Position numbers and translations under genes: made by a program
Shown: positions 1 to 64,000 of the stretch, piece after piece
How the letters are laid out: every line of letters begins with the position of its first letter
Numbering within the stretch: the stretch's first letter is position 1
The notes under the pieces: generated by a model
Told to the model about the DNA's origin: nothing
The model's database searches: none
Seen by the model: the letters and a program-made list of their open reading frames with translations, nothing else
From: an uncultured virus (IMG/VR IMGVR_UViG_3300030060_006470)
Taxonomy: Duplodnaviria; Heunggongvirae; Uroviricota; Caudoviricetes
DNA: 64,000 bases
Reading direction: 5' to 3' (one strand)
Virus record (IMG/VR): IMGVR_UViG_3300030060_006470

Positions 1-51
1 TCTAGAGCGGTATCATGAAAATGGTAAAATAGACTGCAAAGGGATTAGTAT

Positions 52-216
52 ATGAATAAGAAAAATAAAAAAGGTCATAGACATGGTTACTGGGAACATA
101 AATACCCTAAAGGTAAGTTATCGTGTAAACATACCCCCAATAACCGTATGTATCTTGGTTATGTAGAGTGGTACAATACAAATGGTAAAATAGAGTGTAA
201 ACAGATTAGTATATGA
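52..216 (+). CDS. Mini MORN-variant/YwqK-like repeat protein (54 aa)
   Basis: MNKKNKKGHRHGYWEHKYPKGKL...GYVEWYNTNGKIECKQISI; HGYW and YxxNGKI motifs. Confidence 0.7.
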   Translation: MNKKNKKGHRHGYWEHKYPKGKLSCKHTPNNRMYLGYVEWYNTNGKIECKQISI

Positions 217-374
217 ATAGGTGGAATAAAGAAGGTCTGGAGCACGGTTACTATGAATGGAAATCATTAGGTAAGGTATGGATTAAATATGCCCTCAATA
301 ACGGAATGTATCTTGGTTATCTAGAGCGGTATCATGAAAATGGTAAAATAGAGTACAAACAGATTAGTATATGA
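213..374 (+). CDS. Mini MORN-variant/YwqK-like repeat protein (53 aa)
   Basis: MNRWNKEGLEHGYYEW...GYLERYHENGKIEYKQISI; ATGA overlap with neighbours. Confidence 0.7.
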   Translation: MNRWNKEGLEHGYYEWKSLGKVWIKYALNNGMYLGYLERYHENGKIEYKQISI

Positions 375-613
375 TTGTTGAATTAGAGAATAGTGTAAGG
401 GAGGTTAAAAATAAAAATTATTATTGGCCTGATGGTAAACCATGGTATAAGTGTACACAATCTAAGGGTAAAATTCACGGATATATTGAATGGTACCATA
501 GAGATAATGGTGAAATATCTTTCAAGTGTAGCATAAGTAAATCTAAACCTTCTGGCTATAGAGAGGAATATCATGAAAATGGTAACTCATCTCGTAAAGA
601 AATTATATTATGA
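371..613 (+). CDS. MORN-variant repeat protein
   Basis: YWPDGK, HGYIEWYHRDNG and YHENGN motifs. Confidence 0.7.
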   Translation: MIVELENSVREVKNKNYYWPDGKPWYKCTQSKGKIHGYIEWYHRDNGEISFKCSISKSKPSGYREEYHENGNSSRKEIIL

Positions 614-690
614 AAAAAAGTTTATTTATTTTTTGGAGTTTAGTAAAATAATTAGTATGTTTGTGTATAATATTTAAAATTTAATTAATT

Positions 691-924
691 ATGATGAAAA
701 AGGAAGTAGTATTAGAACCTTCAACCAACACACATAAAATTAGTGCTGATGGTGTTGAAGTTAAAGATTTAGGTAATGGTATTTTACATTTAACCGTAAA
801 TGGTGATGGTGTTGTAACTCATGGTGAACATGGTACATTAAAAACTGAAAGTAAAAACGTAATTAAATACGTTCAACAAGAGTTAAACCCTGTGACAAGG
901 AAAATTCAAAATGCTGTTGACTAG
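691..924 (+). CDS. Hypothetical His-motif beta protein, paralogue of 36977-37237
   Basis: HGEHGTL...QQELNP...AVD parallels GEHKTL...QVEYNP...VYD; promoter-like motif upstream. Confidence 0.75.
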   Translation: MMKKEVVLEPSTNTHKISADGVEVKDLGNGILHLTVNGDGVVTHGEHGTLKTESKNVIKYVQQELNPVTRKIQNAVD

Positions 925-1026
925 AATAAGAATTTAATTACATTTATTTTGTGTGTAATATAAGATACACTAGGGTTATTATATATTATTATGGTAACCC
1001 TTTTTTATAAATTATAAATACTTAAG

Positions 1027-1263
1027 ATGAGGATAACTAAAAATAAAGATGGGGTTGTTGTAATTGATATGGAAGGTGCAGTTATTGTTGATGGTGAATC
1101 AAAAGGAAAGCACTTAATTGAAGTTGATAGTGATAATATACTAATAGAGAACTTTGAAATGTATTCATATAGAAAAAAAGTGGGTGGCATTAGGGTTAAC
1201 AAAAACTCAAATGTTGAAAATGTTAAAACTTATTCAAACCTAAAACCTAAGATTCAATTTTAA
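1027..1263 (+). CDS. Hypothetical protein
   Basis: 78-aa ORF, co-oriented with neighbours. Confidence 0.6.
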   Translation: MRITKNKDGVVVIDMEGAVIVDGESKGKHLIEVDSDNILIENFEMYSYRKKVGGIRVNKNSNVENVKTYSNLKPKIQF

Positions 1264-1269
1264 ATTAAT

Positions 1270-1629
1270 ATGAAAAAAAATAGATTTATTAGTTATCTAT
1301 GTAATATTATAATTTATTTAAAACATATTTTTTTAATTAAAAAAGTAAGTGACGATTTAATACCAGTTAAAGAAGCTTATTCTGTTACTGAATTGGGTTA
1401 TATAGGTAGCCCCACTTATTATAGAGTGTTTAAATGGTTTAGAAAAAAATGGGGGTATGTTTCATGGATAGAACAATCTAATGATAGGTTTGTTTATAAG
1501 ATTTACGCTAGAAATGTTTACCATAGACCAATACACACACCATACAAATATCCATACTGCGAAACTTATGAAGAAGCAGAATTAGAATTACTTAAAGAAT
1601 TAATAATAATTGTAAATGAAATAGAGTAA
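1270..1629 (+). CDS. Hypothetical phage protein
   Basis: VFKWFRKKWG...TYEEAELELLKELI pattern, recalled from Bacteroidota phage proteins. Confidence 0.7.
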   Translation: MKKNRFISYLCNIIIYLKHIFLIKKVSDDLIPVKEAYSVTELGYIGSPTYYRVFKWFRKKWGYVSWIEQSNDRFVYKIYARNVYHRPIHTPYKYPYCETYEEAELELLKELIIIVNEIE

Positions 1630-1631
1630 TT

Positions 1632-2000
1632 ATGAAAACAATAGAAATAGATGGAGTAAAATATACATTAACTCCAGTTGATTCAGACGGCAACAATTTA
1701 AATGATTTTCAAAATACATTCTACTATGGAGCATGTAGTGACTGTGGTCATTTCGAATTCTCTGTATTAATAAATGAAGACAACTCAATTGCAGAAGATA
1801 CCCAAGCAATAACATACTCCCCAAAAGGTGCATTATCTAAGGATGGTCAAGAGTATTGGGATAACGCTAACTTCTTAATTGATTTATTAAAAGAAAATAA
1901 CACCCCTGAAGTAAGAGAACTTAAAACTTCTTTTGATTCAGACAAATACAATAGTCTTCGTAAGTTATTGGTTGATGTTAATAAAAGAAATTGGCTATAA
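1632..2000 (+). CDS. Hypothetical protein
   Basis: 122-aa ORF, tightly packed. Confidence 0.7.
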   Translation: MKTIEIDGVKYTLTPVDSDGNNLNDFQNTFYYGACSDCGHFEFSVLINEDNSIAEDTQAITYSPKGALSKDGQEYWDNANFLIDLLKENNTPEVRELKTSFDSDKYNSLRKLLVDVNKRNWL

Positions 2001-2048
2001 ATACAAATAATATTTGGTATTCTAAAATTTATTTATTATATTCACGAT

Positions 2049-2564
2049 ATGGAAAACAATAGTAAAGTATTAATCATAAGTTCAGAAGAGTTAAAAAAAC
2101 TTAAGAGTAAGGAAATAGTTTACCAAGCACATATTATAATATGTGATAATGAGGTCTATAAAAACAGACTTGTATTGTCGGATGATATTGTTTTAGATTG
2201 GGTAATAAATCATCCAGGTAGGATAGAAGAATATATTGATAACCAAGATAGACTTGTTGAAGAAAGACGAAAATCTAACAGTATAGAATTCGCTGATGTA
2301 TCTTTTGAAGATTTAAACAATGAAGTTAAAATAAATATAAATGGGTTATGTGGTAGTGGTAAATCTAATATCGCCTTATTAATACATGATACACTTAAAC
2401 TACATGGTATTAAAACAAATATAAATGATGACGACATAGAATACCAAGATGTGGATATGATGAGAGCAAAAAGAGATAGCATTTTTAATAACTTGTCTAA
2501 AAGAAGTGGCGTAACCATTGACACACACCAGACTAACCGACAAACATATAACTCTGAATTATGA
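2049..2564 (+). CDS. Hypothetical protein with a C-terminal P-loop motif
   Basis: ININGLCGSGKSNIA is Walker A-like. Confidence 0.65.
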   Translation: MENNSKVLIISSEELKKLKSKEIVYQAHIIICDNEVYKNRLVLSDDIVLDWVINHPGRIEEYIDNQDRLVEERRKSNSIEFADVSFEDLNNEVKININGLCGSGKSNIALLIHDTLKLHGIKTNINDDDIEYQDVDMMRAKRDSIFNNLSKRSGVTIDTHQTNRQTYNSEL

Positions 2565-2923
2565 AAAATAAAAGATACCAAGAGTGTAACTCATTAGTAA
2601 AGCTTATAAGGCTCAGACACTACCTGTACGTGCCTTTTAAATGGCTTTGGTTTAAGTATATTAATCCAATAAAAGTAACTAATCACGACACTCTTAAAAT
2701 AGATAATATTAACGGAGTTAATTTAACAAAGCTAATAATTAGTCTATGTAAAAAATACATATTTAGACAACGCAATGTTAAAATACCTAAGTGTATGCTA
2801 TGGTCAGTACTTATAGGGGTGGCCCAAGGTAAAATGAATTGGTATTACACACAAGATGAAGTAATGTTTTTCATAAAAAAGAAAAAATATAAGAAGGAAA
2901 TAACTTGGAATGATGAAAAGTAA
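2561..2923 (+). CDS. Hypothetical protein
   Basis: 120-aa ORF with ATGA overlap. Confidence 0.65.
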   Translation: MKNKRYQECNSLVKLIRLRHYLYVPFKWLWFKYINPIKVTNHDTLKIDNINGVNLTKLIISLCKKYIFRQRNVKIPKCMLWSVLIGVAQGKMNWYYTQDEVMFFIKKKKYKKEITWNDEK

Positions 2924-3149
2924 GAAGATATACCTAATAGAGAAAGGGTGGATTGACCCACTAGAAAATAAAAAAGCGATGGGGTATGAAACACACTCAT
3001 ATACTGAATCAGAAGAAGAAGCAATTAAGTTCTGTGAAAAACATGGATATTGGACAGGTAATGATTGTTGGGAAATAAGTTTAACTCCTAATAACAAAAT
3101 GCCAAAGTATAGATATAGAGAAGTTGAGCAATTAAAAAATATTAAGTAA
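2910..3149 (+). CDS. Hypothetical protein
   Basis: 79-aa ORF. Confidence 0.65.
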   Translation: MMKSKKIYLIEKGWIDPLENKKAMGYETHSYTESEEEAIKFCEKHGYWTGNDCWEISLTPNNKMPKYRYREVEQLKNIK

Positions 3150-3194
3150 CATATAAATTTGTAATTCGCGAATTGAAAACTAAAATCAAGTATT

Positions 3195-3473
3195 ATGATA
3201 AAAGTAATAGTATATAAGGATACTGCAAGAATTAGAAAAAGTGCATTTGAAAGCCTTAATCACAGTACAGTGTGGGAAGAGATGAACAAGACATTAGGGT
3301 TTTACAACCAAGAAGATGCTGAATACTTTGTAAATGCATGGGATGGTAAACATGATTATAGAGAAGCAATGGATAAGGATAAAGAAGTACCTTACGCCGT
3401 TTTTATTGATGCCCCTAATGGTGTATATAGGGATGAGTATGTTAAAGAAATAGGATGGAAACCTTATTGGTAA
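3195..3473 (+). CDS. Hypothetical protein
   Basis: 92-aa ORF whose end runs into a MORN-repeat remnant. Confidence 0.65.
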   Translation: MIKVIVYKDTARIRKSAFESLNHSTVWEEMNKTLGFYNQEDAEYFVNAWDGKHDYREAMDKDKEVPYAVFIDAPNGVYRDEYVKEIGWKPYW

Positions 3474-3497
3474 AATGTATATTAAACAGATTTGTAT

Positions 3498-3665
3498 ATG
3501 GATAGGTGGAATAAAAAAAAGATGGTGGCGCATGGTTACTGGGAACTTAAATATGCTAACGGTAAGGTAGGGTATAAATATACTTACAATAACGGAATGT
3601 ATCTTGGTTATAGAGAGGCGTATGACGCAAATGGTAAAATGTATATTAAACAGATTAGTATATGA
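3498..3665 (+). CDS. Mini MORN-variant repeat protein (55 aa)
   Basis: MDRWNKKKMVAHGYWELKYANGKV...YDANGKMYIKQISI; paralogue of 52-216. Confidence 0.7.
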   Translation: MDRWNKKKMVAHGYWELKYANGKVGYKYTYNNGMYLGYREAYDANGKMYIKQISI

Positions 3666-3823
3666 ATAGGTGTAATAAAAAAGGTCAGAGACATGGTTAC
3701 TGTAAACTTACATACATCGGTAAGGTATGGTATAAATATACTTACAATGACGGAACACCGCTTGGTTATGTAGAGTGGTACCATACAAATGGTAAAATAG
3801 ACTGTAAAGAGATTAATATATAA
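3662..3823 (+). CDS. Mini MORN-variant repeat protein (53 aa)
   Basis: MNRCNKKGQRHGYCKL...WYHTNGKIDCKEINI. Confidence 0.7.
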   Translation: MNRCNKKGQRHGYCKLTYIGKVWYKYTYNDGTPLGYVEWYHTNGKIDCKEINI

Positions 3824-3828
3824 GTAAA

Positions 3829-4011
3829 ATGGATAGAGTAATAATAATAGGAGAAAACGGAACCTTATCGAACAAAAGAGATGAAAATGTTGATATGGTA
3901 ATTAAAGAATATTGTGAAGAGTATAATATTACAAGAGAAGAATTTAATAAAAAAGATTTGAGTATCTATCAAATAGAATTTAAGGGTAACGTAAAAGTTA
4001 AATCAATATAA
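3829..4011 (+). CDS. Hypothetical protein
   Basis: 60-aa ORF followed by a terminator. Confidence 0.6.
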   Translation: MDRVIIIGENGTLSNKRDENVDMVIKEYCEEYNITREEFNKKDLSIYQIEFKGNVKVKSI

Positions 4012-4037
4012 ATAAAATAACATTAAGTAATTAAAGG

Positions 4038-4064
4038 GTCCGTTAAATTAACGGATTTTTTTTT
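4038..4064 (+). terminator. Rho-independent terminator
   Basis: TCCGTTAA-A-TTAACGGA hairpin followed by a T run. Confidence 0.75.
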
Positions 4065-4096
4065 GTTAAAACTCTTTACTTTTTAAAAAAAAGATG

Positions 4097-4104
4097 TATA
4101 TTTG
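4097..4104 (+). promoter_or_regulatory. Bacteroidota-type -7 promoter box for glnB-amtB-porin
   Basis: TATATTTG matches TAnnTTTG, ending 33 bp before the ATG. Confidence 0.6.
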
Positions 4105-4137
4105 CGCCCATAATAATAATATAAATAAATTTTTTTT

Positions 4138-4476
4138 ATGAAAAAAGTAGAAGCCATCATCAGGAAATCTCAGTTTGATGATGTGAAGACTGCGCTCATG
4201 AACGTTAAGGTAACTTTCTTTAGTTACTGGGATGTAACTGGGCACGGTAATGAGAAAACAGGACACGTTTATAGAGGCGTGGAATTCAGTACCAACGATA
4301 TTCAGCGAAGGTACTTATCAATAGTTGTTTCAGACGAATTTCTGGACCGAACTGTAAATGCCATATTAGACTCTGCTTGCACGGACAAGGTGGGTGATGG
4401 TAAGATATTTGTTTCCGATGTTCAGGAAGCGTATAGAATAAGAACCCGTGAAAGGGGAAATCAAACCTTAAACTAA
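4138..4476 (+). CDS. glnB: Nitrogen regulatory protein P-II (GlnB/GlnK family)
   Basis: MKKVEAIIR N-terminus, T-loop YRG, GDGKIFV, RIRTRERG; 112 aa; directly upstream of amtB. Confidence 0.95.
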   Translation: MKKVEAIIRKSQFDDVKTALMNVKVTFFSYWDVTGHGNEKTGHVYRGVEFSTNDIQRRYLSIVVSDEFLDRTVNAILDSACTDKVGDGKIFVSDVQEAYRIRTRERGNQTLN

Positions 4477-4483
4477 GAAAGAT

Positions 4484-5713
4484 ATGGAAATGTTAACAAC
4501 AAACAACATATGGATGATGATTTGTACTGGACTAGTATTTTTCATGCACCTAGGATTTTCATTCTTAGAGATTGGATTGACACGACAAAAGAATACAATT
4601 AATATTCTTTTCAAAAACATCTTCATCATTTGTATGGGGCTATTGGTCTACTATATCGGTGGATTTAACCTCATGTACCCAGGATTCGAAGATGGTGATT
4701 TAGGTATCTTAAAGTTTGCAGGTTTCGGAATTGATGCCCCTGTAAATGGTATGACTGCCGAGTATGCCAGTGGTGGTTACACATGGTGGACAGATTTCCT
4801 TTTCCAAGGAATGTTTGCCGCAACAGCCGCAACTATTGTTTCTGGCGCTGTAGCTGAAAGAATCAAGCTAACAAGCTTCATGTTATTCAGTTTAATTTAT
4901 GTTGGATTAGTATATCCAATAGTAGGTTCCTGGAAATGGGGCGGTGGATTCTTAGATAATCTAGGGTTCTATGACTTTGCTGGAAGTACCTTAGTTCACT
5001 CCGTTGGTGGATGGGCAGCTTTAGTGGCAGTATGGTTATTGGGTGCCAGAATTGGTAAATTTAAACTTGGAAAAACTATACCAATTTTTGGGCATAATAT
5101 CCCTTTCGCTACTGCGGGAGTATTGATTTTATGGTTAGGATGGTTTGGATTTAACGGTGGTTCAGTGCTTAGCGCAGACCCAGCATTAACATCACTAACG
5201 TTAGTCACCACTTGCCTTGCAGCCGCTGCTGGAGGTATAGGTGCCGCAATTACATCTTTTATTAAAGACAAGGCATTTGATTTAACAATGTTCTTGAACG
5301 GAATACTAGGTGGACTAGTTGCCATTACAGCAGGTGCAGACCAAATGTCTCCAAACGAATCGGTAGTTATCGGAATCATTGGAGGTATCTTAGTTGTACT
5401 TGTAGTATCTATGTTAGATAAACTCAAATTAGACGACCCAGTTGGTGCAATTGCAGTACACTTAGGTTGTGGAATATGGGGGACTTTAGCTGTAGGTATC
5501 TTTGGTAACATGGCTGGTGCTGGTCAATTCATGACACAACTTACAGGTGTTTTAGTTATTGGTGCTTTTTGTTTAGTTAGTTCTTTCTTGATTTTATTTG
5601 CTATCAAGAAAACTATGGGACTTAGAGTATCAAAAGAAGAAGAACTTGAAGGTTTAGATAACGCTGAACATGGTATGTCCGCATACCCTGACTTTAGGCT
5701 TAATCAACATTAA
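4484..5713 (+). CDS. amtB: Ammonium transporter
   Basis: FQGMFAATAATIVSGAVAER, DFAGSTLVH, GWFGFNGGS, DDPVGAIAVH; many hydrophobic segments. Confidence 0.97.
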   Translation: MEMLTTNNIWMMICTGLVFFMHLGFSFLEIGLTRQKNTINILFKNIFIICMGLLVYYIGGFNLMYPGFEDGDLGILKFAGFGIDAPVNGMTAEYASGGYTWWTDFLFQGMFAATAATIVSGAVAERIKLTSFMLFSLIYVGLVYPIVGSWKWGGGFLDNLGFYDFAGSTLVHSVGGWAALVAVWLLGARIGKFKLGKTIPIFGHNIPFATAGVLILWLGWFGFNGGSVLSADPALTSLTLVTTCLAAAAGGIGAAITSFIKDKAFDLTMFLNGILGGLVAITAGADQMSPNESVVIGIIGGILVVLVVSMLDKLKLDDPVGAIAVHLGCGIWGTLAVGIFGNMAGAGQFMTQLTGVLVIGAFCLVSSFLILFAIKKTMGLRVSKEEELEGLDNAEHGMSAYPDFRLNQH

Positions 5714-5771
5714 TAACATTAATAACATAAGGGGGTTAATCACCCCCTTTAATTTACATAAAAATTTAAAA

Positions 5772-6776
5772 ATGAAAAAATTAATTACAATCTTACTTGT
5801 TGTACTAGGTACGACATTTATTTACGGTCAAGATAGCTTGGCTACAGAAAAATCAAAACTTTCTTTTGAAGGAAGCGCTGACATTTATTACAGAAGGAAT
5901 TTAAGTACTTCAACTACTGACGTTGCACCTGCAACATCATTTGCCAATTTAAATGGTTTCTCATTAGGTATGTTTAACCTGGTTAGCTCTTATGATACAA
6001 AGAACACAGGATTCGTTGCTGACTTAGTATTTGGACCTCGTGGAGAAGATGCAGTATTCTTGTCTTCAGGTAGTTCTAATATCATCAATCAGTTATACGC
6101 TTACTGGGATGTTAATGACAACCTTACATTTACTATGGGTAACTTTAATACCTTCTTAGGTTATGAAGTTATTTCACCTACAGGAAACTTTAACTATTCA
6201 ACTAGTTATATGTTTTCTTATGGACCATTTTCACACAGTGGACTAAAGGCTGACTTTAATTTATCTGAGAATCTTACAGGTATGTTAGCTGTTTTAAACG
6301 CAACAGACGCTACTGAATACAACCCAACTAACCTAAACACATTAGGTGCTCAGTTAGGTTATAAGGACACGTATCTTAACGCACTTTATGGTAAACAAGA
6401 TTCTAGTTCCGAAGCTACTTTCCAAGTAGATTTAACAGCTGGTTATGATTTATCAGATAAGTTTTATTTAGGTATAAACACAACTTACAATGAAACTGAT
6501 GGTTCTGGATTCTATGGAGCGGCATTATACCCTCAATATAACTTCGGTAAATTAACCACTGGTTTAAGAGGAGAATATTTTGCTGAAACAGGTTCTGGAG
6601 TTGGAGCAATTGGCCCAGATGCGAATGTTATAAACTTTACCGCAACTTTGGATTACGCTATAGAGAATCTAAATCTAAAGTTAGAGTACAGGTTTGACAA
6701 AGCAAGCGAAAAAGTTTTTGAACAAAAGGATAACTTAGCCAGCATTGTATTAGCGGCGGTTTATTCTTTTGACTAA
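5772..6776 (+). CDS. Outer-membrane beta-barrel porin (Amt-associated type)
   Basis: Signal peptide MKKLITILLVVLG; GNFNTFLGYEVISP and YMFSYGPFSHSG motifs; aromatic C-terminus; real start 5772 rather than 5670. Confidence 0.85.
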   Translation: MKKLITILLVVLGTTFIYGQDSLATEKSKLSFEGSADIYYRRNLSTSTTDVAPATSFANLNGFSLGMFNLVSSYDTKNTGFVADLVFGPRGEDAVFLSSGSSNIINQLYAYWDVNDNLTFTMGNFNTFLGYEVISPTGNFNYSTSYMFSYGPFSHSGLKADFNLSENLTGMLAVLNATDATEYNPTNLNTLGAQLGYKDTYLNALYGKQDSSSEATFQVDLTAGYDLSDKFYLGINTTYNETDGSGFYGAALYPQYNFGKLTTGLRGEYFAETGSGVGAIGPDANVINFTATLDYAIENLNLKLEYRFDKASEKVFEQKDNLASIVLAAVYSFD

Positions 6777-6866
6777 AAAATGTGCTTTATAGATGAGTAT
6801 ATCGATGATTTAGCGGTAGATTCAATCATTGATAATCCATTAAATTATAAAATAAATTAGATTTTA

Positions 6867-6898
6867 TTTGGTAGAATGAAATAAAATTAATATATTTG
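6867..6898 (+). promoter_or_regulatory. Bacteroidota consensus promoter in front of the structured RNA
   Basis: TTTG-N20-TATATTTG. Confidence 0.75.
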
Positions 6899-6900
6899 AG

Positions 6901-7114
6901 AAACTCTCCAAGCTGACGGGGAAGCAAGTGAGTATTGGTAATCACTCCAGTTGAAAAAGAATAACAACCAGATTGTTATATCACAACACTACCAAGAAAG
7001 TGTTAGCTTTGACAGAAGATGCCTGACACTGGGATAAGAACCCAGCTCGTTTTGTAGGTGAAGATTGACGTTTAAGTAATCTACGTGGTATTCCACTTGG
7101 GGACTTGGAGAGTT
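6901..7114 (+). ncRNA. Unknown structured RNA family, copy 1
   Basis: 12-bp closing stem AAACTCTCCAAG/CTTGGAGAGTTT plus CAAGTG/CACTTG and AACACT/AGTGTT; conserved blocks recur at 7907 and 49505. Confidence 0.75.
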
Positions 7115-7131
7115 TTTAAAATATTTTAGAT

Positions 7132-7320
7132 ATGGATAATATAGAAAAAGAAATTATAAGAAGATTTAAGCCAAACACTAAATTCATATCATTGTTTGGT
7201 ACTAAGGATGAAGTAAATTTAAAAGATGAATACTACATAAAAAATGGGTGTGGTTTTGTTTTAGGTAAAAAAGAATTTAGAATGATTTATGACAACGGAT
7301 GGTGGGCAGACATTCTATAA
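7132..7320 (+). CDS. Hypothetical protein
   Basis: 62-aa ORF. Confidence 0.6.
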   Translation: MDNIEKEIIRRFKPNTKFISLFGTKDEVNLKDEYYIKNGCGFVLGKKEFRMIYDNGWWADIL

Positions 7321-7352
7321 GAGGACTTGGAGAGTTTTTAAAACATTTAGAT

Positions 7353-7544
7353 ATGGATAAAAATAAGATAAAAGAAAGATTAAGTGATTTAAGGGATGAA
7401 ATTTATAACGCAGAAGATGTGATAGATGGGGCTTATAATAGCAAAGACAAAAATTTCAAGGAGTACAAAGAAATAAACGTTAAATATGATGCTCTTTTAA
7501 AAGATATGAATAAGTTAGTTGGGCTGTTAAACGAGCTTGTTTAA
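7353..7544 (+). CDS. Hypothetical coiled-coil protein
   Basis: Start MDKNKIK in the same duplicated context as 7132. Confidence 0.6.
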   Translation: MDKNKIKERLSDLRDEIYNAEDVIDGAYNSKDKNFKEYKEINVKYDALLKDMNKLVGLLNELV

Positions 7545-7554
7545 AATATTTTAT

Positions 7555-7679
7555 GAGAGAATAGCTCAGTTGGTAGAGCAACCCTATCCTACTTAGTAGA
7601 AAATTGGATAGGTTGAGGATAGCGGTATACAGCTAAAATTGTAAAAAGGTTGCAGGTTCGAGTCCTGTTTTTCTCACCA
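7555..7679 (+). ncRNA. tRNA-like RNA with an expanded, branched anticodon region
   Basis: Acceptor GAGAGAA/TTTTCTC-A-CCA, D-arm GCTCAGTTGGTAGAGC, T-arm GCAGGTTCGAGTCCTGT; ~70-nt middle with no 7-nt anticodon loop. Confidence 0.75.
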
Positions 7680-7711
7680 AATTAATAACGTTCATTAAAA
7701 TATTGAAAATA

Positions 7712-7801
7712 AGTGGTGTAGCTCAGAAAGTATAGGAGCACCTAGCACGGTAACCAACCCGTGGGACGGAGGTACGTTGGGATGAACGCCAACCACCACT
7801 T
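7712..7801 (+). ncRNA. Atypical tRNA-like RNA
   Basis: Acceptor AGTGGTG/CACCACT, D-stem GCTC/GAGC, CACGG/CCGTG arm, T-stem GTTGG/CCAAC with a non-canonical loop. Confidence 0.6.
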
Positions 7802-7906
7802 TAATAAAGTAATATAGCAGAAAGTAACGGGGAGGTTCCGCACGGCAAGAGGTATCTTGAAAGACGTGAAACGCTTGATGCTGGTTGATACGACTATTAC
7901 TATTTT

Positions 7907-8100
7907 AAACTCTCCAAGCTAATGGATGAGCAAGTGAATACGCTTACAGTGCTAGGCTGTCTCAGGAGGAAACAACTCAGGTATCACAACACTCCAAGAA
8001 GTGTTAGCTTTGAAGTTAGATACTTTACAGGACAAGCTCTGCATTCCTTAACCATAGGAAGTATTTATGCGAGTATTCCACTTGGGGACTTGGAGAGTTT
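7907..8100 (+). ncRNA. Unknown structured RNA family, copy 2
   Basis: Same closing stem and conserved blocks as 6901-7114; 3' half nearly identical to copy 3. Confidence 0.75.
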
Positions 8101-8104
8101 TTAT

Positions 8105-8204
8105 GAGAGAATAAAGAGAAACAATACTGGACAGTTGGTAGCTCTAACGATTAGATAGCCATCAGATGGAAATCTTAATGTAGGTTCGATTCCTGCTTCT
8201 CTCA
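8105..8204 (+). ncRNA. tRNA-like RNA with degenerate D and anticodon regions
   Basis: Acceptor GAGAGAA/TTCTCTC-A, T-arm GTAGGTTCGATTCCTGC. Confidence 0.65.
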
Positions 8205-8477
8205 CATTTAAAATACGTGCTGTTTAATCAACAGCTAGTGTGATTACGCATGATGAGAAGGGTTATGATTTGACTCAGTAGTTGCTTGTATGGAGGTACG
8301 TTCCCTACCCGTATCAGACGGTCATGATTGAAAGGGGTCATTCCTGAATATTGAATTAAGAGTGTGAATCTGTTAGCCCTAACTTGAAACGCAATGCTTG
8401 GACGTTTGTCTCGGAGTAGTTGATGTTGACAGGACAGTCGTAAGATTGGGTGAATTTTAATTTAAACCAAAATAACT

Positions 8478-8651
8478 ATGAGTAAATTATACACACTAGA
8501 AGAGGTTAAAGAATTATGTATGATGGCATTTGATGATGGATTCGATGCTGGTCATTATGATGAACAAGAAAAAGATGGTAGTTGGTGGGTTAACAATAAC
8601 ACTACTAATATTCAAACTGTAAATACTAAAACTCAAAGTAAAGATGGATAA
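8478..8651 (+). CDS. Small hypothetical protein flanked by degenerate MSKE junction motifs
   Basis: TTTAAACCAAAATAACTATGAGTAAA at the start and CAAAGTAAAGATGGATAAAGAA at the end. Confidence 0.55.
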   Translation: MSKLYTLEEVKELCMMAFDDGFDAGHYDEQEKDGSWWVNNNTTNIQTVNTKTQSKDG

Positions 8652-8670
8652 AGAAAGACAATAATATAAC

Positions 8671-8913
8671 ATGAGTAACTTACAAGCATTAAGATTAAGG
8701 AGTGAAGTTTTAAAAATTAAAGACATAATCAAATCTTTTTATGGGAAACATCCAAGTACCGAAACAAGAGAGTTAATCTTAGATTTAATTAATAATGTTT
8801 GTGTTTATCAAGTAATCGATATAACAAAACCTGAAGATATTGATAACGGAGAGTTTAGATACTCAATACAAGCAAACCCTCATGAAGAGGTAATGGTTAA
8901 ATTTACATTTTAA
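8671..8913 (+). CDS. Hypothetical protein
   Basis: 80-aa ORF. Confidence 0.6.
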   Translation: MSNLQALRLRSEVLKIKDIIKSFYGKHPSTETRELILDLINNVCVYQVIDITKPEDIDNGEFRYSIQANPHEEVMVKFTF

Positions 8914-9257
8914 TAAATAGATATGAATCAAATATTACCATGGATAATTCCAGTTATTATAGTTTTAGCGGTAAGCTTTTCATTTGTTGGATTATTAGTG
9001 GCAACCGCACAAATTATAATTAAAAAAATTAAAAATAAATGAGTGACCAAATCTTTGTAATAATAGCCACAATCCTCTCAGTAGGTTTGGTAATAGGATT
9101 AATAGACCTTTTTAAATCAAAAAAATAATTAAATATTATGGTACCAGCAATCGGAATAGGAGCATGGTGGCTTGCATTAACAGTTACGTTAATAGTCACT
9201 AGTAAAATAAAATAAAAATATACTTCCATATTAAAAAAAAATATATATCTTAGTGTC

Positions 9258-9545
9258 ATGGAAAATTTAAACTTAAATGGTATTCATTTAGATATGGATA
9301 CACTAATTGAAAAATATAACGGTGAAATACACTCAGTATTAGACCCTAACGAGATACAACAAATATCTTTATTCTGTCAACACAATAGAACCGATTCTAG
9401 AGTACCAGTTCTAACTGATATGATAAACCCTAAGTATAGTTTCGCAGCACTATACCCTCACATTATGTCAAACCTTGATTACAACCCAGGAATGGGAGAT
9501 AGTTCATTTAACGGCATAAAACAAGGTACAGATGAAAATATATAA
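9258..9545 (+). CDS. Hypothetical protein
   Basis: 95-aa ORF with an upstream promoter-like motif. Confidence 0.6.
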   Translation: MENLNLNGIHLDMDTLIEKYNGEIHSVLDPNEIQQISLFCQHNRTDSRVPVLTDMINPKYSFAALYPHIMSNLDYNPGMGDSSFNGIKQGTDENI

Positions 9546-9975
9546 AGTAAAATATCAATTATATATATTACCATTTATTAAGATAACGCATGATACCATC
9601 CTAAATGGTGAATATGAATTTATTATAGGTTGGCTTAATTTAGAGATGTCAGTATCATTGAAGGTAAAAAATAAAAAAGAAGAAAGAGAACATGATTACT
9701 CTAAACATGGTTCTTACTTAGTTACTGAAAGATTTCACGATGGCTCTTTAAACTTTTTTGAAGTTGGAGACACCATTGAGATAGACTACGAAGTTATACA
9801 TAACAATTATAATCAAAGAAAGTTTGACCACTTCTCAATATTTCATACACCCAAATCAGGTGATGAAGTATACGTGGAAATATTCAATAGAGGTAACCAA
9901 GAAAACTATGATTCAGTAATAGAAAACAGCACAAAGATATCAAACGAAACAACTGGTTTTAAAAGCCCAAAATAA
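9532..9975 (+). CDS. Hypothetical protein
   Basis: 147-aa ORF. Confidence 0.65.
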   Translation: MKIYKVKYQLYILPFIKITHDTILNGEYEFIIGWLNLEMSVSLKVKNKKEEREHDYSKHGSYLVTERFHDGSLNFFEVGDTIEIDYEVIHNNYNQRKFDHFSIFHTPKSGDEVYVEIFNRGNQENYDSVIENSTKISNETTGFKSPK

Positions 9976-10178
9976 ACTTAAAATAATGACGGATATTATA
10001 GATAGTTTAATAAAAAAATACACTAGGCGAATATCGTTTTTACAAAGGTTATGTGACAAAGCTAAGGAAAGAAACGACAAGACCAATATAACTAGGTATA
10101 GACATGCAATACTGGAGCTAGAAAACGTAATAATGGACCTTAGACAAATTAATTCAAAATACTAAATAATATATAAAG

Positions 10179-10188
10179 NNNNNNNNNN
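10179..10188. other. Assembly gap (N run)
   Basis: Ten N bases. Confidence 0.99.
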
Positions 10189-10325
10189 AGACATAGTTGT
10201 GGAAATGGTGAAGGTATGTTTCCAGATGAAAATGGTTATTGGGTAAGTTATGAAGAGTATAAAAAAGTTTTAAGTAAGTATAAAAAACTTAAAAGAAATA
10301 TAAATATTCTATACGGTAAATCAAG

Positions 10326-10688
10326 ATGAGTAAAATGGTGTTTGAATCTAACGATAAAACGTTTGATGTTGTATCTAAATTACAAAGATTTACGTATAGG
10401 TGCCTAAATATGTTTGGTCCAAAAGAAAATCATAAGTACAACGAATTCAGTAAGTTAGAGTTAATGGAACAATGGCATAAAACATTGTTTAAAGACTATA
10501 ACTCAAAACTATGGTTTGACGAAACATTATGGCACCCAGACCAACCAGAATTATATGGAAATGTTGTGATGATTTATATAGAAACATCAGGGGTAGGGTT
10601 TTTAAAACATAAGATTAATTTTAACGAACATACACATGAAATATTTCATGTTGAATTCTTAAATCAAAAGAATATGAATGAGCAATGA
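10326..10688 (+). CDS. Hypothetical protein
   Basis: 120-aa ORF. Confidence 0.65.
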   Translation: MSKMVFESNDKTFDVVSKLQRFTYRCLNMFGPKENHKYNEFSKLELMEQWHKTLFKDYNSKLWFDETLWHPDQPELYGNVVMIYIETSGVGFLKHKINFNEHTHEIFHVEFLNQKNMNEQ

Positions 10689-11182
10689 TTAAAAGTTTGT
10701 TAAGTAAGTTCCGCTCATTAAAAGAGTTTCACGTAAAGATATTCGCAGTTTTTTTCGCAGTTGTAACCCCATTTATAATGGTAACAAGTGGGGAAGTATT
10801 AGGTTCAATATCCCAATACTGGGATACACAATATCAACCTCTTTTTATAATATCAAATGTTATATGTTCTTATTTTTTCTTTTCATTAAAGAACTGGAAA
10901 ATACCTAGTTTATGTCTATTACTAGTAACAGCATTTAACCATTACCAATTTAACACATTACATAATATATTTGCACTTTCTTTTTATTTTGCATGTCTTC
11001 ACAGTCTATTTCAAAATAAGAGATTTACATTATATAGAATATTATTTATGCTATCAATAGCATTATACTTCTATAGTATACTTTTAGGTGAAATAACTAG
11101 TATCGTTATATTATGTTCTCATCACTTAAGAGTTCTGTTGTATAAAGAAAAACTTACTAAAATTAGAAATAACAATAATTAA
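10685..11182 (+). CDS. Hypothetical multi-pass membrane protein
   Basis: Several hydrophobic segments; SISQYW and LHNIFA motifs. Confidence 0.75.
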   Translation: MIKSLLSKFRSLKEFHVKIFAVFFAVVTPFIMVTSGEVLGSISQYWDTQYQPLFIISNVICSYFFFSLKNWKIPSLCLLLVTAFNHYQFNTLHNIFALSFYFACLHSLFQNKRFTLYRILFMLSIALYFYSILLGEITSIVILCSHHLRVLLYKEKLTKIRNNNN

Positions 11183-11193
11183 TTAATATAAAA

Positions 11194-12492
11194 ATGATAA
11201 ACTTTAAAGATTTAAAAAAAATATACAGACTGTTTAAAGATGTTAATATAACAGACATTATTTCCTTTGTGGAAAAGAATCCTAAATTATTAAAAAGTTT
11301 GGGTAAGGAAGAAAAGACAGAAGCCAATTATGATTCGGACTTCTATAACATATTCAATAACTTAACCAAAGAAGATAATGATTTAAGATTAAAGGTTAGG
11401 GCGTTTATGGAAAAAGATGTCAAACCTATTATCAACTACTATTGGTACATAGATGAATTCCCACATCAATTAATACCAAAGCTTAGAAAATTAGATATAT
11501 GTGGTTTATCCTACAAGGGTTATGGTTGCCAAAACAAATCTAGCCTATCAGAAGGCGTTGTAGCCGCTGAACTATCAAGAGTGGACCCTTCACTATCTAC
11601 ATTCATAGGTGTTCACTCAGGACTGGCTATGGGTTCTATTTATCTATGTGGTTCTGAAGAACAAAAACAGTATTGGTTACCAAAAATGAGAAGAATGGAG
11701 ACTATAGGTGCATTTGGACTAACCGAACCATTAGTTGGTTCTGGTGCTGCTGGAGGTCTAACCACCACTTGTGAAAGAAAGGGTGATAAATGGGTTTTAA
11801 ATGGCCAAAAGAAATGGATAGGCAACTCTACCTTTTCCGATATTACTATCATATGGGCTAGAGATGTTAGTGATAACCAGGTAAAGGGGTTTATTGTTGA
11901 AAAAAATAATGTAGGATTCTCAGTGGAGAAGATAGAGGGTAAGATATCCTTAAAAATTGTACAAAATGGACTTATCACATTAGATAATTGTATAGTAGAA
12001 GAAAAGAATAGACTACAAAATGCAAATTCATTTAAAGATACTAGTAGGGTGTTAAAAATGACCAGAGCAGGTGTGGCTTGGCAATCAGTAGGATTGAGCA
12101 TGGGAGCTTATGAAGCCACCGTTAAGTATTGTAACAGTAGAAAGCAATTCGGTAAAACAATAGATTCATTCCAACTAACACAATCTAATTTAGCTAACAT
12201 GTTAGGTGACTTAACAGCAATGCAGAATATGGTCTACCAATTATCTATATTACAAGACATTGGTCAAATGAAAGATGAACAAGCAAGCCTAGCTAAAGTG
12301 TGGATTACCAAAGCAATGAGAAGACTAGTGTCTACTGGTAGAGAATTGTTTGGTGGTAATGGTATTCTATTAGAATATGATATCGCTAAGTATATGGCTG
12401 ATGCTGAAGCATTATATAGTTACGAAGGTACGGCTCAAATTAATGAATTAATTGTGGGTAGAAGCATTACAGGTAAACAAGCATTTATATAA
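11194..12492 (+). CDS. Acyl-CoA dehydrogenase (glutaryl-CoA dehydrogenase-like)
   Basis: GAFGLTEPLVGS, LNGQKKWIGN, RKQFGK, GGNGILLEY, YSYEGT. Confidence 0.93.
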   Translation: MINFKDLKKIYRLFKDVNITDIISFVEKNPKLLKSLGKEEKTEANYDSDFYNIFNNLTKEDNDLRLKVRAFMEKDVKPIINYYWYIDEFPHQLIPKLRKLDICGLSYKGYGCQNKSSLSEGVVAAELSRVDPSLSTFIGVHSGLAMGSIYLCGSEEQKQYWLPKMRRMETIGAFGLTEPLVGSGAAGGLTTTCERKGDKWVLNGQKKWIGNSTFSDITIIWARDVSDNQVKGFIVEKNNVGFSVEKIEGKISLKIVQNGLITLDNCIVEEKNRLQNANSFKDTSRVLKMTRAGVAWQSVGLSMGAYEATVKYCNSRKQFGKTIDSFQLTQSNLANMLGDLTAMQNMVYQLSILQDIGQMKDEQASLAKVWITKAMRRLVSTGRELFGGNGILLEYDIAKYMADAEALYSYEGTAQINELIVGRSITGKQAFI

Positions 12493-12540
12493 ATTCATAA
12501 AATATTTGGTTAATTCATTTTTATTCTATATCTTAGAGAT

Positions 12541-12738
12541 ATGAAAAAGATTTTAATTATTACACCAATTTACATTATACTAATTTCTATTTTTGGATTA
12601 GGATTATTCCATATAACTCAAAGTTGGTATACAAAATTAGTATGTCCTGTATGTGTAAGTTTACTTACATCGATTTGGCTTTCCCTATCAATGATAGAGT
12701 ATGAAGATTATAAAGAACTTAAAAGGGAAAGAAGATGA
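12541..12738 (+). CDS. Small membrane protein
   Basis: Two hydrophobic segments; promoter motif upstream. Confidence 0.6.
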   Translation: MKKILIITPIYIILISIFGLGLFHITQSWYTKLVCPVCVSLLTSIWLSLSMIEYEDYKELKRERR

Positions 12739-12977
12739 GTAATTACAAAAAAGGTGATATAACACAAAACGGATGGGAAGTCCTTGATGTTGTGATGAAA
12801 ACAATATACAAAATGAGAAAACGTGTAACCATTAACGATGATGCACTCAAACATAATGAACAGTATATTGGTAAGAAAGGATGGTGGTATTTTAATGGTA
12901 GATTTAATTGGGTAGAATTAGATGATTACCCAGGTATACAATTTAGATTCAGAGAATTAGAATTAAACCAAAAATAA
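12735..12977 (+). CDS. Hypothetical protein (MSKE array)
   Basis: Bounded by junction motifs. Confidence 0.7.
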   Translation: MSNYKKGDITQNGWEVLDVVMKTIYKMRKRVTINDDALKHNEQYIGKKGWWYFNGRFNWVELDDYPGIQFRFRELELNQK

Positions 12978-12978
12978 G

Positions 12979-13236
12979 ATGAGTAAAGAAGAAAAATTAA
13001 ATGTTGGGGATAAGGTTAGTTTTGTATCTAAAAATAAAAGAAGTGGATTTCCATATAGTGATAAATCTATTGTCTATATAGTTGAAGAAATTGAAAAATG
13101 CGGTACCTTAACACTTAGACAAGATTACTCAGATAAAAGAAAAAAAGGATTTAACACTACAGAACCTGGCGTAATTATACCATCAAAGTTTTTGGATGAA
13201 TTTGAAATAAGAAAACAAAAAGAAGATGAGAGATAA
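12979..13236 (+). CDS. Hypothetical protein (MSKE array)
   Basis: MSKEE start; LNVGDKV suggests a KOW/SH3-like fold. Confidence 0.7.
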   Translation: MSKEEKLNVGDKVSFVSKNKRSGFPYSDKSIVYIVEEIEKCGTLTLRQDYSDKRKKGFNTTEPGVIIPSKFLDEFEIRKQKEDER

Positions 13237-13435
13237 GATAGAAGAACTATTAGATATGAGTGACCCTATGACAAAATCACATTATATGATATGGGATAGT
13301 GGTGATTGTTCAGAAGTAGGACTTTGTGAAATCTTACTTGACCAACTAATAAGAAAACATAAAAAAGATAATGGTGAGTATTACGATACAGACTATGACC
13401 AAATAAAATTAAGATACCAAAACAAAGATGAGTAA
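13226..13435 (+). CDS. Hypothetical protein (MSKE array)
   Basis: Ends QNKDE, read from the motif. Confidence 0.7.
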   Translation: MRDKIEELLDMSDPMTKSHYMIWDSGDCSEVGLCEILLDQLIRKHKKDNGEYYDTDYDQIKLRYQNKDE

Positions 13436-13700
13436 AGAAACAAAGATAATCAAAGACCCGTTTATGGGAGAAATTGAACTGGAGAAGGTAGGCCAAACTT
13501 CATTACATGCAGTCGGTGAAAGTAGAATGGATACTATATACAGTGATAAGAAAGGTAACTTTTGGATTGAAACAACTACTACATTTGGTAGTGACGGAAT
13601 GTTTGAACCAGAACCGATGTTATTCATCAGAAAAGGACTAGTTGATTTAATAACAGAAATAAACCAATTTAAATTTTTTACCTTTAACAAAGATGAGTAA
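13428..13700 (+). CDS. Hypothetical protein (MSKE array)
   Basis: MSKE...NKDE. Confidence 0.7.
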   Translation: MSKETKIIKDPFMGEIELEKVGQTSLHAVGESRMDTIYSDKKGNFWIETTTTFGSDGMFEPEPMLFIRKGLVDLITEINQFKFFTFNKDE

Positions 13701-13890
13701 AGAAGAAGATAAGGAATTAGTCAGTAGGTTACTAAAAGCATCTAACGAAATTCACAAGAAAAGATTAGGTCAAGCAAATTATATACATCTAACAGCAAAA
13801 TTCATACAACAACGAGCAGACGAAGAAGGAGTTACATTTGATGAAATGGTAAAGATAATTGAAGAAGAACTTAAACCAAAACAAAGATGA
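13693..13890 (+). CDS. Hypothetical protein (MSKE array)
   Basis: MSKE...KPKQR. Confidence 0.7.
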   Translation: MSKEEDKELVSRLLKASNEIHKKRLGQANYIHLTAKFIQQRADEEGVTFDEMVKIIEEELKPKQR

Positions 13891-14183
13891 GTAAACAATA
13901 TAATGTAAAGTATGAAGTAGGGCAAGATGTCTATGTATTAAGAGATAAAAAGATAACTAAAAATAGGATAGTCAAGATTAGAGTTACCGAACAACAACCT
14001 TATACTAAGGGTAATCCAGATGGAACTTTTACCGACATGTCGGGTATTGAAATAGATTATCTTATAGAAACAAAAAGAGATTTCATACATCCACATACAA
14101 AACGTACCCAAAGTTCATACGATTGGTACAATGAAGAAGATGTCTTTACTAATAAGGATGAATTGATTGCACAAATTGTATAA
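13887..14183 (+). CDS. Hypothetical protein (MSKE array)
   Basis: MSKQ start; stop is the first TAA of the motif. Confidence 0.7.
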   Translation: MSKQYNVKYEVGQDVYVLRDKKITKNRIVKIRVTEQQPYTKGNPDGTFTDMSGIEIDYLIETKRDFIHPHTKRTQSSYDWYNEEDVFTNKDELIAQIV

Positions 14184-14195
14184 ACCAAAAAGAAG

Positions 14196-14399
14196 ATGAG
14201 TAAAAAAGTAACACATATGACAACTGAGGAAATTAATTCAGAAAGAATTGAATTAGAACCTATGGTATTGTTAATGAAAGAAACCAATGTTGTAGAACAC
14301 GATGGTATAAACTATTTCGACATATCTAAACGATATCATGAATTGTGTAAAGAATCGGTTGTAAGAGAGCTATTAAACCAAAACAAAGAAGATGAGTAA
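14196..14399 (+). CDS. Hypothetical protein (MSKE array)
   Basis: Ends LNQNKEDE. Confidence 0.7.
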   Translation: MSKKVTHMTTEEINSERIELEPMVLLMKETNVVEHDGINYFDISKRYHELCKESVVRELLNQNKEDE

Positions 14400-14727
14400 A
14401 GAAGAAATACTTTCTGAACTAAAACAAATACTTGATGATGCCAATGGTTACGATATTGACCCATACATCATTGAGCAATTAATAGAAAAAAACAAAGTGA
14501 GTAAAGAATACACCATAGAACACTACGAAAGGTTTAACAACGAAAAGGGTGAAATACTATCCTTAAATAAAAAGGATAATAACTGCGAAGATATAGAAAA
14601 AGGTGATACACTTATTCTAGATGTTGGTAGGTATAGAGCAGTAGAGGTAGAACACTTCAAGGCATTCAATGGTGGTAAGGGACAAAACGTATTAGTACTA
14701 ATCAAATTAATAACAATAAATGAGTAA
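14392..14727 (+). CDS. Hypothetical protein (MSKE array), apparent fusion of two cassettes
   Basis: Internal AACAAAGTGAGTAAAGAA (KVSKE) at about 14491-14508. Confidence 0.7.
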   Translation: MSKEEILSELKQILDDANGYDIDPYIIEQLIEKNKVSKEYTIEHYERFNNEKGEILSLNKKDNNCEDIEKGDTLILDVGRYRAVEVEHFKAFNGGKGQNVLVLIKLITINE

Positions 14728-14950
14728 AGAATTAAGAAAGAATTATAGAATACCTACTATTGATGAATTTGTTGATGAATTTGAATTTGAAGTATATTCA
14801 GAGGGATATTTTGAAGATAGCGTAGAATCCTTTTGTGGATGGTATAAGTATAAATTCGGTTGTGATAATTGGAGAGATTTAGATGAAATACAAAGAGAGA
14901 TAGATTTAGGAAATATACAATGTTATATTATTAAAAAGAAAAGAAGATGA
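14720..14950 (+). CDS. Hypothetical protein (MSKE array)
   Basis: MSKE start. Confidence 0.7.
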   Translation: MSKELRKNYRIPTIDEFVDEFEFEVYSEGYFEDSVESFCGWYKYKFGCDNWRDLDEIQREIDLGNIQCYIIKKKRR

Positions 14951-14956
14951 GTAAAT

Positions 14957-15052
14957 GGTAGAGTTTGACTTGACAGACATTGGATAAAGGGGTGGCGCGA
15001 TTCAAGGTGGAAAAAACCTAAACCCGAAACAGTTCGAATCTGTTATCTACCA
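14957..15052 (+). ncRNA. tRNA-like RNA occupying one cassette slot of the MSKE array
   Basis: GGTAGA/TCTACC-A acceptor, T-arm AACAGTTCGAATCTGTT; junction motifs on both sides. Confidence 0.6.
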
Positions 15053-15078
15053 AATACCATCTAAAAACCAAAACAAAG

Positions 15079-15300
15079 ATGAGTAAAAGAGAACCAAAAT
15101 TAGACCCATATTTAGACCACCTAGTAACAAAAGATGGTAGGAAATATAAAAAAGTTTATGTGATGTATGTCGATGGTGACGAACTTCTATGCGATTGTTG
15201 TAATGAAAAGAAACCAAGAGCGGTAATTAGATTACTAAGTGGTGATATAACAGGATTATGTGAAGATTGTATAAGAGATATATTAACAGTATTTGATTAA
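15079..15300 (+). CDS. Zn-finger-like hypothetical protein (MSKE array)
   Basis: CDCC...CEDC. Confidence 0.7.
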   Translation: MSKREPKLDPYLDHLVTKDGRKYKKVYVMYVDGDELLCDCCNEKKPRAVIRLLSGDITGLCEDCIRDILTVFD

Positions 15301-15599
15301 ACCAAAACAAAGATGAGTAAAGAAAGATTACTTAAATTAGTATCCGATGAAAAAACAGATACAATTAATCGAAATAAACAGAGAATAAAATGGAGGTGGT
15401 TTATACGATTAAAAAATAAGATTAAATTATTTTACTTAACATTATTAGACAAAAATGAGTAAAGAAACATATACCGAAGAACAAATAATTACCATCATCA
15501 AAGCGTTTCATCTCGATTCAGTAGAAGGTAATTATTCAAAAGAATTGTTAATGTTTTGTAATAATTGGATAAACAATAATATTATTAATAACACAGAAG

Positions 15600-15809
15600 A
15601 TGAGTGAAGAAGATTCAATAGAGGAGTATAAAAAGGCGCAAGACGTTATACGTAGTTGCATTAATGATTTGGATAGGAATATTAAACTTGCTAGAAAAGA
15701 GGGACCATCTGAACAATTAGATGATATGTTGTCTACAAGAAAAAGTTTCCTTAAAGAATGGGAATCTTATGAAGAATTTATTAAAGATTTAAATAGATAC
15801 GATGGATAA
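15600..15809 (+). CDS. Hypothetical protein (MSKE array)
   Basis: MSEE start. Confidence 0.65.
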   Translation: MSEEDSIEEYKKAQDVIRSCINDLDRNIKLARKEGPSEQLDDMLSTRKSFLKEWESYEEFIKDLNRYDG

Positions 15810-16122
15810 AAAAGAAATGAAGAAACTGATGTCTTCCATGTTAATTACCAAAAGTGTAGTTACATGCCACGCAGAAATAAATCCTGATATGGCTAAACAT
15901 TATGGTGTTGCAACTTATGAAGGAATAATAAAAAATGAATTATTTTATCAGTTTGCAAATGAATGTAAAAAATCTATTAGTATGAAAAAGAAAGATTATA
16001 CTTATGAGCTAAAAGCTATGGTACTACCTTTTGATTATATTAAAGATTTTATTGAAGCTTATGTAATGATGATGCCTAGAGAAAGATTAGATGAACTTTT
16101 AAAAGATAGACATGATGGATAA
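15802..16122 (+). CDS. Hypothetical protein (MSKE array, MDKKE variant)
   Basis: GATGGATAAAAAAGAA junction. Confidence 0.7.
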   Translation: MDKKEMKKLMSSMLITKSVVTCHAEINPDMAKHYGVATYEGIIKNELFYQFANECKKSISMKKKDYTYELKAMVLPFDYIKDFIEAYVMMMPRERLDELLKDRHDG

Positions 16123-16372
16123 AAAAGAATTAATAGAGAAGTTAAAAGATATTAAAATAGGTGAATACTTTGAGTGCCCAGTCAACTTACCACCAGCTGA
16201 TGTAAATAAGATATTAGAAGATATCCTAGGCTCATATGTTGACATATCTGAAGATTGGAATGGTTGTGATTTAGATTGGTCATTAATGGATGATTTAATT
16301 ATTGATGATATGGTGTTTAAGGTGTGGGGTTCTGCATTTCAAGGTTGGCTAATATTTAAACGTGAAAAATAA
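16115..16372 (+). CDS. Hypothetical protein (MSKE array, MDKKE variant)
   Basis: GATGGATAAAAAAGAA junction. Confidence 0.7.
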   Translation: MDKKELIEKLKDIKIGEYFECPVNLPPADVNKILEDILGSYVDISEDWNGCDLDWSLMDDLIIDDMVFKVWGSAFQGWLIFKREK

Positions 16373-16379
16373 AACAAAG

Positions 16380-16562
16380 ATGAGTAAAAAAAGATACATA
16401 GGGTTAATTCATGATGAGAGAAATGATGACTTTACAATAGGGTATAACATTTCAACTAACATAAAGAAAATGTTAAAATGGAAAAAAGAAATGTCAAATT
16501 GTGTAGATGTTGAAGATTGTAAAGTATTTGAGATTAAAGAAATAAACCAAGAAGATGAGTAA
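16380..16562 (+). CDS. Hypothetical protein (MSKE array)
   Basis: MSKK...INQEDE. Confidence 0.7.
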   Translation: MSKKRYIGLIHDERNDDFTIGYNISTNIKKMLKWKKEMSNCVDVEDCKVFEIKEINQEDE

Positions 16563-16791
16563 AGGAAAACTCAGAAATATAAATGTAAGGGGGGTAGAAT
16601 GGAAATATATCATAGAGCATGATATGGATATAAAAGCAGAGGTGAGAATATATAATCCCAGCACTAAACAAATTATAAAGAGAGTAGAATTTAGTGAACT
16701 TGGATTCGGTGAATATGAAATTGAACATGGTGGTTGTAATATAACACCTAAAATGATAAGAGAATATATTCAAGATAATTTGCATATATAA
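16555..16791 (+). CDS. Hypothetical protein (MSKE array)
   Basis: MSKG start. Confidence 0.7.
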   Translation: MSKGKLRNINVRGVEWKYIIEHDMDIKAEVRIYNPSTKQIIKRVEFSELGFGEYEIEHGGCNITPKMIREYIQDNLHI

Positions 16792-16836
16792 AAAACATTT
16801 GCTATATTTACATTATGAAAGATAAAAGAAAAAAAG

Positions 16837-17283
16837 ATGAGTAAAGAAGAACAATTAAAAAAACTAAAACTAGCATGTTCTAAAATGAAAATTGATTTTG
16901 GGTATTTTATATGGAAATCCTATCTAACTGTTGAATTAGGTAAAGGATATAAACCAACAGTTGAGCAACTAGATGACTTATATTGTGGACTTGTTTCTGG
17001 AGTATTATGTAATCTTGGTAGTGGAAAGAAACCTGAATTTATGGAAGGTATTGGACCTACAAAAGAAGAAAGGTACGCAATCGAAGGTTATCAAAAGTTA
17101 AGAGACAATTTAATTTATATGGGTGGTATAGAATATCCATATGAAGAATGGATAGAACAAAATTCGGAATCTGAAGAATGGGTGGACCTAGCATTAAAAG
17201 CATCGAAACTAGATAGAGAATTCGATAAAAACCCAGAAGAGTGGTGTATACAACTAAGAAATAATTGTAAATCAAGAAGATGA
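16837..17283 (+). CDS. Hypothetical protein (MSKE array)
   Basis: 148 aa; internal promoter just upstream. Confidence 0.75.
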   Translation: MSKEEQLKKLKLACSKMKIDFGYFIWKSYLTVELGKGYKPTVEQLDDLYCGLVSGVLCNLGSGKKPEFMEGIGPTKEERYAIEGYQKLRDNLIYMGGIEYPYEEWIEQNSESEEWVDLALKASKLDREFDKNPEEWCIQLRNNCKSRR

Positions 17284-17601
17284 GTAAAGAATATACATTA
17301 GAAGAAAAAGTTGATTACTTAGAAAACCTATTAGGGTACAGACCAATTGAAACAGAATTACACACCAAGGAAGGTTTGGGCAGTTTTGAATGGGAAGTTA
17401 ATCAAGATTTTAGTCACTTATTTAAACCAAAACAAAGATGAGTAAAGAAATAAAACTAGCAGAACATTATTGTACAAGTGAATATGATATACTTGAAGAT
17501 AAAGGTAATGGTTATATTGTAGTAAAACTAAACGAACCCTTTAAGCACCATCCCACTGAAGAACCTAGTAATGTGTTTCTAACTCAAAAACCAAAACAAA
17601 G

Positions 17602-17790
17602 ATGAGTAAAGAAAGAGACTATAACAAAATAGATGCTTTGAAATACCTAGTGGAAACTGGTCCTAAGTACATAAACGAATGGACTGAAGCGGGTATGTAT
17701 CATATACTAAGAAAAGTAATCCTAGAAGAAACCGAGAGATATACTAAAGAAATGTTAGATGCACTATTAGTATGCGCATCAAATAATTAA
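17602..17790 (+). CDS. Hypothetical protein (MSKE array)
   Basis: MSKE start. Confidence 0.7.
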   Translation: MSKERDYNKIDALKYLVETGPKYINEWTEAGMYHILRKVILEETERYTKEMLDALLVCASNN

Positions 17791-17803
17791 ACGGAAAAGA
17801 AAG

Positions 17804-18079
17804 ATGGATAAAGAAGAACCATTAGACGTAGCAAATATACTAAGTAATATATTAGAAGAAGAATTAAAAAAGGTAAGAGAAGAATCATTTAAACCACTAA
17901 TGGAACTATTTGATAAGTATAATATTTCTCCTGAGAATAGACTTAAAATATTAGTAGAATCTCATATAGAAACAATTGAACACTTTAAGAAGAAGGGTCA
18001 AATAATGGAAGATACTTACCTGATAAGTGTTACCATGAAAAATATTGAGAACTTTAAAAAACAAAGTAAAGATGAGTAA
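17804..18079 (+). CDS. Hypothetical protein (MSKE array)
   Basis: MDKEE...QSKDE. Confidence 0.7.
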   Translation: MDKEEPLDVANILSNILEEELKKVREESFKPLMELFDKYNISPENRLKILVESHIETIEHFKKKGQIMEDTYLISVTMKNIENFKKQSKDE

Positions 18080-18213
18080 AGAAGAAAAAATAAAAATAAC
18101 ACTACCTGACGGAAATGAGATATCGTGGGAAGACTTTGTAAAGTCTACTCCAAAAGATGATATAATTGATGAAATTAATAAAGATATATTGGATAAATTA
18201 AAAAGGAAAGAAG

Positions 18214-19044
18214 ATGAGTAAAGAAGAAAATAAGAAAACTATAACATTAACTCTTGATGAATTGAAAGACGATTCCTTTAAAACTATAGATAATGTTAAA
18301 TATCTTTTACCTACTGATGAAACTGGCTCCGCAACTGAAAAGGATAAGTGGTGGTGGTACAAATCATTAAAGATTGACCAACCGACAATATATAAAAAGA
18401 TATTTCTGGACAATAACATCACACCATATGATTGTGAGTCTATCGTATATGAAGAATTTAATATAGATGAAATTGATTATCCAGACTACCTATCATTTAT
18501 AGGTTCTGACCAAAACGAACCATATGTATTTGTTGATGTAAAACTTAATGACGGTAGAAGATTTGTAGTGGAACGTATTAAATACCTATTTGGCTATATT
18601 AAGATAAAACAAATCCACAAGTTTTCATTTAAGGGTGAACCACACCTACTATATGAAGTTATCGATGAAAGAATAATGGAAGACCTTGACCCAGAATACT
18701 TCGATAGTGAGTACGACTTTTTCGCTGAATTATGTGGTTTTAAAAGAGACTACTGGCCTGATGAATTGGAAGAACTTGATATATATAGTGTCATGTATAA
18801 GAAAACCATGGAATTAAATATTCTAGGGACTATGGATGTATATCTAATCGTCAATGAAAATGGGTCTGTTGACTGCAATTTGGAGATATATCCTTCAGAT
18901 GACGATGTAGTTGATATGTTTGAAATAACAGATAAATTATTTGAACAAGAAGAAGATATACAAGTTATGCTTTCAATACTTAATGTAGCTAAGATTGTTA
19001 GCGATGATGATGCAGACTTTATATTAAATGAATTAATAGATTAA
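18214..19044 (+). CDS. Acidic hypothetical protein (MSKE array)
   Basis: 276 aa, D/E-rich. Confidence 0.8.
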   Translation: MSKEENKKTITLTLDELKDDSFKTIDNVKYLLPTDETGSATEKDKWWWYKSLKIDQPTIYKKIFLDNNITPYDCESIVYEEFNIDEIDYPDYLSFIGSDQNEPYVFVDVKLNDGRRFVVERIKYLFGYIKIKQIHKFSFKGEPHLLYEVIDERIMEDLDPEYFDSEYDFFAELCGFKRDYWPDELEELDIYSVMYKKTMELNILGTMDVYLIVNENGSVDCNLEIYPSDDDVVDMFEITDKLFEQEEDIQVMLSILNVAKIVSDDDADFILNELID

Positions 19045-19055
19045 AACAAAATAAA

Positions 19056-19622
19056 ATGGAAGAAACAATTAATTTCGAATTTAAAGTAAAAGAATTTAAA
19101 ACTAAATCAGGTGAAACCTTTAAACCCGATGTAGATAATCTTATTGCAATATTTAAAGGCTTTATACAGGATGAAGAAACAAGACTAGAAAACCTGGTTA
19201 AACATAAAGACGAGGAAGATGAACTTGGAGAAACACATGAGTTAACATACGAAGAAGCTAAAGACCCAAACTTCATATACCAAGAGAATGTATCCTACAA
19301 TACATCTGATGAAAAAACAAGTAGCTGGATGCATTATAGAACGCTAGAAAAAATAGTCCCAGAAGTAATCGAAACACTATACGCTGACACATCCCCAGAT
19401 AATTGTATTACCTACGATGTATGGATATACGAAACAATAAAATTCACTATGGAAATAAATGAATGTGAAAGAAGCTATTGTATTGATACCGAAGAATACT
19501 TTAAGGAAGAAGTACAAACATCTCAACTATATAGCATGGTCGTGGAACTAATGAAATTTGAATATGAAAAAACATCACATGTAGTATACTATACAATATA
19601 TGATGAAGATTACGAAGACTAA
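19056..19622 (+). CDS. Acidic hypothetical protein
   Basis: 188 aa, D/E-rich. Confidence 0.8.
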   Translation: MEETINFEFKVKEFKTKSGETFKPDVDNLIAIFKGFIQDEETRLENLVKHKDEEDELGETHELTYEEAKDPNFIYQENVSYNTSDEKTSSWMHYRTLEKIVPEVIETLYADTSPDNCITYDVWIYETIKFTMEINECERSYCIDTEEYFKEEVQTSQLYSMVVELMKFEYEKTSHVVYYTIYDEDYED

Positions 19623-19705
19623 AAAACAAAACAAATAATACCAATGAATAATTTGCATATGTCAAAAAAATTTATTATATTTACATTATTAAAAATAAAA
19701 AAAAG

Positions 19706-19987
19706 ATGAGTAAAGAAACGCCAAATTTATTTAGAACCGATGAATTGGTTCAATCAGAAAAAGCAATCGACTTTGCATTTAAATCATTGAAGGCTGAATG
19801 GAATCATGATGATGAGTTCCTAATGAAAGTAGCAAAGCAATTTGAATGTGCCTCAGAGGGTAACATCTTCCTAGACCAACTGGATGCTGCGTGTGATGAT
19901 ATACACGAAGGTTGGGTAAGATACTGTGAGTACAGAGATATTGAACACGAAATAGATGATAACCCTTTTATTGACGAAGATGAGTAA
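19706..19987 (+). CDS. Hypothetical protein (MSKE array)
   Basis: MSKE start; internal promoter upstream. Confidence 0.7.
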   Translation: MSKETPNLFRTDELVQSEKAIDFAFKSLKAEWNHDDEFLMKVAKQFECASEGNIFLDQLDAACDDIHEGWVRYCEYRDIEHEIDDNPFIDEDE

Positions 19988-20148
19988 AGAAGATATGAAA
20001 TATCCAAACTGGAATGGAATTTACGGATTCTTAGGTAATAGTATTTATGGAAATGGATTTGTCTATGCTGCTGAAACTGCAGAAAAGATAAAACTAAAAG
20101 GACAGGAAGTTCTTAAAGAATTATTAGAACAGAGATTAAACCAAGAAG

Positions 20149-20457
20149 ATGAGTAAAGAAAAAGAAATAGGGGAAAGATTAATAAACGTTATGACCAAAT
20201 TAGAAGATTTGGGAGTATTCTATGGAAAGAATTATAGCGGTGAATATCATGAAAAATATCCACATTCATCTTATTGGTTTAACATGGATATGGACCAACA
20301 CAGAGGTGGTTTTGAAACCCATATTATGTATGATGGGGATGAATATGAAACAATATCAGTAGGTGGTGGAGATAACGCAATAGAACAACTATTAAGTGTT
20401 CTTGAGAAATCATATAATAAAATTGTAGAATACTTAAACCAAAACAAAGATGAGTAA
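20149..20457 (+). CDS. Hypothetical protein (MSKE array)
   Basis: MSKE...LNQNKDE. Confidence 0.7.
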   Translation: MSKEKEIGERLINVMTKLEDLGVFYGKNYSGEYHEKYPHSSYWFNMDMDQHRGGFETHIMYDGDEYETISVGGGDNAIEQLLSVLEKSYNKIVEYLNQNKDE

Positions 20458-20734
20458 AGAAAATCCATTTTATAAAAAGTTATCCTATAATATAACTAGA
20501 GAAGGGTCTAAATATCCTTTTAGAAATGATTATACTTATAAGTTTTCAACTGGTCAGTTTTTAGAAAAAATAGATGATTTATCCAGCATGTCATCATATA
20601 CATACAACGAAATAAAACAAATAGCAATAGATTCATTAGTAGAAGAATTTAGAATATCATTAAACAGTGTAGTATTTGGAGACCCTGCTGGAAAAGATTA
20701 TATTAAATCAATAAACCAAAACAAAGATGAGTAA
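20450..20734 (+). CDS. Hypothetical protein (MSKE array)
   Basis: MSKE...INQNKDE. Confidence 0.7.
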   Translation: MSKENPFYKKLSYNITREGSKYPFRNDYTYKFSTGQFLEKIDDLSSMSSYTYNEIKQIAIDSLVEEFRISLNSVVFGDPAGKDYIKSINQNKDE

Positions 20735-21014
20735 AGAAGAAATTAATATAAATATGGAAGAAGTATACGTGTTTCCTCATGTGAGATATGTAGCATTACA
20801 CGGCAACCCTAAACCAACATATATCTATAAAAAGTACGTAGGCAACCACGAATCATTAACTAATGGAAAGGTATATGAATTCCATCAAGCCTTATTTTCA
20901 CCAAATAGAGAAACGACTAGAAAAAAGGTTTGGATAACCAAAACAGATATTGGACCATATGTTAGGTATGAAGACACAATAAACCAATGGGTAGATACAA
21001 GTAAACCAAAATAA
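20727..21014 (+). CDS. Hypothetical protein (MSKE array)
   Basis: MSKE...KPK. Confidence 0.7.
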   Translation: MSKEEININMEEVYVFPHVRYVALHGNPKPTYIYKKYVGNHESLTNGKVYEFHQALFSPNRETTRKKVWITKTDIGPYVRYEDTINQWVDTSKPK

Positions 21015-21016
21015 AC

Positions 21017-21271
21017 ATGAGTAAAGAAGAAAAAAAAGAATTGCCATTGATAAAACATCTACTTGATAAGATAGGTGATAGTGATATAGTACCAACAAGA
21101 AAGGTAACTACTAACATACTTTTTGCACCATCAATTGCTGGTGAAAGTAAAATAAAAAGAATGATAACTCACAACAACAAAATAGTTGGATGCTTATATG
21201 AAGATGATAATATAATTTGGTTCGATATGCCAGAAGCTGAAGAAGCTAAAAAATTATTAGAAGATGAGTAA
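21017..21271 (+). CDS. Hypothetical protein (MSKE array)
   Basis: MSKE...EDE. Confidence 0.7.
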   Translation: MSKEEKKELPLIKHLLDKIGDSDIVPTRKVTTNILFAPSIAGESKIKRMITHNNKIVGCLYEDDNIIWFDMPEAEEAKKLLEDE

Positions 21272-21479
21272 AGAAATAATATACGAAGTTGGAGATGTAG
21301 TTACAACACCAAGAGGTGAAGGTAAGATAGTCTATAAAGATGTCAACCCAGCGAACTATGAAGCAATTAAAGCACTAGATAGTATTGGTGATTGGTTTTA
21401 CATGGTAGAGCATAATGAAGATAACTGGTCTGGACCATATAAGTATTATCAATTAAACCAAAACAAAGAAGATGAGTAA
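21264..21479 (+). CDS. Hypothetical protein (MSKE array)
   Basis: MSKE...LNQNKEDE. Confidence 0.7.
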   Translation: MSKEIIYEVGDVVTTPRGEGKIVYKDVNPANYEAIKALDSIGDWFYMVEHNEDNWSGPYKYYQLNQNKEDE

Positions 21480-21637
21480 AGAAGAATTATACCAAAAGGT
21501 ATTACTAAAGTGGGGATTCAATTGGTTGCCAGCAACACCGCCAGGAACTTGTTTACATTCATTTGATGAATTCACTAGAAAGATAGAATCGGATAATGAA
21601 TTCTATAATAAAGTTGTTAAAGAAATAAACCAAGAAG

Positions 21638-21940
21638 ATGAGTAAAGAAAGATTTTATTTAAAGTGGGGATACAATGAACCGCGACACCCAAAAGAAACA
21701 CATGGAGAATTTACATGGGAAACTGGTATTGGAACAGATTTATTCAAAGGATACTTTCTAGTGTTTGATGAAGATACAACATTAAACCAATGGAGAGCAA
21801 AAGAAATTGAAATATGGGAAAACTTAATGAAAGACTTCAAACAAGATAATAAGGTTCAATCATTAGCTGCTGTAATTAAACCAAACGAAGAAAAAATAAA
21901 AAAGATTGAGTCAGATAATAATTTTATTAAATGGATTTAA
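21638..21940 (+). CDS. Hypothetical protein (MSKE array)
   Basis: MSKE start; stop is the motif TAA. Confidence 0.7.
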   Translation: MSKERFYLKWGYNEPRHPKETHGEFTWETGIGTDLFKGYFLVFDEDTTLNQWRAKEIEIWENLMKDFKQDNKVQSLAAVIKPNEEKIKKIESDNNFIKWI

Positions 21941-21952
21941 ACCAAAACAAAG

Positions 21953-22138
21953 ATGAGTAAAGAAGAAAAATTAAACATTAACATCACATTGACAGATGAA
22001 TCAGGGTTTATTGTAAAAGGAAAATCTAAAGTAACATTAGAAGCGTACAAAGATATCAAGAAGTTTCACAATCTATCTATATTAGACGAAACATTAGAAA
22101 TGATGTTAGAAAACTTAAACCAAAAAGAAGATGAGTAA
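21953..22138 (+). CDS. Hypothetical protein (MSKE array)
   Basis: MSKE...LNQKEDE. Confidence 0.7.
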   Translation: MSKEEKLNINITLTDESGFIVKGKSKVTLEAYKDIKKFHNLSILDETLEMMLENLNQKEDE

Positions 22139-22343
22139 AGAACAGCCAGTAGATTTAGGACAATGGCTTAAACACTTATCATTTTGGCATAATAAGTCAG
22201 ATGATGAATGTATTGAACTAGCAACAAATGAATATGGTGTAAATGCAGAAGAGGCTCTTAAAAATATATTTGAAAGAGATTTCTGTACAAGTATTAATAA
22301 TAATGTTGTAGAGAAATTATTAAACCAAAACAAAGATGAGTAA
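22131..22343 (+). CDS. Hypothetical protein (MSKE array)
   Basis: MSKE...LNQNKDE. Confidence 0.7.
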   Translation: MSKEQPVDLGQWLKHLSFWHNKSDDECIELATNEYGVNAEEALKNIFERDFCTSINNNVVEKLLNQNKDE

Positions 22344-22575
22344 AGAATTTAAACCAAAAAGAAAATTAAAGGAAAGATATTCATTAGAAGGTATTGCTAA
22401 AAGCAAAGGCATAACAGTTGATGAATTAAAGAACCAAATAAAAACTAACCAAGAAGAAAGGAAAAAGATATTAGATAAGTACATTAAAAAGGGTATGACG
22501 ACTGAACAAGCAAATAGAATGACTATGTTAGAACTATACATACCTGGATTTACTGGACCGACATTTAAAGATTAA
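22336..22575 (+). CDS. Hypothetical protein (MSKE array)
   Basis: MSKE start. Confidence 0.7.
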   Translation: MSKEFKPKRKLKERYSLEGIAKSKGITVDELKNQIKTNQEERKKILDKYIKKGMTTEQANRMTMLELYIPGFTGPTFKD

Positions 22576-22866
22576 ACCCAAACAAAGATGACTAGAAGAG
22601 AAGTAGAGGAAAAGATAAGTAAAGAAAAAAATTTTAACGTAGGATTAGGATTTGGAATAGCAATAGGAATAATCCTGACAATATGTTTGGAAATTGCATT
22701 TTTGCAACTCTACCGAATTATTAATTTGACTTAAAAACAAAAAAGAAGATGAGTAAAGAAGAAATTGATTTAGGAGAAATGATTAATGTGTGGATTAAAC
22801 ATCATGGAAGTTTAGATTTAGACACAGATGAACAAACAATTATTGACTTTTATAACAAAAAAAAAG

Positions 22867-23040
22867 ATGAGTAAAGAAGATAAGAAACCAAAATTAATTA
22901 TACCTTCAAAAGAAGATATAGAAAGAAATGAACAAATGCGGAAGGATATAGAATGGCTAAAAGAAAAAATTATTAAAGCATCTATGATTCCTAGAAAGTA
23001 TTTCGATAGTAAAGATAAAACAGATAATACCAATGAATAA
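22867..23040 (+). CDS. Hypothetical protein (last MSKE cassette)
   Basis: MSKED start. Confidence 0.65.
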   Translation: MSKEDKKPKLIIPSKEDIERNEQMRKDIEWLKEKIIKASMIPRKYFDSKDKTDNTNE

Positions 23041-23076
23041 TTTGCATATATAAAATATATTCCTTATACTTGTATT

Positions 23077-23403
23077 ATGAAATTAATAGATACATTAAAC
23101 AACCAATTAAAGGGTAAAAGAATCTTCGTATATAGATACGAACTTAAATTCCAACCAACACTACCTAAACAACTTCAGAAAACTATAATACATTACTACA
23201 TTAACACAGACAATGAAGACGCACATCAACTACCAAAATGGGAAGTAATAAACTTTAAAAAGGTCGAAGTAACTGTTAATAGTGTTGATGGTTATTTCGA
23301 AGATTATGAAGGGAACCATATACACATAAACTTTAATTCGTTAGAAGATGAAGAATATAACATGTATGTTCAAGTTAACCAAGAAATAGAAGTAATTAAA
23401 TAA
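23077..23403 (+). CDS. Hypothetical protein
   Basis: 108-aa ORF with its own promoter-like motif. Confidence 0.7.
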   Translation: MKLIDTLNNQLKGKRIFVYRYELKFQPTLPKQLQKTIIHYYINTDNEDAHQLPKWEVINFKKVEVTVNSVDGYFEDYEGNHIHINFNSLEDEEYNMYVQVNQEIEVIK

Positions 23404-23569
23404 AAGGATATGAAATTTATACCAGTACAAAAAGATAACGTAAAGACATTTAAATACAAGGTATACATACATGGTGATATTAATGAATTCTTAGAACAAC
23501 AAAATAGATGTATTATCACAGAAATTAAACTAATACATGAAGTAAAAAGAATACTCAGTAAGTAATTTA

Positions 23570-25190
23570 TATGTATGTTACTACACTAATTAATACACCC
23601 CTTATTACTTCATATAAGAGCCTCTAAGAGACTTTATAATATGTTCCTATAACTTATGTATTCCATATCCGTTTTGTCCTTATATTAGCACGTTTCGCTT
23701 TTTTGGGGTAAAGTGGGAAAATGTGGTAAACGGTGGTAAAGAGTGGGATTTTGAGTAAGAGCTGTACCAGGGAATATAAAATATATACTAAATAGGTTAT
23801 TTTATGGCATAATTAAGATTAACCTCTGGCCACCTACTCGACAAATTTTATATTATTTTTTATAAAATCCCTGTTAAATATACTATACGATATTTCTTAC
23901 CACAAATTACCACAGAAATTAATTGTACCTTTTTGTATATCCTAAAATGTACACATTTGTGTATATGGCGGCAGAATTATTTTGATATATAAAATGATAT
24001 TATCTGTGTAAATATATTGTATAATATATGTGTTTAAATATAGTATGATATATGATAGATATATTATATTGACTGGCATATAATATATGATTTAATAAAT
24101 GCCAGTAAATTAAAATACTGGCAATAATTAGTTAAGATATAACCTGCCATATATCCTATAAAAATATATTAATATAAATGTAATTACCTGGGGAGATATT
24201 GTCACGGGACCTACTGATATTATATACGATATACTAGTTGAATTATAACCTGTCATATATCATATATTATTTGACAATACTTTCCTGGGTCACTCAAATT
24301 GAGCATCCTCGTCCATCATACCCGTTCAGGTAATCAGGGGGTCATTTTCTCCCGTCCCAGAATGTACACATTTGTGTATAAGGTTCTGGTCCTGGCTTCT
24401 CCAGCTGCGTCTTGCTGGCCGTATATATTTATAATATTTATTTTGTATTAAATCCTGTTTTATATTATCAGGTTATATATCATATAATATATAATTCAAA
24501 TATATTGCGCCCGTTATTCTTAATAACTATTATTAGCGCTTATAATAATCAGGCTGCACCTATAATATATAATCCAGTATGTCTGTAGTGAAATGTATAT
24601 CCCTGGGTCTGGCCTCCAGCTGCATCGCGGGTCCCATAATAAAATTAACGGGAGCACCTGACGCCGTAAACCTTGTACGGGATAAAAGCTTGCAATGAAT
24701 TCTGGGGACCTGGGTCACCCGTGTGAGACTCTTAGGAAAATCTCGTGCAAGCTTGAGCGGTACCATGCTATGTTTTCAGGTTATACACAAATGTGTATAT
24801 GGTGCCGTCATCCTTATTCTAGATATCGATTGTTAAATATAAAATAACATTTAACGATTTTTATCCAGATACTAGGTTACCCGCGAGAATCTCTTCAGGC
24901 GGGATTAAAAATCATGAGGCAATATGCGCCTCATTTAAATATATGTTGCAATATACAAATAATATTTCAATTGACCAAATCTAAAATGATTTTTGGTCAG
25001 GATGTATATATTATATTGTATACGTATATATACGATTATAAAATATAAAGTAATATGCATATGTATGCACCTGGATGTTTCACCTGGCGTCATATCATGT
25101 ATCCTATTATATCGTATAATGTCATTAAAATATAGTAAAGATATTTCATGTGACCAAATATAAAATAAAATTAAAGAAATATTAAATAAT
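23570..25190. other. Large non-coding region (candidate origin, terminus or long ncRNA locus)
   Basis: About 1.6 kb without a credible ORF; alternating AT- and GC-rich blocks; three TACACAWWTGTGTA palindromes; many CCWGG/CCTG motifs. Confidence 0.7.
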
Positions 25191-25248
25191 ATTTGGATAA
25201 TAGGAAATAATATATTACATTTACAGAAATCATTTAAAAACATATAAT

Positions 25249-25746
25249 ATGAAGACGTATAAATTTAAAGTAGAAGTACCTGAAATTAACAATGGTAAAA
25301 GCAGTTTACTAGATAGCTTTATTAATGAAGCTAGAGATGAGCAAAGACAATTAGATATTACTCATAGGATTAATAAAAAAACAACGGAAGTACATAGACA
25401 GATACTTCTTGATTTTATTACTGAGATAAATGAGCAATTAAGTAGTATTGGTTTTAATGAGTTTAAACTCCGAATTGACCTTGGTATTGGAGATAATTAT
25501 TACTATGAGAGTGAAGCTAGATTGATAACCCCTAAAAAGTCTTATAGACTTTATATTATGGGGGAAAATGACCGAGAGTTTGAAGATAGTAAATATACTA
25601 CATTTACGGGTGAATATAAATTTAAATTCGGTATTAGTAACTCAGCATATCCGCAGAGTGTGGAGACTGTAGATGATGTGTTAACTAAGTTGAAAGATGA
25701 AATTATTGAGCATATTAAAAAAAATAGAGAAATAGTTGCAAATTAA
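25249..25746 (+). CDS. Hypothetical protein
   Basis: 165 aa with promoter. Confidence 0.75.
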   Translation: MKTYKFKVEVPEINNGKSSLLDSFINEARDEQRQLDITHRINKKTTEVHRQILLDFITEINEQLSSIGFNEFKLRIDLGIGDNYYYESEARLITPKKSYRLYIMGENDREFEDSKYTTFTGEYKFKFGISNSAYPQSVETVDDVLTKLKDEIIEHIKKNREIVAN

Positions 25747-25791
25747 ATTATATTGTTTTATATTTACAGAAATCATTAAAATTATAGAGTT

Positions 25792-26283
25792 ATGGGATTA
25801 GATATGTATTTGAGTAAAAGAACTTATGTTAAGAATTGGAACTTCCAAAAGGATGAGGAGAAACATAAGGTAACTGTAAAATTCAACGGTAAGTCTAGGA
25901 AGGACATTAAACCTAAAAGAATTAGCCACATAATAGAAGAGGTTGGTTATTGGAGAAAAGCTAACCACATACATAGTTGGTTTGTTGAGAATATTCAAGA
26001 TGGTAGAGATGAGTGCCAAGAGAGTTATGTTTCATTGGAACGGTTAACAGAGTTAAGAGATTTATGTAAAGAGGTTGTTAAGTATAAGAATAGTGAGTTT
26101 AACAATGACAACTTACCTACTAGTAGTGGTTTCTTTTTCGGTAGTACTGAATATGGTGAGTATTATTATGAGGATTGTAAGGATACTATTAAAATACTAA
26201 ATACTATTCTTAAGGATGAAGAGATTATACGTGATACTAAAGGTATATACAGTTCAGAATATTATTACCAAGCTAGTTGGTAG
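25792..26283 (+). CDS. Conserved phage hypothetical protein (MGLDMYL family)
   Basis: MGLDMYL...YWRKANHIHSWF...LPTSSGFFFGSTEY...YQASW. Confidence 0.85.
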   Translation: MGLDMYLSKRTYVKNWNFQKDEEKHKVTVKFNGKSRKDIKPKRISHIIEEVGYWRKANHIHSWFVENIQDGRDECQESYVSLERLTELRDLCKEVVKYKNSEFNNDNLPTSSGFFFGSTEYGEYYYEDCKDTIKILNTILKDEEIIRDTKGIYSSEYYYQASW

Positions 26284-26388
26284 TATTTACTAGGGTTTGA
26301 AAAAAACTTTAAAGAAATATTAAATAATATTTGGATAATACAAAATAATATATTATATTTACATTGTAATCATTAAAAGATAAACGTT

Positions 26389-27315
26389 ATGAGCGAGATT
26401 AAAGACAGAGTACAGAAGATTTTAGTTGACAATGCACTAGACTTCAGAATTGAAAAATTACCAATGGTAGCTTCAAGACCTTCTATTTCGGTAGATGTGA
26501 ATGGGGACATGGTAAATGATATTGAGTATGTTGATTCTCAGTATTTCGGATTGTATAATACCAAGTCAGGTAACATTCTTAATACAGTTAAGGAGGGTTA
26601 TACGGTTTCTCAGAATGACGAGGTTGTGGAATTGGTATTGAGAGGTATGGATGGCTTTGGAGAGTTGTCTGTGTCAAAAGCGGGTTCACTTAATGATGGA
26701 CGCAGAGTATTCATTCAGTTGGGTATTGATGGGTTTGCTAAGGTAGGTGATGATAAGATTAAGAGGTACGTTACTGTGATTGATTCTAATGATGGTAGTA
26801 CTGGGTTGTCAATTGGAATTGGTGATTTGACAATGAGTTGTTCAAACCAATTCTTTCAGTTCTACAAGAGTGGACAGTCTAAGATGAGGCATACGGCGTC
26901 ATTGGAGTCAAAATTAGTTGAGGTTCCTAACTTAATAGGTTTGGCTTTAACTCAGAGCATGAGAATGACTGAGGTGTACAGAGAGTTCACTACTCACAAG
27001 GTTACCGATAAGAATACGCATAACCTTGTGGAAGCGATTATGGGCGTGTCTAGATTGTCGAGCACAAAGGACATTTCTGAACTTTCTAAGAGGTCTGTTA
27101 ATGCGATGGATACCCTTTATGAAATGATTAGAGTTGAGATGGCTCAGAAGGGTAAAAACGCATGGGGGTTACATAGTGGTGTAACTAGATGGACAACACA
27201 CGAGAAGTCTGCGCCACGTAGAGAGAATGGACGAATGGAGAGCATGATGGTAGGTACGAACTACCGAACTAACCAAAAGTCATTGGAATTCACTAGAGAG
27301 TTAGTGGGTGTTTAA
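26389..27315 (+). CDS. DUF932/DUF945-like phage/plasmid protein
   Basis: YTVSQN, AGSLNDGRRVFI, SNDGS, SCSNQ, RHT, NAWGLHSGVT pattern. Confidence 0.8.
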   Translation: MSEIKDRVQKILVDNALDFRIEKLPMVASRPSISVDVNGDMVNDIEYVDSQYFGLYNTKSGNILNTVKEGYTVSQNDEVVELVLRGMDGFGELSVSKAGSLNDGRRVFIQLGIDGFAKVGDDKIKRYVTVIDSNDGSTGLSIGIGDLTMSCSNQFFQFYKSGQSKMRHTASLESKLVEVPNLIGLALTQSMRMTEVYREFTTHKVTDKNTHNLVEAIMGVSRLSSTKDISELSKRSVNAMDTLYEMIRVEMAQKGKNAWGLHSGVTRWTTHEKSAPRRENGRMESMMVGTNYRTNQKSLEFTRELVGV

Positions 27316-27329
27316 ATAGAGATTGTGGG

Positions 27330-27352
27330 GAGGTGAGTTATTCACTTCCCCA
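27330..27352 (+). terminator. Putative terminator hairpin
   Basis: GGGGAGGTGA/TCACTTCCCC stem after the DUF932-like gene; weak T tail. Confidence 0.5.
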
Positions 27353-27432
27353 TGTTAATAACTTAATTTGCATGGGTGGAATTTATTTCGTACCTTTGCA
27401 AATTTTTTATTTGTGGGGGGTAAAAAAAATAT

Positions 27433-27498
27433 GGTGTAGGTTGGAGTCTACTCTTTCGACTTATTTAAGACAGACCCGTTTCGCTTTCGCACCAACAA
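27433..27498 (-). ncRNA. Small structured RNA, copy 1
   Basis: Own minus-strand promoter (27501-27532); GTTGGTGCGAAAGCGAAACGGGTC...GACTCCAAC; homologue at 40159. Confidence 0.65.
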
Positions 27499-27631
27499 TG
27501 TAAATATAAGAATTAATAATGTAAGTTCCAAATAAAAAGTGGGTTATTTTTTATTTAATTTTTAATGCTAAATAATTTTTTATATTAAATATTATTTTGT
27601 ATATTGCAGTATCATTAAAAAAACAGATGTC

Positions 27632-28147
27632 ATGAAAAAGGAATTAGGGTTAAAGATTAGACAAGAGATTAAAGATGCTGAAGATAATCTTTTGAAGGTT
27701 GTAACAACTAAGTTATTTGATTTAGTTAATAGTTCAACTAAAATATCTTCAATGGGTAATAGATATATTTCAGTAAGTTTATATGATTACATTTCATTGG
27801 AAATTAATAATGGTTATTTAATGTTTGTTGATGAGCATTTAGATAGGCACCATATTGATGAACCAAGTGATGTATTTGTAGTTGACCTTATTGATATTAT
27901 TAATGTTGAGGTTGAAGTTAGACTTGAGGAAGAGGAAAAAGAAAATAGAAAAAAGGAACGATATGACATGGCACAAGATATTCTTAATAAGACAGGTATT
28001 AATATTGTTACTTGTGGGGACTGTAGTGAGGTCTTATTACACGATACTAATGATGTAGATTCAGAAGGTACTAGTAATGATATAGTTTGTCCAAGTTGTG
28101 GGTTTAAGGGTGAAAGTTGTGATTTCCCCGATTTATTTTATGTATAA
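27632..28147 (+). CDS. Hypothetical protein with a C-terminal Zn ribbon
   Basis: CGDC...CPSC...CDFPDLF. Confidence 0.75.
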   Translation: MKKELGLKIRQEIKDAEDNLLKVVTTKLFDLVNSSTKISSMGNRYISVSLYDYISLEINNGYLMFVDEHLDRHHIDEPSDVFVVDLIDIINVEVEVRLEEEEKENRKKERYDMAQDILNKTGINIVTCGDCSEVLLHDTNDVDSEGTSNDIVCPSCGFKGESCDFPDLFYV

Positions 28148-28200
28148 TTAGGTTTATTAAATATTATTTACTATATTGCATTAACATTAAAAATAGAGAT

Positions 28201-28476
28201 ATGCTGACAATAGAAAAAATAAAACAAGAATGTATTGATATAGATATGCAAAATATTGATGCAGGGGATAAGTCGATTGGTGCATATATAAATGGTAAGT
28301 TTATTCAATTTAGAGATTTACATGATGTTGAATTGTTTTATAGTAATATTTCTTTAAAGGAATTACTTACAATATATTCTCAGTACAATGGTTTAAGTTG
28401 TTATAAGTCTGACGAACCAAAAGAGTATAGAGAGTCTTATAATTTAGATATACTTACAATTATTAAAGAACTTTAA
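28201..28476 (+). CDS. Hypothetical protein
   Basis: Promoter plus ORF. Confidence 0.7.
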   Translation: MLTIEKIKQECIDIDMQNIDAGDKSIGAYINGKFIQFRDLHDVELFYSNISLKELLTIYSQYNGLSCYKSDEPKEYRESYNLDILTIIKEL

Positions 28477-28478
28477 TT

Positions 28479-28763
28479 ATGGAAAAAGCTTATTTCACAT
28501 TAAGAGAAAATGATAATGAAGAATGCCCCAACATGGGTACCATAGGTATTGAGTATTGGGGTAAATTAGAACACAATGGAATGGAGTTCTATAATAAAAT
28601 TAGAGAAGTAATATTAACACATTTTGATATGGCTGATGAATTAGTAACTATTATAGATGATATTGAATTCCATTTGGTTTTTAATTCATACCCAATGGAA
28701 TTTACTGTTGAGGTTGATGGTGAAGATTACGCTTGTAGTATTGAGCAAACATTTTTATATTAA
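28479..28763 (+). CDS. Hypothetical protein
   Basis: 94-aa ORF. Confidence 0.7.
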   Translation: MEKAYFTLRENDNEECPNMGTIGIEYWGKLEHNGMEFYNKIREVILTHFDMADELVTIIDDIEFHLVFNSYPMEFTVEVDGEDYACSIEQTFLY

Positions 28764-28819
28764 AGTTTGGTTTATTAAATATTATTTACTATATTGCATT
28801 ATCATTAAAAACATAGATT

Positions 28820-29485
28820 ATGAAAAACGTAAAACAATTATTACCAAAGGGTAGCAAAGAGTTAATTAAAAAAGCATTAACCCTTTATAAAAATTCGATA
28901 GAAATAATTAACCGTGATGGTAAGGGGGAAATGATAGATGATAGTTTAAATTATGACCATTTTGATTGTATAGGTCTTATTGGAATGATGAACTATGATG
29001 TAGAAGTTATATTACCTAAAGAAAGTAAAGAATGTTTTTCGGGTAAACATAATGTAGACTTCCCTATCTTTGAAGAAGTTGAAAGAATGTACCCAATAGA
29101 GAGTGAATGGGTTACTATTATTAAAGGAGATTTCTCATTTGTTCATGATGGGGTTCATGGTAGAGAATGTTATGTTAATAGTATTGTTAGTGTAACAAGA
29201 CATTTGAGATGTGATAAAGCATCTAGACTTACTCTTGGTGATGATGGTTGGGGTTGGATTGTAGTTGAGGACTATGATGGTATTATTCACATGAATGTAG
29301 AGGACAAAAAAGAGGACGAGAAAGAGTTTCTTGTTATTGATTCTATGGTTGATTCTGTCCGTAGACAAACATACACTGAGATGAAAGAAACTGATGGTGA
29401 TATAATGGATAGGATTGATACACTTGAAGTTGGCGACACTGGGGCAAGAAATGATTGCGAGGTTTATTATATTAGAGTAAAGTAA
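28820..29485 (+). CDS. Hypothetical protein
   Basis: 221 aa with promoter. Confidence 0.75.
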   Translation: MKNVKQLLPKGSKELIKKALTLYKNSIEIINRDGKGEMIDDSLNYDHFDCIGLIGMMNYDVEVILPKESKECFSGKHNVDFPIFEEVERMYPIESEWVTIIKGDFSFVHDGVHGRECYVNSIVSVTRHLRCDKASRLTLGDDGWGWIVVEDYDGIIHMNVEDKKEDEKEFLVIDSMVDSVRRQTYTEMKETDGDIMDRIDTLEVGDTGARNDCEVYYIRVK

Positions 29486-29546
29486 TAATAATTTGTTTTA
29501 TTAAATATTATTTACTATATTGCATTAACATTAAAAACATAGACAT

Positions 29547-29846
29547 ATGAAGACAATATTAGAATTTGAAAATGAGAAAGAATATTTAGAGTGGGAAAGT
29601 ATTAGAGGTAATGAAATAACTACTATACAAGATTCAGATGGAATTATAATAGGTGAACTAAAAGAGCAAGACCTATTAACTTTATCTAATTTGGGTAGAA
29701 TTGTTTCATTTGATAACCCTAAAGGGTTTGTTGAGGAAACATATATTGCTATAAATTTCGCTCCTATTGTTGCTAATTGGGGAATAGTATATGACCATGA
29801 TAAAACAGTATTAGATAGATTAGTTCACATAAAAATATTAGCATAG
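29547..29846 (+). CDS. Hypothetical protein
   Basis: Promoter plus ORF. Confidence 0.7.
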   Translation: MKTILEFENEKEYLEWESIRGNEITTIQDSDGIIIGELKEQDLLTLSNLGRIVSFDNPKGFVEETYIAINFAPIVANWGIVYDHDKTVLDRLVHIKILA

Positions 29847-29848
29847 AT

Positions 29849-30118
29849 ATGAATAATTTAAGTGAAATAAAATACGAGGGTTGGAAACTGTCAGTTGATG
29901 ATAACTCAATAGAGGTGTCAAAAGATGGTGAGCATAGAATCTATGGGTTAAATGACATACAAGATACACTTCATGAGGACGAGTATGTGATACTTAAAAA
30001 AGATGATGGTGGTTTTTACCAAGTAAAGTTTGAAGAGAACAATTTCCTAGTAATAGATGAGTTTGACTATGAGGACGAATTTGTTGACACTATTGCTAAT
30101 TATGTTTTTAATGAATAA
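29849..30118 (+). CDS. Acidic hypothetical protein
   Basis: 89-aa ORF. Confidence 0.7.
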   Translation: MNNLSEIKYEGWKLSVDDNSIEVSKDGEHRIYGLNDIQDTLHEDEYVILKKDDGGFYQVKFEENNFLVIDEFDYEDEFVDTIANYVFNE

Positions 30119-30188
30119 ATAATTAGGTTTATTAAATATTATTTACTATATTGCAGTATCATTAATTATTTACTTAAATAAAATACAG

Positions 30189-30494
30189 ATGGAAAAGTTA
30201 TTCGATAGAAAAATTTACAACATTGTTTTAATTCATGTTGCTAGAACTTGGGAACGTACAAGAGTTACCCGACCACACGAAGAAATGTCATTGGATAATA
30301 TTGAAAGTACTGATGCAATTGAAGAGATTGCAACAACCATTATTAACGATGATATATTACAAGAGTTTCTAGTTGATAGAGATGGTGATGTGTGGGATAA
30401 GTTTGGTGATGGGTGTAGTGATAGTTACATTGAGCGTGTAGCTTCTGAAATTATTGAAAAAGAATACCCTAATTATTTTTTTATTAAATATTAA
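30189..30494 (+). CDS. Hypothetical protein
   Basis: Promoter plus ORF. Confidence 0.7.
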   Translation: MEKLFDRKIYNIVLIHVARTWERTRVTRPHEEMSLDNIESTDAIEEIATTIINDDILQEFLVDRDGDVWDKFGDGCSDSYIERVASEIIEKEYPNYFFIKY

Positions 30495-30734
30495 TTACTA
30501 TATTGCAGTATGGAAAAGATAACGACAGAAGAAAAACATGATATAGTTCTTAAAGCTATAATGGAAAGGTACTATGGTTTAAATGGTTGTATCTGTCAGC
30601 TACGTGAGGATGCTGATGTGGTTTATGTTAATATTGCTGATGATATTAATTATGTGATTGAGGAGGATGAGATAGAAGAAATAATTAATGAACTTGTTAC
30701 ATAATTTTTTTTATTAACTATAAAATTAAGAAAT

Positions 30735-31055
30735 ATGTTTTTAAATAAAAAAAAAGAAATCATACATAGTTTAATCAAAAAGGCTAAGTCAACTAAGTTT
30801 TCAACCGACACCGAAACTTACTATATGCCAATAACCAACCATTTTGACTATGAGTGGTTTAAAAAATATCTTGGTTTAAAATTAAAGGATAAAAATGATT
30901 ATGGAGTAGTAGCTGAAATTCAATTTGACACTGAAAAAATTATATTTCAAGGACATTCACATGTTGATGGAGAGAATTATGACGAAGTATTTGATTTTAA
31001 ATTAAAAAAACTAAAGGGTAAAACTTTAAACTTGTTACATAATTTGTTTTATTAA
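30735..31055 (+). CDS. Hypothetical protein
   Basis: 106-aa ORF. Confidence 0.65.
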   Translation: MFLNKKKEIIHSLIKKAKSTKFSTDTETYYMPITNHFDYEWFKKYLGLKLKDKNDYGVVAEIQFDTEKIIFQGHSHVDGENYDEVFDFKLKKLKGKTLNLLHNLFY

Positions 31056-31077
31056 ATATTATTTACTATATTGCAGT

Positions 31078-31377
31078 ATGGAAAAGATAATGACACTTAC
31101 AGAAGAACAATTCTACGAACAATTTACCCCAATAGAAAACCACATAGACGACAACGCAAGTTGGAATGGTGCAATGTTTGAAACCTTTGGAGAGGAATTG
31201 GAATACGTTAAGATGAAAGCACAGAAGGGCAACAACGTATGGACACTTGTTGAGGGTGAAGATGATACGTGGTATATTTCTAACGGTATGAGGTTGGTTA
31301 ACCGTATGGGTTACTTTATTACTCGTGAGGAATGGCAAGGAGAAACTGATGTTGAAATTGATATGTCAATAGATTAG
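31078..31377 (+). CDS. Conserved phage hypothetical protein
   Basis: MFETFGEELEYV...VWT...VNRMGYFIT pattern. Confidence 0.8.
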   Translation: MEKIMTLTEEQFYEQFTPIENHIDDNASWNGAMFETFGEELEYVKMKAQKGNNVWTLVEGEDDTWYISNGMRLVNRMGYFITREEWQGETDVEIDMSID

Positions 31378-31569
31378 GAATATTAAATATTATTTAGTAT
31401 ATTGCATTAACATTAAAAACATAGGTATGAAAAAGAAGAAAATTGAAAAAGATTTAAAATATCACAAAAAGTGGTTAAAGAGTATTCTAAAAGGAACAGG
31501 AGGAAAAGTTGAAATTGAGATAAAGGCTGAAATAGAACAACTTACATGGATATTAAAAATGTTTAAGAA

Positions 31570-31863
31570 ATGAAAAAGATAGTATTTGAGGGAACGGAAC
31601 AAGAGATGAATAACTTAAAGGCACTTATCGATGGTATTGAGTTCTATGTCCCATTACCAAATATGACAGTAATCTCTGAGCGTGATATCTTTATTGAAAG
31701 ATTAGGTCATTATGTGTCAGATGACGCAGAGGTATCTTACAATAAGTTACTTAAACAAAGTGAGATTGATGGTAATGTTATGGCAGATGATGTTGTTATG
31801 ATGTGGGAACCAATGGAGGATAGATATACGGTAAATCAATTATTAGATGAAATTACATATTAA
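31570..31863 (+). CDS. Hypothetical protein
   Basis: 97-aa ORF. Confidence 0.7.
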   Translation: MKKIVFEGTEQEMNNLKALIDGIEFYVPLPNMTVISERDIFIERLGHYVSDDAEVSYNKLLKQSEIDGNVMADDVVMMWEPMEDRYTVNQLLDEITY

Positions 31864-32095
31864 AACTTATATAAAATGGAAAGAGAAGATTTAGTTAGAG
31901 AGTATGTTGATTTAATGGGTGGTGATGCTGAGGAGCGTGGCTTTTATAGAGAACTGGCTTCATTAACAGATGGTGAAATAGTTAGTAAGATAATTGAGGT
32001 TGCTCATTATTATAAAGATGAATATAATAATATGGAATAATTTGTTTTATTAAATATTATTTTGTATATTGCATTAACATTAAAAACATATACAT

Positions 32096-32716
32096 ATGGA
32101 GAAGTTAAAAACAAAGCATGGTAATTCATATTGGAATGAGAATGGTGCATACCAAAAGGAGTATGACGAATTGTATGAAAAGCTAGTACCTAGACGTGGT
32201 GAAGCTGATACAGTTCATGGTGAAATGATTAGAGCAATAAGCAGAATAACATACGATTATTTCAATAACGGCAACTGTAATATTGTTACAATGGATAGAG
32301 TTTATTGTCCCGATTGTGATGGTGATGGTTACGATACTGATTGGGATTGCTACGATTGTAGTGGTGAGGGTACGATAGAAGATGATGAGGGTAATATAGA
32401 AACTTGTGATAGTTGTGGTGGCGAGGGACATGACCAAATTGATTGTTCAACTTGTTGTGGTGAGGGGTTTATTGATGGTGATAAAGAGATAGACGAGTAT
32501 TACCAGGATATGCTTGATGTACTACATAACCATTTACATAATACTGATGTTGTTGAAGCTATTGAGGAATTTCTAAAAGATGATAGTTTAAGTTATGGTA
32601 CTTATACCTTTAGTCCTGATGAGGGAAAGGTATATAATGACTTGGCAGATGAAGTATTATATCAAATTTTAACAACAGAAAATGAAAAAAGAATTGTAAA
32701 AGATTTGGTGGAATGA
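32096..32716 (+). CDS. Protein with DnaJ-type CxxCxGxG zinc-finger repeats
   Basis: CPDCDGDG, CYDCSGEG, CDSCGGEG, CSTCCGEG. Confidence 0.8.
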   Translation: MEKLKTKHGNSYWNENGAYQKEYDELYEKLVPRRGEADTVHGEMIRAISRITYDYFNNGNCNIVTMDRVYCPDCDGDGYDTDWDCYDCSGEGTIEDDEGNIETCDSCGGEGHDQIDCSTCCGEGFIDGDKEIDEYYQDMLDVLHNHLHNTDVVEAIEEFLKDDSLSYGTYTFSPDEGKVYNDLADEVLYQILTTENEKRIVKDLVE

Positions 32717-32755
32717 AATAAGTTTCTTATATTAGTATTCTAATCATTAAAACAG

Positions 32756-33229
32756 ATGAGCATGGTAAATCAAATTGAGTGCCCAACAGAAGTTGGAAGA
32801 GAAGTTTTTAATTTCAATGATGGTGGTAGAGCCGAAGCAGGGTTTAAAGGTATTACGGGTGATTGTGGTGTGAGAGCGTTGGCAATAGCTTTACAACTAC
32901 CATATAAAGAAGTTTACGACAAGGTAAATGAGTTTTGTAAACAAGAGAAACCAAGCAAACGTAGACGAGGTATTTCTTGTGCGAGAACGGGAATACATAC
33001 TGTTACGTTTCATAAGATTACCAACTATTATGGTTTAGAGTGGGTACCCACAATGGGTATTGGTACGGGTTGTAGTGTACACCTTAAAGCAGACGAACTA
33101 CCAAAGGGAAGAATAATTTGTAGGGTGTCTAAGCACTACGTAGCATTAGTTGATGGTGTTATTAATGACATTTACGATTGCAGTAGAGGGGGTGCTAGAT
33201 GTGTGTATGGGTATTGGAAAGTTAAGTAG
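32756..33229 (+). CDS. Conserved phage hypothetical protein (GDCxxRA family, possibly peptidase-like)
   Basis: GDCGVRALAIA...HYVALVDGVINDIYD...VYGYW. Confidence 0.8.
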   Translation: MSMVNQIECPTEVGREVFNFNDGGRAEAGFKGITGDCGVRALAIALQLPYKEVYDKVNEFCKQEKPSKRRRGISCARTGIHTVTFHKITNYYGLEWVPTMGIGTGCSVHLKADELPKGRIICRVSKHYVALVDGVINDIYDCSRGGARCVYGYWKVK

Positions 33230-33271
33230 TAATTAATGAGGGGGTAACTCCCCTCTTTAAAATCAATTAAA

Positions 33272-33547
33272 ATGGCAAAAGAAAAAGAATGGTATAGTTA
33301 TGAAGAATTAACAACCGCACCGATGTACGTGCTTCTAGGTAGAAGTATTAGAGATATTAATATTAATGATGACACGATACTTGCAATCAGATGGAAGATT
33401 CATATAGAGGATTATCTCAAAAATCAAAAAGGGTGGAAGTCTTGTAATCCAAAAGATTTTGAATACAAATTGAAAACGGTAGATAACCACAAAGAAATAT
33501 CAGAAGTTAGAAATGTAACTTTACTTAAGGATATTTTTACACTTTAA
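33272..33547 (+). CDS. Hypothetical protein
   Basis: 91-aa ORF. Confidence 0.65.
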   Translation: MAKEKEWYSYEELTTAPMYVLLGRSIRDININDDTILAIRWKIHIEDYLKNQKGWKSCNPKDFEYKLKTVDNHKEISEVRNVTLLKDIFTL

Positions 33548-33586
33548 TAAAAACATGGGGTAACTCCCCTCTTAAATTTTATAGTT

Positions 33587-33841
33587 ATGAGCAAAGTAAG
33601 TACTAAAGATGAAACGACAAACTTTTGGAATAAAAGAGCAGAGGTATTGGTTGGTAAGAAGATTAAACAAGCAAGGTATATGACCGAAGCTGAAGCTGAA
33701 GAGTTTGGTTGGTATAGCAGAGGTATTGTAATATTCTTTGAAGATGGAAGTCATATAATACCAATGAGAGATGATGAGGGTAATGACGCAGGTAGCGTTG
33801 ATGGTAGTGATGATAAATTAGTATTTCCTGTATTAAGGTAA
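33587..33841 (+). CDS. Conserved phage hypothetical protein
   Basis: DDEGNDAG motif. Confidence 0.75.
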   Translation: MSKVSTKDETTNFWNKRAEVLVGKKIKQARYMTEAEAEEFGWYSRGIVIFFEDGSHIIPMRDDEGNDAGSVDGSDDKLVFPVLR

Positions 33842-33904
33842 ATAAAATTTGGAATAACCAAATAAGTTTCTTATATTAGCAATCTAATCATTAAAACATA
33901 TATC

Positions 33905-34405
33905 ATGAAGACTAAAAAGGAAATTAAAAAGCAAAAGCAAAAGGACATTGAATTCATTATTTCTGCAGTTACTAGTGAATTATACGACAAGGCGTATTAT
34001 GACTATTTTGAAACGTGGGAGAATGAAGGTGGTATGGGATGGTTCTTTAACGAGTGTGTAGATATAACTCATAAGATAATGCTTACTGAGGGTTCACAAT
34101 ACTTAAAGTGGTTGGACTATTGGGCAAATACTGATGATGAACACCCGATGTATTTTCGTGAATATACTAATACAGATTGTTTTGATTGGTACCATATGAC
34201 TGAAGCAAGAAAAGAATTTGAGTCTAGGTATGAAAAGGATAGAGTTAAGTTCCCTATGGAAAGGAATGAGGTAGATTTAATAATAGCACTACTTGAAAAG
34301 ATAGAGGTGGATGGTGAAACAATGGAGCATATTATTACTAAAGTGGGTATGGATGGACAGATGTTTAGTCAGTTAATTAAAAATGCTAAAAAATATATTG
34401 GTTAA
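33905..34405 (+). CDS. Hypothetical protein
   Basis: 166 aa with promoter. Confidence 0.75.
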   Translation: MKTKKEIKKQKQKDIEFIISAVTSELYDKAYYDYFETWENEGGMGWFFNECVDITHKIMLTEGSQYLKWLDYWANTDDEHPMYFREYTNTDCFDWYHMTEARKEFESRYEKDRVKFPMERNEVDLIIALLEKIEVDGETMEHIITKVGMDGQMFSQLIKNAKKYIG

Positions 34406-34457
34406 TATTTTGAATAACCAAATAAGTTTCTTATATTAGTATTCTAAACATTAAGAC

Positions 34458-34835
34458 ATGGCAAAGAATAAGTATCAAGTAAGATTTAATTTAGGTAGGG
34501 GTGATAACTATATGAAGTGGAAAGTTTCAACACCAAGTGGAGAGGCTACATACCATAACCCTGATGACGTTCTAATAGTAATGAAGGGTTGTAAGTTATT
34601 CAACCAAAAGGGTTCGGCTAACAAGATATATGAGGGTGCAAATAAAACCGTATGTGCTTGGGTTGAATGTGATAATGTTGATATTATTGACAGAGTGATA
34701 GTACATTCAAGTGCAAGAAAGGTTTGTTACAACCCCAGAGTAAAACCAAATTGGGAATTAGATGGTGAGAACGTAGATAAGTCAGAATTTGATGAGTTAT
34801 TTACAGTTAAGAATACAGTAAGGGTAACCGAATAG
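34458..34835 (+). CDS. Conserved phage hypothetical protein
   Basis: VRFNL...KTVCAWV...YNP pattern. Confidence 0.75.
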   Translation: MAKNKYQVRFNLGRGDNYMKWKVSTPSGEATYHNPDDVLIVMKGCKLFNQKGSANKIYEGANKTVCAWVECDNVDIIDRVIVHSSARKVCYNPRVKPNWELDGENVDKSEFDELFTVKNTVRVTE

Positions 34836-34937
34836 TTACCTTTTTTTTTGTATCTGAAAAGAAATATTAAATAATATTTGCATAATACAAAATAATATAT
34901 TATATTTACGTAAGTTAAACATTAAAACACTAAGACA

Positions 34938-35381
34938 ATGGCAAATCCATTAATACATTCAAAGAGTTCAGTTAAAAGGTGGGGTGGTAAAGTAGAAGAT
35001 TATATTGCTATTCACGAATTAATTGATAGTCCTAAAGCTACAATGAATAATAATTCTTCAAGGGCATTAACACACAATACTTGGTTCGCATATACAATTA
35101 TACCAAAGATATTCGGTTACAATATAACCAACTCAAATGGTAGAAGTGTAGATACAGTTGATATTGCTATGTTACATATAGCAGAAGATTTTAGAATGAA
35201 GTTTGTACCAACACCACAAGACTACCTAAAGCATATGGAAGTACAAGCGTGGTTTAGTAATGGAGTTAAAGATGTTAATAACCCCAAAGCTACAAAAGTT
35301 GCTGATGAGTTAAAAGAAAGATTGTCTAGGCAGTCAAGAAAAGACTTGGATAAAAGAATGACCGAAAAAAATATTAAATAA
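34938..35381 (+). CDS. DUF6915-like protein
   Basis: MANPLIHSKSSVKRWGGKVEDYIAIH...RALTH...HIAED (family recalled, not searched). Confidence 0.75.
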   Translation: MANPLIHSKSSVKRWGGKVEDYIAIHELIDSPKATMNNNSSRALTHNTWFAYTIIPKIFGYNITNSNGRSVDTVDIAMLHIAEDFRMKFVPTPQDYLKHMEVQAWFSNGVKDVNNPKATKVADELKERLSRQSRKDLDKRMTEKNIK

Positions 35382-35446
35382 TATTTGGTAGGTTAAATAT
35401 TAATTAGTATATTGCATTATTGTTAAACATTAAAACATTTTAAATT

Positions 35447-36160
35447 ATGAGTGAAGGTAAATACGTTGAGAGTACAGTTGATGAGCAAAAAGAATTAATT
35501 ACCCTATGGAAAAAACATAATATAGGACACGTTGAATTTGATTTTTATTGTGGTGGTGATAGTATGGGTGATACTGAACTACGGATATACGACAAAAAAG
35601 GACAGTCATTAACCGAGAATTTTACGTTTGAACGTAAGAATGGTTCTTGGGGTGAATACGAAGAAAGAATAGCTACTCTAATTGAGGATAAGATTTACGC
35701 TGATGTGGAGTTCTATGTAAACTCTGACGGACACTATCAAGGTGAAAGTGGTGTGGTTGAAATGACCTTTGATGAAGAGGAAAGTATATTTAATTGTTCA
35801 AAGAGTTCTCAAAGTGAATGGTCTGAAAGAGAAACTAATAGTATATTACTTGACCTTACTAAAGAAGAGTACGAGTTCATAAACAATTACGTTGAGAGTT
35901 TGAATGGTGGTGAGGGTGATTTTGTTAATTTTAATTATAAAAAAGATTTTATAGTTGATGATAAAAGACAAAAGTTAATTGATGATTTAACTAAAAAGAT
36001 TGATGATATTACCGTTAATTTTGAACCCGATTGTATAAATGGTGAATTACAAGATTGGTTTACTTTTGAATGTGGTATAGACGGTAACGAAGTGCAATTT
36101 GAAGATGATAAATTGGTAATAGAAATTAATAATGAAATTACTGTTTATAGAGAGGAATAA
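35447..36160 (+). CDS. DUF6878-like acidic protein
   Basis: VEFDFYCGGDSMG motif; adjacent to the DUF6915-like gene. Confidence 0.65.
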   Translation: MSEGKYVESTVDEQKELITLWKKHNIGHVEFDFYCGGDSMGDTELRIYDKKGQSLTENFTFERKNGSWGEYEERIATLIEDKIYADVEFYVNSDGHYQGESGVVEMTFDEEESIFNCSKSSQSEWSERETNSILLDLTKEEYEFINNYVESLNGGEGDFVNFNYKKDFIVDDKRQKLIDDLTKKIDDITVNFEPDCINGELQDWFTFECGIDGNEVQFEDDKLVIEINNEITVYREE

Positions 36161-36216
36161 TTTGTTTTATTAAATATTATTTTGTATATTGTATTAACAT
36201 TAAAAAACATATAAAG

Positions 36217-36924
36217 ATGAAGATTATAATTGACAACGTACCGTTTGAATTTGATTTAGCTTGTAAGGTATTAAAACTAAAGGGTGGTGATTCACCCTTT
36301 GAGGAACTAAACTCTTTTTGGAACGAGATAGTACCTATTGATTTCGCAGAGATTTCTTTACTACCTAACTTAGAGCAAAGGAGAATAGCAATAAAGTATT
36401 TGGGTATAGATGACATAGTTAGTCAAGTGAACCCTCAATTAATTAGTGAGGAAACTATTAGCAAGGAAACAACTTGGATAAACGAACTTGGAGTTGAGGA
36501 AACAATTAAATTTGATGACACTTACAGATTGTTTAGTGTTAATGAAAATGTATTGCTAAAGGGTAAAAATGAAGAGGTAAATAAATATAACACGAATAAA
36601 CAGTATTTCGTTAAGTTTAAGGATACCTCAACTGACAGAGAGTATATGATTTGGGTTGATATAGCAAGTGTTTACAACACCAATAACCCTAATTTTCCCT
36701 CACTTAATAAGTGGAATATAGAAAAGGCTTTTGAAAAGGGTAATATAACTGCGATTGATTGTATAGCTTGGACTATTAAGACTACGTTACCTACTAACAA
36801 TATAAAGACTATTATAAGACAAGGTGATTGTGTTTTATTGAAACCTATTTCAAGTGAGTTACAAGTTAAAGAAAGACATTTAACAAGTAAAGAATACAGA
36901 GAACTTTTAAAGTTTGAAAGTTAG
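36217..36924 (+). CDS. DUF6745-related hypothetical protein
   Basis: NLEQRR, KDTSTDREY, AWT, IRQGD motifs. Confidence 0.65.
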   Translation: MKIIIDNVPFEFDLACKVLKLKGGDSPFEELNSFWNEIVPIDFAEISLLPNLEQRRIAIKYLGIDDIVSQVNPQLISEETISKETTWINELGVEETIKFDDTYRLFSVNENVLLKGKNEEVNKYNTNKQYFVKFKDTSTDREYMIWVDIASVYNTNNPNFPSLNKWNIEKAFEKGNITAIDCIAWTIKTTLPTNNIKTIIRQGDCVLLKPISSELQVKERHLTSKEYRELLKFES

Positions 36925-36976
36925 GATAATTGGAAATTTTTTATTAAATTAGTATAAATATTAAAACACTATTATT

Positions 36977-37237
36977 ATGGTAAAGAAGAAAAAACATACG
37001 TTATTATTAGGAGAGGGAATACACCAACACACACTTTATGGTGAGTTCAGTATAGATACTGATGTTGTTGATTACACAACAATAGAAGTAACTAAAGATA
37101 GCTTACTACAACACGAATTACCTAACGGTAAATTTGGTGAACACAAAACCCTAAAGGTTGATAAGGGAACTTGGGTAATGGGTAAGCAAGTTGAGTATAA
37201 CCCATTCAGCCAAAAGGTTGAGAGAGTTTACGACTAA
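36977..37237 (+). CDS. His-motif small beta protein
   Basis: GEGIHQH...GEHKTL...QVEYNP...VYD. Confidence 0.75.
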   Translation: MVKKKKHTLLLGEGIHQHTLYGEFSIDTDVVDYTTIEVTKDSLLQHELPNGKFGEHKTLKVDKGTWVMGKQVEYNPFSQKVERVYD

Positions 37238-37327
37238 ATAATATTTAATATAATGGCATTATTATTTGGTAGTGTCATTATATTTTCTTAAATTGCATTA
37301 TTATTAAACATTAAAACATTTTAAATT

Positions 37328-37786
37328 ATGGGAACTAGAAGTTTAACAACATTCGTAGAAACTTACAAAGACAATTCAGGTAAGAAAGTTAAAAATGAGA
37401 TTGTAACAATGTATAGACAATATGATGGTTACATGGAAGGACATGGCAAAGACCTTGCTGATTTCTTAGCTGGGGGTAAACTTGTAAATGGTTTTGGTAT
37501 AGACGATAAGGTTGTATTCAATGGAATGGGTTGTCTGTCAGCACAAGTGGTTGCACATTTCAAAGATGGTGCAGGTGGTTTTTACCTACAAAGGGCAAAT
37601 AAAAATAGTGGTGAAGAGTACCGATATAAAGTTATTGGAGATTTCGACACTAAGGAGATAACTATTGAAGTCTTTGAGGTTGGTTATATAAACGCTAAGG
37701 GGGATTATATAAATAAGGCAAAGAAGATATTTAGTGGCTCACCTAAACAGTTACAAGATAAGGTAACAGAGGTTGTAGAGAGTTAA
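37328..37786 (+). CDS. Conserved phage hypothetical protein (MGTRS family)
   Basis: MGTRSLT...YRQYDGYMEGHG...NGMGCLSAQ. Confidence 0.8.
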   Translation: MGTRSLTTFVETYKDNSGKKVKNEIVTMYRQYDGYMEGHGKDLADFLAGGKLVNGFGIDDKVVFNGMGCLSAQVVAHFKDGAGGFYLQRANKNSGEEYRYKVIGDFDTKEITIEVFEVGYINAKGDYINKAKKIFSGSPKQLQDKVTEVVES

Positions 37787-37815
37787 AATATATATGTTGA
37801 TTAGTGATTGAGAGA

Positions 37816-37840
37816 GGGGAATGTAGTGATTCCCCTTTTT
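37816..37840 (+). terminator. Rho-independent terminator
   Basis: GGGGAAT/ATTCCCC stem plus T run. Confidence 0.7.
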
Positions 37841-37966
37841 CTATTTATACACAATTGTGTATATACGTGGGCGTGAGTGGGCGTGTGGTCGTGAGTGGGC
37901 GTCTTACAAACAAATTATTTTATGAAATTATTTGCTAACATAAAATAAAATTATTATATTTAAACT

Positions 37967-38194
37967 ATGACAAAATTAAAAGCAAATAAAAAGTTCATAT
38001 TATCCAATGGTGGGATAATTGAATACAGAACTTATTGGGGTTCTAAGGGTTATTATAGAGGTATATATTTGCTCAGAGGTGAAATGAAATACCAGGTTCA
38101 CCCAAGAACATTTACGTCCATTACATCAAACCTAAAAAAGATTAAGTCTGAAGAATATGATGGGATTAATTCTATCCTATATGATGTAGTATAA
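37967..38194 (+). CDS. Hypothetical protein
   Basis: Promoter plus ORF. Confidence 0.65.
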   Translation: MTKLKANKKFILSNGGIIEYRTYWGSKGYYRGIYLLRGEMKYQVHPRTFTSITSNLKKIKSEEYDGINSILYDVV

Positions 38195-38324
38195 TTTATA
38201 CATAGTGTTAATCTAGTTTGACATCACACAATATACAATAAATTTAATTTAAAAAAAAATGCAAATTAATTTTTTTTGTTAAATATTATTTACTATATTG
38301 CAGTATCATTAAAACATAAACACT

Positions 38325-39041
38325 ATGAGCAAGATAAACGGATACATTATTTATGAGGGAGAATCACAATTAAACGGTGAAAATATTGTGGCTATTGTTA
38401 CATTAAAGTCTACAAACATTAAAACAGGTAATATGGCTTCAATGTGGATAATGAATGCTGATATACCACCAACAAAAGCTAGTAAGCTAGGTAAGGATGA
38501 AAGTGTTTGTGGCGACTGTAAGCATAGACCTATTAATAACGGTGCTTGTTATGTTACATTGCACCATGCACCCTTAGCAGTATACAAGGCATATAAGAGA
38601 GGTAACTACCCTATAACAAATGACATGACTATATTTGAGGACATGAAAGTGAGGTTTGGTGCTTATGGTGACCCTAGTGCTATACCTACTCAAATATTAG
38701 CTAGTATTAAAGCAGTAGTTAAAAACAATACTTCTTATACACACCAATGGAAACAAGGTGATAAAATACTTAAGCAAGTTTCAATGGCTTCTGTAGATAG
38801 TATTGAAGAGCAAAAGCAAGCCGTTGCAGAGGGTTGGAGAACTTTTAGAGTTACTTCTGATTTGTCCGATAAATTACCTAATGAGATAGTTTGCCCTAAC
38901 ACTACAAAAGCTATTCAATGTGCTGATTGTGGTTTATGTAGTGGTACTAGTACTAGAGCTAGAAACATAGTTATTGAGGTGCATGGAGCTAAAAAGAAAA
39001 AGTTTGTAAAACAACAAGAGTTAACTACCCAACAAGGGTAG
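38325..39041 (+). CDS. Cys-rich phage protein (DUF7227-like, putative Fe-S binding)
   Basis: NIKTG, CGDCKHR, GACYV, RFGAYGDP, YTHQW, CADCGLC, HG motifs. Confidence 0.75.
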   Translation: MSKINGYIIYEGESQLNGENIVAIVTLKSTNIKTGNMASMWIMNADIPPTKASKLGKDESVCGDCKHRPINNGACYVTLHHAPLAVYKAYKRGNYPITNDMTIFEDMKVRFGAYGDPSAIPTQILASIKAVVKNNTSYTHQWKQGDKILKQVSMASVDSIEEQKQAVAEGWRTFRVTSDLSDKLPNEIVCPNTTKAIQCADCGLCSGTSTRARNIVIEVHGAKKKKFVKQQELTTQQG

Positions 39042-39107
39042 TTAATTTATTTTAAAGAAATATTAAATAATATTTTTTTTATCCAAATAATTGTTGTATA
39101 TTGCAGT

Positions 39108-39389
39108 ATGGAAAACACAAATAGAGTATCAAACGAGGAAATAATAAGTGAATTAAAAACATTAATTGATTCTTATAGTCATTATGTACCTTATGAGGAT
39201 GATAAAGAGCAAGTTTATTCAGTAGTTGAAACTAGGGATGTTGAAAGGATAGGTGATGAAGTAAATGATTTAATTGAGAATTATAGTTATGAAATTGAAG
39301 GTAAAAAGGGATTTTATGAAACTTATGACGTGATAGAGGTTTGTGACGTTGAGGATTATATTGAAAATCTTAGTAAAAAAGTTAAATAA
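39108..39389 (+). CDS. Hypothetical protein
   Basis: Promoter plus ORF. Confidence 0.7.
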   Translation: MENTNRVSNEEIISELKTLIDSYSHYVPYEDDKEQVYSVVETRDVERIGDEVNDLIENYSYEIEGKKGFYETYDVIEVCDVEDYIENLSKKVK

Positions 39390-39447
39390 AATTAGGAATA
39401 ACCAAATAAAGGTTGTATATTGCAGTATCACTAAAAAACACATAGAC

Positions 39448-39690
39448 ATGAAAAACGAAGCACTTAAAATTTACTTAGAAACTACTCATAAGAATTACCT
39501 TAATATGGCTAATGAGTCTCTTTGGTGTATTGATAATGAACCTATTGAGAATAAAGTTATGAGAGATTTTTTCTTAAAAAAGGCAACACAATACACTAAT
39601 AAAGCTGAAGCTATTTTGAAGGTAATTGAATTTGTATCTGAGGAGGATAAAAAAGAACGTGAAGTAAAAAAAATTACCGATAAATTTTGA
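39448..39690 (+). CDS. Hypothetical protein
   Basis: Start MKNEAL after the promoter; ends VKKITDKF. Confidence 0.7.
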   Translation: MKNEALKIYLETTHKNYLNMANESLWCIDNEPIENKVMRDFFLKKATQYTNKAEAILKVIEFVSEEDKKEREVKKITDKF

Positions 39691-39744
39691 ATAACCAAAT
39701 AAAGGTTGTATATTTACATAAGTTAAACATTAAAACACAAGACA

Positions 39745-40089
39745 ATGGCAGAAGTTTATTCAGTATTAGATTCGGTAACATTACCTAAATTTCCTCAACC
39801 TTATAACCATGAGGAATACCAAAAAAATAAGGACAAATATATAGCTGACCTAAAAAAAGAATTAAAGTCAATGGGTTATAAGGGTAAAAACTTTGGAGAG
39901 ATTATAATGTTTCCTGTTGCAGATGGTAACGCACTATATATGGTAGTAAGTATGCGACCATTAAAATTAATGCACCTACCTTTAGGTGATGCGTGGGATT
40001 TCCAATACGCTCATTTATTAACCGCTAAGGAAGTTAATGAAAAGATTGAGGGACAAAAAGCGTGGGAGAAAGTATTTAGTAAAGATTAA
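39745..40089 (+). CDS. Conserved phage hypothetical protein
   Basis: GEII.FPVADG.A.YMV...HLPLGDAW. Confidence 0.75.
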   Translation: MAEVYSVLDSVTLPKFPQPYNHEEYQKNKDKYIADLKKELKSMGYKGKNFGEIIMFPVADGNALYMVVSMRPLKLMHLPLGDAWDFQYAHLLTAKEVNEKIEGQKAWEKVFSKD

Positions 40090-40103
40090 AGTTATAATTT
40101 CAT

Positions 40104-40133
40104 AACCCTGGCATTAACTTGCTAGGGTTTTTT
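40104..40133 (+). terminator. Rho-independent terminator
   Basis: AACCCTGGCA/TGCTAGGGTT stem plus T run. Confidence 0.75.
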
Positions 40134-40158
40134 GTTTTATATACTTAAAAAAATATAA

Positions 40159-40224
40159 TGTAGGTCGGAGTCCACCCTCTTAGATACTTTCGATATCTGA
40201 CCCGTTTCGCTCTCGCACCAACAA
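40159..40224 (-). ncRNA. Small structured RNA, copy 2
   Basis: Own minus-strand promoter (40227-40258); GTTGGTGCGAGAGCGAAACGGGTC...GACTCCGAC. Confidence 0.65.
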
Positions 40225-40871
40225 TGTAAATATAAGAAACTTATTCCAGTCCACCAAATAAAAATGCATTTATTTTTTATTTAAAATAAATTACTTTTTT
40301 CTTGCATAATCAATTATATTATTTTATATTTACATTATAATCATTTAAATTATTAGTTATGCAATTAGGAGGAAAACCACAAACAATAACATTGAAAGTA
40401 GATTTAACAAGGTATAATTCTGCGTGTAAGGAAGGTGCAATAGGAACAACTGTACCAAATTATAAAGTAGGGTTTTATGGTTCATATGACCATTTTGTAG
40501 CAGTTAAATTTGAAAATGGGGCAATATTGGATATAGCATATAATAGTCTAGAAATTATTAAAGAAAAATAAGACACTTTTTTCTTGCATAATCAATTATA
40601 TTATTTTATATTTACATTATGGAAAGACATAGAGATTATATTGAAATGACCTTTGTATGGAATGACAAAAGAAGAAAGAAATCAGTAAGATTTCTGGAGT
40701 TAAAAGAAACGAGATTAATTAATCAATTTTACAATCATGAAGAACATGATTGCATTGAGATTAGAATTAAAACTCATTTTGGAACAAGAGAGCAATTTGA
40801 TGAAATTAATTTTGGATAATACAAAATAATATATTATATTTACATAAGTTAAACATTAAAACTTATATAAA

Positions 40872-41210
40872 ATGAAACCACAAAATACTGAATCACCGTT
40901 ACAGGATATCGTAGATAAAATGTTCATGAGAATAAAACAAATTGATGTAACGACTAAGAAATTATCGGACGTCATACAATTCGCTGTGGAATTAAGAGAT
41001 AGCTTAATGGAGGACGTTGATACATTACCTGAACACCAATGGTGGGTGGATAAACATAAGAAAGACTTCATTGAAATAATTGTCAGAGCCAATCATAAGG
41101 CACAAACAATATTAATGCCAGATATGAATCACGGTGATGTAGAAGAACGGGTAAACAAAGCACTTCATAACCATTTTATTATAGAAGATGTTGGTAAAAG
41201 ATTTGTATAA
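40872..41210 (+). CDS. Hypothetical protein
   Basis: Promoter plus ORF. Confidence 0.7.
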   Translation: MKPQNTESPLQDIVDKMFMRIKQIDVTTKKLSDVIQFAVELRDSLMEDVDTLPEHQWWVDKHKKDFIEIIVRANHKAQTILMPDMNHGDVEERVNKALHNHFIIEDVGKRFV

Positions 41211-41489
41211 TACAAAATAATATATTATATTTACATAAGTTAAACATTAAAACACAAGACAATGGCAAAATGGAATATATTAAGTCCCGATGGATTCGAA
41301 ATCAGTAGAGAAGATTTCAAGACTAAAAAAGAAGCATTATCTTATTTCGATAAATGGAAAAATGCATTTAAGCGTCAAGGTTATTATTCTTCAAATAGAG
41401 GTAGAATTAACTTGGAAGAATTAGACGATTGTTGTAGAATAATTAAAGTATAATTTTTTATTTTAAATATTATTTCTTATATTAGCATT

Positions 41490-41897
41490 ATGAAAGATTT
41501 AACAGTAGACGAAAAAGTAGAATTGGCAATTAAGAGAGTTAACCATATTCTTGCACACGAGTCCGATACAATTATCAATGTTGAGCCAAGTGGAGATGGT
41601 ACAATTATTTTTATATTAAGTAATGGTATGAATTTTCAATTAACAAGTGGTGAAATGGAATATAGGGCAGAAGAACAACTTTTAGAAGAACGTACAAAAT
41701 CAATAGATGATGCGATTGATGATATTACTAACCATTACATTAAATTGGTAGTAAGTGATGTAGAAATAGGTGATTTGTCATTATTAAGGGATTTTATTGT
41801 AGGTGATAATATGCCTAAGTTATGTAACCAAAGTATTGAAGAATTGGAAAATGAATACTTTGAATTATTTAAGATAAAGGTTAAAATTGTTGCTTAA
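41490..41897 (+). CDS. Hypothetical protein
   Basis: Promoter plus ORF. Confidence 0.7.
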   Translation: MKDLTVDEKVELAIKRVNHILAHESDTIINVEPSGDGTIIFILSNGMNFQLTSGEMEYRAEEQLLEERTKSIDDAIDDITNHYIKLVVSDVEIGDLSLLRDFIVGDNMPKLCNQSIEELENEYFELFKIKVKIVA

Positions 41898-42295
41898 TTA
41901 TTTTTTATATTAAATATTATTTCTTATATTAGCATTATGAGTAAGGAGTTTTGGATATAGCTTGTGTTATATACTTTTTATTAACAGATAAATTTGATTA
42001 AAAATGTATAAAGATATTCTAAAAAAAGCAGGGATTAAAGGGGTTAAATCTTACAAAAAGATATACGGAACAAAAGAAAATATGTTTGCAAAAACACATT
42101 CAGGACAACCCGACTCATCTTGGTATTGCGAAATAAAAGACAATGGTAAGATTATAGTAAATACTAAATATTACGATTATCCAAAATCAGTTATTGAATA
42201 CAATAATTGCAACGAAAAGCAAAATTAAACTGTTATTTTATTTGGTAGTCTGAATATTATTTCGTATATTGTAGTATAATTAAAAACATTAAGAT

Positions 42296-42604
42296 ATGGC
42301 AAAAAAAACAAAAACTTGGAAGATAGGAGAATACGCTAAGGGTGGTGTAATTACGGTAGAGATACAAGGAAAGGTAATTACTGTAATTGGTAAGAATTGG
42401 GATATGTCGCAAGGTACAAGGAAAGGTAGTAACCAAAGTAACGCAAAAGAATTTACTAGGTGTACAACTTTAGCTACCGATTCAAAAGTACGTAGACATT
42501 TGAGTAACTTCTTAAACGACTTAACAACTTCTTATTATTCAGATAAAATAATTAAGTGGATTGAAAGTAAAGTTGAATTAAGTGGTCATAGATTTTTTTG
42601 GTAG
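42296..42604 (+). CDS. Hypothetical protein
   Basis: Promoter plus ORF. Confidence 0.7.
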   Translation: MAKKTKTWKIGEYAKGGVITVEIQGKVITVIGKNWDMSQGTRKGSNQSNAKEFTRCTTLATDSKVRRHLSNFLNDLTTSYYSDKIIKWIESKVELSGHRFFW

Positions 42605-42646
42605 TCTAAATATTATTTACTATATTAGCATTATAAACATTAAGAC

Positions 42647-42904
42647 ATGGAAAGTTTTTTAGAAAAATTAAAAATACTACCAGCTGAGGTAACTGATAGT
42701 TACGGTAACGTATATAGCTTAGATATTACTAAGGGTGCTGACTATAATGATTGGATAGTTTCTTATATCAATGAATACGCCTATACAACTTTAGTAGATA
42801 AAAATGATAGACATAATAAATGTAGTCATTTTGCTATTGAACTAGAAGTTGCAGTTGATAAAACTTTAAATTGGCTTAAAAGTAAAGAATATTTGGTAGT
42901 CTGA
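42647..42904 (+). CDS. Hypothetical protein
   Basis: Promoter plus ORF. Confidence 0.7.
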   Translation: MESFLEKLKILPAEVTDSYGNVYSLDITKGADYNDWIVSYINEYAYTTLVDKNDRHNKCSHFAIELEVAVDKTLNWLKSKEYLVV

Positions 42905-43385
42905 ATATTATTCCTTATATTTACATTATGTGTAAAAGAGTTATACAAAGTGGATTAGATACATACAAATTTTCAAATAGTATAAGTGGAGATGTTGGTA
43001 TGTTAATAGAAAAGAATGGTGAAGAATTAGGTGTTTATCCTCATTTTGAGTATGGTGAAAATTTAGATGGAGATTACCTGATGGAATTAGCCTTAGAGTT
43101 TGAGCAAGATTATGATTGATTTAATTATGGTAGCAAATAGCATACAACAATACAATAAATGGAAAGCATGGGAACGTGGAGAGGTTAAGAATAAAGATAT
43201 GTTTATTTTAGCTCAAACATATTGGAATGAGATAACTGCTATGCTCAACAGAATGGGAAAGGGTAAAAATGACTTTACTGATGACCAAATTTTTAAAATG
43301 GTAGCTGAAAGTATAGAATTCCCAATATAATTTGGTAGACTGAATATTATTTCTTATATTTACATTATCATTAAAACATTAAGAC

Positions 43386-43640
43386 ATGGATAAGCAATTA
43401 CTAAAAGCAATTAATAACAGAGATTTTGAACATTCAATAGATGATGACTTTGAAAATACTTCTGTATATAAAATTCAAGGTGATGAAAGTTATTTACTGT
43501 TTTGGAATAGTTCAAACGGTGAAGAACCCGAATACAGATATGCATTACCATTAATACTTGAATCTATAATAGATGAATTGGATTGGGGTACTATTAATGA
43601 TGGATTTAATGAAATAATGTTTGAAGTTAAATATAATTAA
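43386..43640 (+). CDS. Hypothetical protein
   Basis: Promoter plus ORF. Confidence 0.7.
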   Translation: MDKQLLKAINNRDFEHSIDDDFENTSVYKIQGDESYLLFWNSSNGEEPEYRYALPLILESIIDELDWGTINDGFNEIMFEVKYN

Positions 43641-43872
43641 TTATGACATTTTCAAAAATTCTATCTTACCTATTCTACGGTTTTTTGATATGTGCTATTC
43701 TAGTACCGTACGAATACAGATTACTAGATATTAAATTAACAATTCCATTTAGTGAGTACACGATTGGATTAATTTTATTACTCATATTAAAATACTTAAA
43801 AAAATAGGATAATATTTGTTATATTAAATAATATTTCTTATATTTACACTATAACATTAAAACATTAACATT

Positions 43873-44205
43873 ATGGGAGCAGACATTTTTTATAACAGAA
43901 CAAAAGGGACAAGCCCAAGAGAGGCATTTCAACAAGAGCGTGAACACGCTTGTTACGAACACGGGCACGGTGGTTACACGGGCACTATTGCTGAAAAAGA
44001 TGGTTACTCTATGTCAAGGAAACCAAAAGATATTGACGCTGATAAGTGGATTGAAATGGTTGAAGACTTTGATGAAGATGATACAAGTCAAGAGCATTAT
44101 AGAGCATTAAAAAAGGATTTCGAAATTTACGATGATAAATGGGAAGACGCATTATGTGTGCCAACAGATGATGGTTTTATATTCTGTGGTTGGGCAAGTA
44201 GTTAA
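43873..44205 (+). CDS. Conserved phage hypothetical protein
   Basis: MGA...GHGGYTGTIAEK...DKW...GWASS. Confidence 0.8.
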   Translation: MGADIFYNRTKGTSPREAFQQEREHACYEHGHGGYTGTIAEKDGYSMSRKPKDIDADKWIEMVEDFDEDDTSQEHYRALKKDFEIYDDKWEDALCVPTDDGFIFCGWASS

Positions 44206-44280
44206 AATAAATATAGGATAACATTTGGATATGTCAGATGTTATCCTTATCTTTACACTATAACATTAAAACACTAAGAC

Positions 44281-44547
44281 ATGAGCGACAAGTTTATAGA
44301 AATAAGAGTAAAAGGGAAGGGTAAAAAAACTAAAAGAGCAACCATTGACGTTACATACGGAGATGCATTTGCTAAAGAAAAAATAAAAGAGATGGGAGAT
44401 ACCTTAACTTTCATAAATAGTATAAACAATTGTGATGATGAGTATATTATTACAGTTAGTTTTTTTGTTTATAATAACATATCCAATACTTTTATGGAAA
44501 TGTTTTCTTACTATGCTAATGAAAAAAAATTAGTAGTTCTTACATAA
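44281..44547 (+). CDS. Hypothetical protein
   Basis: Promoter plus ORF. Confidence 0.65.
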   Translation: MSDKFIEIRVKGKGKKTKRATIDVTYGDAFAKEKIKEMGDTLTFINSINNCDDEYIITVSFFVYNNISNTFMEMFSYYANEKKLVVLT

Positions 44548-44606
44548 ATAATTTGCATAATACAAAATAATATATTATCTTTATTAGGTCATTAAAATTA
44601 AACATT

Positions 44607-44897
44607 ATGGAAAAGAAATACTTTACTAATATCGAAGAATTAAAGAAACAATGTATTGAGATTAAGGAGACTAATAACCCAGTAGAAGTTGTTGAGTTAT
44701 GGAAACCTTGTTATCTTAATGAACGAGAGAGAAGGAACCCTAGAGAGACATCTATTGAGGTTTTAAGACTTGATGGGTATTGGGATAAGATTTATTTTAA
44801 GTTAGGTGATGAAGAATTAGCTAAAAGTGTTTATAATGAGTTAGAAGTATTCAACAGACCAATAACACCATTAGAAAAATTTCACGCATCTTTTTAA
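44607..44897 (+). CDS. Hypothetical protein
   Basis: Promoter plus ORF. Confidence 0.7.
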   Translation: MEKKYFTNIEELKKQCIEIKETNNPVEVVELWKPCYLNERERRNPRETSIEVLRLDGYWDKIYFKLGDEELAKSVYNELEVFNRPITPLEKFHASF

Positions 44898-44959
44898 AAA
44901 AGATTTGCAAGATTAAATATTATTTCTTATATTTACACTATAACATTAAAACACTATAA

Positions 44960-45307
44960 ATGGGAACTTACGTACACATTACTAACAGAAGACTTACAAG
45001 AAATGTAGAACTAAATGGTCAAACAGTTAAAGTTGATTTCGCACCATTCAGTCATAAACCATCTGGTTACTATGATAACCCACCTGAAATTGAAAAAAAG
45101 ATGGAACGTGCTTGGAATGTCCCAAAAGATAAACATGCTGACTATATTGTATTTGGTGAAGTTGAAGAAGGTTGCCAAGTTTATAAAAGTAATAAGGAAG
45201 GAATTTGGTCTGATGGTTCAGGTTTTTGGACTGGATTACATTGGGAGAAGGACTGTGTGGGTACACTAAAAAAGTACAGAAAAAAATGGTATATAAAGCC
45301 AAGATAA
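44960..45307 (+). CDS. Hypothetical protein
   Basis: Promoter plus ORF. Confidence 0.7.
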   Translation: MGTYVHITNRRLTRNVELNGQTVKVDFAPFSHKPSGYYDNPPEIEKKMERAWNVPKDKHADYIVFGEVEEGCQVYKSNKEGIWSDGSGFWTGLHWEKDCVGTLKKYRKKWYIKPR

Positions 45308-45365
45308 TTTGGTGGAATGAAATAAATTTCTTATATTAGTATTCTAAACATTAAAACTTTATATT

Positions 45366-45674
45366 ATGGACGCAAAGGAATTGACAAGTGAGATTACAAA
45401 TTACCTAAACACTTACGGTGATAAGTCAGTTGAGTTTAACGAAGCTATGTCAAGAGAGCATAGAACACTTCAACAAAACTTTACTAGATTATGTTTAGCT
45501 TGGATTGAACATTGTGCTAGTGATGATTATAGAACTGATGGGCGTAATGAAGCTAGTCAGAACACTGCTAAGGCTATTTTAAAAGGTTTTGAAATGGTCC
45601 AAAAAGAGAATGGGTGGACAGGTCATACATTAGAATTTATGAGTAAATTGTCAGGACATTTACCATTTGTATAA
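45366..45674 (+). CDS. Conserved phage hypothetical protein
   Basis: HRTLQQNF...DGRNEAS. Confidence 0.75.
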   Translation: MDAKELTSEITNYLNTYGDKSVEFNEAMSREHRTLQQNFTRLCLAWIEHCASDDYRTDGRNEASQNTAKAILKGFEMVQKENGWTGHTLEFMSKLSGHLPFV

Positions 45675-46040
45675 AAGAAATATAGGATAACATTTGGATA
45701 TGTCAGATGTTATCCTTATCTTTAACTATAACCAATAAGACATATATTATGTTTAAAAATATTTCAAATTCTAGTGATTACCCTAAGACATTAATAATTA
45801 GAAACACTGAGGGTGGAATGATATGGCAAGTATACCATATTAAAGAATTTTATGAAGCTGATAGGTTGTCATTTAATGCAACCAAAAATGGATTTGAAGC
45901 TTGTACTCTAGAAGATTATAAGGGTCAATATGAAGAAACGTTTCCCGATTGGAGAAAAGAATGTGATTGGGTTAAATAATATTTGGTAGAATGAAATAAT
46001 TTTATTATATTTACACTATAACATTAAAACACTATATATT

Positions 46041-46691
46041 ATGGGACACTATTATAAGCCAATATTTTTAACTGAAAATGATAAACCAATAACCTATGTT
46101 AGTTGTTATGACTTTGGGAGTGGTGCTAAATTAATGGAACACTCTTGGATGTTAAACCCATTTGTTAGGTTTGTTGAAAACCAATTAATGATACAACCAC
46201 AAAAAATAGTATGGGCAGGTGATTATGCAGATAATGAAAACCCCGATACAATTACTAAAAAGGAGATAAAAGCTTTAAGTAATGAAGATAGCAAATATTG
46301 GAACTCTGAAAAGTTAACAAAAGAGGGTGTTAATTTATATTCACTTTCTGAAACTGTTGGAAAACTTTCTCACGATGAAGATATTCCAAAAAATAAAGAT
46401 GTGCATTCATATACATTTAAGAAGGTAGCACCAACAAATGTTAAGTATTTGGTAAACTACGATAAAAAGGAGTTTGTTAATAAGGGTAAAGTACCTAAAG
46501 ATAATGACGGTTGGAGAATACACCCATTACCATTGTTGACTTGTGAAGGTAACAATAGAGGTGGTGGTGATTTCAGAGGTGATGAAAAAGATTTAGTTGG
46601 TAGGTGGGCAAGAAATAAAATAGGGCTTGTAAGCAAGAAAGCTGATATACCAAAAGATTTTAAAGAAATTACTTTTGATTTGGTAGAATGA
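46041..46691 (+). CDS. Conserved phage hypothetical protein
   Basis: GAKLMEHSW, WAGDYAD, IHPLPLLTCEGNNRGGGDF. Confidence 0.8.
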   Translation: MGHYYKPIFLTENDKPITYVSCYDFGSGAKLMEHSWMLNPFVRFVENQLMIQPQKIVWAGDYADNENPDTITKKEIKALSNEDSKYWNSEKLTKEGVNLYSLSETVGKLSHDEDIPKNKDVHSYTFKKVAPTNVKYLVNYDKKEFVNKGKVPKDNDGWRIHPLPLLTCEGNNRGGGDFRGDEKDLVGRWARNKIGLVSKKADIPKDFKEITFDLVE

Positions 46692-46734
46692 AATATTTTT
46701 ATTATCTTTAACTATAACATTAAAACATAAAGAG

Positions 46735-47064
46735 ATGACGAAAGATTTTGTAGATTTTTTAATTGATAAGCATTCTGTTTTTATTATTACAGATTATGAA
46801 AGAGTACTTGAATGTGATGTCTTCATACAACATTGGTCAACTAGTGATGGTGATGTATATGTAAGGACAAATAATAGAGGTGCTTTATATTTCGGTGATG
46901 GTGATGATATAGCAGTATATGAAAGTGGAATAACTGATTTAATTGCTGACACTATTACTAATGTGGATGGTAAGATATATGTTGAGGAGGAGGAATGGTT
47001 GGATAGTATAGAAGAAAACTTTGAAAACGAATTCAACGAATGGAAAGTTGATGTTTTGTCTTAA
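46735..47064 (+). CDS. Acidic hypothetical protein
   Basis: Promoter plus ORF. Confidence 0.7.
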   Translation: MTKDFVDFLIDKHSVFIITDYERVLECDVFIQHWSTSDGDVYVRTNNRGALYFGDGDDIAVYESGITDLIADTITNVDGKIYVEEEEWLDSIEENFENEFNEWKVDVLS

Positions 47065-47153
47065 ATGATTTAATTACCGATAGATTAGAACATGGAAGAT
47101 TTTATGTCTATGTTTTAATGTGATGGCCCAGGTGTAGTGACCTTGGCCGTGTG

Positions 47154-47182
47154 GGGACAACTGTAGGAGTTGTCCCTTTTTT
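47154..47182 (+). terminator. Rho-independent terminator
   Basis: GGGACAACT/AGTTGTCCC stem plus T run. Confidence 0.75.
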
Positions 47183-47472
47183 ATTTAGACACATTTGTGT
47201 ATATACGTGCGCGAGTGCGGGTAAATTAAAATTAAATTTGCAATATACAAATATTTTCATTATATTTTAGTTATGGAGAAAGAGAAAGAAATGTCAGTGA
47301 GAGAGTTAATATCAGTTAGGAATGATATCTTATTTAAGATAGCAGTTAGTAGTAATGCTGAAGAAACTAAAGATTTAAATAATGAATTAAAGGTTATTGA
47401 TAACAAAATTCATAGTAATATAAATGTATAAAAATATTTGCATAATACAAAATATTATTTTATATTTACATT

Positions 47473-47742
47473 ATGGCAAAGACAAAGTATTACTACATCT
47501 GGATTGAAGGTTTCAGTCCTAGAAATGGAGAGTTGGTTAAGAGTTTAACTGACTATGGTTATGACGTTACTAATAAGATAACTGAAGCATTAAGAGTTAA
47601 GCAAGAAGATATACATATAATCACAGCTTATTTAAAAAGACATGGAGTTGCTGATTGGGTACTAGATAACCCTGAAACATTCGTTAGAACTAATTATGTC
47701 CCAAGTGGGACATTATTAAATTTAAAAAAAGTTCACATTTAA
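47473..47742 (+). CDS. Hypothetical protein
   Basis: Promoter plus ORF. Confidence 0.7.
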   Translation: MAKTKYYYIWIEGFSPRNGELVKSLTDYGYDVTNKITEALRVKQEDIHIITAYLKRHGVADWVLDNPETFVRTNYVPSGTLLNLKKVHI

Positions 47743-47801
47743 TTTGGTAGTTAGGAAATATTGTTTTATATTTACATTGTAATCATTAAAACAGATAAAC
47801 A

Positions 47802-48080
47802 ATGGCACACACTAGAAGATTTAACAGACACGAAAACATGAATGGGGTAACAAGAGCAGTTATCTTACACCTTATTAAAGTAAATGTTGGTGGTAATTTT
47901 GAAATTACAAATATGTTATACGGTTTATTCGATGGGTATGACTACGCTGATGCTATTAAGGAGGAAGTTAAAAATACGACTAAAGGGGATTTTATTGATT
48001 GGTCAGAACAGGATTTTAGATTCCTTGATGCAGTTTGTAATGAGGTTAAGAAATACCCCGAAGGTATAACGGCAGTTTAA
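47802..48080 (+). CDS. Hypothetical protein
   Basis: Promoter plus ORF. Confidence 0.7.
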   Translation: MAHTRRFNRHENMNGVTRAVILHLIKVNVGGNFEITNMLYGLFDGYDYADAIKEEVKNTTKGDFIDWSEQDFRFLDAVCNEVKKYPEGITAV

Positions 48081-48165
48081 AAAAAGTTTGAAATTCATAC
48101 CACTATTATTTGGTGGTATGGTTTCTTTTTCTTATATTTACATAAATCATTAAAACAGATATATT

Positions 48166-48765
48166 ATGAGTTACGTAATTAAAGAGTCAAAAGTAGGAAA
48201 CGAAACAGTTAAGATAGTTCAAGATTATGATGTTGAAACACCAAGAAATTGGTGCAACCTTTCTAAAATGATATTCACTGGTGGACACAGACATTTAGGG
48301 GATAAGCACGAAGTAAACTTTGACTACCCATTTAATTCAAGGCAAGAGTTTATTACGTGGGGAGAAGAAATAGTTAGGAAGCATTTTAAGGACGTTGCAG
48401 TGTGTTATGCAGTACATATGTATAAACATAGTGGGGAAAGTATTTCAATAGATTATAGTGGACAATATACTTGTAGATGGGATTCAGGTACTATTGGGTT
48501 TGCTATTGTTACAAAGGAAGATATTAGAAAAGAATATAATATTAAAAGAGTTACCAAAAAGTATATTGATAAGTGTGAAAATATTGTTAGGGGAGAAATA
48601 GAAACTCTTAACCAATATATTTCGGGAGAAGTATATGGCTACGTTGTAGAAGATGAAGATGAAAATGTAATTGATAGTTGTTATGGTTTCTTTGGGGACG
48701 ATATTGAAAAGAATGGTATTTCAGATTATTTAGAAGAAAAGTATGTAAAAGCTTTGGTAGATTAA
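48166..48765 (+). CDS. Conserved phage hypothetical protein
   Basis: PRNWCNL, YKHSG, WDSGTIG, GEVYGY, DSCYGFFG. Confidence 0.8.
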   Translation: MSYVIKESKVGNETVKIVQDYDVETPRNWCNLSKMIFTGGHRHLGDKHEVNFDYPFNSRQEFITWGEEIVRKHFKDVAVCYAVHMYKHSGESISIDYSGQYTCRWDSGTIGFAIVTKEDIRKEYNIKRVTKKYIDKCENIVRGEIETLNQYISGEVYGYVVEDEDENVIDSCYGFFGDDIEKNGISDYLEEKYVKALVD

Positions 48766-49021
48766 ATATTATTTACTATATTAGTATTATGAACTGGTTA
48801 AAGAACAAAATAAAGAATCACTTAGATTTTACAAATGGTAAGGGGGTTTCTATACATAGAGATTACAAAAGGAATATAGTTGTGGTAGATTACTTAGGTG
48901 GTGCTACTGTAAAATACAACTACAATGGAAAGTGGTTGTGTGGATAAATAAAGTTATAATATAATTTGGTAGATTAAATATTATTTATTATATTTACATA
49001 AATCATTAAAACACTAGAGAA

Positions 49022-49309
49022 GTGAAACTGTTGACGACAAATAGAATGAGGGAAATTATTACTGATTTCATAGATAATTGTGAATGTGAAGAAGTAAAAA
49101 GTTTTGGGTTTGACGAGTCTTTTTGGGAAACTACTTATGATTGTGAAGAAACTTGGGAAGATGACGATTCAGAAGTAATGAAAACAAATCTAATTGATAA
49201 TTACCTTTACCAATTTGGGTATCACTCGATAGCAAAATACGAGGAAAACAAAAACATTCTTAGTAAAGAAGAATTAATAGCTAATTATTTTAAAAGAAAT
49301 ATTAAATAA
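49022..49309 (+). CDS. Hypothetical protein
   Basis: Promoter plus ORF; start codon uncertain. Confidence 0.6.
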   Translation: MKLLTTNRMREIITDFIDNCECEEVKSFGFDESFWETTYDCEETWEDDDSEVMKTNLIDNYLYQFGYHSIAKYEENKNILSKEELIANYFKRNIK

Positions 49310-49504
49310 TATTTGCAATAACCAAATAAGTTTCTTATATTTACATTGTAAACATTAAAACACTAGAAAAATGAAAGCATTTATTTTAAAAAACACAGAA
49401 GAGATTATTGCGGGAACAGTATTAACTCTTTTAGTTGGAGTTATAGTATTTAACATTATTACTTATGGTATTTATGATACCTCAAGTTTTGAATTCTAAA
49501 TAAA

Positions 49505-49746
49505 AAACTCTCCAAGCTAATGGATGAGCAAGTGAAAAACAAGGTCGGCTCTTTGAGCTAAAGTCACAACACTACCATTTTTAGAGTAATAGGACAATAA
49601 GGATGAATAAATCGGCAATCCTCCCCTATTATAATGGTTCCAAGAGTGTTAGCTTTGAAGTTAGATACTTTACAGGACAAGCTCTGCATTCCTTAACCAT
49701 AGGAAGTATTTATGCGAGTATTCCACTTGGAGGACTTGGAGAGTTT
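49505..49746 (+). ncRNA. Unknown structured RNA family, copy 3
   Basis: Same closing stem and blocks as 6901/7907; ~70-nt insertion between AACACT and AGTGTT. Confidence 0.75.
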
Positions 49747-49750
49747 TTAT

Positions 49751-49908
49751 GAGAGAATGGCGAAATTGGTAAACGCAGGTGTGGTCAAAGCCTATATGGA
49801 TGGGTGTGTGAATAATGAATAGCACATTCTTAGCTCATGGTAAGAACTACCTAACTAATAACAGCTAAACGTAATTTAGTATTGCAGGTTCGAGTCCTGT
49901 TTCTCTCA
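49751..49908 (+). ncRNA. tRNA-like RNA with a very large branched insertion
   Basis: Acceptor GAGAGAA/TTCTCTC-A, D-arm GGCGAAATTGGTAAACGC, T-arm GCAGGTTCGAGTCCTGT; 158 nt. Confidence 0.7.
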
Positions 49909-50007
49909 CTAATTAACAAACATATGGTGTTTGTTTTTTTTTAAAATAAATTTGGTAGAATGAAATAAATTTCTTATATTTACATTCTAACATTAAAACA
50001 CTATAAA

Positions 50008-50298
50008 ATGGATATAGATTATTTTAGAAAAGAATTGTTTATTGGGAATATATTAAAGGATATGACCATAAAACAAATTGATGATGCAATTACAGAAGGG
50101 TTACAGTTATTAGCTTCGGCACAATATATATTAAAAAAGGGTTTATATGCGTCTGAAGGTATTAAAAAGGAAGTTATTCTTAGAGATATAAAATGTCTTG
50201 AAATTAACTTAAATACATTAACTAACGCTTTTGTTAAAAAAGAAAATTTAAAGGTATTAATTCATAATGATAGACCTATGTTTTTTCATATGAATTAA
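50008..50298 (+). CDS. Hypothetical protein
   Basis: Promoter plus ORF. Confidence 0.7.
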   Translation: MDIDYFRKELFIGNILKDMTIKQIDDAITEGLQLLASAQYILKKGLYASEGIKKEVILRDIKCLEINLNTLTNAFVKKENLKVLIHNDRPMFFHMN

Positions 50299-50305
50299 AA
50301 GTTAT

Positions 50306-50383
50306 TACGGTATTGGTGTAGGGACGGTCTCATGAGCCGTTTGGGAGATATCCCCCTGAGTGGTTCGAATCCACTAACCGTGA
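50306..50383 (+). tRNA. Atypical tRNA with CAT anticodon (Met/Ile2), no D-stem, long variable arm
   Basis: Anticodon arm ACGGT-CTCATGA-GCCGT, T-arm AGTGGTTCGAATCCACT, acceptor TACGGT/ACCGTG. Confidence 0.6.
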
Positions 50384-51452
50384 CATATTTGTTCTGTTTT
50401 ATTGGTTAGAGGGGTTCATCTTTTTAGGTGTCCCCTTTTTTTTACTATTTTATTTGTTATATTAAATAATATTTCTTATATTAGTATTATGGAGGTAAAG
50501 GTAACATATATAAACGAAGTAGGGGGAACAATAAGTGACATAGAATTATGGGTTGAGACACCATATAGTACTATATTTAGTTGTAAAACGTGGCACAAAG
50601 GATATGCTGTTGAGGGTAATACACTTTACCTTGATATGGATAGGAGATTTGTTAAAGACTTATTATATACAACTATGGTTACTGATGTGCGTAATTATTT
50701 ACTTGCTAAAAAGGTTTAAATAAAACTTGCATAATTAAATATATTATTTTATATTAGCATTATGAAAACGATAAGACAAAACATAAAGGCAGTTCAGAGA
50801 GAAACAAGAAAAGAGCAAGGGTTCTTTGATGGTAGATTTAAAAACAGAGTTGAGGTTTCTAAAAAAACTTATTCAAGAAAAAAGAAACATAAGGGTTTGC
50901 TAGATTAAATATTATTTCTTATATTAAATTAAAATGGGAAACTTAAAATTAAAAGTTCATTGGTTTAGCGAAAGACCTGATGAAAATGATGACAATGACG
51001 GAAAGCATTTTGGTATATACATATTTGATTGTTTAGAAAAAGATTATGATGAAGAGGTAGGATATGGAAGTTATGACATTTTAGAAGTCTTTTGGTTTAA
51101 CAATGAAAACCATAGAGATAGAGAGTTTAATTGCATATAAAATTATTATATAATTTGTTATATTAAATATTATTTCTTATATTAGTATTATGAAAACAGA
51201 TATTATATACCCAAGTGAGAAAAGCGTATTAAAAGATATGCAAGATAATAATATTAAAAGTGTTATTATGTATATTACAGCTTATGTCGACCACTCAAAT
51301 TATCAGCAATATGGTTATACAGTTAATAATATTAATTCGGATTATTATTTTAATCAGAAATGTATTGAAAATAAAACAAAAGAATTCTCAATATAATTTG
51401 GTGGAATGAAATAAATTTATTATCTTTAACTATAACATTAAAACACTAACAG

Positions 51453-51668
51453 ATGAAAGCAGTTGATAAAATAGATTGGGAATTATTAGATAAGCAAAGA
51501 AAAATATTAAACGATATGTTAACCGTAGATGATACGTTGAACAATAAGTTTACTGATAAAGAACTTGAACAATATGACGCACTTGTAGGTGTTGTAAATC
51601 TACTTGATGAAATGTCAGATGAAAAACATTTTTCAGATAAGGTAAAAAAAATTACTGATAAATTTTGA
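51453..51668 (+). CDS. Hypothetical protein
   Basis: Ends VKKITDKF like 39448-39690. Confidence 0.7.
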   Translation: MKAVDKIDWELLDKQRKILNDMLTVDDTLNNKFTDKELEQYDALVGVVNLLDEMSDEKHFSDKVKKITDKF

Positions 51669-51718
51669 ATAACCAAATAAATTTATTATCTTTAACTATA
51701 ACATTAAAACACTAACAG

Positions 51719-51988
51719 ATGAGAAAAGAAACTTATATTAAGAGAATGAAAGCTAACGAGGAGAGATTCGATAAGCTTTGGAGAAAAATAGTTGATGATA
51801 CTAATTCATACATTGAAAAGAACCCTGAAGACACTATGTACAGTTTACAAAACAATGTAGAGAAGTTTTCAGACCATATGTGCAAGTCTGGTGCTTGGAT
51901 ACAAGATAGAATTAATGGTAAGATGCCTAGAGATAGAGGCTCACTAACTAAGAAGATTAGAAAAGCATTAGGATATACTTATTATTAA
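51719..51988 (+). CDS. Hypothetical protein
   Basis: Promoter plus ORF. Confidence 0.7.
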   Translation: MRKETYIKRMKANEERFDKLWRKIVDDTNSYIEKNPEDTMYSLQNNVEKFSDHMCKSGAWIQDRINGKMPRDRGSLTKKIRKALGYTYY

Positions 51989-52030
51989 ATAATATTTGGT
52001 ATATTAAAAATAATTTCTTATATTAGTATT

Positions 52031-52273
52031 ATGGAAACAAAAACATTTGACAACCCGATACTAGAAAATAGATATGTTAATATCTTTGGTGAAACGATAC
52101 GTATGGTTATGGATGAAGATTATGAAATATATATTCACCATGATGATTGTACTAAGGATTTTATTAAGGTAAAAGATTTTAATTTTATTATACATGAAGC
52201 TGAAAAGATAACTATAGTTAATTTTATAGAAACTTCAACTAAGTTAGTAAAAGAGTTGTCTAATTCAAATTAA
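52031..52273 (+). CDS. Hypothetical protein
   Basis: Promoter plus ORF. Confidence 0.7.
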   Translation: METKTFDNPILENRYVNIFGETIRMVMDEDYEIYIHHDDCTKDFIKVKDFNFIIHEAEKITIVNFIETSTKLVKELSNSN

Positions 52274-52294
52274 TTTCTTATATTTAAAAATATA

Positions 52295-52386
52295 TTGTAT
52301 ATGCCTCGTTCGTGAAAGTCATGCTGAGGTCTTCGATACACTAGTAAATGTCGATATGGGTAAGGTTATAGCCCTTGCATATATAA
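52295..52386 (+). ncRNA. Putative cloverleaf-shaped small RNA
   Basis: TATATGC/GCATATA closing stem with CTCG/TGAG, TCGATA/TGTCGA and GGGT/GCCC arms; GC-richer intergenic segment. Confidence 0.45.
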
Positions 52387-54023
52387 TTAACTTGAATACT
52401 ACAGATGAAAAATACTATAAAATTAGTACAAGAGGAAATAATATTAAAAGAAGAATTATTTGAAGACTTGACTCAAGGGTGGAAAGAAGAGGAACATTTA
52501 TCTCAATCAGATGTGTATGTTTACAAAGAATTACTTGCTGAAGTTAGAACTCTAAAATGGTTCTTACATATTCTAATTAAAGAAGGAAAAGATTAAAAAA
52601 AATTACTATGGATTTGGTTATTAATATAATTTTACTTATCTTAGGACTATATATAATGAGAAACTTATTTTTAGAACTAAAACAAGAAGACGTATGAAAA
52701 AATTAGATTTATTTTTAACACTATTGGTTGGGCTTACAATGATTACAAGTGTGTTACATTACATAGAGAAAAGCTACCTATTTGTTGCTGGTAGACTTAA
52801 AAGAATTAAATAATATTTTTGTTTCTGTTTTATTGGTTAGGAGGGTGCATCTTTTAGGTGCATCTTTTTTTTGTTTTAATTTGGTAGTTTAAATATAATT
52901 CCTTATATTAGTATTCTAAACAGAAAAATATAAGAGATGGTAAAAGATTTAGAGTATTATAGATTGAATTGCGAAGAAAACTATTTACATACACCAATAA
53001 GTGTATTGAGATATATTAAAGAATTGGAAAAGAATAATGAGAAAGTAAAAAGTGTAGTTTCTGAATTAAGAGATATTGCGTGGGATAATGCTACTGACAA
53101 CTTTACCTATACAAGAATAAATGATTTATTAGAAGATGTTTAGTTAATTATAACGGTATAAGTAAATACCGTTTTAATGGAATTTAATTAATGTTATACA
53201 CTTTAAAATTAATATAAATGGAAAAGACAATTAATGATTTAATAAAAGATTTGCAGGCACTAAAGCCAGAGTTAAGAGAATTACCCGTAAAAATAAAAGC
53301 TGAAAATGGTTTGTTGTTTGAACCTAAAGCAAAGGTTTTAGTAAATGAGAACCAAACGTTTATACATGAAGCTGAACAAATGATAATAACTTACGATTAA
53401 TTTTATTGTTTATAACGTTGAGTATAAATGCCGTTGCGATATACGGCACTAAATTAAAAAGATATGAGTAAAGAAAGCAATGGAATTTATACAGTGTTAC
53501 CTACCGTTTATCCTTTGATTGATAATAAACGATGGTACGCTGAGAATGGAACAGTTTATAATGAAGCGGATGAAGACTTTAGAATCTTAATGGTTTGCGG
53601 AGAAAATAGTGAAATGAACTTACCTAATGATGTAGCAGAAAAAATAGCTGAATATCTAAATGGTAGGTAACAACTATGTAATGACACCTTTGCAGAGTCC
53701 ATATAAACTGTAAATCAATTAATTAAACTGTTATTTAATTTGTTATATTAAATATTATTCCTTATATTAGTATTATGAAAAGATATTACGAGCAATGGAT
53801 GGGTGGGAAGATTAAATATACAGTTAATTTCCACGATGGTGTGCAAACACATAAGGATGGTTCACCGTTCTATGGTGTAGCCGTATTTAAAAACAAAAGA
53901 AAAAAGAATGACTTCGTTAAGAGGTTAGTTAGTGAGGGTTATACCATAAGACCTAACTATTAATACTGTAATGAGCTACGTATTTAATTTGTTATATTAA
54001 ATAATATTTACTATATTAGCGTT

Positions 54024-54290
54024 ATGGAATTATTTATAGATATTAAAGATAAGGTACACAATTCAAGTGGTATAGAAAAACCTCAAAATTATTATTGGGG
54101 TAAAGATGTTACTACTAATGGTATGTATTATCTTATAAGACTTATTGATGAAGATGAAATTCATGAAGAAATAAGAGAGTTCTTATATGCTAATGATAAT
54201 CTACCTAATATTAGTCTGGATGAAATACCTTTGGATACATTTACAACTGAACAATTAGAACGTAGAGATTTTTTTATGAGTATGTTTTAA
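54024..54290 (+). CDS. Hypothetical protein
   Basis: Promoter plus ORF. Confidence 0.7.
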   Translation: MELFIDIKDKVHNSSGIEKPQNYYWGKDVTTNGMYYLIRLIDEDEIHEEIREFLYANDNLPNISLDEIPLDTFTTEQLERRDFFMSMF

Positions 54291-54864
54291 TTTGTTAATA
54301 AAACGTGAATTATGATAAAAATTGGTGAAAAAGTTAAAATGTCAGATGACCTAAAAGAAGGTTTGGTTAAAAACGGTTGTATAGACCACGTTAAAGAATT
54401 TGGGAATTGTGAAGGTATGGTTGAATCATGGGTTTATCCAAATACAGATATAAAAGAAGTGAATGTTAGGTGGAAACCCTCAAATCTAAGGTACGCATAT
54501 GATATTGATATGTTGACCAATGTTTTATAATGCTACAACTAAACACAGTTATAAATATTATTTCTTATAATATTGTAATGAGTTAGGTCATCTCACAAGG
54601 TGGTAAATCTCGGATATTACGTGGCGTCTGAGTGCCTAACCCATTATTAAATAATAGACACATTTGTGTATATTGAAAAAGGGAGAGCGGATAAACCACT
54701 TTCCCTTTTTTAGTTTAAACCAATAAAACTAATCTTATCCAATTAATATCATAACTTGTTGTCCAGTCCAGATTATATTATCTAACTTGCTAGACTTATG
54801 CGAATGTAATAATAATTTACCACTAACCCAAATTATACCACAAAATAATATCTTATTCATCTTT

Positions 54865-55098
54865 TTAAATTATAGGTGTTATTGTTTCAATAGTAACTGT
54901 CTTCAAGTCTTCATCACCACTTATACACATACCATCAATATGATTACTAACACTACAAGAGTGTTGCTCATTTAGACAGAATATGTTTGTATCTGAAAAC
55001 ATAACTTGTTCTTGTACCCACTCAAAAATATCATCAAATGATGCTTTTTCACTAAAGAAAAGTGTTGTGGAATTTCCGTTTATAAATATCTGTTTCAT
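54865..55098 (-). CDS. Hypothetical protein
   Basis: Minus-strand promoter motif at about 55100-55135. Confidence 0.7.
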   Translation of the reverse strand: MKQIFINGNSTTLFFSEKASFDDIFEWVQEQVMFSDTNIFCLNEQHSCSVSNHIDGMCISGDEDLKTVTIETITPII

Positions 55099-55225
55099 AA
55101 TGCTAATATAAGAATTAATATTCGATTTACCAAATATTAAATAAAATAAAAATATATTAAATAATATTAGGAATATCTAAATAAGTTTATTATCTTAGTA
55201 CTCTAACCAATTAAAACAAATAACA

Positions 55226-55519
55226 ATGAGATTAATTACAAAAAAATCAGTTGAAGCTTTTAATAACGCTAAAGCATTTAAGAATTCTAATACAGAAATT
55301 GAGGTATTTCCAAACGTAACTGTAATGAAGTTATTCGGTAACGAAATAGCATATAGATATAACGACCCTAAGAGAACGCTAAGTATAACGAATTGTGGTT
55401 GGAAGAGTAATACGACAAAGGAAAGATTAAACGCTATTAGTGGTGTTAATATACAACAAAAAAAGGGTGTTTGGTATTTGAACGGTAAAGAATGGAACGG
55501 TAACTTAATTGATGTTTGA
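55226..55519 (+). CDS. Conserved phage hypothetical protein
   Basis: LFGNEIA...GWKSNTTKERLNA. Confidence 0.8.
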   Translation: MRLITKKSVEAFNNAKAFKNSNTEIEVFPNVTVMKLFGNEIAYRYNDPKRTLSITNCGWKSNTTKERLNAISGVNIQQKKGVWYLNGKEWNGNLIDV

Positions 55520-55642
55520 AAATAAGGTTTAAAGTTAGATTAAAAGGGTAGTTTAAAAGCTATCCTTTTTTTATTAAATAATATTAGGAATATCCAAATA
55601 AGTTTTTTATCTTAGTACTCTAATCATTAAAACAAATAACCA

Positions 55643-55900
55643 ATGCAAAACGAAAAACTTACATTCTTGAAGTCTGACGCTATTGATATAGTAACTAAGA
55701 ATTACGAATACTTCTCTAGTATGATTATGTGTTCTGTTATGGGTAAAATAAACCTAGATGAAGCAGGTATTAAATTGTCAGAACTACAAGAATATACAAA
55801 ATTATTAAGTGAACAATTAACACTAATTTATGAGATTGATAACCCTATAATGGAAATACCTAAACATTTATTTGATAGGGTAAAAGAATTAAAGTTATAA
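55643..55900 (+). CDS. Hypothetical protein
   Basis: Promoter, ORF, terminator. Confidence 0.7.
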   Translation: MQNEKLTFLKSDAIDIVTKNYEYFSSMIMCSVMGKINLDEAGIKLSELQEYTKLLSEQLTLIYEIDNPIMEIPKHLFDRVKELKL

Positions 55901-56235
55901 CACCCAACACAATTAAATTAAAGGTAGTCCAATCGGCTACCTTTTTTTATGACCAGGAATTAATTATAAGACCATTTTAAAGCCATTTAAGACACTATTA
56001 TAATTAAATGGATATAGATTACCACTTAATTAATAAACCACCTTAAAACCTATTAATTAATTAAATAAAAAAATATTACTTTTTATTTGCATATGTCAAA
56101 TATTCTTATATATTTTATTATATAGGGAAATTGACATTTAAAATTATCTTGACCAGGGAAAAATTTTTAAAAATAAAGCTTGTGGGGACAAAATAAAATT
56201 ACTATATTAGTGGTCTAACTTTTAAAGTTTGAATT

Positions 56236-56442
56236 ATGAGAGGAATTTATTACAATGAACTTAACGGGAACACTTACTTAGTTCTTAACGTGGAAAACAA
56301 TGTTGTTCATGTTAATAGTGTAGTGGTTAGCAGAATAGGTACTATGCTAAAAGTATTGGACGGTGTCAGAGGTATACCTTTAGATGTTTTTGAAAAGTTT
56401 AAACATAGTGGAAACTATACTAAGGAAGACATAAATGATTAG
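56236..56442 (+). CDS. Hypothetical protein
   Basis: Promoter, ORF, terminator. Confidence 0.7.
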   Translation: MRGIYYNELNGNTYLVLNVENNVVHVNSVVVSRIGTMLKVLDGVRGIPLDVFEKFKHSGNYTKEDIND

Positions 56443-56732
56443 TCTTCTTTAAACTCTAATTAAAGGATAGTTAATAGCTATCCTTTTTTTATGCTCAGTA
56501 ATTAAATCTAAGGTTATTTTTAAGCCACCTATAAAACCTTTATAATTAAATGGACATAGATTATAGTATCATAACTGAACTTGCCTTAAAACAGCTTTAA
56601 ATATTAATTTAAATAAATATTAATTATTATTTGCATATGTCAAAATTTTTTTTATATTTTATATATAGGGAAATTTCAGATATAAAAAAAGGGAGCAACT
56701 GCCCCCATAACCAATAAACCAAATTAATACCT

Positions 56733-56987
56733 TTACTCCTCATTTAAATCCCCCCATAACATCTTACATAATATGTCTGAATCATTTTCAACATCTTTAA
56801 TTCTTTGCTTAATCTTTTTTCTTAACTCAAGAGTTTCCTCATCAGTATCACAACCAAGCCAAGCGTCATCAAGTTCAGACTCGTGAGCATCTTTCAATCC
56901 CCATAAATCTTTAATAGTGTCCTCAACTAAAACCTTATTGTTGAAATCGAACTTGTCCATGTTTGTTAATATTCTAAATCCATTCAT
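56733..56987 (-). CDS. Hypothetical protein
   Basis: Minus-strand TCTAACTTT leader and terminator. Confidence 0.7.
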   Translation of the reverse strand: MNGFRILTNMDKFDFNNKVLVEDTIKDLWGLKDAHESELDDAWLGCDTDEETLELRKKIKQRIKDVENDSDILCKMLWGDLNEE

Positions 56988-57090
56988 AATGTTACTGTTT
57001 TAAAGTTAGATTACTAAGTTAATAAATTTATTTCATTCAACAAAATTTAATATACACATTTGTGTATATATGTGTGAGGGGAAAGAAGGA

Positions 57091-57261
57091 CTAAATAAGT
57101 CCCTCTTCCTCCAATGCTCTCAATTCAAAACCTCTAACATATAATCTGTTAGCCTTATCGAATTCTTTCTTAGCTAGAGCCTTTTGCCCCTTTTCATAAA
57201 GTTTCCAACCTTTGTCAAGAGCCTTTAATCCTAATTTTTCGTACTTGTTGTCCTTAGCCAT
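57091..57261 (-). CDS. Small hypothetical protein (56 aa)
   Basis: MAKDNKYEKLGLKALDKGW...; minus-strand promoter and TCTAACTTT leader. Confidence 0.65.
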   Translation of the reverse strand: MAKDNKYEKLGLKALDKGWKLYEKGQKALAKKEFDKANRLYVRGFELRALEEEGLI

Positions 57262-57700
57262 ATTATTACCGTTTTAAAGTTAGAATGTAAATATAGTAAA
57301 TTAACATCATACCACCAAATTTATTTTACTGTCACTTATTAACATTTAATTGTTAATAAAGAAATCTTCTAATTTATTTTGATATGTCAAATATTCTTCT
57401 ATATTTTTATTATATAGGGAAATGTAGTTTTTTATTATTTAAAGGTCAAAAAAATAATTAATAAATAAGTAAAAATAAATGTTAAAAAATTAGGAAAATC
57501 CAAAAATCCACTGAAGCCCCTTTTTAGCCCTTTTAAGGCACTTTTACCCTTTTTAGGTATCAGTATATCACTTTTTAGAGAACTTAAAAAACCTCTGTAA
57601 CTTACTGTAAATCAGTAACTTATAAATTAGTTTAAAAATAAATTTGGATTGTATGCTACTATTCACTATATTAGCAGTCTAACTTTTAAAACTTATAAAA

Positions 57701-58297
57701 ATGGCAAATTTTATTATTACAACTACTGACGAATTGGCAACTTTTATTACTAACGAGGGAATTAAGGCTACTAAATTTAGTGCTATTTACTTTACAGAAG
57801 AAAGTAAAAGTAGAACAAAAAATAAGGTTAAAACCGTTAACAAACTTGTTAAAACTGAAATGAGGTTGGCAGAAAGTTACCAAAACAAAATTGAAAACAG
57901 AATTAACGAGGATTACAAGCCCGATAGCCCTAGAGGTTTAGAGTATGTTAGCCCTTTCTTTTTTAGAGGTATTAAGGCAGGCGATTTGAGGTTGAACGCT
58001 TATTCTAGTGGTTACATACCAACAACTAAATATTACCATAGTGGTACTGTTAAAACTATTGAGGAATTAAAAGGTTTAGATTTATTAAGCCCTTCATTTT
58101 TTACTAAAAAAGAAACTGTTGGGAAAGGTAAAGTTAGCGAAGAAGATGATTTCTTTGTTACTAGACTAAGGTTAAACAGAGTTATTATGTTTACTTACAA
58201 AAAGAAAACTTTTGTTAATGTTGAGGGGTTGAAAAATTACCTTGAAAATGTTGAGGAGGTTAACGAGAGTATTAAGCCTTACGTTGAAATGATTTAA
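57701..58297 (+). CDS. Hypothetical protein
   Basis: 198 aa; promoter and terminator. Confidence 0.8.
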   Translation: MANFIITTTDELATFITNEGIKATKFSAIYFTEESKSRTKNKVKTVNKLVKTEMRLAESYQNKIENRINEDYKPDSPRGLEYVSPFFFRGIKAGDLRLNAYSSGYIPTTKYYHSGTVKTIEELKGLDLLSPSFFTKKETVGKGKVSEEDDFFVTRLRLNRVIMFTYKKKTFVNVEGLKNYLENVEEVNESIKPYVEMI

Positions 58298-58624
58298 TAG
58301 GGTTAATAAGATAAATTAAAGGGTAGTTTAAAAGCTACCCTTTTTTTATACCCTAACATTAAATCTAAGGCTATTTTTAAGCTATCTAATGAACTATAAT
58401 ATTTATATGGATATAGATTATATTATCATAATAAAAAATCGCTTAAAACAGCCTTAAATGATATTTTAATTAAATATTAAATAAAGTTTGCATATGTCAA
58501 ATATTCTATTATATTTTAATATATAGGGGAAATTTGAAATTAAATTAAATATTGTTTTGTATAACTCAAGTATTTTTTTATATTTGTGGTCTAACCAATA
58601 TTTTTTAACTTAAATTTTTTTATT

Positions 58625-59074
58625 ATGGACAACAGAAACATAGAAGTAAAATTAGCAAATTCTTTTCATTATGAAATTGAAAACTTGTCTTTAGATGCTC
58701 AAAAATTAATTAGAACTCAAGAAAGTGGTAAGTACGATACTTTTTCTTTTGTTAATGCACCCGCAAAGGTTAATTGGTGTGGCACTTGTAACGGTACAGG
58801 TAAAAGAAGTATTTATGATGTGCAAGGTTATGATATTGACAGAATGATGAATACAGGAGATTACGAGGCAGATATGGAATTTAGAGAAGATTATTTTGGT
58901 GGTAAAACTGATACTTGTTGTGATGTTTGTGAAGGTACAAAAATTCAAAATGAAGTAGATTACGATTCATTGAATGAATTACAAAATGAAATTTTTGAAG
59001 CTAATTGGAAATGTTATAGGGAAGAAGCGCAAGACAGAGCAGAAGAAGAAGCAGAGAGAAGAGCAGGTTGTTAA
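58625..59074 (+). CDS. Zn-finger (CxxCxGxG) hypothetical protein
   Basis: CGTCNGTG and CDVCEGTK. Confidence 0.8.
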   Translation: MDNRNIEVKLANSFHYEIENLSLDAQKLIRTQESGKYDTFSFVNAPAKVNWCGTCNGTGKRSIYDVQGYDIDRMMNTGDYEADMEFREDYFGGKTDTCCDVCEGTKIQNEVDYDSLNELQNEIFEANWKCYREEAQDRAEEEAERRAGC

Positions 59075-59449
59075 TTTGCTCTTATAGTTTATAAATTTAA
59101 AGGTAGTCTAATAGGCTACCTTTTTTTATGTCTAATAATTAAATCTAAGACTATTTTTAAGCTATCTAATAGAATATAATACTTAAATGGATATAGATTA
59201 CCACTTAATTAATAAAACACTCTTAAAACAGTCTTAAATGATATTTTAAATAAATATTAAATAAAGTTTGCATATGTCAAATATTCTGTTATATTTTATT
59301 ATATAGGTAAAATAAAAAAAATCACTTTTTATTTGGTAGTGTTAAATATTTTTCTATATTCTATTATATAGGGCAAATTAAATTAAATATTGTTTTGTAT
59401 AAGTCAATTATTTTTTTATCTTTGTAGTCTAACTTTTAATTTTATTTTT

Positions 59450-59794
59450 ATGAAAACTGTTTATTCTGAAATTTTTGAAAACGAAACTGAAATGGTAATT
59501 GAGTTAAAAACTGCACTTTATAATAGATTAGGAGATTCAAGTCTTTTGACTGATGGAATTTATTATTCTATTGCTGAAGCTATTGGAGAATGGGAACGTG
59601 ATTGTTTAAAGGATTTTAAAGAGGTTTCCAATGAGAAGTATATAGGTTGGGAAGTTAGGGTTTCGGGAAATTACGATAACATTGAGAGAGTTGTAAAACC
59701 GTATTTACCAAGTTGGATTATGGACGCTAAAGTTAAAAATTACAAGCACGCTAAAAACCTATTTAATAAATATTTAAGGTTTGCTGAGATTTGA
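59450..59794 (+). CDS. Hypothetical protein
   Basis: Start MKTVYS after the promoter; terminator follows. Confidence 0.75.
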   Translation: MKTVYSEIFENETEMVIELKTALYNRLGDSSLLTDGIYYSIAEAIGEWERDCLKDFKEVSNEKYIGWEVRVSGNYDNIERVVKPYLPSWIMDAKVKNYKHAKNLFNKYLRFAEI

Positions 59795-60016
59795 TAATTT
59801 TATAGCTTATAAATTTAAAGGTAGTCTAATAGGCTACCTTTTTTTATGTCCAAAAAATAAATATTAAATATTATTTGCATATGTCAAATATTCTGTTATA
59901 TTTTATTATATAGCAGAAATTGAAATAAATAATATGTAGAATAGTTGCATCGTATTATAAGCCATTCTAAGAGCCTTTTATTTCTTAGATAGGTAAATAT
60001 ACCACTATGACCCTAC

Positions 60017-60082
60017 GGAGGGGGGAGGGGGTCTTATACCCCCCATAGACCCCCCCCTGTAAGCCCCCTTATAGTACCCCCC
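60017..60082. other. G-run/C-run element (potential G-quadruplex on the minus strand)
   Basis: G6 and G5 runs then C6, C8, C5 and C6 runs in a very AT-rich genome. Confidence 0.6.
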
Positions 60083-60237
60083 GTACCGTGTCGTATATGG
60101 CCAGTTGATGCTGTAAACAAAAATTTTCTGGTAATTTTTTTGGTAAAAAGGTAAGTCATATATATTAACCCTATTTATAAAAAATATTTTTTGGAAAATT
60201 TTTGACTTATTTTTTAGAGTTTATATTTATATGATAT

Positions 60238-60660
60238 ATGAAGTCACTTATAAAGAAGTTATTGAGGGAAGAATTGGTAAATAAATTAATCAGGTTAGAG
60301 ATTGACGAGGTTCATAAACCTGGTGAATATACTCACGAAAATGTAAAGTTAGAAGACTTATATGTTTTAGAAAAAAATATGAATGAAGCTTGGAACATTA
60401 AGGGTGGTTCTAAAACTAAAGACCCCTTAGAGGTATTTCAAATGTTAGATAATAGTAAATTTTTACTTGACGGTCATCATAGGGTTTGTGATTATATAAT
60501 TAAAAGTGGTATTATAGATAAAGAAGAAATTCTTAAATTAGAGATATATTCTAATATATTACAAACACCTATTAAAAATTCGATAGAAGCTTTAGGTGCA
60601 AAACTTTTTAATGGTTACATACCCTTTATTGAATGGTTAAAAAAAATTAACATATATTAA
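60238..60660 (+). CDS. ParB/Srx-like domain protein with MKxLIKKLLRE leader
   Basis: FLLDGHHRV motif. Confidence 0.65.
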   Translation: MKSLIKKLLREELVNKLIRLEIDEVHKPGEYTHENVKLEDLYVLEKNMNEAWNIKGGSKTKDPLEVFQMLDNSKFLLDGHHRVCDYIIKSGIIDKEEILKLEIYSNILQTPIKNSIEALGAKLFNGYIPFIEWLKKINIY

Positions 60661-60706
60661 GTCTCTTTTTAAAAAAATATTTTTTGGTAAATTTTTGGTT
60701 AATTTT

Positions 60707-61513
60707 TTAGGGGGTAGTAATATTTTCAATACTAGTAACTAATACTTTCTTAACGCTTATTTCGGTTTCTTTATCTGTGATATTTCCTGTTGTAATATCT
60801 TTAGGGTTAAATTTAAAAGTAATTAATACTTCTTCATCAGCTAATTCTGAATAGTAATCTAAAACATATTGTTTATTTAGTGATAGATATATACCGTTAC
60901 CTGGCATGGTAAGGACTTTACCTACTTTAATGTCTAGATTTAGTCTGGCGTTTGCGCCAGATGATATTTTACCATTTATAAGTGGCATAACCTTGTAACC
61001 CGTTAAAGTTGTATTAGTTTGGTTTGTTGATTCGTCTAATGACATTAATATTCTGTCTTGTGATATATCAGCAACCTTATAAAACCCATATTTGTTTGCT
61101 AATATTTTGGCTAACTTTGGGTTTATAACATCTACCTCCATTTTAAATTCATCACCATACATGTCTTTTCTAAAATTAAACTCGTCAATGGCAGCTTGAA
61201 TTAGTTTGTGTGATAACCCCATATTTTGATACCCATAATCTATTGCTATATCAAATGAAAAGTTTTCATTATCATTGTTAATCCAAATAGCGCCAATAAC
61301 TCTATTATTATTTGTATCTATTAGTAGTCCGTTAAGTTCTTTATCTCTAAGTATGGTAACCCCTCCGTCTTTAGCTATTTTTTCAGCTTCATCTGCAGCT
61401 TCATATTCATCAATATCAAACTCAGATAAATCAACATCGTCATGATAAGATACTAATTCATATTTTTCATTTAGCAGTCCTTCTCTAAGCAATTTTTTGA
61501 TTAATTGTTTCAT
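60707..61513 (-). CDS. GNAT acetyltransferase-like domain plus a possible ART-like C-terminal domain; MKxLIKKLLRE leader
   Basis: DIAIDYGYQNMGLSHKLI (GNAT motif A), KYGF; C-terminal GNGIYLS. Confidence 0.7.
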   Translation of the reverse strand: MKQLIKKLLREGLLNEKYELVSYHDDVDLSEFDIDEYEAADEAEKIAKDGGVTILRDKELNGLLIDTNNNRVIGAIWINNDNENFSFDIAIDYGYQNMGLSHKLIQAAIDEFNFRKDMYGDEFKMEVDVINPKLAKILANKYGFYKVADISQDRILMSLDESTNQTNTTLTGYKVMPLINGKISSGANARLNLDIKVGKVLTMPGNGIYLSLNKQYVLDYYSELADEEVLITFKFNPKDITTGNITDKETEISVKKVLVTSIENITTP

Positions 61514-61526
61514 GTATTAATTGTTT

Positions 61527-62096
61527 TTATTTCCACAATGATTTATCAGTAGGTGTTATATTGTAAACATCATTACCAAATATAACGTTGGTTACTTTAA
61601 ATAGGCTTTTATCAAACAAACAAACATCATTATATGGTTGATTCATAATTTTCATATCAGTGAACCAAGAATCGTAATTTGTATTTTGTTTAAGGTATGG
61701 TGCTAGGTCTGCAAAATGATTCAAATCAAGTTCATAAATCATTTCTTCCATCTCATCCCATGTTGTTTTAAATGTATTTTTTGCGTATGATTCAGCTTCA
61801 ACTAAAAAGAGTAGTCCTCCACCGCTCTTATCAGATTTAAGACCAGCAAATTCCCTACCTGTAGATATATCATCTGTAAACCAATAGAAACCATCTTGTA
61901 CCCTAGATTGGATATATTTTTGGAAAAAGTTATTAATCTCAACCTTATCTGATGATAAGTTGTTCTTACTTAAAAAATCTTCCAATTTCCATATACCTGG
62001 TATAACGCCCCCATGATATAGTTTTGAATTAAGCCCTTCTTTGGTTATTTCACCTAATAATGATTCTCTTAGCAATTTTTTGATTAAGTGTTTCAT
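61527..62096 (-). CDS. ADP-ribosyltransferase-like protein; MKxLIKKLLRE leader
   Basis: LYHGG...GFYWFTDDISTGREFA...YDS. Confidence 0.65.
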   Translation of the reverse strand: MKHLIKKLLRESLLGEITKEGLNSKLYHGGVIPGIWKLEDFLSKNNLSSDKVEINNFFQKYIQSRVQDGFYWFTDDISTGREFAGLKSDKSGGGLLFLVEAESYAKNTFKTTWDEMEEMIYELDLNHFADLAPYLKQNTNYDSWFTDMKIMNQPYNDVCLFDKSLFKVTNVIFGNDVYNITPTDKSLWK

Positions 62097-62113
62097 CTAT
62101 ATATAAATATAAG

Positions 62114-62983
62114 TTAAAGATATGGGTTTAATGGTAATTCCCTATCATCTGGGTTATATTTGATTAATTGTTTATTTATTATATTTAGTTTATTTGCTTT
62201 ATATACACATACGATAGGATTACCCCAATTAGTTGTATAGACTCCATCAATACCTAACTTAAGGAAAAACATTGTTGCCTTTCTAAGGCTATTAAAATGT
62301 GCTGCAATATAAAAATATAATGCATTAAAATTAGTTTCTAAATCTTCAAGACGTAATTCATTATAATAATCGTCCACATTTGGTGCAATGTCACTCAAAT
62401 ATATTTCTTCTTTATAATCAATCGTATTAACGGTTTTTAAAAAGTTAAAAACTTCTTCTTCACCTTTTAAATTTTTAGCCACCTCTTTATTTGTTTTTTC
62501 ATCCCAAATAACCCACGTATTTGGTTTATAACCGTCATCTATAGCCCATTGTGGTAGTTCATCACCAAACCTATCCCAAGTATATGATATGTTATTTTCA
62601 CCAATATGTAGACTATCAAAATCAAAAGTATCTAAAAGGTTAGATTCAAAAAATTTATAAAAATTAGGTATTTTATTAACTTTTTCTTTAATATAATCTG
62701 GTATGTCTCCGTGAAAATTTATTAAGTTCATATTGGGGGGCATTTCTAAAGTATAAAGGTAACCATCCTTACTATCCTTTAATGCATACCCTTTAGCTTG
62801 GTCAATTTCTGGGGTTATATATACACCGTAACCTTCTGTAGCCCACCCAGGCTCATCTGGTGAATCACCCCATTTTAATTTAGGATATGGACTTCCATGA
62901 TAATATCTATCATTTTTTGGGTTAAATTCATTTTTCTCATCCAACAACCCTTCTCTAAGCAATTTTTTTATTAAGTGTTTCAT
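62114..62983 (-). CDS. ADP-ribosyltransferase-like protein; MKxLIKKLLRE leader
   Basis: YYHGSP...GYGVYITPEIDQAKGYA...GIDGV. Confidence 0.7.
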   Translation of the reverse strand: MKHLIKKLLREGLLDEKNEFNPKNDRYYHGSPYPKLKWGDSPDEPGWATEGYGVYITPEIDQAKGYALKDSKDGYLYTLEMPPNMNLINFHGDIPDYIKEKVNKIPNFYKFFESNLLDTFDFDSLHIGENNISYTWDRFGDELPQWAIDDGYKPNTWVIWDEKTNKEVAKNLKGEEEVFNFLKTVNTIDYKEEIYLSDIAPNVDDYYNELRLEDLETNFNALYFYIAAHFNSLRKATMFFLKLGIDGVYTTNWGNPIVCVYKANKLNIINKQLIKYNPDDRELPLNPYL

Positions 62984-63014
62984 CTGTATATAAGTTAAGG
63001 TTCATAACCTAGAT

Positions 63015-64000
63015 TTAAGTTTTTTCTATTCTTTTTTTATGGGCTGACATAATATCTTGGAGGATATGGTCATTATTTAAGCGTTTAATAAAATCTTTAT
63101 CATTAATCATCAAATTGTACATCTTTTTTGGGTTAGGATGATATTTTAACAATTCATCTATAGCCCCTTTGTCCTTATATAATTTTTCTCTAAAATCTTT
63201 GTTTTTAAATATAGTATCCACAATTTCTTCTGGATTTTTAAAGCTGTTAGAAAAGTAAGCCAATGCTGTGTTCATTTTAGATATAACACTATCATAGCTT
63301 AATAATAATTTAACTAAGTTATTTTTGTCATTACCCTTCATATCTGGGACCTCTATAAAATATGCCATATCTTCACTATCAATTATACCATTTATTTCAT
63401 CTTCTGTTAAGTTGTTGATAAATTTATCAAACTCATCACCAAATTGCCTTAATATTTGTGGGTTTTCTGAGGTTTTTAAAATATTTAACATTTCAGCCTT
63501 GTCAATTAAACTTGGTCTGTTCTTTAACAGGTATTTAAAGTTTTCTTCAGAAAAATCACCTACACTAAAGTTTCCAATTGAATCATATGATTCGCTCGTT
63601 CTTAAATCGTGAACCATATTACTATCTACCAGTAACCAAAGGATATATTTATGATATTTTTCATTTGGTTTTTCGTTACTTTTACCTCTTATTTGTATAA
63701 CATATTTTTCTGTTGGGTGCCAATCTATTGTAACATGCTCCCTGTTGTTTTTACGTAAGTGTAATAAATACATGCCATCATCTTGGGCTTCCCCACAATG
63801 ACCCATAGATTCTTTAGACTTTTCACAATAATTACTTTCAGTTAAAGCCCAATAATAACCATCATTGAATTTGTGAATTACTTTAACATTATCATCAATA
63901 CCTTTAATTTCACCACCTACTTCAAGTGACTGGTGCCATTTGTCTGACATTTTAATAGCTTCATCCCATGTATATTGTTTTAGGTTAACTGAAGGTGTGC
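63015..64000 (-). CDS. PcfJ-like domain protein (probably 5'-truncated by the window edge)
   Basis: WDEAIKMSDKWH...ESMGHCG...QIRGKSN; frame stays open upstream of 63950. Confidence 0.65.
   Translation of the reverse strand, partial: TPSVNLKQYTWDEAIKMSDKWHQSLEVGGEIKGIDDNVKVIHKFNDGYYWALTESNYCEKSKESMGHCGEAQDDGMYLLHLRKNNREHVTIDWHPTEKYVIQIRGKSNEKPNEKYHKYILWLLVDSNMVHDLRTSESYDSIGNFSVGDFSEENFKYLLKNRPSLIDKAEMLNILKTSENPQILRQFGDEFDKFINNLTEDEINGIIDSEDMAYFIEVPDMKGNDKNNLVKLLLSYDSVISKMNTALAYFSNSFKNPEEIVDTIFKNKDFREKLYKDKGAIDELLKYHPNPKKMYNLMINDKDFIKRLNNDHILQDIMSAHKKRIEKT

What the first reader, a model, noticed from the sequence alone, without database searches (positions are those of the whole stretch)
6901..8100. 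Three-copy structured RNA with a constant scaffold and interchangeable loops
Seen: copies at 6901-7114, 7907-8100 and 49505-49746 share AAACTCTCCAAGCT...GCAAGTGA...TCACAACACT...AGTGTTAGCTTTGA...GTATTCCACTTGG.GACTTGGAGAGTTT. The three intervening segments vary in sequence and length, although copies 2 and 3 share the third. Stems are the 12-bp closing helix, CAAGTG/CACTTG, GTGA/TCAC and AACACT/AGTGTT, plus an alternative AAGCTRA/TTAGCTT pairing that suggests a switch or pseudoknot. Copy 1 starts right after a perfect TTTG-N20-TATATTTG promoter. I do not recognise the family. A scaffold with variable loops suggests a guide, sponge or decoy RNA (inference).
Basis: partly seen in the sequence, partly recalled or inferred. 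Interest (0 to 1): 0.78.

Follow-up and report, generated by a model that had tools for sequence, protein, structure and literature searches.

The report
Phage scaffold RNA with swappable inserts
A large marine phage carries three copies of an undescribed small folded RNA whose core is almost invariant while two or three built-in sockets hold completely different, exchangeable RNA domains; what it does is not yet known.

Summary
Three + strand copies (6901-7115, 7907-8100, 49505-49746) share a constant core; no Rfam 15 family matches. I found 52 distinct copies in marine viral and metagenome contigs, and none in 50,697 deposited phage records or in one genome for each of 185,579 prokaryote species. 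Covariation supports a 12-13 bp closing helix, with G.U pairs on the + strand. It also supports an H-type pseudoknot between the loop of hairpin P4 and CUUGR beside the 3' arm (C.G 33, U.A 12, U.G 7, C.A 0 of 52). Two helices, and in copy 3 the P4 loop, act as sockets for unrelated inserts: 93 slots fall into 61 sequence clusters, and some inserts recur in other copies and other sockets. The carriers are huge T4-core phages. Copies lie among tRNA-like genes, and 10 of 48 are followed within 8 nt by one. Metatranscriptome contigs from three studies cover copy 2 and its upstream RNAs. Best reading (inferred): a stable carrier RNA, processed with its tRNA-like neighbours, whose inserts supply specificity. 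Rivals are a core-only function, a cis-acting 3'-end element and a recombination linker. The closest analogues are T4 RNAC/RNAD and GOLLD/ROOL.

The parts
6867..6898 (+). Promoter-like site (TTTG, 20 nt, TATATTTG) ending 2 nt before copy 1
   Evidence: Sequence. The 19-nt 5' part recurs 8 times in the window against 0.19 expected. The same motif precedes RNA X plus a scaffold copy in L001. That this is the Bacteroidota promoter type is recalled, not tested.
6901..7115 (+). Scaffold RNA copy 1 (V1 50 nt, V2 81 nt, both unique to this copy)
   Evidence: R1 scores 130.5 bits.
7321..7339 (+). Solo 3' arm (GAGGACUUGGAGAGUUUUU) with the same downstream leader as copy 1; probably a recombination scar
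   Evidence: In L170 a complete copy sits directly before the homologue of the ORF that follows here.
7555..7676 (+). tRNA-like gene A, acceptor GAGAGAA/UUCUCUC, with 66 nt where a tRNA has 17
   Evidence: Rfam tRNA 43.8 bits. ARAGORN does not call it. Fold.
7712..7800 (+). tRNA-like cloverleaf B, at the start of the RNA-library contigs
   Evidence: The minimum-energy fold is a cloverleaf. RNA contigs begin at 7702, 7721 and 7725. No Rfam hit.
7808..7903 (+). RNA X, a second undescribed structured RNA directly upstream of copy 2
   Evidence: 7 sequences, 30 predicted pairs, 5 of them with compensatory changes. It precedes 7 of 48 copies.
7907..8100 (+). Scaffold RNA copy 2, used as the reference copy
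   Evidence: R1 scores 157.3 bits. RNA-library contigs cover 7907-8022.
7907..7918 (+). P1 5' arm (pairs with 8089-8100)
   Evidence: 13 alignment pairs, 97.8% of cells paired, 8 pairs with changes on both sides, 6 G.U/U.G cells.
7919..7933 (+). Conserved junction J1/3 (CUAAUGGAUGAGCAA)
   Evidence: Nearly invariant in 39 and in 52 sequences.
7934..7987 (+). P3 (GUGA/UCAC) holding socket V1 (7938-7983)
   Evidence: P3 is invariant. The next pair inward covaries: U.A 22, A.U 6, U.G 6, so 35 of 46 are paired.
7989..8004 (+). P4 hairpin (ACACU/AGUGU); its loop CCAAG (7994-7998) is the 5' strand of the pseudoknot
8005..8018 (+). Conserved junction J4/6 (UAGCUUUGAAGUUA)
8019..8077 (+). P6 (GAUA/UAUU) holding socket V2 (8023-8073), here a cloverleaf-like three-hairpin domain
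   Evidence: The closing register is 90% paired. This insert family has 21 pairs, 5 of them compensatory.
8081..8085 (+). Pseudoknot 3' strand (CUUGG)
   Evidence: The variable pair is C.G 33, U.A 12, U.G 7, C.A 0 of 52.
8089..8100 (+). P1 3' arm, running into a U-run
   Evidence: 32 of 48 copies have a U-run of 5 or more, counting the UUU of P1.
8105..8207 (+). tRNA-like gene C, starting 4 nt after copy 2, with the same acceptor stem
   Evidence: Weak Rfam tRNA hit at 8118-8204, 16 bits. Fold.
49505..49746 (+). Scaffold RNA copy 3: same V2 as copy 2, a different V1, and a third insert (71-nt P4 loop)
   Evidence: R1 scores 142.4 bits.
49751..49908 (+). tRNA-like gene D, 4 nt after copy 3, same acceptor stem, long internal insertion
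   Evidence: Sequence. Not called by ARAGORN or Rfam.

Best explanation
This is a real, previously undescribed family of phage-encoded small structured RNAs, 161-246 nt long. It is read from the + strand of huge marine phages that have a T4-type core gene set. SHOWN: the core has a 12-13 bp closing helix P1 and two nearly invariant junction strands. It also has hairpin P4, whose loop pairs with CUUGR just inside the 3' arm of P1 to form an H-type pseudoknot. Two short helices, P3 and P6, and in copy 3 the P4 loop, serve as sockets for unrelated folded inserts. Inserts are exchanged between copies and between sockets. INFERRED: the RNA is made from phage promoters as part of polycistronic clusters of non-coding and tRNA-like RNAs. 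Its ends are set by the tRNA-type processing of its neighbours, with RNase P cutting at the tRNA-like gene that starts 4-5 nt downstream. The knotted core with both ends locked in P1 acts as a stable carrier and probably binds one conserved partner. The interchangeable inserts supply specificity in trans, as decoys or sponges for host or rival RNA-binding factors, or through exposed loops. The rapid turnover of inserts then reflects an arms race. The confidence given is for the whole statement, function included; for the identity and the outline of the fold alone I would say about 0.9.
For: Family and strand:
- 52 distinct copies from 46 sources score 102-164 bits.
- P1 has 8 pairs with compensatory change and 6 G.U/U.G cells, which would be A.C mismatches on the other strand.
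- All three window copies point the same way as the flanking genes and tRNA-like genes.

Pseudoknot:
- The variable pair is C.G 33, U.A 12, U.G 7, C.A 0 of 52, with Fisher p = 2.4e-7, not corrected for relatedness.
- About 7.6 C.A combinations would be expected if the two sites were independent.
- Two-copy loci that carry both states keep each copy self-consistent.
- Loop lengths are classical: 0-1 nt before and 0-2 nt after the pairing strand.
- The model used for the alignment did not contain this pairing.
- Over the whole structure 98.8% of cells pair, and 0 of 500 shuffles reach any of the five measures.

Core under selection:
- L178, L157 and L145 changed up to 5 P1 pairs compensatorily while the junctions, P3 and P4 stayed identical.

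Inserts:
- 93 slots fall into 61 clusters.
- One insert family occurs in V1, V2 and the P4 loop, and another in V1 and V2.
- Insert families show compensatory changes: 5 of 21 pairs in the cloverleaf-like V2, and 1 each in three others.
- One V1 insert recurs at 91% identity inside a different hairpin frame in L178.

Not coding: 3 of 52 copies have a through ORF.

Expression:
- RNA-library contigs from 3 of the 4 studies laid cover 7702/7721/7725-8022, that is tRNA-like B, RNA X and the first 115 nt of copy 2.
- In two of those runs nothing else in the 1.7 kb is covered.

Context:
- 10 of 48 copies are followed within 8 nt by a tRNA-like gene, 7 of 48 are preceded by RNA X, and a promoter-like site abuts copy 1.
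Against: - No tool result bears on stability, processing sites, partners or targets.
- The RNA evidence is from assembled contigs, which show neither ends nor strand and may include DNA carry-over.
- No RNA-related partner gene lies near the copies: 143 window ORFs and 125 ORFs of a related 172-kb contig gave no RT, recombinase, Ro, RtcB or Cas hit, only an S1-domain protein far away.
- Inserts share no k-mer above shuffles, and their folding energy is only mildly better than shuffled sequence, mean z = -0.94. Many may therefore be neutral.
- The inserts of copies 1 and 2 gave no listed match in 401 Bacteroidota genomes, so mimicry of a host RNA is not visible at BLAST level. Only 150 of 504 matches were listed.
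- The rival pairing CAAGUG/CACUUG is also 96% compatible and is extended to 11 bp in one copy.
- 32 of 48 copies end in a U-run of 5 or more, as terminators do.
- Near-identity of the core could partly reflect gene conversion between copies.
Confidence: 0.35

Rival explanations
1. Core-only function. The invariant pseudoknotted core is the working part: it binds one conserved protein or small ligand, or is a new self-cleaving or processing ribozyme that punctuates the polycistronic transcript. V1 and V2 are then merely tolerated peripheral helices that drift and recombine.
For: - The junction strands, P3 and P4 are identical even in copies whose P1 changed at up to 5 pairs. This is the pattern of ribozyme and aptamer cores.
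- Inserts share no motif above shuffles and fold only slightly better than shuffled sequence.
- Copies sit exactly at junctions between RNAs that must be separated.
Against: - No known ribozyme or riboswitch family matched, even at E up to 10.
- Contigs from RNA libraries run uninterrupted across the 5' boundary at 7907. This does not exclude partial cleavage.
- Insert families keep their own pairings by compensatory change, and identical inserts are reused in different sockets and in another hairpin frame. Neutral filler does not explain this.
- Downstream genes are diverse, so a riboswitch role is unlikely.
Confidence: 0.2
2. Cis-acting 3'-end element. P1 plus its U-run acts as an intrinsic terminator or as a block to 3' exonucleases, with a large folded domain in place of a loop. 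It insulates and stabilises neighbouring cistrons and has no action in trans.
For: - 32 of 48 copies have a U-run of 5 or more, counting the UUU of P1.
- The 5' flank is A-rich, so P1 can extend to 16 bp.
- 38 of 48 copies have a stop triplet within 12 nt upstream.
- The copy whose P1 lacks U's (L145) is followed by a canonical terminator hairpin.
- A plain terminator hairpin at 49915-49942 carries a folded insertion of about 85 nt in relatives. This shows that terminator stems in these phages can host inserts.
Against: - 10 of 48 copies are followed within 8 nt by a tRNA-like gene that has no room for its own promoter, so read-through is needed there.
- A terminator or stability hairpin does not need about 60 invariant unpaired nucleotides and a covarying pseudoknot.
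- Copy 1 sits at the start of a transcription unit, right after a promoter-like site, not at its end.
Confidence: 0.2
3. DNA-level element. The constant blocks are recombination linkers, like the repeated promoter stem-loops of T4-type hyperplastic regions (recalled, not checked), or the ends of a small mobile element. The RNA fold is incidental.
For: - V1 and V2 combinations are reshuffled between copies: copies 2 and 3 share V2, and copy 2 shares V1 with L130 and L132.
- A solo 3' arm with a duplicated leader and ORF start at 7321-7362 looks like a recombination scar.
- The window region consists of small + strand ORFs with a repeated promoter motif.
Against: - G.U wobble pairs occur on one strand only.
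- C.A is never seen at the pseudoknot pair although V2 exchange separates the two sites.
- No target-site duplications are visible in the flanks.
- All copies are co-oriented with their neighbours.
- RNA-library contigs pick out this stretch.
- Recombination at the constant blocks fits an RNA function and does not replace it.
Confidence: 0.08

Closest known systems
Phage T4 small stable RNAs RNAC (species 1, 139 nt) and RNAD (species 2, 119 nt)
   Same: They are encoded by a phage with the T4 core gene set and lie directly beside tRNA genes, in the order tRNA-Arg, rnaD, rnaC with 1-6 nt spacers. They are of similar size, and their roles are unknown (passages read in PMC3014915 and PMC9697503). 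T4 rnaC folds with a closing stem and a T-arm, like the tRNA-like RNAs that flank the scaffold here.
   Different: No detectable homology: the best R1 score in the T4 tRNA region is 8.2 bits, and not at rnaC or rnaD. The T4 record annotates one copy of each RNA. I did not compare T4 relatives for variable sockets or a covarying pseudoknot. The family here has 1-3 copies per contig with different inserts.
GOLLD and ROOL large ornate RNAs
   Same: They are phage- or prophage-associated, often next to tRNAs and possibly co-transcribed with them. They are complex pseudoknotted folds of unknown function (passage read in PMC5737381).
   Different: They are much larger; ROOL averages 581 nt. No Rfam GOLLD or ROOL hit in the window. 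They are known from other hosts (recalled). Homo-oligomeric cages are reported for them (seen only in a search-listing abstract), and nothing here tests oligomerisation. Cassette-like exchange of inserts between fixed sockets is not among their described properties in the passages I read.
Bacterial and phage Y RNAs (YrlA type)
   Same: They have a closing stem formed by the 5' and 3' ends and a modular build with a tRNA-like domain, and they occur in some phages (only the abstract of PMC4201824 was seen in a listing; the rest is recalled).
   Different: No Rfam Y RNA hit. No TROVE/Ro or RtcB gene was found among the ORFs scanned in the window or in the 172-kb relative.
Engineered tRNA-scaffold RNAs and herpesvirus tRNA-linked pre-miRNA transcripts (recalled analogies)
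   Same: A stable, processing-competent carrier presents an unrelated RNA domain, and tRNA-processing enzymes release the units.
   Different: These are analogies from memory only. They come from a different domain of life, and nothing here was tested against them.

Membership tests
Any Rfam 15 family | Match to a curated covariance model at its gathering score | tested here: not met
   The whole window at gathering threshold gave only tRNA at 7555-7676. Region 6700-8400 at E up to 10 gave no hit on any copy. Twenty related loci at E up to 0.1 gave only tRNA and tmRNA.
T4 RNAC/RNAD | Sequence and structure homology to T4 rnaC or rnaD | tested here: not met
   R1 with filters off over the T4 tRNA region scored at best 8.2 bits, elsewhere in the locus.
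T4 RNAC/RNAD | Small RNA encoded within the tRNA gene cluster of a T4-type phage | tested here: met
   Copies abut tRNA-like genes. A relative contig has Gp23, T4 portal, T4 baseplate and Terminase_6N.
tRNA / tRNA-like structure | Cloverleaf with D and T arms recognised by tRNA models | tested here: not met
   ARAGORN and the Rfam tRNA model do not hit the scaffold. Only some inserts look tRNA-like: one V2 family has a T-arm-like hairpin.
Intrinsic terminator | Stem directly followed by a U-run | tested here: inconclusive
   32 of 48 copies have a U-run of 5 or more. However, the 'loop' is 140-220 nt and 10 of 48 copies are followed at once by a tRNA-like gene. The consensus scan does not call P1.
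MITE / small transposon | Terminal inverted repeats with flanking target-site duplication, in either orientation | tested here: not met
   Inverted arms are present. No duplication is visible in the flanks listed. Orientation is constant relative to neighbours. The arms hold G.U pairs.
IS110-type bridge RNA / retron ncRNA / guide RNAs of Cas, TnpB or IscB | Adjacent recombinase, reverse transcriptase or nuclease gene | tested here: not met
   No such Pfam family among 143 window ORFs or among 125 ORFs of the 172-kb relative.
Known self-cleaving ribozyme classes | Match to the class model; cleavage activity | tested here: not met
   No Rfam ribozyme hit at E up to 10. Activity cannot be tested with these tools.
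Protein-coding gene | Open frame kept across copies | tested here: not met
   3 of 52 copies have an ORF from the internal AUG through at least 85% of the element.

The most novel reading that the evidence does not exclude
A natural cassette-display RNA. The invariant knotted core is a plug-in chassis, and its constant blocks double as recombination sites. Through these, huge marine phages shuffle a large pool of small folded RNA domains (aptamer-like, tRNA-like, pseudoknotted) between sockets and genomes. This would give each phage a custom set of RNA decoys or binders in its arms race with host defences. It would be an RNA counterpart of protein diversity cassettes.
Probability: 0.22. Interest if true: 0.88.

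Novelty: new variant of a known kind. Interest (0 to 1): 0.68.

Why it matters
Phage small RNAs encoded next to tRNAs have lacked a function for decades. T4 RNAC and RNAD are examples, as are GOLLD and ROOL. This family adds a compact case of about 100 core nucleotides. It has a clear fold, many natural variants and a built-in experiment: the same core carries dozens of different inserts, and the same insert appears in different sockets.

If the inserts are the working parts, the family would be the first natural RNA display scaffold. It would also be a source of ready-made stable carriers and of small RNA binders. If the core is the working part, it is a candidate new ribozyme or RNP core. 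Either way it marks an unexplored region, rich in non-coding RNA, in huge marine phages that also carry nitrogen-uptake genes.

Tried and rejected
- **Whole genome and earlier findings:** neither was available.
- **14-mer scan of viral contigs:** it was too unspecific. It returned 119 or more loci that I took for mostly chance hits and did not inspect one by one.
- **Viral scan with the 5' block:** 14 loci, of which 6 are true copies and 8 are chance matches inside other sequence.
- **Genome-contig scan:** 1 hit, a chance match in what looks like coding sequence of a Bacteroidales MAG. R1 found nothing in that genome.
- **BLAST of 6899-8470 against 401 Bacteroidota genomes:** all 150 listed matches lay at query 449-772, that is ORF2 and tRNA-like A. 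None lay on a scaffold copy. A further 354 matches were not listed.
- **Deposited phage records:** no match to 6700-8400. Copy 2 alone gave only a 21-nt chance match.
- **Inserts against the window and all held loci:** nothing outside scaffold copies, except one insert in L178 and a T-arm-like 14-mer.
- **Shared motif among inserts:** 'GAAUAAR' caught my eye, but no k-mer exceeds shuffles.
- **P2 (GCUAA/UUAGC):** my first count used a wrong register. By eye it is invariant, with 3 G.U-compatible changes, 1 mismatch and 2 insertions. It is unresolved and I do not claim it.
- **D-arm-like hairpin GCU/AGC in J1/3:** only wobble-compatible changes, so unresolved.
- **Hammerhead-like CUGAUG in 3 copies:** most copies have CUAAUG, so I rejected it.
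- **Coding reading:** rejected.
- **RNA-library cover of copy 1 and of the 3' part of copy 2:** no contig lay there. This shows nothing either way.
- **Literature:** six searches found nothing on this RNA. The one paper on bacterial tRNA mimics whose outline I read concerns other motifs.
- **CRISPR-repeat mimicry, T4 RegB-type GGAG sites and K-turns:** considered from memory and dropped without a test.
Full report
**1. Observation**

The three copies are real. They lie on the + strand at 6901-7115, 7907-8100 and 49505-49746. Copies 2 and 3 have an identical 65-nt third variable segment.

The arm motif occurs 12 times in the window at up to 2 mismatches, against 2.39 expected. The six arms of the three copies account for six of these. 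A solo 3' arm at 7325-7337 is a seventh. Each copy's minimum-energy fold keeps the 12-bp closing helix, with z = -1.9 to -2.8 against shuffles.

Rfam 15 gives no hit on any copy, either at gathering score or at E up to 10.

**2. The family outside the window**

- A 5'-block pattern found 6 true copies among 14 loci in IMG/VR.
- A central-block pattern found 61 stretches in metagenome contigs. Many are Tara Oceans or other marine records by their names.
- A covariance model (R1) built from 39 sequences finds 69 strong matches in 62 loci. It also gives 17 weak opposite-strand echoes of 27 bits or less.
- It finds 52 distinct full copies in 46 sources.
- In the window it finds only the three copies, at 130-157 bits on the + strand and 18-19 bits on the - strand.
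- The family was not found in 50,697 deposited phage records.
- A scan of one genome for each of 185,579 prokaryote species gave one hit, a chance match.
- DNA runs that hold the stretch are labelled marine or seawater metagenome.

**3. Fold**

*P1.* On the model-fitted alignment of 52 sequences, P1 has 13 pairs and 97.8% of cells paired. Eight pairs changed on both sides, for example CCAAG/CUUGG to CCAACG/CGUUGG, UUCAAUG/CAUUGAA, CCUCAAUG/CAUUGAGG and CAACCCAAG/CUUGGGUUG. Six cells are G.U or U.G. The wobble pairs point to RNA read from the + strand.

*P3 and P4.* P3 (GUGA/UCAC) and P4 (ACACU/AGUGU) never vary, so they are compatible but unproven. The pair that continues P3 into V1 covaries: U.A 22, A.U 6, U.G 6.

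*Pseudoknot.* The 6-nt P4 loop reads N-YCAAG, and a CUUGR follows V2. The Y and R positions pair as C.G 33, U.A 12, U.G 7 and C.A 0 of 52.
- The two sites are separated by the exchangeable V2. About 7.6 C.A combinations would therefore be expected without selection.
- Loci with two copies in different states keep each copy self-consistent.
- The geometry is that of a classical H-type pseudoknot: 0-1 nt before and 0-2 nt after the pairing strand.
- The model did not contain this pairing, so the alignment is not fitted to it.

*Whole structure.* 98.8% of cells pair, 9 pairs have two-sided changes, and 0 of 500 shuffles reach any of the five measures. Slid controls give 21-46% paired.

One copy extends it to 11 bp. 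It competes with the pseudoknot for CUUG. I cannot exclude two alternative states. AAGCURA/UUAGCUU has no support, and two copies carry an insertion within it.

*V2 closure.* V2 is closed by GRUA/UAUU, with 90% of cells paired.

**4. Sockets and inserts**

V1 is 20-77 nt and V2 is 37-112 nt. In copy 3 the P4 loop grows to 71 nt.

- The 93 slots of 46 copies fall into 61 sequence clusters.
- The insert with the loop GAAUAAAUCGGCA occurs in V1 (5 times), V2 (2 times) and the P4 loop of window copy 3. A viral scan for it found it only inside scaffold copies, 2 of 2.
- Another insert occurs in both V1 and V2.
- One V1 insert recurs at 91% identity in L178 inside a different hairpin frame.
- Combinations are reshuffled. 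Copy 2 shares V1 with L130 and L132 but not V2, and shares V2 with copy 3 but not V1.
- Insert families keep their own pairings. The three-hairpin, cloverleaf-like V2 of copies 2 and 3 and its relatives has 21 pairs, of which 5 are compensatory and 4 are one-sided changes.
- Inserts share no k-mer above shuffles.
- They fold only a little better than shuffled sequence, mean z = -0.94.
- They gave no match of E 0.05 or better elsewhere in the window, beyond short 14-17 nt matches.
- The element is not coding: 3 of 52 copies have a through ORF.

**5. Carrier and context**

A 172-kb viral contig with one copy encodes the following:
- Gp23-type capsid, T4 portal, T4 baseplate and T4-type terminase;
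- a clamp loader, a split family-B polymerase and a RecA-like protein;
- topoisomerase II, ribonucleotide reductase, PhoH and an S1-domain protein;
- an ammonium transporter and an OmpL-like porin, right beside the copy.

The window has the same P-II, Amt and porin genes just upstream of copy 1. CheckV estimates for related contigs are 29% complete at 103 kb and 67% complete at 172 kb. These imply genomes of about 250-350 kb.

The capsid protein is closest to an uncultured 462-kb phage (47.6% identity). Next come the Prevotella Lak phages at 33.6%. A Bacteroidota host is therefore an inference. The promoter-like motif also points that way, but I recall its type and did not test it.

The window around the copies is a run of small + strand ORFs with a repeated promoter-like motif: 8 sites against 0.19 expected. 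One of these sites ends 2 nt before copy 1.

Context of the copies:
- 10 of the 48 copies with downstream flank are followed within 8 nt by a tRNA-like gene.
- 7 of the 48 with upstream flank are directly preceded by RNA X.
- 32 of 48 end in a U-run of 5 or more.

The tRNA-like genes share the acceptor stem GAGAGAA/UUCUCUC. ARAGORN either misses them or reports them with abnormal anticodon loops. RNA X is a second structured RNA of about 95 nt, with 5 compensatory pairs among 7 sequences.

**6. RNA evidence**

Six metatranscriptome runs hold about a tenth of the words of 6780-8480. I laid four of them, each from a different study.

- Three have a contig of 320-358 nt covering 7702/7721/7725 to 8022. 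That span is tRNA-like B, RNA X and the first 115 nt of copy 2.
- In two of the three, each contig then continues for 56 nt into a different V2 insert, one that is also found in L161, L174 and L186.
- In two of these runs nothing else in the 1.7 kb is covered.

This selective cover suggests an abundant RNA in close relatives. Contigs show neither ends nor strand, and DNA carry-over is possible. I therefore count it as moderate support for transcription and none for processing.

**7. What it most likely is and does**

*Shown:* a conserved, pseudoknotted small RNA family with fixed sockets for exchangeable folded inserts, in huge marine phages with a T4-type core, embedded in clusters of tRNA-like RNAs.

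*Inferred:* it is transcribed from phage promoters within polycistronic non-coding units. It is released by the tRNA-processing enzymes that act on its neighbours. The core, with both ends locked in P1 and a knot beside it, gives stability and probably a common partner. The inserts give specificity.

I put about 0.9 on the identity and the fold outline, and about 0.35 on the carrier-with-cargo function.

*Rivals:*
- Core-only function, including a new ribozyme: 0.2.
- A cis-acting terminator or 3'-end protector: 0.2.
- A purely DNA-level recombination linker: 0.08.

The solo 3' arm at 7321-7339 has a duplicated leader and ORF start. In L170 a complete copy sits before the homologue of that ORF. 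So the constant blocks do take part in recombination, whatever else they do.

**8. Comparison with what is known**

The nearest analogues are T4 RNAC and RNAD.
- They lie directly after tRNA-Arg in T4.
- Their roles are unknown (passages in PMC3014915 and PMC9697503).
- T4 rnaC folds with a T-arm and a closing stem, as the flanking tRNA-like RNAs do here.
- R1 finds no homology to either, and neither is an Rfam family.

GOLLD and ROOL share the link to phages and tRNAs and the unknown function (passage in PMC5737381). They are far larger and are not matched here.

Six literature searches, one of them for the sequence motifs themselves, found no description of this RNA. Supplementary files of motif catalogues were not opened and could hold it.

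**9. Verdict**

This is a genuine and apparently undescribed phage RNA family with an unusual cassette-like organisation. Its function is open.

Noticed in passing
window 7808-7903 (also L130, L153, L161, L174, L183, L195): RNA X, a conserved multi-stem RNA of about 95 nt directly upstream of scaffold copies. 30 pairs are predicted and 5 have compensatory changes in 7 sequences. No Rfam hit. In L001 it follows the promoter-like motif directly.
   Followed up: partly
window 7555-7676, 8105-8207, 49751-49908; relatives in L153, L163, L166, L167, L169, L173, L191, L195: A family of tRNA-like genes sharing one acceptor stem (GAGAGAA/UUCUCUC). Their bodies differ, and their anticodon regions are abnormal or greatly expanded. 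ARAGORN reports 2- or 4-letter 'anticodons' or misses them. They may be processing handles or decoys rather than decoding tRNAs.
   Followed up: partly
window 7712-7800: Another cloverleaf-folding RNA, with a hairpin-in-stem in place of the anticodon arm and an 8-nt 'T loop'. It is not recognised by Rfam or ARAGORN. RNA-library contigs start at its 5' edge.
   Followed up: partly
window 7321-7362 versus 7099-7140: A solo 3' arm of the scaffold with the same U-run, leader and ATGGATAA start as the sequence after copy 1. It looks like a scar of cassette insertion by recombination at the constant block.
   Followed up: partly
window 6867, 32704, 45308, 45982, 46679, 49951, 51397 (+) and 57027-57045 (-): A repeated 19-nt promoter-like motif, TTTGGTAGAATGAAATAAA (8 sites against 0.19 expected). 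It also occurs after scaffold copies in L155, L160, L176 and L192. It is likely a phage promoter class.
   Followed up: partly
window 4138-6776; L220 1828-4149: The phage carries P-II (GlnK-like), an ammonium transporter and an OmpL-like porin in a row. The transporter-porin pair is also present in a 172-kb relative, and the porin in L001 and L223. These are candidate nitrogen-uptake auxiliary genes.
   Followed up: partly
window 49915-49942; L132, L152, L155, L163 downstream flanks: A plain terminator hairpin (AACAAACA, 5-nt loop, UGUUUGUU, U-run) in the window carries a folded insertion of about 85 nt between the same arms in relatives. This is a second case of a constant stem hosting an insert.
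   Followed up: partly
window 8210-8470: About 260 nt without an ORF between tRNA-like C and the next gene. One RNA-library contig from a diverged relative covers 8210-8379. It may hold further small RNAs.
   Followed up: no
window 11194-12492: An acyl-CoA dehydrogenase with all three domains, encoded among small phage ORFs. This is an unusual auxiliary gene.
   Followed up: no
L143 178-584: A relative encodes a tmRNA (Rfam 66.9 bits; tag peptide AEANAILAAPVAMAA) about 0.8 kb upstream of its scaffold copy.
   Followed up: no
L217 6649-7770 (record G002): A phage-encoded 374-aa protein with S1 RNA-binding domains. It is the only RNA-binding candidate seen in the 172-kb relative.
   Followed up: no

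Follow-up and report, generated by a model that had tools for sequence, protein, structure and literature searches.

tRNA-shaped frames with exchangeable interiors in an uncultured phage, one of them holding a conserved pseudoknotted domain

Phages T4 and T5 encode tRNA-like stable RNAs that have been of unknown function for decades. The 64,000-nt stretch of DNA analysed here (the window), from an uncultured tailed phage recorded as IMGVR_UViG_3300030060_006470, poses a related question: what are RNAs for that keep the upper half of a tRNA and carry unrelated sequence where the anticodon arm should be? Three such elements lie on the plus strand, at 7555–7679 (copy 1, placed by comparison and Rfam), 8105–8204 (copy 2, by comparison) and 49751–49908 (copy 3, by alignment and BLAST). 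When re-measured, they had the positions and the lengths of 125, 100 and 158 nt given in the initial annotation; in copy 1 the discriminator is the 122nd base and an encoded CCA follows it. We found that all three pair GAGAGAA with TTYTCTC in a 7-bp acceptor stem followed by A73, and have a 5-bp T-stem with a TTCGANT loop, which bears out the common acceptor and canonical T-arm described there. The acceptor of copy 1 includes a G5–U68 wobble. Normal D-arms, also as annotated, are present in copies 1 (class I) and 3 (class II, with A15–U48); copy 2 retains the D-loop motif within an enlarged D-arm. Copy 1 is the only window copy with an encoded CCA, and its type is the only such type among the 19 frames of this lineage. 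A pattern made from the three 3′ ends matched three times in the window and in none of 100 shuffles; having been built from the copies themselves, it shows only that the repeat is not due to chance. The Rfam scan proposed in the initial annotation scored only copy 1 as a tRNA (43.8 bits), and ARAGORN called no tRNA on any of the three copies.

We refer to the part between the D-arm and the T-arm of a tRNA frame as its interior (72 nt in copy 1). The interiors of the three copies are unrelated to one another, as first described, but that of copy 3 has distant homologs elsewhere. Interior 1 recurs unchanged in a single related locus (L158) that may share its origin with the window, and had no distant relative in the phage collection and related loci; interior 2 had no relative in the same sets. 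In the phage collection, matches to interiors 1 and 2, and likewise to the interiors of L173 and L014, did not rise above chance level. The multi-branched folds ascribed to the inserts are, for copies 1 and 2, an energy prediction only, with folding little above that of shuffled sequences (z = −1.6 and −1.1, respectively; copy 3, −0.2).

Pattern scans of viral and metagenome contigs returned 23 distinct frame matches, of which the 19 belonging to this lineage were kept; the remaining four (L021, L044, L085 and L100) have other acceptors or no link to the lineage. The frames were selected on patterns in the acceptor and T-arm, and most loci had been fetched through a structured RNA that lies upstream of copies 2 and 3. 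A pattern scan of the genome collection, with a pattern that proved too loose, yielded no frame. Two related records (G008 and G010) have no such frame, so the frame is dispensable. The 19 distinct frames are 71–230 nt long and enclose 14 unrelated types of interior. None of them has a canonical anticodon arm (a 5-bp stem and a 7-nt loop with U33 and a purine at position 37), and the shortest (71–82 nt) are likewise non-canonical. In the acceptor and T-stem, 99.6% of 228 cells were paired, 13 cells had both sides changed and none of 500 shuffles scored as high, a count that overstates independence because the 19 frames are close relatives, with 8 of the 12 pairs (five of seven in the acceptor and three of five in the T-stem) invariant. 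Two frames with a common interior, L202 and L224, show a full swap between A–U and G–C at pair 5–68; L195 has an A–C mismatch in its acceptor.

The elbow of the frame shows a similar pattern. Positions 15 and 48 are A–U or G–C in 17 of the 18 frames with a normal D-arm, the exception being copy 1, the sole frame with G15/U48 in place of this Levitt pair. Counted once per interior type, the pair was present in 12 of 13 (Fisher p = 0.007). This contact of the L-shape also served as the test for YrlA RNAs in the accessible part of PMC4201824. Alternatively to selection, bases 15 and 48 could have been inherited together from donor RNAs. Together with the missing anticodon arms, the covariation in the frame and the Levitt pair support the earlier suggestion that these elements are non-decoding tRNA mimics, probably under structural selection.

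These observations also bear on whether the elements are decaying tRNA pseudogenes that have collected insertions. Copies 1 and 2 are off-pattern (G15/U48 and the enlarged D-arm) and have orphan interiors, some relatives lack frames, and the frame of L007 has a Tyr-like 9-nt loop and is called tRNA-Tyr by ARAGORN. However, changes in the frame and the Levitt pair are compensatory, and no half-broken frame was found of the sort expected from random decay among relatives, the outcome that the initial annotation had set against its own reading. End-anchored searches led to complete frames for 17 of 21 5′ matches and 18 of 24 3′ matches, the others being coding-like sequence, ordinary tRNAs or a hairpin within the upstream RNA; loci judged to be chance or foreign (L157, L168, L186, L192, L203 and L211) were excluded from these half-frame tests and from the tests of flanks, upstream-RNA ends and excision described below. 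Because the frame and Levitt pair covary and broken halves were not found, decay of the frame family as a whole appears unlikely. Copies 1 and 2, with a broken Levitt pair and an altered D-arm, could be in early decay, and for these two a pseudogene origin is possible; for copy 3, with its deeply conserved interior, it is unlikely. As an account of all the elements, we consider pseudogene decay very unlikely.

Another possibility is that the elements are intron-containing pre-tRNAs, spliced to working tRNAs. The available portion of a preprint on Lak phages (10.1101/356790) reads oversized tRNA genes as holding ‘enigmatic introns’, and those genes resemble the elements here in their size and in having inserts that are conserved between samples. 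For the Lak genes, an intron-less tRNA allele can be aligned, according to the same portion, whereas here excision from the window copies restores none and the short alleles, of 71–82 nt, are non-canonical as well. A single excision produced a class I or class II cloverleaf in none of the three window copies and in none of the six outside copy-3 homologs. Two of the nine frames of at least 90 nt (L170 and L173) did give a canonical cloverleaf when cut once, compared with 4.5–9.5% of shuffles, and Rfam gave no match to group I or group II introns. The inserts are thus not introns, in line with the initial annotation, which judged them too short for group I or II introns, and splicing to functional tRNAs is in our judgement highly improbable.

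As judged by comparison of loci, the interiors are modules that have been replaced between frames. Copy 2 and L179 have both flanks in common, and the elements between these flanks measure 100 and 77 nt, respectively, and have unrelated interiors. Likewise, the flank 3′ of copy 3 was found behind seven interior types. One interior can also occur with different frame alleles, as in L202 and L224 and in copy 3 and L196; in the latter two, 106 of 107 interior bases are identical and the T-arm differs at 3 of 17 bases. Comparing the interiors with one another and with the variable arms of the upstream RNA gave no match of at least 15 nt beyond the same interior type, except for one weak 21-nt match in an unrelated locus. 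This result spoke against the interiors as guides or as sequences in common with the upstream-RNA arms. The simplest route of exchange would be recombination within the loops of the D- and T-arms, whose sequences are common to most tRNA-like genes. Separately, three loci (L180, L217 and L232) resemble empty slots when read by eye.

Comparison across phages established the interior of copy 3 (49778–49883, from an alignment of eight members) as a conserved domain with a predicted pseudoknot, found in otherwise unrelated phages. In BLAST searches, positions 49763–49897 matched cyanophage S-CRM01 (73% over 134 nt, E = 2e-12) at an unannotated stretch between tRNA-Ala and tRNA-Val in its tRNA cluster. 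Further members were found in Pseudomonas phage GP100, Xanthomonas phage Xoo-sp13 and Variovorax phage V45v66. Three more, on uncultured phage contigs (L416, L421 and L439), came from a pattern scan. The first such scan returned 37 stretches, of which only S-CRM01 itself was real; the second returned 59, which included the three new members and S-CRM01. The members in S-CRM01, L416 and L421 sit among tRNA genes; in the sequence retrieved around those of GP100, Xoo-sp13, V45v66 and L439, ARAGORN called no tRNA. The frames of this family measure about 153–159 nt, and their acceptor stems differ between members. Since the copy-3 interior sits in other acceptors, the acceptor common to the window copies characterizes this phage lineage and not the RNA family.

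In a MAFFT alignment of the eight members, 97.5% of 277 cells were paired, and 25 of 35 pairs showed compensatory changes, compared with 5–8 in slid controls; the structure was derived from the same sequences that were used for counting, which favours it. The acceptor was compensatory at all seven pairs; it therefore appears to carry shape and no fixed synthetase identity. Covariation places an extended anticodon arm at 49778–49851 of the plus strand. It begins with a 4-bp anticodon stem (49778–81 with 49848–51), beyond which lie an internal loop, a 3-bp stem (49790–92 with 49839–41) and a 7-bp hairpin stem (49802–08 with 49823–29) with changes on both sides at all seven pairs; the second loop, between the 3-bp stem and the 7-bp hairpin, contains conserved unpaired AYGGAY and CAY. 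The strand that follows the hairpin (49830–49835) is predicted to pair with 49863–49868 in the loop of the variable arm (about 49854–49880), forming a 6-bp pseudoknot in which four of the six pairs are compensatory, 93.8% of cells are paired and at least three pair types occur across members. RNAalifold independently recovered the nested stems and the variable arm, with another register at the base of the anticodon arm. When Xoo-sp13 was held out of the training of a model of this interior (R1), it scored 76 bits, compared with at most 51 bits for other tRNAs and frames (41 sources); by eye, its pseudoknot requires a shifted register.

The copy-3 family appears to be rare. Model R1 found nothing new in 46 of 48 phage records, which included T4, the matches in the other two being training members, and no member in five single genomes. 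It also found none in 68 genomes of one Bacteroidota order, a weak result from a search with no positive control and with candidates partly scored. Rfam gave no match for the copy-3 interior at E up to 1 or 10, and copy 3 had no match among plasmids. Weak BLAST matches in L186, L211, L297, L063 and L213 had no support from model R1, which represents the copy-3 interior only. Likenesses to twister, glmS, group I core and TwoAYGGAY motifs did not hold when the members were compared by eye, and Rfam did not support them. The literature on phage tRNA-like RNAs that we consulted contains no description of the family. The supplement files that were searched for a catalogue of 10,006 viral candidate RNAs (PMC10690425) gave no match, although the family may be listed elsewhere in that catalogue; the accessible part of PMC9964418 does not mention it, and a text search of PMC3014915 returned nothing on it.

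RNase P and the 3′ processing enzymes act on the acceptor and T-arm shape of a tRNA. The frames could thus be pure processing tags, marking cut sites that free an upstream RNA, with the interior as neutral filler. By comparison, a structured RNA with a conserved core and variable arms precedes copy 2 (7910–8097, plus strand), and another precedes copy 3 (49508–49743, plus strand). Both copies begin 7 nt past the terminal motif of this RNA (at 8097 and 49743), and the 4–5 nt spacing reported initially is obtained if the closing stem is lengthened with A–U pairs. Overall, 12 of the 19 frames lie 7–8 nt after this 3′ motif, a proportion biased by the fetching of most loci through that RNA. An ordinary tRNA occupies the same position at two loci, and most interiors fold at shuffle level, as filler might. 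In plant mitochondria, t-elements work in this way, being tRNA-like shapes beside the end of another RNA that RNase P and RNase Z can read (as described in the available part of PMC1920247).

By contrast with t-elements, the linkage here is optional, and one of the interiors is itself conserved. We took 62 distinct 3′ ends of the upstream RNA with at least 100 nt of sequence beyond them and scored adjacency within 15 nt: 12 had a frame, 2 an ordinary tRNA, 1 another frame and 47 no tRNA-like element. In the window itself, a further upstream RNA (6904–7112, plus strand) has no adjoining frame, since copy 1 begins 442 nt later and does not adjoin an upstream RNA, and the window scan detected an orphan 3′ end at 7326–7334 of the plus strand. 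Moreover, a covarying interior of about 107 nt that also occurs in unrelated phages, as in copy 3, would be superfluous for a tag. The initial proposal that the frames release the upstream RNA is therefore weak. Because 47 of the 62 ends lack a tRNA-like element, the frame is not needed as a cut mark, although it can probably act as one, and we regard tagging alone as an unlikely explanation.

In the upstream RNA itself, the core is constant and two or three arms are hypervariable, with the same inserts occurring in different arms; these inserts are not common to the frame interiors. They also occur in neighbouring RNAs (window copies and loci L007–L014 and L158–L239). A six-base hairpin loop in the upstream RNA covaries by eye with the strand before its 3′ end, which suggests a pseudoknot, and the RNA has no Rfam match. 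Among 24 matching sequencing runs, 21 were recorded as RNA, with shares of only 0.05–0.10 for these, and four runs (three RNA and one of a kind not recorded) were aligned to 6700–8600 as assembled contigs. Contigs from RNA libraries covered 7098–7371 and 7725–8022, which are parts of the upstream RNA, and these neither show transcription nor test splicing. None covered the interiors of copies 1 or 2, and none contained a joint across an interior.

Phages use tRNAs against PrrC, PARIS and retron effectors, and anticodon nucleases recognize the anticodon loop. One might suppose, then, that the elements are whole-molecule decoys, whose tRNA shape soaks up anticodon nucleases or tRNA-sensing defences while the interiors diversify to escape cutting. 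The intact elbow and the absence of a canonical anticodon loop from all 19 frames would fit such a role, as would the sharp differences between the interiors of close relatives, which an arms race would predict. However, the missing part is the very loop that these nucleases target, and the copy-3 interior, instead of diversifying, has been conserved even between distant phages. In the literature searched, we found no paper on tRNA-frame decoys of this kind. We consider this explanation improbable.

The elements had also been proposed to be Y-RNA-like or tmRNA-like mimics, which would work with Ro60/Rsr or SmpB. In phage YrlA RNAs, another domain replaces the anticodon arm, whereas the acceptor, D- and T-arms are retained, as are the contacts of the elbow, among them the Levitt pair (available part of PMC4201824), much as seen here. 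According to the same source, YrlA RNAs are permuted, with a closed acceptor between the T and D arms, and lie near an Ro60/Rsr gene, whereas the window elements are not permuted and TROVE was absent from all 101 window ORFs. A TROVE gene is present on one of five records with the copy-3 family, about 119 kb away, and none was found in the other four, which include S-CRM01, GP100 and G013. ARAGORN and Rfam gave no YrlA or tmRNA match to the elements. A tmRNA combines a G3–U70 alanine acceptor with a tag frame, and all 19 frames have G3–C70 instead. An unannotated permuted tmRNA does lie about 200 nt after the copy-3-family RNA in Xoo-sp13 (L400, 888–1231). Taken together, these data leave the Y-RNA or tmRNA reading scarcely credible. 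All 19 frames also have a 7/5 layout of acceptor and T-stem, unlike the 8/4 or 9/3 layout of allo-tRNA (PMC7609411).

We think that the elements are probably tRNA-shaped RNAs of the T5 RNA1/RNA2 type, in which the frame serves as a handle for processing and stability and the interior is an exchangeable cargo. The T5 record (AY543070) annotates RNA1 (30501–30644) and RNA2 (32959–33083) as ‘tRNA-like stable RNA with unknown functions’. When folded, both have a frame with D- and T-arms, an extended anticodon arm and a variable-arm hairpin, as seen here; they are similar in size and alternate with further stable RNAs annotated without a function. RNAs of this type lie in phage clusters of tRNAs and other small RNAs, as do the elements at 6904–8204 of the window. 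Their interiors are not homologous to that of copy 3, since model R1 scored them at 37 and 14 bits, the level of ordinary tRNAs. The T5 record notes no interior exchange or pseudoknot, and the T5 RNAs are stable RNAs by annotation, whereas ours are known from sequence alone. The kind of frame is thus already known, and what appears to be new is the mobile, putatively pseudoknotted domain inside it. For interiors 1 and 2, a cargo role is an extrapolation from copy 3, because they have no distant homologs and fold little above shuffles.

In this frame-plus-cargo model, the acceptor stem, the T-arm and, in most cases, the D-arm and Levitt pair are kept, as the comparison shows, so that the L-shaped upper half is under selection. 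Host RNase P would then cut the 5′ end, and 3′ nucleases and the CCA-adding enzyme would finish the 3′ end, as expected from their enzymology. The small RNA would thereby be protected, and the upstream RNA would incidentally gain a 3′ end. The part between the D-arm and the T-arm is swapped as a module, as seen from unrelated interiors in the same slot and from one interior in several frame alleles; the route would be recombination in the D-loop and T-loop sequences, with the frame as the recombination boundary. The pseudoknotted domain of copy 3 has moved between unrelated phages irrespective of acceptor sequence, as its distribution indicates. Up to this point, we hold the model as a whole to be probable. 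A last and weakest step, which we put forward tentatively and with more doubt than belief, is that the mature RNA acts in trans by tying up a host protein that binds tRNA, for example a defence nuclease or a translation factor. The conserved unpaired bases would then be a putative binding surface, with catalysis as a bolder alternative.

A broader reading, which we consider possible but rather doubtful, is that phages use tRNA frames as natural scaffolds from which to express functional RNA domains, these forming an exchangeable library. The domain in copy 3 would then be an uncatalogued pseudoknotted RNA with its own activity, either as a ribozyme or through binding to a host protein of defence or translation, and would have been passed among phages of cyanobacteria, proteobacteria and probably Bacteroidota through recombination in the D- and T-loops. 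If this were true, the tRNA-like stable RNAs of T4 and T5, long without an explanation, would be carriers, and oversized ‘pseudo-tRNA’ calls in phage genomes would be not debris but a reservoir of unread RNA domains. Two features of the locus offer a handle on the question: a frame that occurs with 14 interchangeable interiors, and an interior whose fold is supported by covariation. The copy-3 interior occurs in four cultured phages and is hence open to expression, probing, deletion and pull-down.

The small stable RNAs of the T4 tRNA region, species 1 and 2 (rnaC and rnaD), offer a looser parallel. They are late RNAs of unknown function in the account given by the accessible part of PMC9697503. 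Like the elements here, T4 rnaC has a T-arm, and long arms take the place of its lower half, but it folds with no normal D-arm; model R1 matched neither rnaC nor rnaD. In tRNAs with a theta (HDV-like) ribozyme, as described in part of PMC10879173, a minimal HDV-like ribozyme cuts at the end of the tRNA; Rfam found no ribozyme match in the window. Other unusual tRNA-like genes were seen among the loci. Four phage tRNA genes (L130, L135, L141 and L147; by eye Phe, Thr, Lys and Asn) have a CAGCAA-like insert between the D-arm and an intact-looking anticodon arm and could be a distinct class of interrupted tRNAs. On the minus strand of L002 (about 690–760), a phage tRNA cluster includes a permuted tRNA-like RNA with a YrlA-like layout, in which the T-arm and the 3′ strand of the acceptor are followed by its 5′ strand and the D-arm.

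Two more framed RNAs lie on the plus strand of the cluster between copies 1 and 2. One, at 7712–7800, has a second kind of tRNA-like frame, with a D-arm, an 8-nt T-loop and no anticodon loop, and is also present in L158 and L179. The other, at 7808–7902, lies immediately 5′ of the upstream RNA, and in L199 the same termini enclose a different interior. Neither had a match in the phage collection. Elsewhere in the window, a tRNA-like element at 14957–15052 has a T-arm, acceptor-like ends and an encoded CCA, its D-arm and anticodon arm not being clear, and an odd tRNA-Met(CAT) at 50306–50382 was called by ARAGORN only; its relative in L189 has a changed anticodon, and other relatives vary in the T-stem.

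The window is AT-rich and phage-like, with numerous short ORFs, each set behind repeated promoter-like motifs, and Pfam matches were obtained for just 10 of the 101 ORFs tested. These include a P-II protein, an ammonium transporter and a BBP2 porin at 4138–6776, a cassette immediately 5′ of the RNA cluster. The porin and the promoter form TTTG...TATATTTG, which we take to be typical of Bacteroidota, suggest a host in that phylum. At 25170–59450, dozens of near-identical promoter-like repeats, each followed by a small ORF, give the appearance of a cassette-like early region. The stretch that follows copy 2 (8213–8470) is non-coding and higher in G+C and folds at shuffle level, and its start recurs after the frame in L179.

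Follow-up and report, generated by a model that had tools for sequence, protein, structure and literature searches.

A repeated junction with stops in three frames and a start codon bounds the shuffled small genes of a phage array

Phage genomes are rich in small, fast-turnover genes of unknown function, many of which probably counter host defences, and we understand little of how such genes enter, leave and pass between genomes. A 64,000-nucleotide stretch from an uncultured member of the Caudoviricetes (IMG/VR record IMGVR_UViG_3300030060_006470; hereafter, the window) raises this question at one locus, where an array of small genes is joined by variants of a single short sequence. Is this junction a signal for translation, a site of DNA exchange or both? 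An earlier note, made from the letters alone, described it as a motif that stops all three frames and restarts translation within an integron- or CRISPR-like array. Here we follow up that description in the window, in related phages and in public sequencing runs.

The array comprises 42 adjoining small ORFs at 12541–23040 (38–276 amino acids; 117–831 nt with the stop codon), forming one chain on the + strand and almost all without a known family, in line with the roughly 40 back-to-back ORFs counted previously. Spacing is between −11 and +14 nt at 37 of the 41 junctions, with longer gaps (36, 45, 83 and 128 nt) at only four. Neighbouring ORFs overlap by 8 nt (ATGAGTAA type) at 19 junctions and by 4 nt (ATGA) at 5, while at 4 a 12-nt gap follows the TAA that begins the motif. 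The junction at 20435–20461 (+) is a complete example, in which the upstream ORF ends in NQNKDE with its stop at 20457 and the next ORF, beginning MSKE, starts at 20450 within the 8-nt overlap ATGAGTAA. All ten stops located by the earlier note are correct: those supplied by the motif's own TAA (14183, 15300, 21940 and 22575), those after NQNKDE (20457, 20734 and 22343) and those after KPKQR (13890, 17441 and 17605).

At these gene boundaries the standard linker reads TTAAACCAAAACAAAG-ATG-A-n-TAA, a sequence of 18–28 nt that is reused at dozens of junctions. A 20-mer, AAACAAAGATGAGTAAAGAA, has 28 matches in the window at up to three mismatches, 27 of them at 12971–22878 (+) and one at 53456, compared with a mean of 0.08 and a maximum of 1 over 100 dinucleotide shuffles. 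The 18-nt core, TAAACCAAAACAAAGATG, is stricter still, with all 12 window matches at up to one mismatch falling inside the array (13872–22590, +; 0.01 in shuffles). Exact copies lie at 13872–13889 and from 15298, 17423, 20435, 20712, 21938 and 22321, and copies with one mismatch begin at 14374, 15064, 17587, 21454 and 22573, all on the + strand. That every ORF is preceded by the motif was thus an overstatement; what holds is an ATG-AGT start in 33 of 39 genes, MSKE in 28 of 39 and the upstream core, at up to one mismatch, at 12 junctions.

Confinement to arrays extends beyond the window. Across five related phage contigs (103–242 kb) the core occurs 54 times, on a single strand and in one cluster region per contig; five Flavobacteriaceae genomes (21 Mb) contain two matches at up to one mismatch, against one for the control. 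An exact 25-mer is present at 57 IMG/VR loci and in none of 185,579 prokaryote genomes, and exact identity over 18–25 nt is common to phages of 24–40% GC with unrelated flanks. The motif is therefore not the general start context of the phage, clustering as it does in arrays and being nearly absent from Flavobacteriaceae, and conservation of the 18-mer goes far beyond any known start-site requirement. Because the likely host family makes no use of the linker, and the other roughly 125 genes of the window manage without it, translation alone cannot explain its sequence.

The linker nevertheless has the features of a translational device. Among 168 core sites, A follows the start codon (+4, giving ATGA) in 165, compared with 70 of 127 non-array genes, and a stop in the third frame lies within two codons in 126, compared with 19 of 127. 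Excluding the ascertaining sites and the window leaves 109 sites, of which 106 have the A and 67 the third-frame stop. The upstream ORFs are spread over the three frames (67, 34 and 30 of 167), and the earlier claim of a three-frame stop followed by a restart is borne out by the conservation of stops in all frames at junctions across phages. Words resembling a Shine–Dalgarno sequence precede only one of the 39 array genes and two of the 112 genes outside the array. Junction windows (−25 to +16) have a mean minimum free energy of −0.75 kcal/mol versus −3.09 inside genes (p = 3e-10); 21 of 39 form no structure at all, and neither an inverted repeat nor an attC-like hairpin was found in them. The motif has A at −3, −6, −12 and −13, the positions that Baez et al. 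2019 (PMC6847099) measured as positive determinants of start regions in Flavobacterium johnsoniae. To that extent the junction resembles the Shine–Dalgarno-independent starts of Bacteroidia in its placed A residues, weak structure and lack of a Shine–Dalgarno sequence, yet the preference described there for hosts is loosely A-rich, whereas the exact core is nearly absent from the five Flavobacteriaceae genomes.

Could the shared ends instead be relics of ancestry, with the cassettes being old tandem paralogues of one small gene whose MSKE and NQNKDE termini are held alike by selection on protein? The common termini and the occasional within-array duplicate, such as two MIDKIEEL cassettes in the array of L022, would fit. 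The same nucleotides, however, are read three ways, as NQNKDE, as KPKQR or untranslated, and the serine at codon 2 is always AGT (33 of 33, in 33 of 39 genes) compared with 35 of 132 internal serine codons (27%), which upholds the earlier argument that the constraint acts on nucleotides. The bodies are also dissimilar: in an all-against-all BLASTP comparison of 40 cassettes a single pair matched, at E = 0.01, so they are unrelated at that level as first described, and they range from 38 to 276 amino acids. Descent from one gene is contradicted by these observations and we consider it most improbable.

The cassettes themselves are real genes. None of the 42 array ORFs matches Pfam at the cut-off and the best PHROG match reaches only E = 1.4e-4, but in one family 20 alignment columns are invariant across 24 homologues and the fold is predicted with a pLDDT of 90, so that the notion that any captured DNA would be expressed is too strong. 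The cassette at 20149–20457 (+) belongs to a real protein family: across its 33 homologues the body is conserved while the termini, derived from the junction, vary, and its model is a confident alpha-beta3-alpha fold with no solved look-alike. Depending on context, members begin MSKE, MNRE, MKNK or with long extensions and end in NQNKDE, KPKQ or no tail, and homologues lacking the MSKE and NQNKDE ends, which the earlier note had suggested looking for, thus exist. In this family the termini are adaptors. Substitutions are only mildly biased to the third position (52/49/84 across the three positions), with 54 synonymous versus 107 non-synonymous codons.

Promoter-like sequences are sparse within the array, with a box at only 5 of 38 genes compared with 48 of 86 genes at 25–58 kb, and no + strand terminator was found within it. 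A spacer at 16771–16851 (+) carries TTTGCA-N18-TATATT at 16779–16808 and behaves as a movable block, standing before another cassette in the relative L009. A second predicted site of the same form (19652–19681, +), in the 83-nt spacer, begins the last polycistronic unit (19706–23040), and a promoter-like site directly after the array (23041–23070, +) marks its right end.

Comparison with relatives shows that the order of cassettes is not fixed. Along the left flank (5768–12543, +), which holds a porin, small genes and an acyl-CoA dehydrogenase (11194–12492) and serves as a control for fixed synteny outside the array, L009 is colinear with the window and 91–95% identical. Its array shares seven blocks with that of the window in another order, including two larger cassettes (276 and 188 amino acids; 18214–19622, +) that move as one joint block, and at each block end an identity of about 95% gives way to a random level inside the motif. 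Where in the motif the break falls varies, small slips of 3 nt included; homology-driven exchange would produce such scatter, whereas a fixed cut would not. In L023, the adjoining pair at 13693–14183 (+) has unlike histories, with 111 of 155 positions identical in the first body (72%) and 261 of 271 in the second (96%), and the steps fall at junction motifs. Cassettes of 200–520 nt are 85–96% identical in contigs whose other matches to window positions 23100–43000 are at most 66 nt long. Relatives with an acyl-CoA dehydrogenase about 85% identical have no array downstream of that gene, and the position of the array is therefore not fixed either. Among the 351 cassettes (234 families) of 26 dereplicated phages there are 48 homologous pairs, and the neighbour is retained downstream in 1 of 43 cases and upstream in 1 of 38. 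Shared cassettes diverge by 4–50% between phages, and most families (207 of 234) are confined to a single phage. Cassettes are thus exchanged at the junction motif, as anticipated of a recombination site. Each of the three outcomes that the earlier note gave as refuting its reading is contradicted: synteny varies, breakpoints coincide with the motif, and genes at large do not start with it.

All of these sequences are metagenome assemblies, in which the repeat itself could produce mis-joins, and the differing orders might be assembler chimeras formed at a repeated sequence of 25–41 nt in mixed populations. In run X1, Logan contigs break at several junctions and 52% of the sequence placed on the window continues into unlike sequence, as chimeras would predict. 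The L009 order, however, recurs in three separate assemblies, being found also in the independent contig L060 and in run X2 (depth of around 150), and one joint absent from the window order (14731>20471) appears in two studies with the same 15 inserted letters. The repeat, at no more than 41 nt, is also shorter than the reads. Among 23 listed joints read from contigs of three other marine public sequencing runs, 42 of 46 endpoints lie within 30 nt of a cassette boundary, whereas 10,000 trials of random placement averaged 13.1 and never exceeded 26. Given the divergence of shared cassettes and the predominance of private families, the arrays are not reshuffled copies of one genome, and we regard artefact as very unlikely.

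Which machinery would act at the linker? The array carrier is probably a large T4-type marine phage: Gp23 (PF07068, the T4-type major capsid protein) exceeds the cut-off in three of the five related array-bearing contigs, although the contig nearest the window, 29% complete, yielded none, and the window itself has no structural genes. A phage ammonium transporter 73–79% identical to marine Flavobacteriaceae homologues suggests that family as the probable host, an assignment drawn from one acquired gene. A dedicated phage enzyme, such as a recombinase, nuclease or annealase, might recognize the motif and excise or insert ORF bodies in the manner of integron and attC; the exact 18–25 nt identity amid unrelated flanks and the almost complete loss of neighbour conservation would suit it, and these genomes encode hundreds of uncharacterized proteins among which it could hide. 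The earlier statement that no integrase or reverse transcriptase is visible nevertheless holds on a wider search. No tyrosine recombinase (PF00589) was found in the five related contigs (control genomes, 14 of 14 positive) or in a scan of 31 window ORFs (those of 140 amino acids or more, plus those at 5670–6776), and reverse transcriptase was found in none of the five contigs. A serine recombinase is present in one of the five, 23 kb from its array, and all three are absent from the 96%-complete contig. Together with a junction free of inverted repeats or hairpins and breakpoints scattered within the motif, these results make a dedicated enzyme unlikely in our view. The integron- or CRISPR-like mechanism of the earlier note falls on the same grounds; with no hairpin, integrase or reverse transcriptase found, the array is neither. 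A CRISPR array was also set aside because its 'spacers' would be ORFs of 117–831 nt, and no cas domain was found among the scanned window ORFs.

Motif and shuffling might also have separate causes, if the motif were an RNA operator at which a RegA-like repressor or RegB-like endoribonuclease shuts off a gene set, with shuffling as a by-product of the repeats. T4 RegA and RegB act on early start regions, and the T4-type kinship, the restriction of the motif to one gene class per phage and its conservation beyond start-site needs are all compatible with this. Against it, the Pfam models for RegA (PF01818) and RegB (PF10715), each searched without a positive control, matched none of the five contigs, and an operator alone leaves unexplained why stops are conserved even in frames not read by the upstream ORF. 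We consider this reading, too, rather improbable.

We therefore favour, as the probable explanation, a junction that is a standard translational stop–restart linker for a host that does not use Shine–Dalgarno sequences and, at the same time, a short homology for the exchange of ORF bodies. The array would be a hypervariable accessory-gene region, perhaps expressed early, whose transcription would yield three or four long polycistronic units. At the mRNA level, the linker would halt an incoming ribosome in whichever frame the upstream ORF used and offer an unstructured, A-rich start at which translation resumes by termination–reinitiation or fresh loading. On the DNA, its many identical copies in the same orientation would supply 15–40 nt of homology, at which general homology-driven recombination, or copy-choice during recombination-dependent replication, could delete, duplicate, reorder or exchange single ORF bodies within a genome and between co-infecting phages. 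We propose that every new pair of neighbours would be expressed at once because the linker is valid in all frames, and that repeated exchange would in turn keep its copies identical. RecA-family genes are present in the 96%-complete contig, the only one of five in which they exceed the cut-off. Homology of 15–40 nt is short for RecA-type recombination, which counts against this reading, as do the mild third-position bias of the substitutions and the variable position of the array.

A bolder view, for which we see some small chance, is that the linker is a communal 'plug standard' of many marine flavobacterial phages, with bare ORF bodies moved actively between co-infecting genomes by an unrecognized phage function (programmed template switching, or a nuclease or annealase specific for the motif). 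If so, the arrays would also serve as a nursery, immediately expressing captured or newly arisen frames and exposing them to selection. Under our favoured reading of a linker that doubles as homology, the exchange unit is the bare ORF body, and all punctuation (three-frame stops, a start and a start context without Shine–Dalgarno sequence) resides in one near-invariant linker. The linker offers a simple sequence handle by which metagenomes can be searched for such arrays, and ORFan flux between phages becomes directly measurable by tracking cassettes across samples; it is also a compact natural design for frame-independent polycistronic gene assembly, and the array a natural experiment on the start sites of Shine–Dalgarno-blind ribosomes.

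Several known systems share part of this organization. In integron cassette arrays, attC sites are imperfect inverted repeats that fold as hairpins, adjacent to an IntI tyrosine recombinase. The present array is likewise one-directional, with mostly promoterless, unrelated small genes, a repeated junction and variable order and content in relatives; it differs in that neither IntI nor any other tyrosine recombinase turned up in the contigs and ORFs scanned, the junction is unstructured and part of both ORFs, and the platform is a lytic-type phage, not a chromosome or plasmid. CRISPR arrays have short repeats, uniform short non-coding spacers and cas genes nearby. The modular theory of lambdoid phage evolution holds that homologous exchange of modules is guided by short stretches conserved where genes meet, but those are sporadic and weakly conserved, whereas here a dense array carries a near-invariant linker with translational punctuation. 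Work by Huber and colleagues in 2019 reportedly describes translational coupling through termination–reinitiation at overlapping stop and start codons, and same-strand overlaps of 4 or 8 nt occur at 24 of the 41 junctions here; ordinary overlaps are specific to a gene pair, however, whereas here one sequence is reused across dozens of junctions and phages and retains stops in unused frames.

Closest is the PeSL (promoter-early stem-loop) of T4-type phages, described by Arbiol et al. 2010 (PMC2839356) and Comeau et al. 2014 (PMC4122927) as a transcriptional unit lying between genes, comprising a sigma-70-like promoter and a terminator stem-loop. In that work, such conserved short sequences flank ORFan genes in hyperplastic regions, close relatives differ by insertions, deletions and replacements that break within PeSLs, and the exchange is attributed to homologous recombination. 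Here too the breakpoints between close relatives lie in a conserved motif, and the promoter-bearing spacer at 16771–16851 and the units at 25–58 kb resemble PeSL promoters as so described, on the basis of predicted boxes. Compared with that description, the linker has neither promoter nor stem-loop (the box is absent at 32 of 38 array genes), sits inside a polycistronic unit where it overlaps both coding ends, and carries start and stop codons valid in three frames. By analogy, the linker array can be viewed as doing in translation what the T4-type PeSL does in transcription, among phages of a different host group, the marine Flavobacteriaceae.

The array occupies window positions 12541–23040 on the + strand as a continuous chain of 42 ORFs of 38–276 aa, with a GC content of around 30%, and its boundaries carry a repeated linker that ends one ORF and starts the next. 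With up to three mismatches allowed, the junction 20-mer AAACAAAGATGAGTAAAGAA has 28 matches in the window, 27 of them in the array on the + strand, compared with a mean of 0.08 in a dinucleotide-shuffle control. Adjacent ORFs overlap by 8 nt at 19 of the 41 junctions (ATGAGTAA type), by 4 nt (ATGA) at five and by 11 nt at two; at another four, the stop is the TAA at the start of the motif, leaving a 12-nt gap before the next ORF, and there are just four longer gaps (36, 45, 83 and 128 nt). The stop positions named within the array in the earlier note all proved correct on re-checking. Promoter-like TTTGCA-N18-TATATT sites lie at 16779, 19652 and 23041, in long gaps or directly after the array, and no + strand terminator was found within it, so the array reads as three or four predicted polycistronic units.

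The junction motif is not the general start context of the phage, a possibility that the earlier note had raised. All 12 window matches to its 18-nt core, TAAACCAAAACAAAGATG (up to one mismatch), fall in the array, and the upstream motifs of the window's non-array genes differ from it. Five large related contigs hold 54 core matches, on one strand and in one clustered region per contig; five Flavobacteriaceae genomes (21 Mb) hold two (reversed control, one). The exact 25-mer junction was found at 57 IMG/VR loci (24–40% GC) with mostly unrelated flanks and was absent from all 185,579 prokaryote species genomes searched, and 35 of the 59 sources examined carry at least three core copies on one strand.

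That the constraint acts on the nucleotides, as proposed previously, is borne out by codon 2, which is AGT in 33 of 39 array genes compared with 35 of 132 internal serine codons, and by the junction letters themselves, which are translated to NQNKDE at some sites and to KPKQR at others and are left untranslated elsewhere. Across other arrays, the motif stays constant in its upstream half, and the N terminus varies (MIKE, MNK., MKK.). The claim that the junction stops every frame was likewise upheld. The base after ATG is A, making TGA, at 165 of 168 distinct core sites versus 70 of 127 non-array genes, and a third-frame stop follows within two codons at 126 of 168 versus 19 of 127; excluding the window and the 49 sites that brought loci in, the counts are 106 and 67 of 109, respectively. 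Of 167 sites, an upstream ORF of at least 30 codons arrives in frame B at 67, in frame C at 34 and in frame A at 30. The three-frame stop is conserved rather than incidental.

Termination–reinitiation coupling is well established at overlapping genes and, given the ORF overlaps, translation across the array junctions is probably coupled. Upstream of genes, Shine–Dalgarno-like words occur at only 1 of 39 in the array and 2 of 112 elsewhere in the window. Junction windows are nearly structureless (−0.75 versus −3.09 kcal/mol inside genes; p=3e-10), and the motif places A at −3, −6, −12 and −13, the positions at which A is a measured positive determinant in Flavobacterium johnsoniae (PMC6847099).

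Between the junctions, the cassettes are unrelated at the BLASTP level, as the earlier note had described them: comparison of 40 cassettes, all against all, returned a single pair (E=0.01). None of the 42 scored above the Pfam cut-off or was assigned a PHROG family (best match, E=1.4e-4). Across 13 orthologous pairs, substitutions number 52, 49 and 84 at codon positions 1, 2 and 3, and codon changes comprise 54 synonymous versus 107 non-synonymous, a pattern that indicates coding sequence under weak constraint. The cassette at 20149–20457 belongs to a family of 33 homologues, with 20 invariant columns in an alignment of 24 (47–91% identity), and its predicted model is an alpha-beta3-alpha fold (pLDDT 90). 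Foldseek against the PDB returned nothing at E≤0.001 for this model, and the best-scoring entries (dsRBD-like, T7 Gp1.2 and HPF; TM 0.3–0.46, probability ≤0.35) were discounted. The family has a conserved body and variable ends: N termini are MSKE, MNRE, MNKE, MKNK or long extensions, and C-terminal tails end in NQNKDE, KQKEDEKIIRK, NQK or KPKQ and are absent from distant members. The termini are therefore part of the junction rather than of the protein. Homologues of the cassette at 18214–19044 are all near-identical (six proteins, 83–97%) and gave no lead on function.

Comparisons with relatives, all made at the contig level in metagenome assemblies, revealed extensive reordering at these junctions. 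The related IMG/VR contig L009 is colinear with window 5768–12543 at 91–95% identity; a scaffold gap in this stretch (10 N at 10179–10188) corresponds to about 227 nt in L009. Its array shares seven blocks with the window in a different order, neighbouring blocks overlap within the motif, and at block ends identity falls from around 95% to random inside the motif, at a variable point and with small 3-nt slips. The promoter-bearing spacer 16771–16851 has also been relocated. The L009 order recurs in an independent metagenome contig (L060) and in Logan contigs of the public marine run X2 at a depth of about 150. Contigs of three other marine runs contain many further joints, 23 of them listed and 28 not. 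For 42 of the 46 listed endpoints, the nearest cassette boundary is no more than 30 nt away (median 10 nt), whereas random placement averaged 13.1 such endpoints and never exceeded 26 in 10,000 trials; one joint with identical inserted letters is present in runs of two studies. Against the related contig L023, one cassette body matches at 111 of 155 positions and the adjacent body at 261 of 271, with the steps at motifs. Homologues of 17 of the 42 window cassettes were found among 139 loci, and cassettes of 200–520 nt are 85–96% identical in contigs that otherwise share matches of at most 66 nt with a 20-kb stretch of the window's right flank. In a dereplicated set of 26 phages, 351 cassettes form 234 families, 27 of them in at least two phages, and for 48 homologous pairs the cassette that follows is conserved in 1 of 43 cases and the one that precedes in 1 of 38. 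Neither fixed synteny nor breakpoints unrelated to the motif, two of the observations that the earlier note had set against a shuffled array, were seen.

The array follows an acyl-CoA dehydrogenase gene (11194–12492). In relatives whose version of this protein is about 85% identical, the stretch of up to 10 kb that follows it contains no array. In L063 (contig Ga0209535_1003855; dehydrogenase 94% identical), positions 290–5156 downstream hold one array cassette and then four large genes (228–760 aa) in place of the array, so the site appears to be a general insertion hot spot. The window encodes around 165 small genes, among them two further phage-borne metabolic genes of a host-like kind, encoding an ammonium transporter (Pfam E=1e-114) and an overlapping OmpL-like beta-barrel porin (4484–6776; 35–37% GC, above the surroundings). 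The host is probably a member of the Flavobacteriaceae, as assigned from one acquired gene, the transporter, which shares 73–79% identity with its counterparts in marine Flavobacteriaceae. Neither megablast nor blastn matched the array to any of 50,697 GenBank phage records, and tblastn of the protein at 38325–39041, a widespread accessory gene (<60% identity), was uninformative for phage placement. No structural or recombination genes of the phage itself were seen within the window; three of the five large related contigs encode a T4-type major capsid protein. The RegA and RegB Pfam models had no match in the five (searches run without a positive control).

Other repeated units are organized differently. 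Window 25249–58297 contains about 86 further small genes, 48 of them with a TAYAYT box at a fixed upstream distance; 34 of these have a leader of around 18 nt containing ATTAAAAC, and in the remaining 14 the box lies 12–13 nt before ATG, which suggests leaderless mRNAs. Short motifs of these promoter units also occur in contig G005, and several of the genes are ordered differently in contig L037. A third junction of about 30 nt, with TGGTAAAATAGAGTGTAAACAGATTAGTAT before ATG, links three small ORFs at 52–613 (within 1–620) and recurs near 3608–3830, partly on the other strand, and possibly at 24560–24766. Rfam calls a 122-nt tRNA at 7555–7676 (43.8 bits; no ARAGORN call) that may contain an intron, and ARAGORN calls a tRNA-Met at 50298–50382, absent from the Rfam gathering search. 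DUF932 (26389–27315), DUF6915 (34938–35381) and a weak PcfJ-like match (63015–63950), families that occur in conjugative elements of Bacteroidota, here lie in a phage window.

We consider it fairly probable that the junction is a standard stop–restart linker and that its identical, co-oriented copies act as crossover points, at which recombination would swap ORF bodies. Translation and general recombination alone do not account for the base-for-base identity of the core in divergent phages, nor for stops kept in unused frames. Our preferred answer is concerted evolution through frequent exchange; the main alternative is that a motif-specific factor accounts for both. A 96%-complete related contig carries RecA-family genes, and a serine recombinase gene is present in one of the five large contigs, where it and the array are 23 kb apart; none of the five encodes a reverse transcriptase or a tyrosine recombinase. 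The integron-like reading of the earlier note fails on defining features, the tyrosine recombinase among them, and the CRISPR-like reading on those of CRISPR. In the literature searched, we found neither the motif string nor T4-like Flavobacteriaceae phages with hyperplastic regions and, on junctions, coupling and mosaicism, nothing nearer than the promoter-early stem-loop (PeSL) cassettes of T4-type phages (PMC2839356, PMC4122927). The repeated promoter units of 25249–58297 resemble PeSL promoters. PeSLs are promoter–terminator units; the array linker, by contrast, is a putative translational element, overlapping the two ORFs that it joins and independent of frame.

Follow-up and report, generated by a model that had tools for sequence, protein, structure and literature searches.

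The window, meaning the whole stretch of 64,000 nucleotides that was analysed, has a G+C content of 30% and many small orphan ORFs. It also encodes P-II, an ammonium transporter, a beta-barrel porin and an acyl-CoA dehydrogenase. The first three make up a host-like nitrogen module at 4138-6776, and the acyl-CoA dehydrogenase gene lies at 11194-12492, both in a phage-like context. Public sequencing runs containing the region are mostly marine. We read the window as part of a large marine Bacteroidota phage, with the host deduced from promoter and initiation motifs; the promoter consensus used for this is one that we take to be that of Bacteroidota.

From 12.7 to 23 kb, the ORFs form an array of mini-genes linked by a single motif, in which an A-rich leader is followed by ATGAGTAAA (Table 1). 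An initial sequence-only reading had pointed to one slot of this array, where the ORF stops after a few codons and the spacer resembles a tRNA. These descriptive claims hold. The frame from ATG 14947 reads MSKW-stop, the next junction ATG is at 15079, and both ATGs belong to the array junction motif. GGTAGA at 14957-14962 is complementary to TCTACC at 15046-15051, which delimits 95 nt, or 96 with the discriminator A15052. The canonical T-arm, AACAG-TTCGAAT-CTGTT, is present, and the seven bases from it to the end of the acceptor strand give the spacing found in tRNAs.

Table 1. Features of the slot and of the array around it (window coordinates).
Feature	Position	Strand	Remarks
Junction-delimited mini-gene array holding the slot	12735..23040	+	36 ATGAGT[AG]A starts between 12700 and 23000
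Protein cassette upstream of the slot, 76 aa	14720..14950	+	No PHROGs or Pfam family
Upstream junction motif (A-rich leader + ATGAGTAAA)	14931..14955	+	Ends the preceding ORF and gives the cassette its start codon
Outer closing stem, 5' arm	14945..14953	+	Includes the junction start codon
Four-codon ORF MSKW-stop	14947..14961	+	Stop inside the acceptor-like strand; homologs MS[KR]W, MRKW or equivalent
Overlapping frame, 10 codons in the window	14955..14987	+	41-43 codons in many homologs; neutral variation, judged not to be a protein gene
tRNA-like core	14956..15052	+	U-1, G1 at 14957, discriminator A at 15052; 14 distinct sequences in 29 loci
Acceptor-like 5' strand	14957..14963	+	Pair 6 covaries A-U/G-C; position 7 opposite A (mismatch)
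D-arm-like region, nearly invariant	14963..14989	+	Candidate hairpin 14963-14978; TTGGA 14980-14984; pairs with T-arm sequence in the alternative rod fold
Middle arm	14990..15025	+	Invariant GGGT/ACCC stem closes a 28-nt variable region, replacing anticodon and variable arms
T-arm, 5 bp, TTCRAAT loop	15028..15044	+	From folding and family alignment
Acceptor-like 3' strand and discriminator A	15045..15052	+	No encoded CCA
Outer closing stem, 3' arm	15055..15062	+	Complements the cassette's own start-codon region; one base short in the window
Downstream junction motif	15062..15087	+	Next cassette starts at 15079
Protein cassette downstream of the slot, 73 aa	15079..15300	+	No PHROGs or Pfam family

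The tRNA-like features are well above chance. In 200 first-order Markov resamples a strict T-arm pattern averages 0.09 matches, and the window itself has 6. Adding the requirement for a perfect 6-nt acceptor partner leaves 3 matches (mean of the resamples 0.005), and the combination appeared in 1 of the 200 resampled windows. In terms of anatomy, the acceptor has six pairs, a G7-A66 mismatch and A73, with a 7/5 geometry. The mismatch at pair 7:66 adds to the first description, as does the lack of an encoded CCA after A73 in all 29 loci of the family described below. The D-arm region offers two candidate stems, neither of which covaries, and its TTGGA is invariant. A conserved 5-bp anticodon stem with a 7-nt loop was not found in the 14 distinct cores, where the single candidate hairpin is broken in several variants; this middle region is the most variable part of the core. 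Finally, the closing stem extends beyond the acceptor and overlaps the upstream junction motif.

Other repeat-based modules are present in the window. A promoter-like unit (TTTG, about 20 nt, then TATATTTACA or TATCTTTA; general form TTTG...TATATTTA) is present in about two dozen copies at 25190-59400, and also at 16779 and 19652. These units head single genes and are a second, promoter-bounded module system. At 60238-62983, four adjacent ORFs share a near-identical N-terminus (MK.LIKKLLRE.L), which suggests another series of cassettes started by a repeat.

Several further tRNA-like elements lie outside the array, all on the plus strand. A tRNA-like gene at 7555-7679 has canonical acceptor, D- and T-arms and a CCA, with an insert of about 66 nt forming two hairpins in place of the anticodon arm; it matches the Rfam tRNA model at 43.8 bits and is not called by ARAGORN. 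Two tRNA-framed elements, at 8105-8204 and 49751-49908, have a common GAGAGAA/TTCTCTC acceptor and different middles. Both are preceded by a 121-bp leader (7993-8112 and 49639-49758 are 98% identical), and no homolog of either was present among the loci retrieved. The sole ARAGORN call, a tRNA-Met at 50298-50382, is without a normal D-arm and consists of acceptor, two hairpins and T-arm; it is probably another atypical tRNA-like RNA.

Homologs of the slot element were found in uncultured viral and metagenomic contigs. A pattern in which the T-loop is joined to the downstream junction gave one locus in IMG/VR (L049), on a contig of 110 kb where its neighbours are different; over 163 bases, both motifs included, the identity is 85%. 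A metagenome scan returned 32 stretches, made up of 27 homologs and 5 ordinary tRNAs. The family thus has 29 loci (the window, L049 and the 27 from metagenomes), several of which are re-assemblies of the same phage, and 14 distinct cores of 97-98 nt that are 88-99% identical. Acceptor ends and T-loop belonged to the search pattern, which by itself accounts for part of their invariance. With a covariance model, members score 119-125 bits and everything else below 30. The best matches outside the family are class II tRNAs, among which a tRNA-Tyr with a long D-loop leads at 29 bits. Because the tRNA loci scored were chosen for a similar acceptor, this ranking does no more than suggest the isotype of the ancestor. 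L049 and L053, contigs of the same phage, are identical through the junction behind the element and then carry different cassettes, either through a strain-level swap or through mis-assembly at the repeat.

An earlier IMG/VR pattern gave 48 loci, which are ordinary tRNAs (mostly Ser) with no family member among them. In cultured phage records neither the element (E up to 1) nor 2.1 kb of the array was matched. The family model found no member in 132 genomes from the order of a Flavobacteriales MAG, a weak test with no positive control and 31 candidates scored per listed genome. Searches with the neighbouring proteins gave 3 weak partial matches, which were uninformative. As for the junction, its exact 24-base form occurs in 95 IMG/VR stretches. 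The family model was run on 80 of these loci and found no member, so the tRNA-like RNA is a minority cassette. A T-arm scan on the array strand of all 95 returned only ordinary-looking tRNA-type genes, none of them before a junction. L012, L019 and L028 (at position ~1500) carry tRNA-Ser-like phage genes with a 3-nt linker and a 17-18-nt D-loop, missed by ARAGORN, and the start of this D-loop resembles the 5' region of the element. A literature search found no description of the element or of the junction. The short motifs are absent from four readable supplementary files of Fremin et al. 2023, whose remaining supplements may hold alignments.

A tRNA caller and RNA folding had both been proposed as checks. 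ARAGORN, run on the window, does not call the slot element, and at a low threshold it returns noise only. Rfam leaves the element unmatched at E up to 1 in the window and up to 5 in eight homolog loci. The folding check came out divided. Taken by itself, the 97-nt core has unremarkable stability (z -1.52, with 14 of 200 shuffles as stable), and its minimum free energy (MFE) structure in the window copy is a rod that pairs T-arm bases with the 5' region rather than a T-arm. The 118-nt stem-closed form is stable (z -3.10, 0 of 200 shuffles), with boundaries picked after the stem had been seen. Folded as RNA, stem-closed forms reach z -3.1, -3.9 and -4.1; folded as DNA they reach only -0.9 to -1.6, neither strand being above shuffles.

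The rod is the MFE structure for most variants. Imposing the T-arm raises the energy by 0-2 kcal/mol in 13 cores and by 4 kcal/mol in the core with a broken T-stem pair (L105, L109). In the alignment the rod is 98.4% paired, against 99.3% for the tRNA-like fold. As modelled, the cloverleaf-like and rod folds would fit the inner part equally well.

Variation within the family clusters in the middle arm. At acceptor pair 6 the 14 distinct cores have 7 A-U, 6 G-C and 1 mismatch; this is the sole covarying pair, possibly through one event. The T-stem is fully paired in 13 of the 14 cores, with one pair broken in the L105 and L109 variant, and the T-loop varies at the purine-57 position only. There are 10 variable positions among 28 in the inner, middle part and 6 among the 47 free outer positions (Fisher p 0.039), and a single one in the 22 nt of the D-like region. 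Two diverged pairs of loci share the next cassette, and in these the core is identical at 92/97 and 87/97 positions (95% and 90%), compared with 107/147 and 120/165 for the protein cassette (73% in both); a third such pair is nearly identical and uninformative. High identity alone may reflect recent spread, since contigs often share protein cassettes of the pool at 90-99% identity as well.

The trailer complementary to the start codon is present in all 28 complete loci, as 15 perfect 7-mers, 2 with G-U and 11 one base short. A similar complementary arm was found at only 1 of 71 other junctions. The opposing base is changed in 4 of the 11 loci that are one base short and in 0 of the other 17, which is suggestive, with only three contexts involved.

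The overlapping frame from ATG 14955 behaves differently. It is open for 41-43 codons in 18 of the 29 loci (one of them cut by a contig end), ending at the junction; in 9, including the window, it stops at codon 11, and in 2 it is frameshifted. Its alleles comprise 5 synonymous, 13 missense and 1 nonsense change, as expected under neutrality (26% vs 28%). Gene callers list the frame in 6 clusters, and its database matches are the same element, the sole diverged match (P0006) switching frame mid-way. Judged from these alignments, selection is acting on the RNA rather than on a peptide.

The presence of the slot in relatives had also been named as a check, and here the result is positive. The slot occurs at 29 loci with changing neighbours, and its neighbour cassettes also occur without the element in other places, the window included. 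The core begins nine bases after a junction-type ATG in 29 of 29 loci, with a degenerate leader in L080 and L093, and a junction follows it in all 28 loci that reach that far. Upstream, 28 usable flanks fall into 20 clusters; downstream, 22 fall into 14, and homology breaks at the motif. Contigs from three other runs match the window in single-cassette stretches, and these alignments end at junctions. Contigs carrying the element also differ in the genes around the array, among them DNA polymerase, thymidylate synthase and phosphoesterase. Joints between junctions in contigs of run X6 were not counted as rearrangements, since their sides of only 20-35 nt are the motif itself, and for the same reason such joints cannot show circles. 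Contigs of run X1 break at 14976-14978. From sequence comparison, the element is one conserved, repeat-bounded non-coding family that lies always at the junction motif and changes neighbours there.

Non-coding slots of two more kinds lie between these motifs in other contigs. The first is an 80-nt cassette at L188:2922-3001 (+) and L181:3024-3103 (-), stem-closed with two inner hairpins (z -3.7 and -3.6) and with two compensatory changes in its closing stem; a loop-to-linker pseudoknot is possible, and the L181 copy has no Rfam match. The other, a unit of 60-80 nt, occurs in five contigs (L125:3016-3096, two copies in L187, and L181, L163 and L136). It ends just before the junction, is A+T-rich and has a repeated GCTAC and a TATAGT hexamer, and is possibly a promoter cassette.

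The first reading had proposed that the junction mobilises non-coding cargo too, and this is borne out, with the slot moving as a unit and two further kinds of non-coding slot between the same motifs. Since the same RNA recurs between the same repeats with different neighbours, the repeats move not only protein genes but also genes for RNA. Mobile non-coding slots are hard to explain by translational coupling alone, and cargo with such exact bounds argues for DNA exchange at the motif. The further claim, that recombination is favoured over translational coupling, is supported by this shuffling only in its first half. The motif has A at -3, -6, -12 and -13 in 34, 31, 27 and 28 of the 36 array starts, and these are reported as positive initiation determinants in Flavobacterium johnsoniae (PMC6847099). 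The junction is therefore also a strong initiation region; nothing here speaks against a role in translation, and both roles can hold together. Likewise, the view that the element lies between the motifs rather than overlapping them is right for the tRNA-like core, whereas the upstream motif contributes its ATG part to the outer stem.

The simplest model would be a shared optimal stop/start sequence that doubles as recombination homology, comparable to the shuffling of PeSL cassettes. These are short repeats in variable regions of T4-type phages, at which recombination reshuffles modules (Arbiol et al. 2010, PMC2839356). Like them, the slot unit changes neighbours exactly at a shared repeat. 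PeSL are described there as promoter-terminator units, whereas the repeat here is a stop/start junction with a Bacteroidota-type initiation region and a cargo that includes structured RNAs; a promoter and terminator stem-loop consensus was not found at the junctions. As for the recombination chemistry, the candidates are homology-driven exchange at the repeat of about 25 bp or a site-specific enzyme. No integrase was seen in the ORFs examined, and no recombinase was identified.

Among known RNAs, the closest in kind are those of phage T4, species 1 (rnaC, 139 nt) and species 2 (rnaD, 119 nt; AF158101), small stable phage RNAs described as having no known function (PMC9697503). Like the slot RNA, rnaC has a 3' T-arm and acceptor-like ends, and it has long arms replacing the D- and anticodon arms. 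Homology does not go further than a generic likeness to tRNAs: under the family model rnaC reaches 17.5 bits, the level of ordinary tRNAs, against 119-125 for members, and rnaD has no match among those listed. The T4 RNAs lie in a tRNA cluster, whereas the slot RNA stands alone among protein mini-genes, is bounded by repeats and would seal its own start codon. In the loci examined its neighbours are protein mini-genes, Rfam finding one tRNA about 1.9 kb off in one of eight. In this comparison the slot RNA is analogous to T4 species 1, not homologous.

Class II phage tRNAs (Tyr, Ser; RF00005) share with the slot RNA the acceptor ends, a T-arm at canonical distance and A73, and Tyr- or Ser-like phage tRNAs with long D-loops resemble its 5' half. 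Unlike these tRNAs, the slot RNA is without an anticodon stem-loop, has the G7-A66 mismatch and an extra outer stem, and is uncalled. Allo-tRNAs and irregular tRNA-like genes are described as non-canonical, some of them mobile and translationally inactive (Mukai et al. 2017, via PMC7609411). As described, allo-tRNAs have an 8/4 or 9/3 geometry with an anticodon arm, whereas the slot RNA is 7/5, has no such arm and is found in phages. Membership among selenocysteine tRNAs or allo-tRNAs (8/4, 9/3 or 8/5) was rejected on these two features, geometry and missing anticodon arm. A tmRNA was also rejected, with U3-A70 rather than G3-U70 and no ARAGORN or Rfam match. YrlA, a bacterial Y RNA, has a tRNA-like module atop a long 5'-3' stem. 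That module is permuted, while the slot RNA is in canonical order with the T-arm last; YrlA was rejected, Rfam giving no match at E up to 1 or 5, and a Ro60 gene was not recognised among the neighbours scanned. Integron cassettes are promoterless single-gene units in tandem whose order changes. Unlike attC, the junction is not palindromic and includes a start codon; attC was rejected on the rarity of the complementary arm at other junctions (1 of 71) and on DNA folding not above shuffles. The slot RNA fails membership of the tRNA, tmRNA, YrlA, allo-tRNA and attC families.

Taken as a whole, the unit is very probably a mobile structured RNA of tRNA origin. Our preferred reading, held at about even odds, is that it is also a class II tRNA-derived mimic, cut from the array transcript by host tRNA processing and acting in trans. 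The slot is then a mobile cassette of 130-135 bp, whose RNA product would keep acceptor stem and T-arm with the anticodon arm lost. A promoter or terminator consensus of its own was not found at the slot, a sigma-70 scan giving 51 sites against 69.6 expected, none at the element. For this reason we infer that the element is co-transcribed within the polycistronic RNA of the array. Its 3' arm would pair with its own start-codon region, blocking ribosomes and presenting the fold as a pre-tRNA, in mimicry of a leader-trailer helix. Host RNase P, together with 3' trimming and CCA addition, would free a stable RNA of about 96 nt, as in T4 species 1. RNase P is reported to cleave model substrates made of acceptor plus T-arm (PMC11143913); the G7-A66 mismatch, a U-1:A73 pair and the missing CCA are not ideal for processing.

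The freed RNA may act in trans as a decoy or competitor for host factors that read the acceptor and T-arm, such as anti-phage tRNA nucleases or sensors, or processing and charging enzymes; a specific target is pure inference. A role in trans is favoured over one in cis because phage accessory regions are reported to be rich in counter-defence genes (bioRxiv 2023.04.06.535777). The cassette would spread by recombination within the junction repeat of about 25 bp, which doubles as a Bacteroidota-type initiation region. The fullest form of this proposal is doubtful: an integrase-free pool, built on the ~25-bp stop/start repeat and shared by aquatic Bacteroidota phages, in which RNA genes and microproteins travel together, RNA cassettes close on themselves (this one over its own start codon) and the tRNA mimic is a counter-defence decoy against tRNA-directed immunity.

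The main alternative, to which we give some weight, is a portable module acting in cis to process or stabilise. Here the element would direct RNase P and RNase Z to cut the array transcript (tRNA punctuation), uncouple downstream translation, or switch between rod and tRNA-like fold when opened by a ribosome. Its position always inside arrays, the missing promoter and terminator consensus, the outer stem that sequesters the start codon, the two near-isoenergetic folds and the lack of an encoded CCA all suit such a role. The D-like region, on the other hand, is nearly invariant, beyond what a minihelix substrate needs. Neighbours are also unrelated from locus to locus, so that no particular gene would be regulated.

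An improbable reading is that of a decayed tRNA, of Tyr or Ser type, captured once between junctions and carried along as a functionless hitch-hiker, its identity between loci reflecting recent spread. The lost anticodon arm, the G7-A66 mismatch, the little covariation and a core z of only -1.5 would fit decay, as would the other degenerate tRNA-like genes in the same phage and the many protein cassettes that are equally conserved. Against it stand the compensated acceptor pair and the clustering of variation in the middle arm (p 0.039). The outer stem is specific to the cassette (1 of 71 controls) and is something that no tRNA gene would bring. In both diverged pairs the core is more identical than the linked protein cassette, and its length is constant at 97-98 nt.

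It is very improbable that the RNA is a non-canonical, translationally active molecule of the allo-tRNA kind, charged through acceptor identity elements and decoding with the middle-arm loop. Its acceptor ends do match those of phage tRNA-Ser and tRNA-Tyr, and allo-tRNAs with odd cloverleaves are reported to serve translation (PMC7609411); the slot RNA, however, has no conserved 5-bp/7-nt hairpin, has a geometry of 7/5 instead of 8/4 or 9/3, and leaves the Rfam tRNA models unmatched.

We give scarcely more credit than to the peptide reading below to a DNA element, either an attC-like recombination site with a single-strand hairpin or a tRNA-derived attachment site. The terminal inverted repeat does overlap the junction, and the 3' halves of tRNAs are common att sites. 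However, DNA folding is not above shuffles, cassettes that lack such an arm move too, the two tRNA ends are both there and covary, and none of the 8 matches in a GTDB pattern scan is homologous. Least probable, and largely refuted, is a microprotein of 41-43 residues from ATG 14955 with incidental RNA structure: the frame is open in 18 of 29 loci, ends at the junction as other cassettes do and is listed by gene callers, yet it is truncated or frameshifted in 11 of 29, varies neutrally, switches frame in P0006 and has no Pfam or PHROGs family.

Phage RNAs of tRNA-like form without an anticodon go back to T4 species 1 and 2 and still have no function assigned. The slot RNA is a new family of this known but unexplained kind, in an unusual mobile setting. 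Being short, nearly invariant, portable and not tied to any neighbour, it can be made and assayed in isolation, which makes the old question testable. In uncultured Bacteroidota phages, repeat-bounded accessory arrays carry RNA genes, which are overlooked by tRNA and Rfam scans and wrongly annotated by gene callers as hypothetical proteins.
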